This document shows positions 1-33,025 of a stretch of 33,025 bases of DNA, in pieces (position 1 is the stretch's first letter; each line of letters begins with the position of its first letter). The notes below the pieces were generated by a model. That model worked only from the letters and a program-made list of their open reading frames with translations, was not told the origin of the DNA and did not search any database. The position numbers and the translations under genes are program-made. Source of the stretch: a bacterium (GTDB lineage: Bacteria > Krumholzibacteriota > Krumholzibacteriia > LZORAL124-64-63); NCBI GenBank assembly GCA_030654305.1, contig JAURXS010000245.1, forward strand, positions 1-33,025. Reading direction: 5' to 3'.

Positions 1-636
1 GTCGTAGTTGTTGGTGTAGCCGGCGCAGAGGTCGACCGTGAAGACGTTGGTGTCGAAGCTCTGCAGGTCGATGGCGCCCGCGCAGACGTCGTTGGCCGGC
101 GGCGGCGGCGGCGGCACGTCCTCGGTGATGGCCAGCGAGAAGGTCGGGATGCAGTTCGGCGACGGCCAAGTGTCGATCATGATCCAGTAGCTGCCGGCGG
201 CCAGCGTCTTGTCGGCGATGGTCTTGTTGCCGGTGCTGCTGCCGACGTAGGCGATGCAGCCGCTGGCGTCGGGCGGGCAGTTGTTGTCCAGCAGCATGCC
301 GGTCCAGGTGCTCGTGGTGGTCAGCACGATGTCGACCGTCGTCTCGACCGCGAGGTCGAGGCGGTACATGACGTCCTCGCCGCCGTCGTAGCTGCCCAGG
401 CAAGTGGCGGAGTAGGTGTTGCCCATGCCGCAGTTGGTCTGGCCGGTCAGGTTGGCCGGCAGGCTGGAGATGACGATGGGCTGCGTGCAGTCCTGACCCA
501 CGACCAGAGCGGGTCCCACAGTTTCGGGCACGTAGGCGGTCGGTCCGTGCAGGGCCTCGTCCTTGTCCATGGCGCTCGCCGCGACGGCGAGGCCCAGGAT
601 CATCAGGATCGCGAGCATCAATTTGCCTGTCCTCAT
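1..636 (-). CDS. Secreted Cys-rich repeat-domain protein; N-terminal part only, the gene runs off the left edge
   Basis: Not in the ORF track because it is truncated. My translation of the minus strand from ATG (revcomp of cat at 634-636): MRTGKLMLAILMILGLAVAASAMDKDE...CTQPIVISSLPANLTGQTNCGMGNTYSATCLG...SYWIMIDTWPSPNCIPTFSLAITEDVPPPPPPANDVCAGAIDL... It has a clear signal peptide. A Cys-containing module is followed by a Pro6 linker and the start of a second, similar module. The frame is open to position 1. Confidence 0.75.
   Translation of the reverse strand, partial: MRTGKLMLAILMILGLAVAASAMDKDEALHGPTAYVPETVGPALVVGQDCTQPIVISSLPANLTGQTNCGMGNTYSATCLGSYDGGEDVMYRLDLAVETTVDIVLTTTSTWTGMLLDNNCPPDASGCIAYVGSSTGNKTIADKTLAAGSYWIMIDTWPSPNCIPTFSLAITEDVPPPPPPANDVCAGAIDLQSFDTNVFTVDLCAGYTNNYD
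97..114. repeat. (CGG)6 trinucleotide run encoding the Pro6 inter-domain linker of the partial secreted protein
   Basis: Direct reading: ccggcggcggcggcggcggc at 97-115, which is CCG x6 on the coding (minus) strand. Confidence 0.9.
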
Positions 637-849
637 GAAAGTCCCCCTCGAATTGGTTGACGACCCGCCGCCTTCGGCCCTCGCTTCGTGCGGCTTACTG
701 AACCCCTCTTGAATTCCGCTCTTCCTGCCATACGACATGAAACAGCAAGAAACTATCCAGGGATGACGAGATTCTAGCATATCCATGACGCGTCCAGAAA
801 GTTAATTTTCATCAGAAATGTCGCGATTTTAGGTATTTTGAGGGAACGT

Positions 850-879
850 TTGCCGGAACGCCTAACTCGATGCTATGAT
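850..879 (+). promoter_or_regulatory. Possible sigma70-type promoter for the FG-GAP/selenoprotein candidate gene
   Basis: TTGCCG (850-855), 18-nt spacer, TATGAT (874-879). It lies in a locally AT-richer divergent intergenic region (637-924), about 45 nt upstream of ATG 925. Motif match only. Confidence 0.25.
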
Positions 880-924
880 TCGAGAAGTCGTCACCCGCGC
901 CCCGCGTTTCCAGGAGGAGGCTCC

Positions 925-3513
925 ATGAAATCCAGGCATCCTTCCCGCTCCCTCGTGCTCGTTCTCGCCACCGGTCTGATCCTGGCCGGCGGCCTCGCCG
1001 ACGCCGCCCGGGCGGCGCCCCGCACGGTCCTGGGAGAACTGTTCTCCTCGGCCGGCTGACCCTACTGCCCTTCCGCGGTCGCGGGATTCCATGATCTGCT
1101 CGCCGCCTACGACAGCACCGAGTTCGTGCCGCTGACCTGGGACACCGGCACCGGCATCGGGCACGACCGGTTCCTCTACTACGGACTGACCGGGACGCCG
1201 ACGGCCATGTTCGACGGGGTGATCAGCTCCGTCGGCGGGATGCCCAGCGGCAGCATGTTCAACACCTACCAGCCCCTGGTGCAGAACAGGCTGGGCGTCG
1301 CCTCGCCCCTGACGATCGCCGCGAGCTTCCAGGTCGTCGGCTTGAGCGGGTCGGTATCCGCCACCATCCAGGTGGCCTCGACCGTGACCACGAGCTCGAA
1401 CCTGGTGCGCTTCTATGTGTACGAGGCGCTGCCCCGCCCCGAGTATCCCAACTTCGTGCGCGCGGTGCCGGCGGGCGAGCCCTTCACGCTGACGACGCCC
1501 GGCCAGTCGGTCGTCGTCAAGCGTACGTTCGCCGTCGACCCGTCGTGGAATCCCGAGCGTCTCGGCGTGATCGTCTTCGTGCAGAGCGACCTGAACCGGG
1601 CGGTGCTGCAGGCCGCCGAAGCCGTGGCCGAGTACGCCGGCGTCCTGACGGTCGACGCGCAGCCCGACGGGCTGTCGGCGCCGTGGACCCTGACCGGTCC
1701 CGGCGGCTTCTCGCTCAGCGGCGCCGACGACCGGGTCGTGCGCGTGTTCCTGACCGGCGAGTACGCCCTGACCTGGGGCGAGGTGTCCGGCTGGACGGAG
1801 CCCGTCCCCGCCGTGGTGACGGCGCAGCTGGCGCAGGACGGGGAGGTCACGCTGTCGGGGTTGTACACCGACGGCCCCTTCACGGCGGCGGCCGACGCGG
1901 ATCTCGCCTTGGCCGGCGCCGCGGCGCGCGGCGTGGCGATCGTCGACGCCGACGAGGACGGCGACCTGGACATCTATGTCTCGGTGCGCAACGGGCAAAA
2001 CACCCTGCTGACGAACGGGGGAGGGCTGGACTTCGCGCCCGGCGGCCACGCCCTGCTGCGCGATGCCGGCGCGGGCATGTCCGCGGTCTGGGCCGACGTG
2101 ACCGGGGACGGCCATCGCGACGTCTACCTCGTGCGCGACGCCCAGTCCAACCTGCTGCTGCGCGCCGACGGTGCGGGCGGCTACTTCGACGCCACCTTCG
2201 GGCCCGCCGGCGACACCGGCGCCGGGACCTCGGTCGCCGCCGCCGACTACGACCGCGACGGCATGCTGGACCTGTACGTGGTCAACGGCGGCGCCAACGT
2301 CCTGCTGCGGGGCGTGGCCGACATGGGCGTCGCCTGGTTCATGATGAGCGTCGGCGGGATCGTCGCCGACGCCGCCAACGGCGCCGGCGCGGCCTGGGGC
2401 GACTACGACAACGACGGCGACCAGGACGTCTACTTGACGAACCGCTACAGCGCCAACCGCCTCTTCCAGAACGGCGGCACCCTGGGCTGGTACAACGCGA
2501 CCGGCACGGGCGTGCTGGCCGACGTGGGCAACGGCCACGGCGCGGCCTGGGGCGACTACGACAACGACGGGGACCTCGACCTGTACGTGGCCAACGACGG
2601 CCAGGCCGACCTGCTGATCCGCAACGACCGCGGCACCTGGCCGCTGATCGTCGGCTCGGCCCTGGGGGACGCGGGCCACGGCCGCGGGGTCGCCTGGGGC
2701 GACCTGGACAACGACGGGGACCTGGACCTCTACCTGGCCCGGCACGGCGATCCCGACCGCGTGCTGATCAACGAGGGCGGCGGCACGTTCACCCGCGTCC
2801 CCCTGGGACTGGAGGCGGCCAACGGCGCGGCCGAAGGCGTCGCCCTGGGCGACCTCGACGGCGACGGCGACCTCGACGCCTACGTCGCCAACGACGGGGG
2901 CCCGAGCGGCCTGCTGCTGAACGGGATGGCCGGGGGGAACCACTGGCTCCATCTCGATCTCGCCGCGTCCGGCGGCAACACCTCGGCCGTGGGCGCCCGC
3001 GTCTGGCTCACCGCCGGCGGGGTGCGCCAGATGCGCGAGGTCCAGGCCGGCTCCGGCTACCTGTCCCAGGAGTCGCCGACGGTCGAGTTCGGTCTCGGCG
3101 GCGCCGCGATCGCCGATACCGTGCGCATCCGCTGGCCCGACGGGCAGCAGCAGATCGTCACCGGTCTGGCCGCCGACCGCCGGCTGAACGTCCGGCAGGG
3201 CGTGCCCGTCGCGGCGCCGCCCGCCTTGGTGGGGCGGTTGCAGTTCCACGAACCGTTCCCGAATCCGTTCAACCCCGCCACGACCCTGCGGTACGAGCTG
3301 CCGTGCGCCGGGCGGGTCGAGCTGCGGATCTACGACGTCGCGGGCCGGCTCGTGCGCGCCCTGCGCACCGGCGTGGTCGAGGCGGCGGGACGCCGCGAGG
3401 CGACGTGGGACGGCCGGGACGACGCGGGTCGCGTCGCCGCCGCCGGCGCCTACGTCGCGCGTCTGTCCGTGGGCGGGGAGGTCCTGAGCCGGCGGTTGCT
3501 GCTGGTGAAGTAG
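925..3513 (+). CDS. Secreted thioredoxin-like (Omp28-related-like) / FG-GAP-VCBS repeat / ASPIC-UnbV protein with FlgD-Ig/T9SS-like C-terminal domain. Read through an in-frame TGA at 1057-1059 (candidate selenocysteine, U-P-Y-C motif)
   Basis: ORFs 838..1059 and 1126..3513 share one frame, with TGA 1057-1059 the only stop between them. ATG 925 is preceded by AGGAGGAGG (912-920) and encodes the signal peptide MKSRHPSRSLVLVLATGLILAGGLADAARA. The joined sequence reads ...VLGELFSSAG-[TGA]-PYCPSAVAGF... There are many G(V/A)AWGDYDNDGDLDLYV repeats (FG-GAP/VCBS). The NHWLHLDL...GARVWLTAGG...GSGYLSQESPTVEFGLG segment looks like ASPIC/UnbV. The C-terminus PFPNPFNPATTLRYELP...RIYDVAGRLVR...WDGRDDAGRVAAAGAYVARL looks like a FlgD-Ig/T9SS sorting domain. 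Confidence 0.7.
1057..1059 (+). other. In-frame TGA, candidate Sec codon
   Basis: It occupies the position of the first Cys of a CxxC-type motif (U-P-Y-C). TGA is also an ordinary stop here (ettA, acs and others), so genome-wide TGA reassignment is unlikely. Confidence 0.55.
1071..1086 (+). promoter_or_regulatory. Candidate bacterial SECIS minihelix
   Basis: UUCCGC-GGUC-GCGGGA forms a 6-bp stem (4 G-C pairs, one U-A, one G.U) with apical loop GGUC. It starts exactly 11 nt after the UGA at 1057-1059. As I recall the E. coli fdhF SECIS, the minimal helix also sits 11 nt from the UGA and has a GGUC apical loop. Confidence 0.55.
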
Positions 3514-3532
3514 CCCCCGCCGCCGCGGTCCC

Positions 3533-3565
3533 GGGGCCCCGCGCACGACCGTGCGCGGGGCCCTT
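3533..3565 (+). terminator. GC-rich hairpin terminator after the FG-GAP gene
   Basis: gggccccgcgcac (3534-3546), loop gacc, gtgcgcggggccc (3551-3563), then tt. It starts about 20 nt after the stop at 3511-3513. The U-tract is weak. Confidence 0.55.
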
Positions 3566-3658
3566 CGCGCGCCGGGCGGCGTACGGGCGGTTGTGCGCGG
3601 GGCTCCCGGCGCTTATCCTGTCGCCGCGAAGCGTCCCACCCGAACCCGCGAGGAGCCC

Positions 3659-5338
<1,680 letters not shown>

Positions 5339-5366
5339 CCCGCCGACGGGCCGGCCCGCAGCGAAA

Positions 5367-5410
5367 GAGCCCGCGTCCCAAGAACCCGTGTTCGAGGGGG
5401 CGCGGGCTCT
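5367..5410. terminator. Long hairpin between convergent genes; possible bidirectional terminator
   Basis: agagcccgcg (5367-5376) pairs with cgcgggctct (5401-5410). The stem is extended by tccc/gggg, with an inner gaac/gttc stem. It lies between the ettA stop (5338) and the stop of the minus-strand gene at 5433. Confidence 0.5.
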
Positions 5411-5432
5411 GCTGTTGGACCGTGGTCCGCGG

Positions 5433-6248
5433 TCAGCGCCAGGCGGCCTTGACCTCGCCCCAGCTGCTGACGCTGTTGGGGGTCACGCTGCCCGCGACCT
5501 CGATCAGGAAGGCGGCGAGGTCCGGCCCGATCGTCAGGTTGGCGAAGGCGTTGGGGTGGGAGTCGTCGACCGTGTGCGACCGCTCGTACTCCCAGCGCAG
5601 CATGTTGGCCGTGGCGGTGCCGTTGTCGGGGACGGCCAAGCGGTCGAACAGGTCGAAATAGCGCAGGTTGTCGTGCCCCCCCAGGAACTCGGCGCTGCCC
5701 AGCCAGACGGCGAAGGCCCGCGCCCGGGCGGCGTCGTCCCGGTCGGTGATCAGGCGGTGCCGGGGCGGCTGCGAGACCACGACGAAGATCTTGTCGGGGT
5801 GCCCGTCGAACACGTCGCGCATCGCGAGGTACCAGGTCTTGTACTGCTGCAGTTCCTCGTCGCTGCCGACGTCCGAGGCCGGGTAGCAGGACTTGAAGGC
5901 GATCACCTGGTGGTTCTCGAGGATCGACGCCCGGGCCCCGTTGGGCGTGGTCCAAAGCGTGTACAACCCGTCGGGGTCGGTGTTGTCACCGGGGATGTCG
6001 TAGCTCTCGCCCGTGTAGGCGCCGTCGGGGGCGCGCAGGCCGATCGCGTTGTAGTCGTGGTCCCAGAACTGCACGGGCGTGCCGCGGCTCTGGTTGAGCA
6101 GCGAGATCGTGCTGCGCATGCCGCCCTCGTCGATGAGGTTGCGGCCGGTGGAATGGTGCAGGAACAGGACATTGTCCAGGGCCGCGACGGGTGCGGCGGC
6201 CGCCACCGTCAGCAGGATGGACAGAAGGATCGCTCGGATCAGGTGCAT
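5433..6248 (-). CDS. Secreted hypothetical protein; function unknown
   Basis: 271-aa ORF with signal peptide MHLIRAILLSILLTVAAAAPVAA and non-repetitive composition unlike the GC-artefact ORFs. An AT-richer upstream region (6249-6489) fits a promoter. The C-terminus ends ...SSWGEVKAAWR. Confidence 0.8.
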   Translation of the reverse strand: MHLIRAILLSILLTVAAAAPVAALDNVLFLHHSTGRNLIDEGGMRSTISLLNQSRGTPVQFWDHDYNAIGLRAPDGAYTGESYDIPGDNTDPDGLYTLWTTPNGARASILENHQVIAFKSCYPASDVGSDEELQQYKTWYLAMRDVFDGHPDKIFVVVSQPPRHRLITDRDDAARARAFAVWLGSAEFLGGHDNLRYFDLFDRLAVPDNGTATANMLRWEYERSHTVDDSHPNAFANLTIGPDLAAFLIEVAGSVTPNSVSSWGEVKAAWR

Positions 6249-6489
6249 GGAAACCCTCCTGGATGCATCGGATTCGGCATGATAGCTGAAAACTTGAGGA
6301 AAAACAAGAAGCCGACACAGTCAAGGGGGAGCCGGAGCCCCCCCTAGGCTGTTGAGTCGACTGGAAACGCGCGGAAACTCAGGGATCGATGAAGAAGTTG
6401 TTGCACCTTTCCGTCCGTCTGTCAGCTGACAACAACGTAAGGATACGCATATCGCGGCGCAAGACCCCGGCCGCGATTTTCAGCCGGCT

Positions 6490-7452
6490 TCAATCGCCGA
6501 GGTGCAGGTTCAGCAGCGGCAGCCAGCGGGCGCCGCGGCGGTTGTTCCCGGCGTGGTTGAGCAGGCCGATCTGGACCCCGTGCAATTCGGCGGCGTGGTT
6601 GACGATGCCGATCTGCAGACCCTGCACGCCGACGTCGAAGCGGTTGTAGGCGCCGACGCCGACCCCCGTCAGGACGTCGCCGCGCAGGTAGGCCCCGCAG
6701 GCGGCCAGACCGGCGAACCGGTCGGCGTGCAGGCCGCCGCCGGCGACGGCGACGCCGGTCAGGCTCTCGCCGCCGGCGCCGAGACCGGCGAGGAGCAGGC
6801 CGGTCATCCGCTCGCCGCCGACGCCCAGGCCGGCGAGGAACAGACCGGTCAGGTCCTCGCCGCCGACGCCCAGACCGCCGACCATGATGCCGGTCATCCG
6901 TTCGCCGCCGACGCCCAGGCCGCCGACCATGACGCCGGTCATCCGTTCGCCGCCGACGCCCAGGCCGCCGACCATGACGCCAGTCAGCCGGTCGCCGCCG
7001 AGACCCAGCCCGCCGACGACGATCCCCGTCAGGTCTTCGCCGCCGAACCCGAGCCCGCCCAGGCCGAGCCCCGTGAAATCGTCGGCGCCGGCGCCCAGGC
7101 CGCCGACCGCCACGCCGCGCACGCGGCCCGCGCCGCAGCCCAGCAGGTTGAGCGTGATGCCGTCGATCTCGTCGGCGGCCGTGCCGGCCAGGCCGAGGCT
7201 CAGGCCCTGGATGCGGCCGGTGGGTTCGCGGGCGGGCGCCCACAGCGTGACGGTCACGCCCCGGATCGTCTGCAGGTCGCGGTCGCGGAAGTTGAACCGC
7301 AGGCCCGTGAAGGACCGCGAGTTGCCGAAGGACAGGCCGGCGCCGCGCACGGGCAGGTCCAGGGAGCCGGCGACCACGGGCGCGGCCGCCGCGAGCGACA
7401 GCAGCAGGACGAACAGCGGGGTACGGGAGCGGGAGAGTCGGGGCGCGGTCAT
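6490..7452 (-). CDS. Secreted Gly-rich repeat protein (about 14 tandem 15-residue repeats; possible beta-solenoid surface protein, reminiscent of Leptospira LA_2272-type surface repeats)
   Basis: Signal peptide MTAPRLSRSRTPLFVLLLSLAAAAPVVAG. Repeats have the form G(V/L/I)x(V/L)GGLGxGGExxT, ending with GLQIGIVNHAAELHGVQIGLLNHAGNN. The family assignment is from memory and tentative. Confidence 0.8.
   Translation of the reverse strand: MTAPRLSRSRTPLFVLLLSLAAAAPVVAGSLDLPVRGAGLSFGNSRSFTGLRFNFRDRDLQTIRGVTVTLWAPAREPTGRIQGLSLGLAGTAADEIDGITLNLLGCGAGRVRGVAVGGLGAGADDFTGLGLGGLGFGGEDLTGIVVGGLGLGGDRLTGVMVGGLGVGGERMTGVMVGGLGVGGERMTGIMVGGLGVGGEDLTGLFLAGLGVGGERMTGLLLAGLGAGGESLTGVAVAGGGLHADRFAGLAACGAYLRGDVLTGVGVGAYNRFDVGVQGLQIGIVNHAAELHGVQIGLLNHAGNNRRGARWLPLLNLHLGD
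6665..7204. repeat. Coding tandem repeat, about 12 units of 45 bp, within the Gly-rich protein gene
   Basis: Unit starts recur every 45 bp (6665, 6710, 6755, 6800, 6845, 6890, 6935, 6980, 7025, 7070, 7115, 7160). Units 6890-6934 and 6935-6979 are identical (ccggtcatccgttcgccgccgacgcccaggccgccgaccatgacg). Confidence 0.85.
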
Positions 7453-7552
7453 GGCGGACCTCCGGAGCGATGGTTGGAGCCGAGAATCGCAGGTGAGGAC
7501 GCACCGCGGTTCGCGGAGTTGCCCGCGATGTCGAGGGGAGCGGGGCAGGCGA

Positions 7553-7582
7553 ACGGCCCCGGTCCGCGGGGACCGGGGCCGT
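7553..7582 (-). terminator. Hairpin downstream of the RRM gene; possible terminator
   Basis: acggccccggtcc (7553-7565), loop gcgg, ggaccggggccgt (7570-7582): a 13-bp perfect stem about 30 nt after the stop of the minus-strand gene 7613..7882. There is no clear U-tract. Confidence 0.4.
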
Positions 7583-7612
7583 GTTCGTCCTGGCGTGCCG
7601 AACGCGGCGCGC

Positions 7613-7882
7613 CTACCAGCCCGACCGCTCCTGACGCGGCTCGCGCGGGCGCGCTTCGTTGACGGTCAGGGCGCGGCCGTCGAACTCCTTGCCGTTCAAC
7701 TCGTCGATGGCGCGGCGGCCGGCGTCGTCCGCGGCCATGATCACGAAACCGAAGCCGCGGGGGCGGCCGGTCTCCTTGTCGGTGATCAGGGTCACGTCCT
7801 CGACCTGGCCGTAGGTGGCGAAGAGGGCCTGGATCTCCTCCTCGGAGGAGCGGAAATTGAGATTGCCCACGTAGATCTTCAC
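7613..7882 (-). CDS. RNA-binding protein with a single RRM (RNP-1/RNP-2) domain
   Basis: MKIYVGNLNFRSSEEEIQALFATYGQVEDVTLITDKETGRPRGFGFVIMA... The RNP-2 (IYVGNL) and RNP-1 (RGFGFV) motifs are present. Length 89 aa. Confidence 0.9.
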   Translation of the reverse strand: MKIYVGNLNFRSSEEEIQALFATYGQVEDVTLITDKETGRPRGFGFVIMAADDAGRRAIDELNGKEFDGRALTVNEARPREPRQERSGW

Positions 7883-8153
7883 GGGATCATCCTTTTGCTA
7901 GCCGGGACCGACGGCGGGACCACTTGTGGGGAACCGGAGCGCAGTCTCTGGCGGAAACGGGAACGCGGCGGGGCCGCGGGAACGCCCCGAAATCTATCGC
8001 GCAGGCCGATGATCCACAAGCCACTCGGGCGAGAATTCCGCCGCGGCCGGCGACGGTGCCGGCCGGCCGGTCGGGGGGATGACGCCGGCCCGAATCCGGA
8101 GTATCTTTCGCCTTCATTCGGAACCGCCGACCCGATCCCGCCCGGAGGCACCC

Positions 8154-10115
<1,962 letters not shown>

Positions 10116-10122
10116 GCGGGGG

Positions 10123-11190
10123 TCAGGAAGGCCGCGGGGGGGGGGACGCCGCCGCGGCGGCGGGCTTGCGGGCGGGAGCGTGACGCCAGGCGGGTCCGCC
10201 GACCAGACCCGACACGTAGCCGAGCCCGGCGCCGAAGTGGATCGCCGGGAAGCAGGCGGCCGTCGCGAGCCACAACCGGAAGCCGCGCCCGCGGGCCAGC
10301 CAGGCCGCCGTCGCGACGACCACGACGGCGTAGGGCGCGGCGGTGGCCAACCACAGCTGCCAGGCCGGCCGCCACACCGCTCCCAGCACGGGCAGGCAGG
10401 TCAGCCACAGGCTCAGCAGGGACACGGCCGTGGCCAGGGGCGAGAAGGAGCTCGGGTGCTTGCGCGCCATGCGGGCGCGCCCGTGGCCGTAGCGGTAGAG
10501 CTGGCGGAACAGGTCGCGCCAGGTGGGGCGCGCCAGGTAGGCCAGAGCCAGGTCGTGGCAGTGCAGGGCCTCCACCCCGCGCTGGTGGACGCGCAGGTTG
10601 AACTCGAGATCCTCCCCGGCATCGAAGCTCTCGTCCACGCCGCCGATTTCCAGGTAGAGGTCGCGGGTGTAGCCGCAGCCGGCGCTCAGCGGGTTGCAGT
10701 GGCGGTCCTCCGCCTGGTAGATCTTCGAGCCGGCGTAGTGGCCGAGGAGCGACCCCCGCGCCAGGGCGACCGCGGTCTGGAACGGCCGCCCGCCGCCCTC
10801 GATCAGGGGCTGGGGGCGGGACAGGCAGCGTTCGCCGCGCTGGAAGGCGGCCAGCGCGGTCGCGAGCATCTCGCGGCTCTCGAGGCGGCAGTGGCCGTCG
10901 ACGAACAGGATGTACGGGGAGAGGGCGTGCTCCACGCCGATGTTGCGGGCGATGCCCGACAGGCCGCGCGGGTTGTCGTACATGCGGATCCCGGGGTAGC
11001 GCTTCATCGCGGCCAGGACGACCTCGCGGGTGCCGTCCTCGCTCATGCCGTCGACGACCACGATCTCGAAGCGGTCCGGCGTCAGCGACTGCGCGTGGAG
11101 CTGGTCCAGGACGGACCCGATCTGGTCCGCCTCGTTGCGGATCGGCATGACGACCGTCAGTTCCGGCCGAGGTTCGCGCGCAGAGGTCAC
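10123..11190 (-). CDS. Family 2 glycosyltransferase with C-terminal membrane-spanning region
   Basis: LTVVMPIRNEADQIGSVLDQL...VVDGMSEDGT...GEDLEFNLR, followed by hydrophobic segments (LATAVSLLSLWLTCLPVLGAVW..., AVVVVATAAWLA...). Convergent with acs, with a 7-nt gap. Confidence 0.85.
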   Translation of the reverse strand: MTSAREPRPELTVVMPIRNEADQIGSVLDQLHAQSLTPDRFEIVVVDGMSEDGTREVVLAAMKRYPGIRMYDNPRGLSGIARNIGVEHALSPYILFVDGHCRLESREMLATALAAFQRGERCLSRPQPLIEGGGRPFQTAVALARGSLLGHYAGSKIYQAEDRHCNPLSAGCGYTRDLYLEIGGVDESFDAGEDLEFNLRVHQRGVEALHCHDLALAYLARPTWRDLFRQLYRYGHGRARMARKHPSSFSPLATAVSLLSLWLTCLPVLGAVWRPAWQLWLATAAPYAVVVVATAAWLARGRGFRLWLATAACFPAIHFGAGLGYVSGLVGGPAWRHAPARKPAAAAASPPPRPS

Positions 11191-11269
11191 GATCCGACTT
11201 CCCCCGTCAGCTCCCGGATTCTCGATGTGCCGGGCGAACCGGCCGGTCCAGGCGTTGGTATCGGTCCCG

Positions 11270-12202
11270 TCATTCCAGACTGAAGCCCTTTTGTCCCAGG
11301 CGGCGCCGCGCCAGCGACCAGAAACCCGGGCGGTGCGCGTCGGCGGCCGCGACGTAGGCCCGGGTCGCCGCCGACCAGACGTGGCGCTCGCGGCCGAGTT
11401 CCGGCACGCGTTGCAGGCCGTCGCGGACCGCCCGCAGCCAGGCCGGCAGCTGGCCGTCGCGCAGGCTGTACACCAGCATCGCGCCGAGGCCCCGGGCCAG
11501 GTAGCCGACCGCGTAGCCGGCGGGCTGGTGCAGCACGGCGATCCAGATCAGGTTGCGCGTGTCGTAGTAGTAGCGACGCCAGCCGGGCCGGCCGGTGGCG
11601 CGGTGGTCGTGGCCCACCACGACGCCGCCGTCGTAGACGATCTCCCAGCCGCGGTCCAGCAGGCGGTAGGCGAGGTCGAGCCCCTCGTGGCTGATGAAGA
11701 AGTCCTCGCGGTAGGGTCCGGACTCGCGCAGCGCGTCCCGCCGCCAGGCCACGGCGCCCTCGGTGACCTCGTAGGTCGGGAAGGACTGGTCGGCGTCGGC
11801 GACGGGGCGGCGGTGCACCCAGTCGCGCACGCGGTCGGTGCCGGGCCAGGTCACCTTGAAGCAGAGGGCGCCGAGGCGGGGCCGCGCCGCGAACGCGGTG
11901 CGCAGGCGCGCGAGGTCGGCGTCGTCGAAATCGACCATGTCGTCGTCGAGGGTGACGACGATGTCGCCGCGGGCCGCTTCGAGGCCGCGGTTGCGCGCGC
12001 CGACGCCGACGTTCTCCGGCAGGACGATCAGCCGGACGCCGGGGTGGGCCGCGCGCACCGCCGCCGCGGCGCCGTCGCCGCCGCCGTTGTCCACGACGAT
12101 GACCTCGTGGTCGGCGTCGCGCAGCCGGGACAGCCCGTCCAGCAGGGACAGGACCGCCTCGGGGCGCCGGTAGGTCAGCACGACGATCGAGACGTGGGTC
12201 AC
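11270..12202 (-). CDS. Family 2 glycosyltransferase
   Basis: (GTG start) THVSIVVLTYRRPEAVLSLLDGL...VIVVDNGGGDG...VTLDDDM. Its start overlaps the stop of the upstream deacetylase gene by 4 nt (GTGA). Confidence 0.85.
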   Translation of the reverse strand: MTHVSIVVLTYRRPEAVLSLLDGLSRLRDADHEVIVVDNGGGDGAAAAVRAAHPGVRLIVLPENVGVGARNRGLEAARGDIVVTLDDDMVDFDDADLARLRTAFAARPRLGALCFKVTWPGTDRVRDWVHRRPVADADQSFPTYEVTEGAVAWRRDALRESGPYREDFFISHEGLDLAYRLLDRGWEIVYDGGVVVGHDHRATGRPGWRRYYYDTRNLIWIAVLHQPAGYAVGYLARGLGAMLVYSLRDGQLPAWLRAVRDGLQRVPELGRERHVWSAATRAYVAAADAHRPGFWSLARRRLGQKGFSLE

Positions 12203-12930
12203 GTGGCGGGTCCTCCGGGCGAGCCGTGGCGGTGTTCGAGCGCGGTCAGGCCGCCGGCGAGGTCGAAGCCGCGCGCCGCGAGGGCGGGCAGCAGCTCGTC
12301 GAGCAGCAGGTGGATCAGGGCATCGTACTCGTGCAGCAGCACGATGTCGCGGCCGCGGACCTCGGCCGCGAGCCGCCGCGCGGTCTCACGGGCCTGCTCC
12401 GGGGTGCGGCAGCACCAGTCCAGCGGGTCCACCGACCAGTGCAGGTGGCGCAGGCCGCGGCGGCGCGGTCCCAGCAGGCTGGCCGGGTGCAGGCGGCCGC
12501 CGGGCGCGCGGAACCATTGCGGGTCGCAGCCGGCCGCCCCGCGGATCGCCGCGCTGCAGCGGTCCATGTCGCGCAGGTAGGCGGCCGGCGACGGCAGCCG
12601 CGACATGTCGTGGACGTGCGAGTGGTTGCCGAGGCCGTGGCCGGCGTCGCGGCAGGCGCGGGCCAACTCGGGCGCGGCGGCGACGCGTTCCCCGACCATG
12701 CAGAACACCGCCCGCGCCCCGTGCCGGGCGAGGCGGTCCAGCACGCCGCCGGTGACGTCCGGGGTGGGGCCGTCGTCGAAGGTCAGCAGCACCGCGTCGG
12801 CGGCCGCCGCCGGCAGCCGGCGGACCAGCAGCGGCGCGGCGAGGCGCGTGGTCAAGCCCATGGTCCGCATCCGTCCTCCCCCCCGAAGGGCGCTTCCACG
12901 ATAGCCCGTAAAGACGGGGCGCACCACCAT
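12199..12930 (-). CDS. Polysaccharide deacetylase (NodB homology domain)
   Basis: LLTFDDGPTPDVTGGVLDRLARHGARAVFCMVGERV...GNHSHVH (TFDDG and HxxxH metal motifs). The start is uncertain: internal ATGs at 12870 or 12861 follow a GGGAGGA Shine-Dalgarno sequence. Confidence 0.8.
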   Translation of the reverse strand: MVVRPVFTGYRGSALRGGGRMRTMGLTTRLAAPLLVRRLPAAAADAVLLTFDDGPTPDVTGGVLDRLARHGARAVFCMVGERVAAAPELARACRDAGHGLGNHSHVHDMSRLPSPAAYLRDMDRCSAAIRGAAGCDPQWFRAPGGRLHPASLLGPRRRGLRHLHWSVDPLDWCCRTPEQARETARRLAAEVRGRDIVLLHEYDALIHLLLDELLPALAARGFDLAGGLTALEHRHGSPGGPAT

Positions 12931-12937
12931 GCTCCCG

Positions 12938-13636
12938 TCACGGCGGCGGCAGGCCGCCGAGTTCCCGCGCCCTCAGCAGCACGGCGTCGAGCATCCCCGG
13001 GGTCAGCAGTCCGGAGTTGGTGTTGCGGAAGCTGACGTGGTACGTGTCCAGCAGCAGGGTGCCGTCAGGCAGCTCGGACTGCGCGCCGTGGGCGAAGCGG
13101 TGGCGCAGCTTGACCAGCGGGGCGCCGCGCGAGACCATCAGGTCCAGCACGGCGTCGTGGCCGATCCGGCCCATGCCGATGATCACGCGCAGCCGGCGCA
13201 GCCCGTCGAGGTCGCGGGCCAGCCAGTCGCGGCAGTGGCGGAGCTCCTCGCTGGTCGGCAGGTTGTCCGGCGGCACGCAGCGCAACGCGCTGGTGATCCA
13301 GAGCCCGCGCAGCCGCAGGCCGTCGTCGCGGCCCGTGCCCGCGGGCCGGTCGGCGAAGCCGCAGCGGTGCAGGGCCGGGAAGAGGAAGGCGCCGCTGGCG
13401 TCGCCGGTGAACATCCGGCCGGTGCGGTTGGCGCCGTGGGCGCCGGGCGCGAGGCCGACTAGGCAGACCGGCGCCTCGGGGTCGCCGAAACCGGGCAGCG
13501 GCCGGCCCCAGTAGTCGCACTCCAGATAGGCGCGCCGCTTGACGCGCGCCACCTGCTCGCGCCAGTGGACCAGGCGCGGGCAGCGTCGGCAGCCCAGCAG
13601 TTCCGCCGGGGCCGGGTCGAACTTCGCTGTCGCCAT
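12938..13636 (-). CDS. Uracil-DNA glycosylase superfamily protein, probably family 5 (UDGb-like), with Fe-S Cys ligands
   Basis: MATAKFDPAPAELLGCRRCPRLVHWRE...VCLVGLAPGAHGANRTGRMFTGDASG...ALRCVPP. The GLAPxxHGxNRTGRxFTGD motif is the family-5 type as I remember it, rather than the family-4 GEAPG motif. Confidence 0.8.
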   Translation of the reverse strand: MATAKFDPAPAELLGCRRCPRLVHWREQVARVKRRAYLECDYWGRPLPGFGDPEAPVCLVGLAPGAHGANRTGRMFTGDASGAFLFPALHRCGFADRPAGTGRDDGLRLRGLWITSALRCVPPDNLPTSEELRHCRDWLARDLDGLRRLRVIIGMGRIGHDAVLDLMVSRGAPLVKLRHRFAHGAQSELPDGTLLLDTYHVSFRNTNSGLLTPGMLDAVLLRARELGGLPPP

Positions 13637-13665
13637 GGCGGCATCCTAGCCGAACGGGGTACGGG

Positions 13666-14625
13666 TTGGAAGCGGCGTTGCACCCACCGAGCGGGGCCAC
13701 CCACCTGCTCAGCGACCTGCACGACTGGCGGCGCCGGCCCCTGCCGGTCGCCGAGCTCGCGCCGTTCACGCTGCCCGACGACGCCTGGTTCGAGTACGCC
13801 TGGCTGGACGCCGCCGGCGCCCCGTGCGCCGATCCCGCGGGCGTGCCGGCGGGAAACCCCTGGTGGCGCCACGCCTGCCGGCTGGCGGGGCCTCGTTGGT
13901 TGGTCGACCCCGTCGTGGCGGCGGCGACGGCGCGGGCGGCGCACCGCCTGCAGGGCCTGCGGACGGGGCCGCGGTCCGCGGGGCGGGAGCGGCGCGCCTT
14001 CCTCTACTCGGCCGCCGACCCCGACCGCCCCGGTCCCCTGGTCATCGTCCAGGACGGGAAGTCCTACTGGCAACACGGGCGCCTCGGCCCCGTCGTCGAC
14101 CTGCTGACCGCGCGCGGCGAGGTGCCGCCGGCGCACTACCTGCTGGTCCACCCCGAGCGGCGCAGCCGTGACTATATATTCAGCGCGCCTTTCCGCGCCC
14201 ACGTCCTGGACGAGCTGCTGCCGGCGGCCGAGGCGCGCGTGAACTGCGACGGGCGGCGCGTCCTCTTGGGCGCCAGCCTCGGCGCCCTGGCCGGCGCCGA
14301 CCTGGCCCTGGCGCGGCCCGACCTGTTCACGGCGGTCGCGGCGCACAGCGGGGCCTTCCTGATCGCGCCCGAGGACGCGCCTCCCGACCCCTTCGCCGGG
14401 GGGGAGTGGCTGCGGCGGCAGATCCTGGCCGGCCGAGGCGGCGGGCTGCGCTGGCACCTGGAGTGCGGGACCCTCGAGTGGCTGCTGCCCTGCCACCGCC
14501 GCCTCGAGGCCGCGCTGCTGGCCACCGGCTGCGAGCACCGGGCCGTCGAGCGCCACGTCGGCCACAACTGGGTCAACTGGCGGCAGGCCCTGCCCGGGAC
14601 GCTGCGTTCGGTGCTGGCCGGCTGA
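13666..14625 (+). CDS. Alpha/beta-hydrolase, putative esterase (enterochelin-esterase/esterase D-like family)
   Basis: RRVLLGASLGALAGADLAL...AAHSGAF gives a GxSxG nucleophile elbow (GASLG). An N-terminal region resembles the enterochelin-esterase N-domain. The TTG start at 13666 is uncertain. Confidence 0.65.
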   Translation: MEAALHPPSGATHLLSDLHDWRRRPLPVAELAPFTLPDDAWFEYAWLDAAGAPCADPAGVPAGNPWWRHACRLAGPRWLVDPVVAAATARAAHRLQGLRTGPRSAGRERRAFLYSAADPDRPGPLVIVQDGKSYWQHGRLGPVVDLLTARGEVPPAHYLLVHPERRSRDYIFSAPFRAHVLDELLPAAEARVNCDGRRVLLGASLGALAGADLALARPDLFTAVAAHSGAFLIAPEDAPPDPFAGGEWLRRQILAGRGGGLRWHLECGTLEWLLPCHRRLEAALLATGCEHRAVERHVGHNWVNWRQALPGTLRSVLAG

Positions 14626-14726
14626 TTTCGCGATCCCCCCGCAGGGTCGGGCTTGCCCGCGCGTTGAGGGAGGCGCATCTTTCCCGTTCCGGGACGACCA
14701 ACCACCACGATCGAGGGGGATCCTCC

Positions 14727-15167
14727 ATGCGTCGCATCGTCATCGCCCTGCTGCTGCTCGCCATCGCCGCCGCGCCGGCCGTCGCCAAGGAGAAGGTCTA
14801 CGGCAAGGGAGTCGCCGCGCACGAGGCGACGCCCATCGGCACGGTCCTGGCCCACCCCGACCAGTACGTCGGCAAGACCCTGGTCGTCGAAGGCACGGTC
14901 GTCGGCGTCTGCGCCCACCGCGGCTGCTGGCTGTCCCTGGCCTCGGACGTCGAGGGCCAGACCCTGCGCGTCAAGGTGGAGGACGGGGTCATCATCTTCC
15001 CGAAGGAGATCGTGGGGGAGAAGGTCCGCGCCGAGGGCGTGTTCAAGGCCAACCGCGTCGAGGACACCGCCAAGAAGTGCGACGCGACCCGCGCCGGCGA
15101 GCCCGAGGTCCAGTGCACGACCGTCTACGAGCTGTTCGCTTCCGGCGCCGTGTGCGACTGGAAGTAG
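14727..15167 (+). CDS. Secreted DUF4920-like protein
   Basis: ATG 14727 after GAGGGGGA: MRRIVIALLLLAIAAAPAVAKEKVYGKG...VGKTLVVEGTVVGVCAHRGCWLSL...VKVEDGVIIFPKE. Signal peptide plus a C..GCW motif. The upstream part of ORF 14406.. was rejected. Confidence 0.75.
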   Translation: MRRIVIALLLLAIAAAPAVAKEKVYGKGVAAHEATPIGTVLAHPDQYVGKTLVVEGTVVGVCAHRGCWLSLASDVEGQTLRVKVEDGVIIFPKEIVGEKVRAEGVFKANRVEDTAKKCDATRAGEPEVQCTTVYELFASGAVCDWK

Positions 15168-15171
15168 GCGC

Positions 15172-15729
15172 GTGAACGGATTCCGCAAGGTCTGCCGCTG
15201 GCTGCACCGCGAGCTGGGCTTCTTCGCCGTGGGCCTGACCCTCGTGTACGCGATCAGCGGCATCGCCGTGAACCACGTCCACCACTGGGACCCGAGCCAC
15301 GCGTCCTACGTCGCGAACTCGCGCATCGAGCCGCCCGGCGACGGCGAGACCGAAGTGGTCGCGCCCCTGGTCCTGGAACGCCTCGCCCTGCAGGAGCCCG
15401 TCAAGGAGACCTGGCGGGCGGGACGCGACGTGCTGCAGGTCTTCGTCCAGGACGGGACCATCGACGTGAACCTGGTGACCGGCGAGGTCGTGCGGCGCGG
15501 CAACGAGAAGCGCCCGCTGCTCTACGACGTCAACTTCATGCACCTGAACAAGGGCAAGGCGCCCTGGACCGGCATCGCCGACGCCTACGCCGCTGTCCTG
15601 ATCGTCCTGGCGGTGACCGGCATCTTCCTGGTCAAGGGCCGCAAGGGCCTGGTCGGCCGCGGCGGGGTGCTGATGCTGCTCGGGATCGTGCTGCCGGTCG
15701 TCTACGCGGTGCTCGCGCGCCGGGGCTGA
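15172..15729 (+). CDS. PepSY-associated TM helix family membrane protein
   Basis: GTG start 4 nt after the previous stop. NGFRKVCRWLHRELGFFAVGLTLVYAISGIAVNH... plus C-terminal TM helices (AAVLIVLAVTGIFLV, VLMLLGIVLPVVYAVL). Confidence 0.7.
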   Translation: MNGFRKVCRWLHRELGFFAVGLTLVYAISGIAVNHVHHWDPSHASYVANSRIEPPGDGETEVVAPLVLERLALQEPVKETWRAGRDVLQVFVQDGTIDVNLVTGEVVRRGNEKRPLLYDVNFMHLNKGKAPWTGIADAYAAVLIVLAVTGIFLVKGRKGLVGRGGVLMLLGIVLPVVYAVLARRG

Positions 15730-15748
15730 ACCCCCGCGCGGCGGCCGG

Positions 15749-15776
15749 AGGCGCCCCCGACCGGGGGCGCCTTTTC
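15749..15776 (+). terminator. Rho-independent terminator
   Basis: aggcgccccc (15749-15758), loop gacc, gggggcgcct (15763-15772), followed by tttt. It starts 20 nt after the stop at 15729. Confidence 0.7.
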
Positions 15777-15807
15777 CATGTCTTTTCCACGCCCCGTCTC
15801 GCGCGGG

Positions 15808-15837
15808 TTGACGCTGGCGGCTCCGGCTGCCTAGTTT
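15808..15837 (+). promoter_or_regulatory. Possible sigma70-type promoter of the lysine-catabolism / PPDK_N cluster
   Basis: TTGACG (15808-15813), 18-nt spacer, TAGTTT (15832-15837). It lies between the terminator at 15749-15776 and the TTG start at 15895. Motif match only. Confidence 0.3.
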
Positions 15838-15894
15838 GGCCCGTGCCCGTCCCCCCTCGCCCGCGGCGCCGACGCCGCCACCCGGAGGTCCGCC

Positions 15895-17211
15895 TTGCCC
15901 GCCACCATCGGCATCCGACTCGAGGACAAGAGCAAGTGGGAGCGACGCGTCCCCCTGACGCCGGCCGACGCGGCCGGCATCCAGGCCTGCTTCGGGCACC
16001 GCCTGGTCGTGCAGCCGTCGCCCATCCGCGTCTTCACCGACCGGGAGTACCGCGAGGCCGGGATCGAGGTCTCGGACGCCGCGCTGGACGCGGACATCGT
16101 GATCGCGGTGAAGGAGATCCCGCCGGCGCTGTACCGCCCGGGCCGGGTGTACGTCAACTTCGCGCACGTCATCAAGGGCCAGGCGCGCAACATGCCGCTG
16201 CTGCGCGAGTACCTGCGGCAAGGCTGCACGCTGGTGGACTACGAGTGCATCGCCGACGAGCACAACCGCCGGCTGATCTTCTTCAGCGTGCACGCCGGCT
16301 ACGCCGGCGCGATCGAGGCGCTGCGCGCGCTGGGGCTGCGCCTGCTGGGGCGCGGCGTCGCGACGCCCCTGGCGGAGATCCGCCCGCCCCACGCCTACGG
16401 CGACCTCACGGAGGCCGAGGCGCACCTGCGCGGGATCGGCGAGCGGCTGCGCACCGAGCGGCTGCCCGGGGGCCTGCCGCTGACGATCGGCGTCGCCGGC
16501 TATGGCAACGTGGCCCGCGGCGTGCAGACGGTCCTGTCCTGGCTGCCGGTCGCCCGGGTCGCTCCCGAGGACCTGCCGGCCGCAGCGCGCGCGCCCTCGG
16601 CGGAGCCCCTGCTCGCCTGCGTGTTCAAGGAGCAGGACATGGTGCGCACCCGCGACGGCCGGCCGTTCGAGCTGCACGACTACTACGACCGCCCCGAGGG
16701 CTACGAGGGCCGCTTCGCCGAGCACCTGCCGCACCTCGACCTGCTCGTCAACACCATCTTCTGGACGGAGCGCTACCCCCGCCTGCTGACCGCCGCCTGG
16801 GCGGCCGAGCAGTTCCGCGACGGGCGCGAGCCGCGCCTGCAGGTCGTCGGCGACATCAGCATCGACATTGAGGGCAGCATCGAGATCAGCGTCAAGGCGA
16901 CGCAGCCCGACGTTCCCTGCTACGTGGTGGACCCGGTCGCGGGCGAGGTGCGCGACGGCGTCGACGGGCGCGGCATCGCCGTGATGGCGGTCGACAACCT
17001 GCCCTGCGAGCTGCCGCGCGAGGCGAGCGAGCACTTCAGCACCGTGCTGAAGGACATGGTCGGCGACCTGGGCAACTGCGACTGGTCGGCCGAGTTCGTG
17101 GACCTGGACCTGCCGCCGCACCTCAAGCGCGCGGTGATCGTCCACCGGGGCGAGCTGGCGCCGCGCTACGCCCACCTCGCCGGGTACCTCGAACGCGGGA
17201 GCCGCGCATGA
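15895..17211 (+). CDS. Lysine-ketoglutarate reductase (saccharopine dehydrogenase, L-lysine-forming type; homolog of the AASS N-terminal half)
   Basis: TTG start after GGAGG (15884-15888). IGIRLEDKSKWERRVPLTPADAAGI..., FAHVIKGQARNMPLLREYLRQGCTLVDYECIADEHNRRLIFFSVHAGYAGAIEALRALGLRLL, VGDISIDIEGSIE and VDNLPCELPREASEHF closely parallel the LKR half of animal AASS as I recall it. Confidence 0.9.
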   Translation: MPATIGIRLEDKSKWERRVPLTPADAAGIQACFGHRLVVQPSPIRVFTDREYREAGIEVSDAALDADIVIAVKEIPPALYRPGRVYVNFAHVIKGQARNMPLLREYLRQGCTLVDYECIADEHNRRLIFFSVHAGYAGAIEALRALGLRLLGRGVATPLAEIRPPHAYGDLTEAEAHLRGIGERLRTERLPGGLPLTIGVAGYGNVARGVQTVLSWLPVARVAPEDLPAAARAPSAEPLLACVFKEQDMVRTRDGRPFELHDYYDRPEGYEGRFAEHLPHLDLLVNTIFWTERYPRLLTAAWAAEQFRDGREPRLQVVGDISIDIEGSIEISVKATQPDVPCYVVDPVAGEVRDGVDGRGIAVMAVDNLPCELPREASEHFSTVLKDMVGDLGNCDWSAEFVDLDLPPHLKRAVIVHRGELAPRYAHLAGYLERGSRA

Positions 17212-18557
17212 AGAAGGTGCTGGTCCTGGGCGCGGGCATGGTGGCCCGGCCGCTGGTGCGCTACCTGCTGGAGCGCGGCTTCGGCGTGACCCAGGGCGAT
17301 GTCGCGCCCGAGCGGGCGTCGGCGATGGTCGACGACCACCCCCACGGCCGGGCGCTGGCCCTGGACCTGCGCGACACCGCGGCGGTGGCGTCGCTGGTGG
17401 CCGAACACGACCTGACGGTCAGCCTGGCCCCGCCGCCCTTCCATCCCGCCGTGGCCCGCCTCTGCGTGGAGGCCGGGCGCCACCTGGCCACCGCGTCCTA
17501 CGTCGCGCCCGAGATGGCGTCCCTGGACGCCGCCGCCCGTGAGCGGGGCGTGCTGCTGCTCAACGAGATCGGCGTGGATCCGGGCATCGACCACATGTCC
17601 GCGATGCGCGTCATCGACGGCGTGCGTGCCCGCGGCGGCCGCATCCTGTCCTTCCGCTCGTACTGCGGCGGGCTGCCGGCGCCGGAGGCCAACGACAATC
17701 CCTTCGGCTACAAGTTCTCCTGGGCGCCCCGCGGCGTGCTGATGGCCGGCCGCAACGACGCCCACTACCTGGTCGACGGCGCGCGGGTCACGGTGCCCGG
17801 AGCGAGGCTGTTCCGCGACATGCGCCTGCTGCACGTCGAGGGGGCCGGGGACTTCGAGGCCTACCCCAACCGCGACTCGATCTCCTACATCGACATCTAC
17901 GGCCTGCAGGGGATCCGCACCATGCTGCGCGGCACGCTGCGCAACCCGGGCTGGTGCGACTGCCTGCACAACTACGGGCGCCTCGGCCTGCTCGGGATCG
18001 AGCCGGTCGACCTCGCCGGCGCGACGTCGGCGGACCTGCTGCGCCGCCTGGCCGGGGCCGCGCCGGGGGAGGCCGCCGACGCCGCGGTCGCCCGCTGCCT
18101 GGGCCTGTGCCGCGACGCGCTGCCGGTCGCGAACCTGCGCTGGCTGGGGCTCTGCGACGAGACCCCCCTGGGGCGCGAGCGCGGCTGCCCGCTGGACGTC
18201 CTGGGCGACGCCATGCTGGCGAAGCTGGTCTACGCCCCCGGCGAGCGGGACCTGCTGGTGATGAAGCACGAGTTCACGGCGGCCCTGCCCGACGGCGGCC
18301 GCGAGTCGATCACCTCCAGCCTGGTCGCCTACGGCGAGCCCGGCGGCGACTCGGCGATGGCCCGCACGGTCTCGCTGCCGCTGGCCGTGGGGGTGCGCCT
18401 GGTGCTGGAGGGCGGGATCGCGGCCCGCGGCGTGGCGCGACCGGTGACGGCGGAATTCTACCGGCCGATCCTCGACGAGCTCGAGGGGCACGGCATCGTT
18501 TGCCAGGAGAAGACGGAACGTATCGACCGGGACACCGGAGACGAGGGAGGCGAGTGA
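17208..18557 (+). CDS. Saccharopine dehydrogenase (L-glutamate-forming; homolog of the AASS C-terminal half)
   Basis: MKKVLVLGAGMVARPLVRYL..., IGVDPGIDHMSAMRVID, SYCGGLPAPEANDNPFGYKFSWAPRGVLMAG, EAYPNRDS, LRGTLRNPGW. There is an ATGA start/stop overlap with the LKR gene. Confidence 0.9.
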   Translation: MKKVLVLGAGMVARPLVRYLLERGFGVTQGDVAPERASAMVDDHPHGRALALDLRDTAAVASLVAEHDLTVSLAPPPFHPAVARLCVEAGRHLATASYVAPEMASLDAAARERGVLLLNEIGVDPGIDHMSAMRVIDGVRARGGRILSFRSYCGGLPAPEANDNPFGYKFSWAPRGVLMAGRNDAHYLVDGARVTVPGARLFRDMRLLHVEGAGDFEAYPNRDSISYIDIYGLQGIRTMLRGTLRNPGWCDCLHNYGRLGLLGIEPVDLAGATSADLLRRLAGAAPGEAADAAVARCLGLCRDALPVANLRWLGLCDETPLGRERGCPLDVLGDAMLAKLVYAPGERDLLVMKHEFTAALPDGGRESITSSLVAYGEPGGDSAMARTVSLPLAVGVRLVLEGGIAARGVARPVTAEFYRPILDELEGHGIVCQEKTERIDRDTGDEGGE

Positions 18558-18559
18558 CC

Positions 18560-20104
18560 ATGGCGACGCGTCAGCAGGTGAACAGGATCTTCAAGGCGCT
18601 GGATCTCGGGCGCGAGCTCAAGGGCGCCAACGCCGGCGGCGAGTGGTTCGCCGACAGCGGCGATTTCCTGGACGTCGTGGACCCGACGACCGGCGCGGTG
18701 ATCGCGCGCGTCGAGCAGGCTTCCGCGAAGGACTACGAGAAGCTGATGCGCAAGGCCGAGGCGGCCTTCGTCCTCTGGCGCGAGGTGCCCGCCCCGCGGC
18801 GCGGCGAGGTCGTGCGGCAGCTGGGCGAGGCCCTGCGCGCGAAGAAGGAGGCGCTCGGGCAGCTGGTCTCCCTCGAGATGGGCAAGATCCTCACCGAGGG
18901 CCTGGGCGAGGTCCAGGAGATGATCGACATCTGCGACTACGCCGTCGGCCAGAGCCGCATGCTCAGCGGCCCGACCCTGCAGAGCGAGCGCCCCCGGCAC
19001 CGCATGATGGAGCAGTGGCACCCGCTGGGCGTCGTCGGCGTCGTCACCGCCTTCAACTTCCCGGTCGCGGTCTGGGCCTGGAACAACGCCCTGGCCTGGG
19101 TCTGCGGCGACGTCGCCGTCTGGAAGCCCTCGAGCAAGACGCCGCTGTGCGCCATCGCCTGCCAGAACATCGCCAACGAGGTGTTCCGCCGCAACGGCGT
19201 GCCGCAGGGCGTGTCCTGCGCGGTGGTCGGGCGCGGCGCGGTCATCGGCGAGCGCCTGGTCGCGGACGAGCGCGTGCCGCTGATCTCGGCCACCGGCAGC
19301 ACCCGCATGGGCAAGCGCATCGGCGCCGTGGTGGGCGAGCGCCTCGGCCGCACCATCCTCGAGCTGGGCGGCAACAACGCGCTGGTCATCTCGGAGAAGG
19401 CCGACCTGACCTGCGCGCTGGCCAGCGCCTTCTTCGGCGCCGTCGGCACCGCCGGGCAGCGCTGCACCTCGACCCGCCGCCTGATCGTCCACGAGTCGAT
19501 CTACGACGTGTTCCTCAAGAAGCTCGTCGCCAACTACAAGAAGGTGCGCATCGGCGACCCCCTGGACCCCGCGACGCTGATGGGGCCGCTGATCGACGAG
19601 GGCGCCGTGGCCGACTACGAGGCGGCGGTCAAGGCGGCGAAGGAGCAGGGCGGCCGCGTCGTCTACGGCGGCAAGGTGATGGACCCGCCGTTCGGCCACC
19701 GGACCTTCGTCCTGCCGACGATCGTCGAGATCGCCAACGACGCGGCGATCGTGCAGACGGAGACCTTCGCGCCCATCGTCTACGTCATGAAGTACCGCGG
19801 CTTCGACGAGGCGCTGGCCCTGCACAACGGCGTGCCCCAGGGGCTGTCGTCGGGGATCTTCACCGACAGCGTGTCCGAGGCCGAGACGTTCACCAGCTTC
19901 CGCGGCTCGGACTGCGGAATCGCCAACGTGAACATCGGCACCTCGGGCGCGGAGATCGGCGGCGCCTTCGGCGGCGAGAAGGAGACCGGCGGCGGCCGCG
20001 AGTCGGGCTCCGACTGCTGGAAGAGCTACATGCGCCGCCAGACCAACACGATCAACTGGGGCGGCGAGGTCCACCTGGCGCAGGGAGTCGAATTCCATCC
20101 CTGA
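18560..20104 (+). CDS. Alpha-aminoadipic semialdehyde (piperideine-6-carboxylate) dehydrogenase, ALDH7 family
   Basis: ATG 18560, 2 nt after the SDH stop. MATRQQVNRIFKALDLGRELKGANAGGEWF..., EMGKILTEGLGEVQEMIDICDYAVGQSRML, ELGGNNA and GTAGQRCTSTRRLIVHESIYD are typical ALDH7A1/AmaB-type motifs. Confidence 0.9.
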   Translation: MATRQQVNRIFKALDLGRELKGANAGGEWFADSGDFLDVVDPTTGAVIARVEQASAKDYEKLMRKAEAAFVLWREVPAPRRGEVVRQLGEALRAKKEALGQLVSLEMGKILTEGLGEVQEMIDICDYAVGQSRMLSGPTLQSERPRHRMMEQWHPLGVVGVVTAFNFPVAVWAWNNALAWVCGDVAVWKPSSKTPLCAIACQNIANEVFRRNGVPQGVSCAVVGRGAVIGERLVADERVPLISATGSTRMGKRIGAVVGERLGRTILELGGNNALVISEKADLTCALASAFFGAVGTAGQRCTSTRRLIVHESIYDVFLKKLVANYKKVRIGDPLDPATLMGPLIDEGAVADYEAAVKAAKEQGGRVVYGGKVMDPPFGHRTFVLPTIVEIANDAAIVQTETFAPIVYVMKYRGFDEALALHNGVPQGLSSGIFTDSVSEAETFTSFRGSDCGIANVNIGTSGAEIGGAFGGEKETGGGRESGSDCWKSYMRRQTNTINWGGEVHLAQGVEFHP

Positions 20105-20138
20105 CCGGGGCGACGGGCGGTGCAACACGGAGGCGACG

Positions 20139-23135
20139 ATGGCGACACGGGCCTCGCGCGACCAAGCCATCGAGGAGGCCTGGTCCCGCCTCAAGGACAT
20201 CACCTACGACCGCGAGGCCGGCTTCGAGCAGCTGATCAAGCACCGTGTCCGCAACATCCTGCTCGTGGCCAGCCTCTACGACGCCTTCACCCTGGAGGAG
20301 GGCGGGCGGCTCACCGAGGTCGTGCTGGCGGAGTACCGCGAGCTGAACCTGAGCGCCGCCCCCCAGATCCGGCGCGCCATCAGCGGCGAGGAGGCGCTGG
20401 CCCTCCTGGAGGCCAGCGGCTACGACCTGCTGCTGACCATGACCCGGCTCGGGGACATGGACGCCTGCACCCTGGCCCGCCGGGCCAAGGCGATCAAGCC
20501 CGACCTGCCGGTCGTCGTGCTGGGCTACAACGACCGCGAGCTGGAGGCGCTCGCCGACCGGGACGCCGGGGCCGTCGACCGCTCCTTCATCTGGACCGGC
20601 GACGTGCGGCTGCTCCTGGCCATCGTCAAGCAGGTCGAAGACCGCTGGAACGTCGACGACGACACGCGCACCAGCGACGTGCGCTGCATCCTGCTGGTGG
20701 AGGACTCGGTCCGCTTCTACTCGGCCTACCTGCCCATGCTGTACACCGAGGTCATGCGTCAGACCCAGGAGCTGATGGCCGACAGCGTCAACCTGTCGCA
20801 GAAGCTGCTGCGCATGCGCGCCCGCCCGAAGATCCTGTTCGCCACGGACTTCGAGCAGGCGATGGACCTCTACGGGCGCTACCGCGACTACCTGCTGGGC
20901 GCCGTCTGCGACGCCCGGTTCCCCCGCGAAGGCCAGCTGCGCGCCGACGCCGGCCTCGAGCTGGTGCGGCGCCTGAAGCAAGACGACCCGCTGCTGCCGG
21001 TGGTCATCCAGTCTTCCGATCCTGAAGGCCGCGCGGCGGCGGAGGCGGCCGGCGCCCGGTTCCTGCACAAGCAGTCGACCAGCCTGCTGAAGGAGCTGCG
21101 CGGCTTCATGCGCGAGGAGTTCGGCTTCGGCGACTTCGTCTTCCGCCTGCCCGACGGCACCGAGGTGGGGCGCGCCCACAACTCGCGCGCCCTGATGCGC
21201 GAGATCGCCCGCGTGCCCGACGAATCGCTGCTGTTCCACGCGCGCCGCGACCAGTTCTCCAACTGGTTCCGCGCCCGCACCAAGTTCGGCCTGGCCAACC
21301 TGATCAAGCCGCTGAAGGCGAGCCAGTTCGCCTCGGCCGGCGAGCTGCGCGAGTTCCTGCTCGAGACGGTCGGCTGGTACCGCGAGCAGTCCCGGCGCGG
21401 CGTGATCGCGGACTTCTCGCGGCGCGAGTTCGACGCGGCCGGCGGCTTCACGCGCCTGGGCACCGGCTCGCTCGGCGGCAAGGCCCGCGGCCTGGCCTTC
21501 ATGAACCACGTCCTGAGCCGCTACGGCATCGGCGAGCAGTTCCCGGGGCTGCGGCTGCGGGTGCCCCCGACCGCGGTCCTCGCCACGGACGTCTTCGACG
21601 CCTTCCTGGACCAGGGCCAGCTGCGGGAGCTGGCCCTGCAATCCGACGACGACGGGGCCGTCGCCGCGGCCTTCCTGGCCGCGGAGCTGCCCGCCTCCAT
21701 CCACGACGACCTGCGCATCTTCCTGGAGCAGGTGCGCTACCCGCTGGCGGTCCGCTCGTCCAGCCAGCTGGAGGACGCGCAGCACCAGCCCTTCGCGGGC
21801 GTCTACAAGACCTACATGATCCCCAACTCGCACCCCGACCTCGCGGTGCGCCTCGACCAGCTGTGCCAGGCCATCAAGCTGGTCTACGCCTCGACCTTCA
21901 CCCGGGGCGCGAAGACCTACCTGGCCGCCACGAGCAACCGGGTGGAAGAGGAGAAGATGGGGGTGATCATCCAGCAGGTGGTCGGCCGCCGCCACGAGCA
22001 CTGGGTGTACCCCGATTTCGCCGGCGTGGCCCACTCGACCAACCACTACCCGACGGACGCCATGCGCCCCGAGGACGGCGTGGCGCTGGTGGCCCTGGGC
22101 CTGGGCCGCACCGTGGTGGAGGGCGGCCAGTGCCTGCGCTTCTCGCCGCGCGCGCCCCGCCGCCTCTACCAGTTCTCGACCATCGACGACACGCTCGCCA
22201 ACAGCCAGCGCACGTTCCAGGCCCTGGACGTGGGCGATCCCGAGGCCTACCCGTCCCTGCGCGAGGACGCCAACGTGGACGTGCTCGGGCTGGACGTCGC
22301 CGAGCGGCACGGCACCCTGCACGCCGTGGGTTCGGTCTACGCGCCCGAGAACGACGCCGTCTACGACGGGCTGGGGCGGGAGGGGCCCCGCCTGGTGACC
22401 TTCGCCCACGTCCTGAAGTCGGACCTCTACCCCCTGGCCGACGTGCTCGTCTTCCTGCTGGAGCTGGGCCGGCGCTGCATGAGCTGCGCCGTGGAGCTGG
22501 AGTTCGCGGCGAACCTGCCGGCCGGCGACGAGCCGGCGGAGTTCGGGCTGCTGCAGATCCGGCCGCTGGCGGCCGAGATGGCCTCGCCGCGCATCCCCGA
22601 CGGCCTGGCCGCGCGCCCCGACGTCGTGATCGCCACGGACGTGGCGCTGGGGAACGGGACCTACGACGACATCCACGACGTGGTGCTGGTGGACCCCGGC
22701 CGCTTCGACCGCGGCTGCACGCTGGAGATCGCCCGGGAGGTCGGCGAACTCGACCGCCGCCTGCGCGCGGACGGGCGGCCCTACCTGCTGATCGGGCCGG
22801 GCCGCTGGGGCTCCAGCGACCGCTGGCTGGGCATCCCGGTGGAGTGGTCGCAGATCTCCGGCGCGGCGGTGATCGTCGAGACCGACCTCGACGACTTCCG
22901 CGTCACCCCGAGCCAGGGGACGCACTTCTTCCAGAACCTGACGTCGTTCCGGGTGGGGTACCTGACCGTCAACGCCAGCAGCGGCGGGGGCAAGCTCGAC
23001 TGGGACTGGCTGCTCGGCCAGGCGCCCGCCGCGCGCTCGGCCCACCTCAACCACCTGCGCCTCGAGGCGCCCCTGCAGGTGCTGATCGACGGGCGTTCCC
23101 GCCGCGGCGTGGTGCTGCGGCCGCAGTCCGCCTGA
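20139..23135 (+). CDS. PPDK_N-type (PEP/pyruvate-binding, ATP-grasp) protein with N-terminal degenerate receiver, an intact-looking receiver, and an unassigned conserved C-terminal domain (paralog A)
   Basis: GGAGG (20129-20133) before the ATG. The REC1-like region has Thr at the acceptor position (DLLLTMTRLGDMDA). REC2 has LLVEDS...GAVCDARFP...VVIQSS...FLHKQ. ATP-grasp motifs: GSLGGKARGLAFM, AVRSSSQLEDAQHQPFAGVYKTY, MGVIIQQVVG, ALGLGRTVVEGG, VELEFA...LLQIRPL. C-terminal domain: LLIGPGRWGSSDRWLGIPVEWSQIS...VIVE...SQGTHFFQNL. Confidence 0.9.
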   Translation: MATRASRDQAIEEAWSRLKDITYDREAGFEQLIKHRVRNILLVASLYDAFTLEEGGRLTEVVLAEYRELNLSAAPQIRRAISGEEALALLEASGYDLLLTMTRLGDMDACTLARRAKAIKPDLPVVVLGYNDRELEALADRDAGAVDRSFIWTGDVRLLLAIVKQVEDRWNVDDDTRTSDVRCILLVEDSVRFYSAYLPMLYTEVMRQTQELMADSVNLSQKLLRMRARPKILFATDFEQAMDLYGRYRDYLLGAVCDARFPREGQLRADAGLELVRRLKQDDPLLPVVIQSSDPEGRAAAEAAGARFLHKQSTSLLKELRGFMREEFGFGDFVFRLPDGTEVGRAHNSRALMREIARVPDESLLFHARRDQFSNWFRARTKFGLANLIKPLKASQFASAGELREFLLETVGWYREQSRRGVIADFSRREFDAAGGFTRLGTGSLGGKARGLAFMNHVLSRYGIGEQFPGLRLRVPPTAVLATDVFDAFLDQGQLRELALQSDDDGAVAAAFLAAELPASIHDDLRIFLEQVRYPLAVRSSSQLEDAQHQPFAGVYKTYMIPNSHPDLAVRLDQLCQAIKLVYASTFTRGAKTYLAATSNRVEEEKMGVIIQQVVGRRHEHWVYPDFAGVAHSTNHYPTDAMRPEDGVALVALGLGRTVVEGGQCLRFSPRAPRRLYQFSTIDDTLANSQRTFQALDVGDPEAYPSLREDANVDVLGLDVAERHGTLHAVGSVYAPENDAVYDGLGREGPRLVTFAHVLKSDLYPLADVLVFLLELGRRCMSCAVELEFAANLPAGDEPAEFGLLQIRPLAAEMASPRIPDGLAARPDVVIATDVALGNGTYDDIHDVVLVDPGRFDRGCTLEIAREVGELDRRLRADGRPYLLIGPGRWGSSDRWLGIPVEWSQISGAAVIVETDLDDFRVTPSQGTHFFQNLTSFRVGYLTVNASSGGGKLDWDWLLGQAPAARSAHLNHLRLEAPLQVLIDGRSRRGVVLRPQSA

Positions 23136-23166
23136 ACCGCGCGGCGAACCAACCACGAGGTGCACG

Positions 23167-24456
<1,290 letters not shown>

Positions 24457-24481
24457 GCCGGGCGACCGGGGAGGGAACGAC

Positions 24482-26224
24482 GTGACGATGATCTCCCGGG
24501 ACGCCGTGCCCGCGTTCGACCGCCGTTTCTTCGACGGCGCCGATGCCGTGTCGCGCATCGGGGAGGGGGAGCTCGGCGGCAAGGCGGCCGGCCTCGCGCT
24601 CATGGCGCGGGACATCCTGGGCCGCTTCGACGGCGCCGCGTGCCCGGGCATCCGGGTCGACGTGCCGCGGCTGGTGGTCCTGACCACCGACGTCTTCCGC
24701 GCCTTCGTGGACCAGAACGACCTGGCGGACGCGGTCTACGGCGGCGCCCCCGACGACCGCATCGCCCACGCCTGCCAGCGCGCGGAGCTGCCGGCCCAGT
24801 TCGTCGGTGACCTGCGCGCCCTGATCGACGGCGTGCACTCGCCGCTGGCGGTGCGCTCGTCGAGCCTGCTGGAGGACGCGCTGGAGCACCCGTTCGCCGG
24901 CGTCTACGCCACCAAGATGATCCCGAACCACCGGCTCGACCCGGACGGCCGCTTCCGCAAGCTGGCCGAGGCGATCAAGTTCGTCATCGCCTCGACCTTC
25001 TTCCGCCAGCCGCGCGACTACATGCGCTCGATCGGCCGCGACCCCCGCGAGGAGGCGATGGCGGTCGTGGTGCAGGAGATCGTCGGCCGGCGCCGCGGCG
25101 ACCTCTTCTACCCCTGCCTCTCGGGCGTCGGCCGCTCCTACAGCTACTACCCCATCGGCCGCGCGCGCCCCGAGGACGGCGTCGTCAACCTGGCCCTCGG
25201 CCTGGGCAAGGCGATCGTCGACGGCGGCCTGACCTGGTCCTACTCGCCGGCCCGGCCGCGCGTCGGCCCGCCCTTCAACGGGCTGGGCGACATGGTCAAG
25301 AACACCCAGACCTCGTTCTGGGGCGTGAACATGGGGACGCCGCCGCCGCCCGACCCGGTGCGCGAGACGGAGTTCCTGGTGAGCTCGGACCTGGCCCGCG
25401 CGGAGGCCGACGGCGCCCTGGACCACCTGGTGTCCACCTTCGACCCGGCCAGCGACCGCCTGCGCTGCGGCCTGCTGCCCGGCGGCGCGCGCGTGCTGGA
25501 CTTCTCGCCCATCCTGGACGCCGGCGTGCTGCCGCTGAACGAGGCGGTGAAGCAGATGCTGGGCCTGGCGAAGGCGGCCCTCGGCGCCGACGTGGAGATC
25601 GAGTTCGCGCTGACCTTCGGCGAGGGCGGCGCGCCCGCGCGGCTGGGCCTGCTGCAGGCGCGGCCCATGCAGGTGGCCGTCGGCGAGGTGACCGTCGGCG
25701 AGGACGAGCTGGACGGCCCGGGAGTCCTGCTGTCCTCGGAGATCGTGCTGGGGCACGGCGCCCGCGCCGACCTGCGGGACGTCGTCTACGTGAAGCCGGC
25801 CGCCTTCGAGGCCCGCCACACGCCGCGCATCGCCGCGGAGCTGGAGCGCATCAACGCCGGCCTGCTGGCCGAGGGGCGGACCTGCCTGCTGATCGGCTTC
25901 GGCCGCTGGGGCAGCTCCGATCCCTGGCTGGGCGTGCCGGTGGACTGGAGCCAGATCTCCCAGGCCCGCGTCGTGGTCGAGGCCACGCTGCCGGACATGA
26001 GCCCCGACCTGAGCCAGGGCTCCCATTTCTTCCACAACCTGATCAGCTTCGGCGTGCAGTACCTGTCGGTGCCGCACACCGGCGGCCGGGCCGTCGACTG
26101 GGCCTGGCTGGACGCGCTGCCGGCCGAGCACGAGGGCGAACTCGTGCGCCACGTCCGCACCCCGCGACCGTTGGACGTCCGCGTCGACGGGCGCGCCCGC
26201 AGGGGAGTGATCCGCCATGACTGA
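24482..26224 (+). CDS. PPDK_N-type (ATP-grasp) protein, core only plus the conserved C-terminal domain (paralog B)
   Basis: GTG 24482 (or ATG 24488) after GAGGG (24471-24475). ELGGKAAGLALM, AVRSSSLLEDALEHPFAGVYATK, MAVVVQEIVG, ALGLGKAIVDGG, VEIEFA...LLQARPM. C-terminal: LLIGFGRWGSSDPWLGVPVDWSQIS...VVVE...SQGSHFFHNL. Confidence 0.9.
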   Translation: MTMISRDAVPAFDRRFFDGADAVSRIGEGELGGKAAGLALMARDILGRFDGAACPGIRVDVPRLVVLTTDVFRAFVDQNDLADAVYGGAPDDRIAHACQRAELPAQFVGDLRALIDGVHSPLAVRSSSLLEDALEHPFAGVYATKMIPNHRLDPDGRFRKLAEAIKFVIASTFFRQPRDYMRSIGRDPREEAMAVVVQEIVGRRRGDLFYPCLSGVGRSYSYYPIGRARPEDGVVNLALGLGKAIVDGGLTWSYSPARPRVGPPFNGLGDMVKNTQTSFWGVNMGTPPPPDPVRETEFLVSSDLARAEADGALDHLVSTFDPASDRLRCGLLPGGARVLDFSPILDAGVLPLNEAVKQMLGLAKAALGADVEIEFALTFGEGGAPARLGLLQARPMQVAVGEVTVGEDELDGPGVLLSSEIVLGHGARADLRDVVYVKPAAFEARHTPRIAAELERINAGLLAEGRTCLLIGFGRWGSSDPWLGVPVDWSQISQARVVVEATLPDMSPDLSQGSHFFHNLISFGVQYLSVPHTGGRAVDWAWLDALPAEHEGELVRHVRTPRPLDVRVDGRARRGVIRHD

Positions 26225-29200
26225 CGACCGCGACCCGACGCTGGCCCAGCTGCTGGTCTCGCTGCAGGAGCGCTCGAAGGAGCTGGACTGCCTCTACCGC
26301 ATCGAGGAACTGTTCGCGGAACAGGGGAAATCGCGGCAGGACGTCTGTCGCGGCGTGGCCGAGGCCCTCGTCACCGGCATGCAGTACCCGACCATCTGCC
26401 AGGCCGAGGTGGCGTGCGACGGCGTCGTGCACCGCACCGAGAACGGCCCGCGCACGCCCTGCCACCTGCGCGCCGAGATCCTGGTGCAGGAGCAGATGAC
26501 GGGGGAGGTCTGCGTCTACTACACCGGCTCGTGCCCCGACGTGGGCGACGGCCCCTTCCTGAAGGAGGAGCGGCGCCTGCTGAAATCGGTGGCCGACCGC
26601 CTGGCCCACTACGTCCTCTTCGAGCGCCTGCGGGACCTGCGCAAGGTGCGCGCGCACGTCCGCGAGGACGGGATCGAAGAGCCGCTGTGGCTGATGCCCA
26701 TCCAGATGCTGCGCGAGTCGGACCCCCACCTCCACCAGAGCATCGCGCGCAAGCTGCTGAACCTGCTCTGCTCGATGGGCGTCGACGAGGCCCAGGCCAT
26801 GCTCGGGCGCGTGGACTCCGTGGTGTCGGCCGAGACGGTCTCCGGCGAGGTGAACGTGCCGGGCGTCGTCCAGAAGCGCGACGAGTCCGTGCTGCTGTCG
26901 GACGCGCCGTTCTTCATGGCCGCGCGCCACATGACCGACCACGAGATCCTGCTGAAGGTCCAGAAGTGGATCCAGGACGACCGCGCCGGCCTCTTCCTGA
27001 AGATCCTGGACAACCCGCGCACGACCCTGCCCGAGCTGGCTGACGCGCTGCGCCGCTACCACCACCTGGTGGGCGAGGGTTCCTCGCTGCAGCCCTCGAC
27101 GGTCACCAACATGCACGTCTCGCTGGTGCGGCGCTTCCTCACCGAGCAGCTCGACTACATCAAGGTCGCCAAGGAGTTCGTGACGGTCGCCGACCTGCGC
27201 GCCCTGGTCGACCGCCTGATCATGCCCGTGGACGGCACCGGCAAGCTGGGCGGCAAGGGCTCGGGCCTGATCCTCGCCGAGCGCATCCTGGCCCGCGCCT
27301 CCACGCCGGACCGGCCCGTCGGCGAGGTCCACGTCCCGCGCACCTGGTACCTGGCGTCCGACGCCACGCTGGAGTTCATCGCGCACAACGACCTCGAGGA
27401 CGTCATCGAGCAGAAGTACAAGGAGATCGGGCAGGTCCGGCAGGAGTACCCCAACATCATCCAGCTCTTCAAGCACTCGCCGCTGCCGCCGCACCTGCGC
27501 CAGGGCCTGGCCGCGGCGCTGGACGACCTGGGCGAGGTGCCGCTGATCGTGCGCAGCTCCAGCCTGCTCGAGGACCGCTTCGGCACCTCGTTCTCCGGCA
27601 AGTACAAGAGCCTGTTCCTGCCCAACCAGGGCGAGCGCGGCGAGCGCCTCGACGCCCTCTGCGACGCCATCACCGAGATCTACGCCTCGGTGTTCGGGCC
27701 CGACCCCGTCGAGTACCGCCGCGACCGCGGCCTGCTGGACTTCAGCGAGGAGATGGGGATCCTGATCCAGGAGGTCGTGGGCCGCCGCGTCGGCCGCTAC
27801 TTCCTGCCGGCCTTCGCCGGCGTGGCCTTCAGCCGCAACGAGTTCCGCTGGTCGCCGCGGATCCGGCGCGACGACGGCCTGATCCGCCTGGTGCCCGGGC
27901 TGGGCACGCGCGCCGTCGACCGCGTCGGCGACGACTTTCCGGTGCTGGCGGTGCCGGGCCAGCCCAACCTGCGGGTGAACGTGGAGCTCGAGGAGATCGT
28001 GCGCTACGCGCCGAACAAGATCGACGTCATCGACCTCGAGCAGAACGCCTTCGTCACGCTGTCGATCGCCGACCTGCTGCGCGAGGTGGGCGGCCGCTAC
28101 CCGGGTCTCGAGCTGGTGTTTTCGCAGCTGAACGAGGGCATGCTGCAGCGCCCGCGGCGCCTGATGTTCGACGCCGCGCACGACGAGCTGGTGGCGACCT
28201 TCGACGGCCTGATCAACGGCACGCCCTTCGTGCGCCACCTGCGCAACGTGCTGGTGATCCTCGAGGAGAAGCTGGGCACGCCGGTGGACATCGAGTTCGC
28301 CCACGACGGCGAGCGGTTCTACCTGCTGCAGTGCCGGCCCCAGAGCCACACCGACGACGCCGCCCCGGCGCCGATCCCCAAGAACCTGCCGGTCAAGGAC
28401 GTCCTGTTCACGGCCGACCGGCACGTGTCCAACGGCTGGATGCCCGACGTCACCCACGTGGTCTACGTCGACCCCGACGCCTACGCGTCGCTCGAGGACC
28501 GCGCGAGCATGCTGGCGGTGGGGCGCGCGATCGGCGACCTGAACAAGCTGCTGCCGAAGCGCTGCTTCATCCTGATGGGCCCCGGCCGCTGGGGCAGCCG
28601 CGGCGACATCAAGCTGGGCGTGAGCGTGACCTACGCGGACATCAGCCACACCTCGATGCTGGTGGAGATCGCGCGGCAGAAGGGCGGCTACCTGCCCGAC
28701 CTCTCCTTCGGGACCCACTTCTTCCAGGACCTGGTGGAGGCACGCATCCGCTACCTGCCGCTGTACCCGGACCGCGACGGCATCGTGTTCAACGAGCAGT
28801 TCCTGCTGGGGGCGCGCAACCTGCTGCCCGAGCTGCTGCCCCAGTACGCCGAGCTCGCGGGCACGCTGCGGGTGATCGACGTGCCGGCCGAGGCCGGGGG
28901 GCGCGTGCTGCGCGTGCTGATGAACGCCGACCTCGACGAGGCCCTCGCCTGCTTCGTCGAGCCGGGGCAGGAGCGCGGCACGGGCGCCGACGCGGCGGCC
29001 GAGCTGATCGGCCAGCCCGGCGAGGTCTGGCGCTGGCGCCTGCAGATGGCCGAGCGCATCGCGCGCGACGTCGACGCGGCGCGCTTCGGCGTCAAGGCGA
29101 TGTACGTCTTCGGCAGCGTGAAGAACGCGACGGCCGGCCCGGCCAGCGACATCGACCTGCTGGTCCACATGGAGGACGACCCGGTGCGGCAGGCGGCCCT

Positions 29201-29402
29201 GCGGGTCTGGCTCGACGGCTGGAGCCGCTGCCTGGCGGAGATCAACTACCTGCGCACCGGCTACCGCAGCTCCGGGCTGATCGACGCGCACCTGATCACC
29301 GACCGGGATATCGCCGAGCGGTCGAGCTTCGCCGTGAAGATCGGCGCGATCACCGACCCGGCCCGCGAGCTCCACCTCGGCGGCGGCGACGAGCCGGCCT
29401 GA
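26217..29402 (+). CDS. Multidomain protein: Cys-rich N-terminal sensor-like (GAF-like?) domain, helical region, PPDK_N ATP-grasp, conserved C-terminal domain, and terminal Pol-beta-type nucleotidyltransferase domain (paralog C)
   Basis: The ATG overlaps the paralog B stop by 8 nt. The N-terminus KELDCLYRIEELF... carries 7 Cys in 110 aa. ATP-grasp motifs: KLGGKGSGLILA, IVRSSSLLEDRFGTSFSGKYKS, MGILIQEVVG, PGLGTRAVD, VDIEFA...YLLQCRP. Shared domain: ILMGPGRWGSRGDIKLGVSV...IS...LVE...SFGTHFFQDL. NTase motif: YVFGSVKNATAGPASDIDLLVH (29112-29156). Confidence 0.9.
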   Translation: MTDDRDPTLAQLLVSLQERSKELDCLYRIEELFAEQGKSRQDVCRGVAEALVTGMQYPTICQAEVACDGVVHRTENGPRTPCHLRAEILVQEQMTGEVCVYYTGSCPDVGDGPFLKEERRLLKSVADRLAHYVLFERLRDLRKVRAHVREDGIEEPLWLMPIQMLRESDPHLHQSIARKLLNLLCSMGVDEAQAMLGRVDSVVSAETVSGEVNVPGVVQKRDESVLLSDAPFFMAARHMTDHEILLKVQKWIQDDRAGLFLKILDNPRTTLPELADALRRYHHLVGEGSSLQPSTVTNMHVSLVRRFLTEQLDYIKVAKEFVTVADLRALVDRLIMPVDGTGKLGGKGSGLILAERILARASTPDRPVGEVHVPRTWYLASDATLEFIAHNDLEDVIEQKYKEIGQVRQEYPNIIQLFKHSPLPPHLRQGLAAALDDLGEVPLIVRSSSLLEDRFGTSFSGKYKSLFLPNQGERGERLDALCDAITEIYASVFGPDPVEYRRDRGLLDFSEEMGILIQEVVGRRVGRYFLPAFAGVAFSRNEFRWSPRIRRDDGLIRLVPGLGTRAVDRVGDDFPVLAVPGQPNLRVNVELEEIVRYAPNKIDVIDLEQNAFVTLSIADLLREVGGRYPGLELVFSQLNEGMLQRPRRLMFDAAHDELVATFDGLINGTPFVRHLRNVLVILEEKLGTPVDIEFAHDGERFYLLQCRPQSHTDDAAPAPIPKNLPVKDVLFTADRHVSNGWMPDVTHVVYVDPDAYASLEDRASMLAVGRAIGDLNKLLPKRCFILMGPGRWGSRGDIKLGVSVTYADISHTSMLVEIARQKGGYLPDLSFGTHFFQDLVEARIRYLPLYPDRDGIVFNEQFLLGARNLLPELLPQYAELAGTLRVIDVPAEAGGRVLRVLMNADLDEALACFVEPGQERGTGADAAAELIGQPGEVWRWRLQMAERIARDVDAARFGVKAMYVFGSVKNATAGPASDIDLLVHMEDDPVRQAALRVWLDGWSRCLAEINYLRTGYRSSGLIDAHLITDRDIAERSSFAVKIGAITDPARELHLGGGDEPA

Positions 29403-29406
29403 TCCC

Positions 29407-30249
29407 CTAGAGCAGGGCGCGCGCGGCCGCGTCGGGGTCGTCGGGGTCGAAGCGCATCAGGGCCAGCTCCGGCCCGTCGTGGGCGCCGTTGCAGGCCAGG
29501 GTGTCGCCGATCGTCGCGCGCCAGGCGCCGGTCAGCCGCGCGGCCTCGTGCACGTGGCCGTGCAGCGACAGCGGCGGCCGCCGCGCCTCGAGGAACCTGC
29601 GGATCGCGATGCTCCCGATGTGCACGTCCAGCGGCACGTGGTCGACCGACCTGCCGTCCAGGGCGGCGCGGTCCAGGTCGCAGCCGTACGGCGGGCAGTG
29701 GAACAGGCAGACCGCGCGCGACAGGTCCCCGTCTCCCGCCAGCTCGTCCAGCTCCGCCGCGATCGTCGCCAGCCGGATCTCGCGCTCGTCGCGCGCGACG
29801 GTGCGCCGTCCCTCCTCCGGCGACAGGCAGCCGGGATCCACGTAGCGCGACACGTCGTAGCGCTCCCAGTCCTTGAGCAGGAACGGCGAGGGGGGGATGC
29901 AGGCGTAGCCCAGCACGCTCCGGTCGCCCCAGGCGACGCGCCGGCCGTGCGCCTGGATCCAGAGCCCCTCGTGTTCGCCCGCGGCGAGGCCGGGCAGCTC
30001 GTCGGCGGGATCGTCGTTGCCGGGGATGAGGAAGACCGCGGGGTAGGCGGCGCCCAGGCTCGCGCGCAGGCGGCGGAAGCCGGCGGCCAGCACTTCGGCG
30101 ACGAAATCGCCGCCGGCGACCAACCGGTGCGGCAGCAGGTCGCCGCCCAGGAACAGGGCGGCGGGGCGTTCGGCGGCGGCCGCGTCCCAGAGCTTGCGGT
30201 AGCGGTCCGGGCGGCCGTGCAGGTCGGTCGCGAAGTGGCAGAGGCCCAT
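29407..30249 (-). CDS. Metallophosphoesterase (calcineurin-like)
   Basis: LCHFATDLHG, FLGGDLLPH, LIPGNDDP, LFHCPPYG and LHGHVHE. Preferred start is ATG at 30249 (GGGAGG 6 nt upstream on the minus strand). Alternative starts are 30255 and 30276; the longest ORF reaches 30384. Convergent with paralog C, with a 4-nt gap. Confidence 0.8.
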   Translation of the reverse strand: MGLCHFATDLHGRPDRYRKLWDAAAAERPAALFLGGDLLPHRLVAGGDFVAEVLAAGFRRLRASLGAAYPAVFLIPGNDDPADELPGLAAGEHEGLWIQAHGRRVAWGDRSVLGYACIPPSPFLLKDWERYDVSRYVDPGCLSPEEGRRTVARDEREIRLATIAAELDELAGDGDLSRAVCLFHCPPYGCDLDRAALDGRSVDHVPLDVHIGSIAIRRFLEARRPPLSLHGHVHEAARLTGAWRATIGDTLACNGAHDGPELALMRFDPDDPDAAARALL

Positions 30250-30397
30250 GCCCATCCTCCCTCGGTCGGCGGCCATGGTGCGCCCCGCGCCGGCGACGCG
30301 CAACCACGGATCAACCAGGAGTGGAACACGCCTGTATCCGGGCCGGAACGGTCGGCGCGGCATGTGCATCCGCCGGTGCGGCATCTGTGAATAATGT

Positions 30398-30425
30398 TTG
30401 CGTCCGCACCGTCGCCACCTAAATT
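30398..30425 (+). promoter_or_regulatory. Possible sigma70-type promoter of gdhA
   Basis: TTGCGT (30398-30403), 16-nt spacer, TAAATT (30420-30425), in an AT-richer patch about 70 nt upstream of ATG 30498. Followed by small hairpins (TGTTG-N6-CAACA; caaccg-N6-cggttg). Motif match only. Confidence 0.25.
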
Positions 30426-30497
30426 TGTTGGAGTTTCAACAGGTGCAACCGACCTCACGGTTGTCCTCGGACGGTCCCTCATCGCGGGAGAGCCGAC

Positions 30498-31856
30498 ATG
30501 GCTGAATTCAAGGCTTTCATGGATCAGGTCGTGGCCAAGAACCCCGAGCAGAAGGAATTCCACCAGGCCGTGCAGGAGGTCGTGGAGTCCCTGTGGCCCG
30601 TGCTCGACAAGCGCCCCGAGTACCGCAAGGCGAAGATCATGGAGCGCATCGTCGAACCTGAGCGCGTGATCCTGTTCCGTGTGCCCTGGATCGACGACAA
30701 CGGCGAAGTCCAGGTCAACCGCGGCTTCCGCATCGAGATGAACAGCGCCATCGGCCCGTACAAGGGCGGCCTGCGCTTCCACCCGAGCGTCAACCTGGGC
30801 ATCCTGAAGTTCCTCGCCTTCGAGCAGGTCTTCAAGAACGCGCTCACCACGCTGCCCATGGGCGGCGGCAAGGGCGGCTCGGACTTCGATCCCAAGGGCA
30901 AGAGCGACAACGAGGTCATGCACTTCACGCAGAGCTTCATGACCGAGCTGCAGCGCCACATCGGCCCCGACACCGACGTGCCCGCCGGCGACATCGGCGT
31001 GGGCGGCCGCGAGATCGGCTTCATGTTCGGGCAGTACAAGCGCATCCGCAACGAGTTCACCGGCGTGCTCACGGGCAAGGCCCTGAAGTGGGGCGGCTCG
31101 CTGATCCGCCCGGAGGCCACGGGCTACGGCGCCGTGTACTTCGCGCAGGAGATGCTCGCGACCCGCAAGCAGGACCTCAAGGGCAAGACCTGCCTGGTGT
31201 CCGGCTCGGGCAACGTGGCCCAGTACACGGTCGAGAAGATCCTCGACCTCGGCGGCAAGCCGGTGACCTTCTCCGACTCCGCGGGCTACATCTACGACGA
31301 GCAGGGCATCGACCGCGAGAAGCTGGCGTTCGTCATGAACCTGAAGAACGTCAAGCGCGGCCGCATCAAGGAGTACTGCGACAAGTACCCGAAGGCCGTC
31401 TACAAGGCCATCGATCCCGGCGCCGCGTTCAACCCGCTGTGGGACCACAAGGCCGACTGCGCCTTCCCCAGCGCCACCCAGAACGAGGTCAACGCCAAGG
31501 ACGCGGCGAACCTGCTGCGCAACGGCGTCTACGTGATCTCCGAGGGCGCGAACATGCCCACGGTCCCCGCGGGCGTCGAGCAGTTCGTCGACGCGAAGAT
31601 CCTCTACGGCCCCGGCAAGGCCGCCAACGCCGGCGGCGTGGCGACCTCGGGCCTCGAGATGTCGCAGAACAGCATGCGCCTCTCCTGGAGCCGCGAAGAG
31701 GTCGACGCGAAGCTGCACGGCATCATGAAGTCGATCCACAAGAACTGCGTGGAGACCGCCGAGGCCTTCGGCACTCCGGGCAACTACGTCAACGGCGCCA
31801 ACATCGCCGGCTTCCTGAAGGTCGCCGACGCGATGATGGACCAGGGCGTGGTGTAA
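30498..31856 (+). CDS. gdhA: NADP-type hexameric glutamate dehydrogenase (E. coli GdhA-like, canonical active site)
   Basis: GPYKGGLRFHPSVNLGILKFLAFEQVFKNALTTLPMGGGKGGSDFDPKGKSDNEV, DVPAGDIGVGGREIG, VSGSGNVAQY, SEGANMPT and ANAGGVATSGLEMSQN. Length 452 aa. Confidence 0.95.
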   Translation: MAEFKAFMDQVVAKNPEQKEFHQAVQEVVESLWPVLDKRPEYRKAKIMERIVEPERVILFRVPWIDDNGEVQVNRGFRIEMNSAIGPYKGGLRFHPSVNLGILKFLAFEQVFKNALTTLPMGGGKGGSDFDPKGKSDNEVMHFTQSFMTELQRHIGPDTDVPAGDIGVGGREIGFMFGQYKRIRNEFTGVLTGKALKWGGSLIRPEATGYGAVYFAQEMLATRKQDLKGKTCLVSGSGNVAQYTVEKILDLGGKPVTFSDSAGYIYDEQGIDREKLAFVMNLKNVKRGRIKEYCDKYPKAVYKAIDPGAAFNPLWDHKADCAFPSATQNEVNAKDAANLLRNGVYVISEGANMPTVPAGVEQFVDAKILYGPGKAANAGGVATSGLEMSQNSMRLSWSREEVDAKLHGIMKSIHKNCVETAEAFGTPGNYVNGANIAGFLKVADAMMDQGVV

Positions 31857-31861
31857 GCGGA

Positions 31862-32010
31862 CACCGCTGAACCACCCGACCGGCAGGGTCGGGGGACGCG
31901 CCCCGGGCACCTCGTGTGCCCGGGGCGCTCGACTTACGGGGCCCCGCGCCCTCCTGGCGCAGGACCCCTCCAGACGCCCCCGACCCTGCCGGTCGGGTGG
32001 TCCAGCGGTG
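31862..32010. repeat. Palindromic element E1: 34-nt inverted arms (1 mismatch) around an 81-nt spacer containing further hairpins. Starts 6 nt after the gdhA stop
   Basis: Left arm caccgctgaaccacccgaccggcagggtcggggg (31862-31895). Right arm cccccgaccctgccggtcgggtggtccagcggtg (31977-32010). Inner 13-bp hairpin gcgccccgggcac/ctcgt/gtgcccggggcgc (31898-31928). Confidence 0.85.
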
Positions 32011-32116
32011 CGGCCGCTCACGTGCAGTCGGAGGGGGAGCGGCCCCCCTGGAGCGCACCTACGCGGCATGATATGATGGCTCTCTAGGATGTCACCCATG
32101 CTTGGAGGTGTCCGTG

Positions 32117-32749
32117 ATGCGTACGATCCGAGTGTCGGTCGCGGCCGTGCTCCTAGCCGCGCTGGCGGGGACCGCCGTTGCCGCGGACTACTGGCCGCTG
32201 ACGCCGGGGGCGACCTTCACCTACCAGTGGTCCGACGGGCCCCTGAACGTCGAGATCCTGCAGAACTCCAATCCGGCTTGGTTTTCCAGGAGCTACACGA
32301 GCGCCCAATGCGCCGGATCCGGAACCTATCGACTCGACGACGACGGGGACGTCCTGTGGGGCGGGTCCGGCTGGGTGTGCAAGTCCTGGGTCGACCCCGA
32401 CTACTTCACGCTCACGCCGCCGGTGCTGTTCCTGGACCTGCCGCTCACGGTCGGCAAGCAGTGGCAGAGCGAGACGACGGTCGACTACGGCTACGGCTCC
32501 TTCGCAGCAACGCTCCACTGCTCCGTGACCGGCACGGAAACGGTCACGACGCCGGCCGGCGACTTCGAGACGATGGTGATGCAGATGATCACGTTCGACG
32601 GCCCCTGGTTCCTGCGTCAGTGGACCTACAAGCTGCACCGGCAGCTCGGCCCGGTGATCGACGAGGGCGGAGAACTGGTCGACTGGACCGGCGTCTTATC
32701 GTCCGACGAGTCGACCTGGGGCGAAGTCAAAGCGCTCTACGCCCGCTGA
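32117..32749 (+). CDS. Secreted hypothetical protein
   Basis: ATG 32117, 8 nt after GGAGG (32104-32108). MRTIRVSVAAVLLAALAGTAVAADYWPL... Signal peptide present and composition is ordinary. The C-terminus ends ...STWGEVKALYAR. Confidence 0.75.
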   Translation: MRTIRVSVAAVLLAALAGTAVAADYWPLTPGATFTYQWSDGPLNVEILQNSNPAWFSRSYTSAQCAGSGTYRLDDDGDVLWGGSGWVCKSWVDPDYFTLTPPVLFLDLPLTVGKQWQSETTVDYGYGSFAATLHCSVTGTETVTTPAGDFETMVMQMITFDGPWFLRQWTYKLHRQLGPVIDEGGELVDWTGVLSSDESTWGEVKALYAR

Positions 32750-32790
32750 ACCGTTCCTCCGCCGGTTGCACCAGTTCCGGCTGCGAAATC

Positions 32791-32986
32791 GTCCCTGCCA
32801 TGCCCATGCTGCTGTTCGACTCGGATCCGCACATCCTGCCGAGACAGGGGTGTCCTGCAGGCCCTGGAGCCAGGATGGCGGAAGGGCCGGAAGGCCAAGC
32901 GAGTCGGGCACAGGATGTGCCCGACGAGCGCCCCCTGTCTCGGCAGGATGTGCGGATCCGAGTCGCATCACAGCATGGGTAGGGAC
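32791..32986. repeat. Palindromic element E2: perfect 34-nt inverted arms (32817-32850 / 32932-32965) around an 81-nt spacer, with imperfect outer extensions. Homologous to E1 but in the opposite orientation
   Basis: Left arm cgactcggatccgcacatcctgccgagacagggg. Right arm cccctgtctcggcaggatgtgcggatccgagtcg. Inner hairpin gtcgggcaca/gga/tgtgcccgac. The outer extensions begin gtccct (32791) and end agggac (32986). Confidence 0.85.
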
Positions 32987-33025
32987 AATTCTACTGATGA
33001 CTGGAAATCCCCAGCGCATCGTGAA

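Follow-up and report, generated by a model that had tools for sequence, protein, structure and literature searches.

Glutamate dehydrogenases paired with an apparently undescribed branch of the dikinase ATP-grasp family in bacteria

The window analysed here, a 33,025-nucleotide stretch of bacterial DNA, is best explained as two conserved pairings that have merged in this lineage, each joining a glutamate dehydrogenase (GDH) to members of an undescribed branch within the dikinase ATP-grasp family. As judged from their sequences, the three proteins of this branch (A, B, and C; Table 1) combine PPDK_N with a new C-terminal domain (CTD) that carries an invariant His. The same GDH pairing recurs across hundreds of bacterial species, drawn from more than a dozen named lineages, and points to an as yet unrecognised mode of control for an enzyme central to nitrogen metabolism. 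The gene coordinates given in an earlier note on this DNA, the intergenic gaps of 34, 31, and 25 nt from the lysine operon through B, and the 8-nt overlap of B and C were all confirmed on the open reading frames, and a third-position GC of 0.98–0.99 in the A, GDH2, B, and C frames indicates that they are coding.

Table 1. Genes of the window (nucleotide positions) and segments of proteins A, B, and C (amino acid positions)
Feature	Location	Strand	Size or marks	Basis
Saccharopine-pathway lysine catabolic genes	15895..20104	+	upstream context, lineage-specific	Pfam; NCBIfam
AlaDh_PNT/LKR-like gene	15895-17211	+		Pfam
Saccharopine dehydrogenase gene	17208-18557	+		Pfam
L-piperidine-6-carboxylate (aminoadipate-semialdehyde) dehydrogenase gene	18560-20104	+		NCBIfam NF050084, 773.6 bits vs cut-off 730
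Protein A gene	20139..23135	+	998 aa	Pfam; ortholog alignment; BLASTP vs B
A, pseudo-receiver	aa ~35-165		M101 at acceptor position
A, second receiver	aa ~178-315		D258
A, linker	aa ~316-435		weak DUF5752 similarity
A, PPDK_N ATP-grasp	aa 444-812		K448
A, CTD	aa ~820-998		H929 = 22923-22925
GDH2 gene	23167..24456	+	429 aa	Pfam ELFV domains; alignment; PDB sequence matches; ortholog survey
Protein B gene	24482..26224	+	580 aa	Pfam; alignments; AlphaFold; Foldseek
B, PPDK_N ATP-grasp	aa 30-399		K34, VRSSS, EIEFA, LLQARP
B, CTD	aa ~402-580		GRWGSSD, E500, SQGSHFF; H515 = 26024-26026
Protein C gene	26217..29402	+	1061 aa	Pfam; ortholog GAF matches; alignment; motifs in ~70 orthologs
C, GAF-like sensor head	aa ~1-150			ortholog GAF matches
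C, helical linker	aa ~150-335
C, PPDK_N	aa 343-723		K347
C, CTD	aa ~725-905		H834 = 28716-28718
C, minimal Pol-beta-type nucleotidyltransferase	aa ~906-1061		GS-x9-SDID from G966
Metallophosphoesterase gene	29407..30384	-	325 aa, convergent with C	Pfam; motifs in 45 orthologs
GDH1 gene	30498..31856	+	452 aa, canonical NADP-specific GdhA-type	NCBIfam; alignment

Pfam PPDK_N matches lie well above the cut-off in A (E 4.3e-33), B (3.8e-32), and C (3.6e-59). BLASTP aligned B with A at 42% identity over 574 aa (E 1e-129) and with C at 30% over 532 aa (E 2e-37), and both alignments take in the last ~180 aa, i.e., the CTD common to all three with its invariant GRWG...E...SxG[ST]HFF, in agreement with the earlier description of a PPDK_N core followed by a shared domain of about 170 aa. 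All three types keep the ATP-grasp motifs GGK, VRSS, QE, EIEFA, and LQxRP and also the motifs of the CTD, and this holds also in loci where GDH2 has lost its catalytic Lys. B is the minimal core. The HMM search proposed earlier (PF01326, PF00391, and PF02896) found PPDK_N in all three proteins, with no match to PF00391 or PF02896 in A, B, C, or any other gene of the window. The CTD had no Pfam, PDB-sequence, or PDB-fold match; for a swivel domain, Pfam gave no match in it and hhalign a probability of 0.25%, and no swivel-domain structure was among the 50 best Foldseek matches. Its invariant His stands at a helix N-terminus after a Gly-rich loop, in a G-[ST]-H motif downstream of the ATP-grasp. 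Because the CTD is not detectably a swivel domain, a phospho-carrier role for this His would be an analogy only. The AlphaFold model of full-length B (pLDDT 87.6, pTM 0.88) had rifampin phosphotransferase as its top Foldseek match (5hv1, E 3e-15), with HpeI (9goj, 6e-12) and PEP synthase/PPDK (2ols, 7e-11; 1kbl, 6e-8) among the others, and its pTM suggests rigid packing over a swinging domain. Our literature search found no account of a GDH-linked dikinase-like module. The earlier view that the proteins are undescribed is supported.

The conserved unit is GDH2-B-C, usually followed by the metallophosphoesterase gene. Relatives of B were confirmed in at least 597 stretches of a one-genome-per-species collection, of which 80 species loci were kept; the record titles of these 80 name more than a dozen lineages. 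Of 69 loci, 63 have GDH2 immediately upstream of B and co-directional with it, and two more have it divergent. C is found downstream of B in 64 of 67 loci, with the nucleotidyltransferase present in 55 of 59. Three proteins (P0121–P0123) are natural B-C fusions with two CTDs each (hmmsearch); P0121 has two PPDK_N domains and the nucleotidyltransferase (Pfam), and its gene is again preceded by one for a 429-aa GDH. The full lysine operon adjoins the unit only in the window and in a close relative (L008), and the neighbourhoods of the surveyed loci have no further pathway enzymes conserved. Adjacency to the GDH paralog is strongly conserved and adjacency to the lysine operon is not. The earlier note had taken the unit to be a K-to-E GDH together with three paralogs, running on from the lysine operon; this does not hold, as A-type proteins seldom adjoin B and C in other genomes and 66 GDH2 orthologs keep the Lys. 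The conserved GDH link favours the second idea of that note, a GDH-centred modification or signalling module. In one locus (L055), a saccharopine dehydrogenase homologue follows B, and in two others (L002 and L003), genes for a histidine kinase and a sigma-54 regulator lie directly downstream of C.

GDH2 is a GDH paralog of the Pyrococcus/Bacillus/Thermus class, with Pfam ELFV domains at 6.6e-66 and 2.2e-49. It reads GGSEGG instead of the GGxKGG of GDHs, placing E108 (codon GAG, 23488–23490) at the catalytic Lys, which had been reported missing. The independent MAG L008 has the same Glu, which rules out a sequencing error. In the alignment, GDH2 retains the remaining active-site positions, together with the GFGNVA segment, presumably the dinucleotide-binding motif. 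With the window counted, GDH2 orthologs have Lys in 66 cases and another residue in 9; at least four different residues have taken the place of the lost Lys, some lineages are doubly Lys-less, and the K-to-E change itself is lineage-specific. Lys-less GDH2 stays under purifying selection, with dN/dS of 0.036 and 0.059 in Lys-less lineages against 0.045 in a Lys-keeping pair. An adjacent GdhA-type GDH accompanies 6/7 Lys-less vs 3/61 Lys-keeping loci (Fisher p = 5e-6), or 4/4 when counted by replacement residue, both from few independent events; wherever the flank of a Lys-less GDH2 was readable, a GdhA-type GDH was nearby. This combination of selection and adjacency suggests a role of GDH2 beyond catalysis. 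GDH1 of the window (NCBIfam NF006929, 756.8 bits vs cut-off 536) has GGGKGG intact.

GDH1 is of the class normally accompanied by A-type proteins, which aligns with GDH2 at only 32% identity, and the A-type link is an independent second link of the family to GDH. GdhA-type GDH1 directly precedes an A-type gene in 39 of 64 testable cases, with the partner elsewhere in the locus in 5 more, and the GdhA enzymes so accompanied are fully intact. The first receiver of A, with Met at the acceptor position, is a pseudo-receiver, as the note's word "degenerate" implied. The second had been called intact-looking: its D189, D258, S292, and K311 positions are kept in 5/5 A-type sequences (A of the window and four orthologs), but its Response_reg score is sub-threshold (E 1.5e-3; 1e-4 and 3e-3 in two orthologs).

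The C-terminal nucleotidyltransferase predicted for C was recovered by Pfam as NTP_transf_2 (residues 956–990, E 1.1e-6), and its motif is conserved, the motifs of C having been compared in ~70 orthologs; no GlnE/GlnD family domains were among the Pfam matches for C. The head, earlier described as Cys-rich and sensor-like, is better termed GAF-like: 9 of 18 aligned sequences have GAF matches (best 1.6e-4) and one a GAF_3 match (4e-5), with no Pfam GAF score for the head of the window's own C. The receivers of A and this head are, by sequence, sensor domains typical of signalling proteins. The metallophosphoesterase (Pfam Metallophos, E 3.2e-8) has intact metal-binding motifs (DLHG, GGD, GNDD, LFH, and LHGHxHE), conserved in 45 orthologs. 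Rather than a mere neighbour, as first assumed, it belongs to the conserved block: 35 of 51 loci have it <2.5 kb from C, on the opposite strand in all but two of these, and it is missing near ~30% of loci.

We tentatively favour, at somewhat less than even confidence, a module for ATP-dependent covalent modification that is under signal control and acts on, or through, GDH. One module would comprise GDH2, B, and C with the convergent metallophosphoesterase, and another the GdhA-type GDH with receiver-controlled A. The 8-nt overlap, near-universal adjacency, and natural fusions suggest that B and C form one hetero-complex. Each may bind ATP in a catalytically complete dikinase-type ATP-grasp, whose catalytic residues are conserved, and by analogy the phosphoryl group would travel by way of the CTD, with the invariant His as its most likely carrier, to a protein, most probably the co-encoded GDH hexamer. 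C may supply sensory input through its GAF-like head and, through its Pol-beta-type transferase, nucleotidylylation as a second chemistry, and the metallophosphoesterase could undo the modification. Under two-component control, A would serve the GdhA-type enzyme in the same way. A Lys-less GDH2, as in the window, may persist as a pseudoenzyme, serving B/C as partner, sensor, or target, with GDH1 supplying catalysis.

However, operon linkage with a dehydrogenase is equally expected from a metabolic pathway, which counts against the modification reading. B/C and A might instead phosphorylate a metabolite tied to the GDH reaction or amino-acid catabolism, possibly before or after nucleotidyl activation, with the CTD as a substrate-binding or phospho-carrier domain (compare the rifampin-binding domain of rifampin phosphotransferase) and the phosphoesterase acting on the product. 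We consider this rather unlikely. The characterised PPDK_N enzymes mostly have small molecules or glucans as substrates, the best fold matches of B are rifampin phosphotransferase and HpeI, and its ATP-grasp and CTD are modelled as one confident unit (pTM 0.88), as for a self-contained enzyme. The two linked GDH classes share only their reaction, which fits a common metabolite, and saccharopine-pathway genes adjoin in the window and L008, with the homologue after B in L055. Such a pathway leaves unexplained why Lys-less, even doubly Lys-less, GDH2 is under strong purifying selection beside intact B/C; receiver and GAF heads, together with a nucleotidyltransferase/phosphoesterase pair, are more usual in signalling than in catabolism, and the surveyed neighbourhoods hold no other conserved pathway enzymes.

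GDH2 could also be the sensor rather than the target, a "trigger enzyme" informing B/C of the status of glutamate, 2-oxoglutarate, or NAD(P)H; B/C would in turn modify some other protein or produce a signalling nucleotide via the transferase of C; Lys-less GDH2 would then be a pure ligand sensor. Bacillus subtilis RocG, which controls GltC, is a precedent. The dispensable catalysis of a conserved protein, its retained nucleotide-binding motif, the regulatory genes after C in L002 and L003, and the regulatory non-catalytic GDH subunits of Thermus thermophilus (PMC12301742) agree with this idea. Nonetheless, it is unlikely, as most GDH2 orthologs are catalytically intact, the conserved block encodes no conserved third-party target, and A-type proteins accompany intact GdhA enzymes. 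That A, B, and C are ordinary gluconeogenic PEP synthase/PPDK paralogs near GDH genes by chance is hardly credible. Beyond the PPDK_N matches there is low-scoring similarity to NCBIfam PEP-synthase models, but all scores are far below cut-off (e.g., 59 vs 883 bits), and the synteny is far too conserved for chance. As the earlier note had argued, the swivel domain and TIM barrel are absent from A, B, and C by Pfam, profile-profile comparison, and fold search, and absent from every neighbour by Pfam, which refutes this identity.

The modification module has only partial counterparts among known systems. Rifampin phosphotransferase, PEP synthase, and PPDK (EC 2.7.9.x) share the N-terminal dikinase-type ATP-grasp, of which A, B, and C keep all nucleotide-binding and catalytic motifs; they include the best fold matches of B (5hv1, 2ols, and 1kbl) and likewise have a G-[ST]-H His at a helix N-terminus downstream of the ATP-grasp. 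In contrast, A, B, and C lack the PEP-utilizers swivel, the PEP/pyruvate TIM barrel, and the rifampin-type substrate domain, have a CTD without detectable Pfam or PDB relative, are fused to receiver, GAF-like, or nucleotidyltransferase modules, and are genomically tied to GDH. The split dikinases phenylphosphate synthase and HpeHI (4-hydroxyacetophenone) resemble the family in their stand-alone ATP-grasp subunit (HpeI, 9goj, 6e-12) and in two dikinase-related polypeptides encoded side by side. Their partner subunit carries the canonical swivel His domain and substrate site, whereas B and C both carry a full ATP-grasp and CTD, with no swivel subunit encoded nearby. The hetero-hexameric GdhA/GdhB GDH of Thermus thermophilus contains a non-catalytic regulatory subunit (PMC12301742), a GDH paralog of the structural class of GDH2 (3aoe is among the PDB matches of GDH2), but has no dikinase-like partners. 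The competent GDH1 near GDH2 in the window is of a different class and only 32% identical, making a mixed hexamer unlikely there. The GlnE/GlnD cascades of glutamine synthetase share the logic of a reversible modification switch, here predicted from genes: a central enzyme of nitrogen assimilation is encoded together with a hydrolytic enzyme and a Pol-beta-type nucleotidyltransferase under sensor control. Unlike in those cascades, the linked enzyme is GDH, and C has its transferase as a minimal MNT-type domain in fusion with a dikinase-like core.

A gene block centred on glutamate dehydrogenase (GDH) is conserved around protein B, one of three co-directional paralogs (A, B and C) in the window that each join a PPDK_N ATP-grasp core to a shared C-terminal domain (CTD). 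At ~60% identity, the database has more than 7,800 relatives of B, most of them annotated as hypothetical or "PEP/pyruvate-binding domain-containing". Our scan of one genome per species with B returned at least 597 confirmed relatives, from which 80 loci were kept, and the titles of these loci include Eisenbacteria, Acidobacteriota, Planctomycetota, Ignavibacteriota, Bacteroidota, Calditrichota, Zixibacteria, Gemmatimonadota, Chloroflexota classes, Spirochaetaceae, Myxococcales and Krumholzibacteriota. Among the 80 kept loci (of at least 597), a gene of the GDH2 type, named after the GDH paralog between A and B in the window, lies directly upstream of B on the same strand in 63 of 69 loci and is divergent in two more. 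C follows B directly in 64 of 67 loci and carries a nucleotidyltransferase (NTase) in 55 of 59, and a phosphoesterase lies within 2.5 kb in 35 of 51, 33 of them convergent. These synteny counts agree with gene calls. B-C fusion proteins of 1,523–1,654 aa also exist, and a 429-aa GDH gene again precedes the gene of one of them. The GDH-centred block is thus a real unit of gene order, and B and C function together.

Genes of the window from 15895 to 31856
Gene	Coordinates	Strand	Assignment
AlaDh_PNT, lysine-ketoglutarate-reductase-like protein	15895-17211	+	Pfam
Saccharopine dehydrogenase	17208-18557	+	Pfam
L-piperidine-6-carboxylate / aminoadipate-semialdehyde dehydrogenase	18560-20104	+	above NCBIfam NF050084 cut-off
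Protein A	20139-23135	+	
GDH2, glutamate dehydrogenase paralog	23167-24456	+	
Protein B	24482-26224	+	
Protein C	26217-29402	+	
Metallophosphoesterase	29407-30384	-	
GDH1, NADP-specific GdhA-type GDH	30498-31856	+	above NCBIfam NF006929 cut-off

The window has a G+C content of ~72%, third-position GC gives one clear coding frame per gene, and the spacing described in the earlier note was recovered (gaps of 34, 31 and 25 nt; B and C overlapping by 8 nt). No Rfam match was found in the window, and its promoter-like and terminator-like sites are not commoner than in shuffled sequence. Two aspects of the arrangement to which that note gave weight turned out to be local. The full lysine operon adjoins the block only in L008, an activated-sludge MAG with the same gene order and a B that is 92% identical, among the 80 kept loci of at least 597; likewise, the proposed A-B-C triad does not generalize, since few loci have A next to B and C. 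The A ortholog of L008 (5644-8633) is matched across two reading frames, probably owing to an indel error of the long-read assembly, or else to a real frameshift.

Several loci show departures from the common order. A saccharopine dehydrogenase homologue (Sacchrp_dh_C 5e-63), itself followed by an AddB-like nuclease, stands directly after B in place of C in a Calditrichota MAG (L055:1-3069; CAZBBC010000152), a second and independent adjacency of the PPDK_N-CTD family with a saccharopine-pathway gene. Directly downstream of C in an acidobacterial MAG (L002:6093-9096 and L003:5089-8092) stand a histidine kinase of the GAF/HisKA type and a sigma-54-dependent response regulator, a pair with NtrB/NtrC-like domain content. 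In another locus (L001:16597-18372), an extra 591-aa B-like PPDK_N protein is encoded some kb past the phosphoesterase, and after it comes a fragment that looks like the N-terminal part of A (L001:19881-20654). At L179:347-1831 (minus strand), a gene for SelO, of the AMPylase family, and a hybrid histidine kinase gene sit just upstream of a GDH/B-C-fusion locus, a proximity that may be coincidental.

The PPDK_N core that the earlier note ascribed to all three paralogs is well supported, with PF01326 matches of 4.3e-33 for A, 3.8e-32 for B and 3.6e-59 for C (cut-off 27 bits). B aligns with A at 42% identity over 574 residues (E 1e-129) and with C at 30% identity over 532 residues (E 2e-37), both alignments extending through the final ~180 residues. 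The dikinase nucleotide-binding residues GGK, VRSS, QE, E/D-I-E-F-A and L-Q-x-R-P are invariant or nearly so in the three paralogs and 33 B orthologs, and both B and C keep the same set in ~80 orthologs apiece. The full-length AlphaFold model of B is confident (pLDDT 87.6, pTM 0.88), and Foldseek confirmed the dikinase fold of its ATP-grasp part, through which the best PDB matches were rifampin phosphotransferase (3e-15), HpeI, PEP synthase and PPDK; by sequence, B had only a marginal PDB match (5hv6, E 0.23). Query-length-normalised TM-scores were 0.43 against full-length 5hv1 and 0.39 against its isolated ATP-binding domain.

Rifampin phosphotransferase, PigC and flavonoid phosphate synthetase combine an ATP-grasp domain with a central substrate-binding domain and a C-terminal swivel His domain, whereas only the ATP-grasp part of the rifampin phosphotransferase type aligns with B. 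Pfam detected neither a swivel domain (PEP-utilizers, PF00391) nor a TIM barrel (PEP-utilizers_C, PF02896) in A, B, C or any other gene of the window, and there is no room for a TIM barrel, as B stops at the CTD and the unassigned regions of A and C are too small to hold one. NCBIfam PEP-synthase models scored at most 69 bits against cut-offs of ~600–1060, and RIF_Ptrans_rph, PigC and RedH at most 52 bits against 999–1350. The missing domains, with the CTD also negative for a swivel domain by hhalign and Foldseek, rule out that these proteins act as ordinary PEP synthase or PPDK, as the earlier note had argued.

The CTD is, as far as these tools can see, a new domain. An alignment of 20 CTDs of all three types revealed invariant G, L, G-R-x-G, D, L-G, E and S-x-G-x-H-F-F elements, the His being H515 in B and H834 in C. 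These 20 sequences had no Pfam match even at E ≤ 10, and hmmsearch against PDB sequences gave nothing relevant. The stand-alone AlphaFold model was confident (pLDDT 89.9), and Foldseek found no PDB match to it at E ≤ 1e-3, no TM-score exceeding 0.29; the weak matches include glycosidases, thioredoxin-fold proteins and some nucleotide-binding folds, and no dikinase or Enzyme I structure occurs among the 50 best rows. A divergent phosphohistidine swivel domain was suspected because the invariant His lies at a helix N-terminus after a Gly-rich loop, and by eye the order of secondary structures and the G-[ST]-H at the helix start resembled the PEP-utilizers swivel domain. A profile-profile comparison with 10 bona fide swivel domains, taken from E. 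coli PpsA, plasmid-borne PEP synthases, Enzyme I and PEP-utilizing enzymes, gave an hhalign probability of 0.25%, and together with the negative Pfam, PDB hmmsearch and Foldseek results this led us to reject the homology. A phospho-carrier role for the CTD is therefore proposed by analogy only. An exhaustive profile search of 1.84 billion representatives placed the CTD in 2,322 clusters at 50% identity, 613 of them at E ≤ 1e-30. It follows PPDK_N directly in all nine larger proteins examined; among the large CTD-containing proteins, B-C fusions and other N-terminal extensions occur, and no fusion of GDH with A, B or C.

The accessory modules of A and C resemble signalling domains. The first receiver-like domain of A scores 38.4 bits in a whole-protein Pfam scan (cut-off 30.2) and 27.7 bits alone, and has Met (M101) at the acceptor position instead of Asp. 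The second, at 18–23 bits, falls under the Pfam threshold and retains D189 of the acidic pocket, the acceptor D258, S292 and K311 in five of five aligned A-type sequences (the window's copy plus four orthologs). Ahead of the ATP-grasp, the linker of A (residues ~315-434; window 21081-21440) has weak similarity to DUF5752, which recurs in the homologs P0254, P0193 and P0177 and exceeds the cut-off in P0254 only; we found nothing relevant on DUF5752 in the literature. The N-terminal head of C, called a Cys-rich sensor in the earlier note, has GAF matches in 9 of 18 aligned sequences, the window copy scoring nothing. The C-terminal nucleotidyltransferase proposed for C holds up: it is a minimal Pol-beta-type domain (NTP_transf_2 at 1.1e-6 and 9.3e-8) whose motif GStKNAtAGPxSDID (G-S-x9-S-D-I-D) is kept in ~70 C orthologs. 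The GlnE/GlnD regulators share this Pol-beta-type catalytic motif (G-S-x9-13-D-x-D) with C; their substrate-binding, HD and ACT domains were not found in C by Pfam, whose sole matches there are PPDK_N, NTP_transf_2 and Polbeta, plus weak MTPAP-like and MdcG matches on the NTase piece. All metal-binding motifs of the metallophosphoesterase are kept in 45 orthologs. Judged by their residues, the active sites of the ATP-grasp, transferase and phosphoesterase are intact, and sensor-like heads are present. An anti-phage defence system is unsupported, as the matches to PADLOC candidate models reflect the generic NTase motif of C (PDC-S09, ~31 bits); the phosphoesterase had one weak match (PDC-S10, E 0.0038, 14.5 bits), and A, B and GDH2 had none.

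Protein A is associated with a GDH of its own. Scanning metagenomes with an alignment of A-type proteins yielded 80 loci; among 64 copies with enough upstream sequence, A lies directly downstream of a GdhA-type GDH (the GDH1 class) on the same strand in 39, and five further copies have such a GDH elsewhere in the locus. The GDH1 and GDH2 classes are only 32% identical. With B and C beside GDH2 and A beside GdhA-type GDHs, two PPDK_N-CTD branches are linked to separate GDH classes. Both pairings are merged behind the lysine catabolic operon in the window and L008. The saccharopine pathway consumes 2-oxoglutarate and releases glutamate. Seven loci (L108, L118, L123, L127, L145, L119 and L121) contain tandem arrays of two A-type genes and two or three GDHs that differ in class, as in the order A, GdhA, A, 45%-GDH2-like gene; every GDH of these arrays has an intact catalytic Lys. 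The closest metagenomic relative of A (59% identity; L088:4690-11753) is followed by a Lys-keeping GDH2 and a C-like protein, whose match to C is limited to ~180 aa of the head, with no B in between, an order suggesting that A may stand in for B as C's partner.

The GDH2 of the window lacks the catalytic Lys, as the earlier note observed, having GGSEGG (E108) instead of GGxKGG, and L008 has the same. The Lys-to-Glu change is not a general trait: 66 orthologs keep Lys, five have Met, one Asn and one Ser, and the first substrate-binding Lys is also gone in all five Met-type orthologs. A GdhA-type GDH adjoins every Lys-less GDH2 locus with readable flanks; adjacency was recorded in 6 of 7 Lys-less versus 3 of 61 Lys-keeping loci (Fisher p = 5e-6), or 4 of 4 when counted by replacement residue. 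Purifying selection on Lys-less GDH2 is strong (dN/dS 0.036 at dS 0.56, and 0.059; 0.045 for a Lys-keeping pair), and every catalytic motif is kept in the B and C of these loci. Selection and intact B and C despite the loss of Lys indicate that GDH2 has a selected role needing no catalysis and that B and C are independent of its turnover. GDH2 belongs to the class of the Pyrococcus, Bacillus and Thermus GDHs, in which a non-catalytic regulatory subunit is known from Thermus thermophilus (PMC12301742). That subunit is an inactive paralog co-assembling with an active paralog of the same class, whereas the active GDH1 of the window belongs to the other class.

We propose, tentatively and as something short of probable, that A, B and C would use ATP as dikinases do and hand the phosphate, by way of the CTD His, on to a protein, the GDH hexamer being the likeliest target, with nucleotidylylation added by the transferase of C and the phosphoesterase acting as the eraser. 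A small-molecule dikinase pathway would account for the gene linkage as well, but it leaves the retained dead GDH2 and the signalling-type domains unexplained, and we regard it as unlikely. The reverse logic, in which GDH2 would be a ligand-sensing trigger protein controlling B and C, seems to us improbable. Phosphotransfer to GDH can also be extended to a widespread, unrecognised covalent-modification switch, an extension that we consider doubtful: the CTD would be a novel type of phospho-carrier that resembles the classical swivel domain neither in sequence nor in fold; the GDH hexamer would be phosphorylated on GAF-sensed or two-component signals and nucleotidylylated by the transferase of C; the dedicated metallophosphoesterase would erase these marks; and GDH2 would serve in some lineages as a pseudoenzyme signal transducer.

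There is a real chance that the module is a new regulatory system for a central enzyme. By their ATP-grasp the proteins belong to a known superfamily, and the proposed logic would resemble the control of glutamine synthetase by GlnE and GlnD; our literature search found no description of a GDH-dikinase-like module or of the CTD. The conservation across many bacterial lineages of a four-gene block combining GDH with sensor-equipped ATP-grasp, nucleotidyltransferase and phosphoesterase proteins points either to a layer of regulation that has gone unstudied or to dikinase chemistry of a new kind. If the regulatory reading is true, the block would be for GDH what the GlnE/GlnD paradigm is for glutamine synthetase, in Acidobacteriota, Planctomycetota, Ignavibacteriota, Bacteroidota and Gemmatimonadota among other lineages. 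The lineages with the block are represented mostly by MAGs, which come from soils, sediments, groundwater and wastewater. The CTD defines a new domain family of ~2,300 clusters (50% identity) that has an invariant His and lacks structural relatives among PDB entries. GDH2 offers a natural experiment in pseudoenzyme evolution, in which at least four different residues have taken the place of the catalytic Lys, purifying selection has continued, and a GDH of a different class is adjacent.

Elsewhere in the window, the ORFs at 5433-6248 (-), 6490-7452 (-) and 32089-32982 (+) had no match in Pfam/NCBIfam (E ≤ 1e-3 and 1e-5); the first two have third-position GC of the coding type. A single RRM_1 RNA-recognition motif (2e-20) makes up the whole of a small 89-aa protein at 7613-7882 (-). 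A 795-aa FG-GAP/ASPIC-UnbV repeat protein (1126-3513, +) ends in a FlgD_ig-like domain, which is also found on secreted proteases in related loci.
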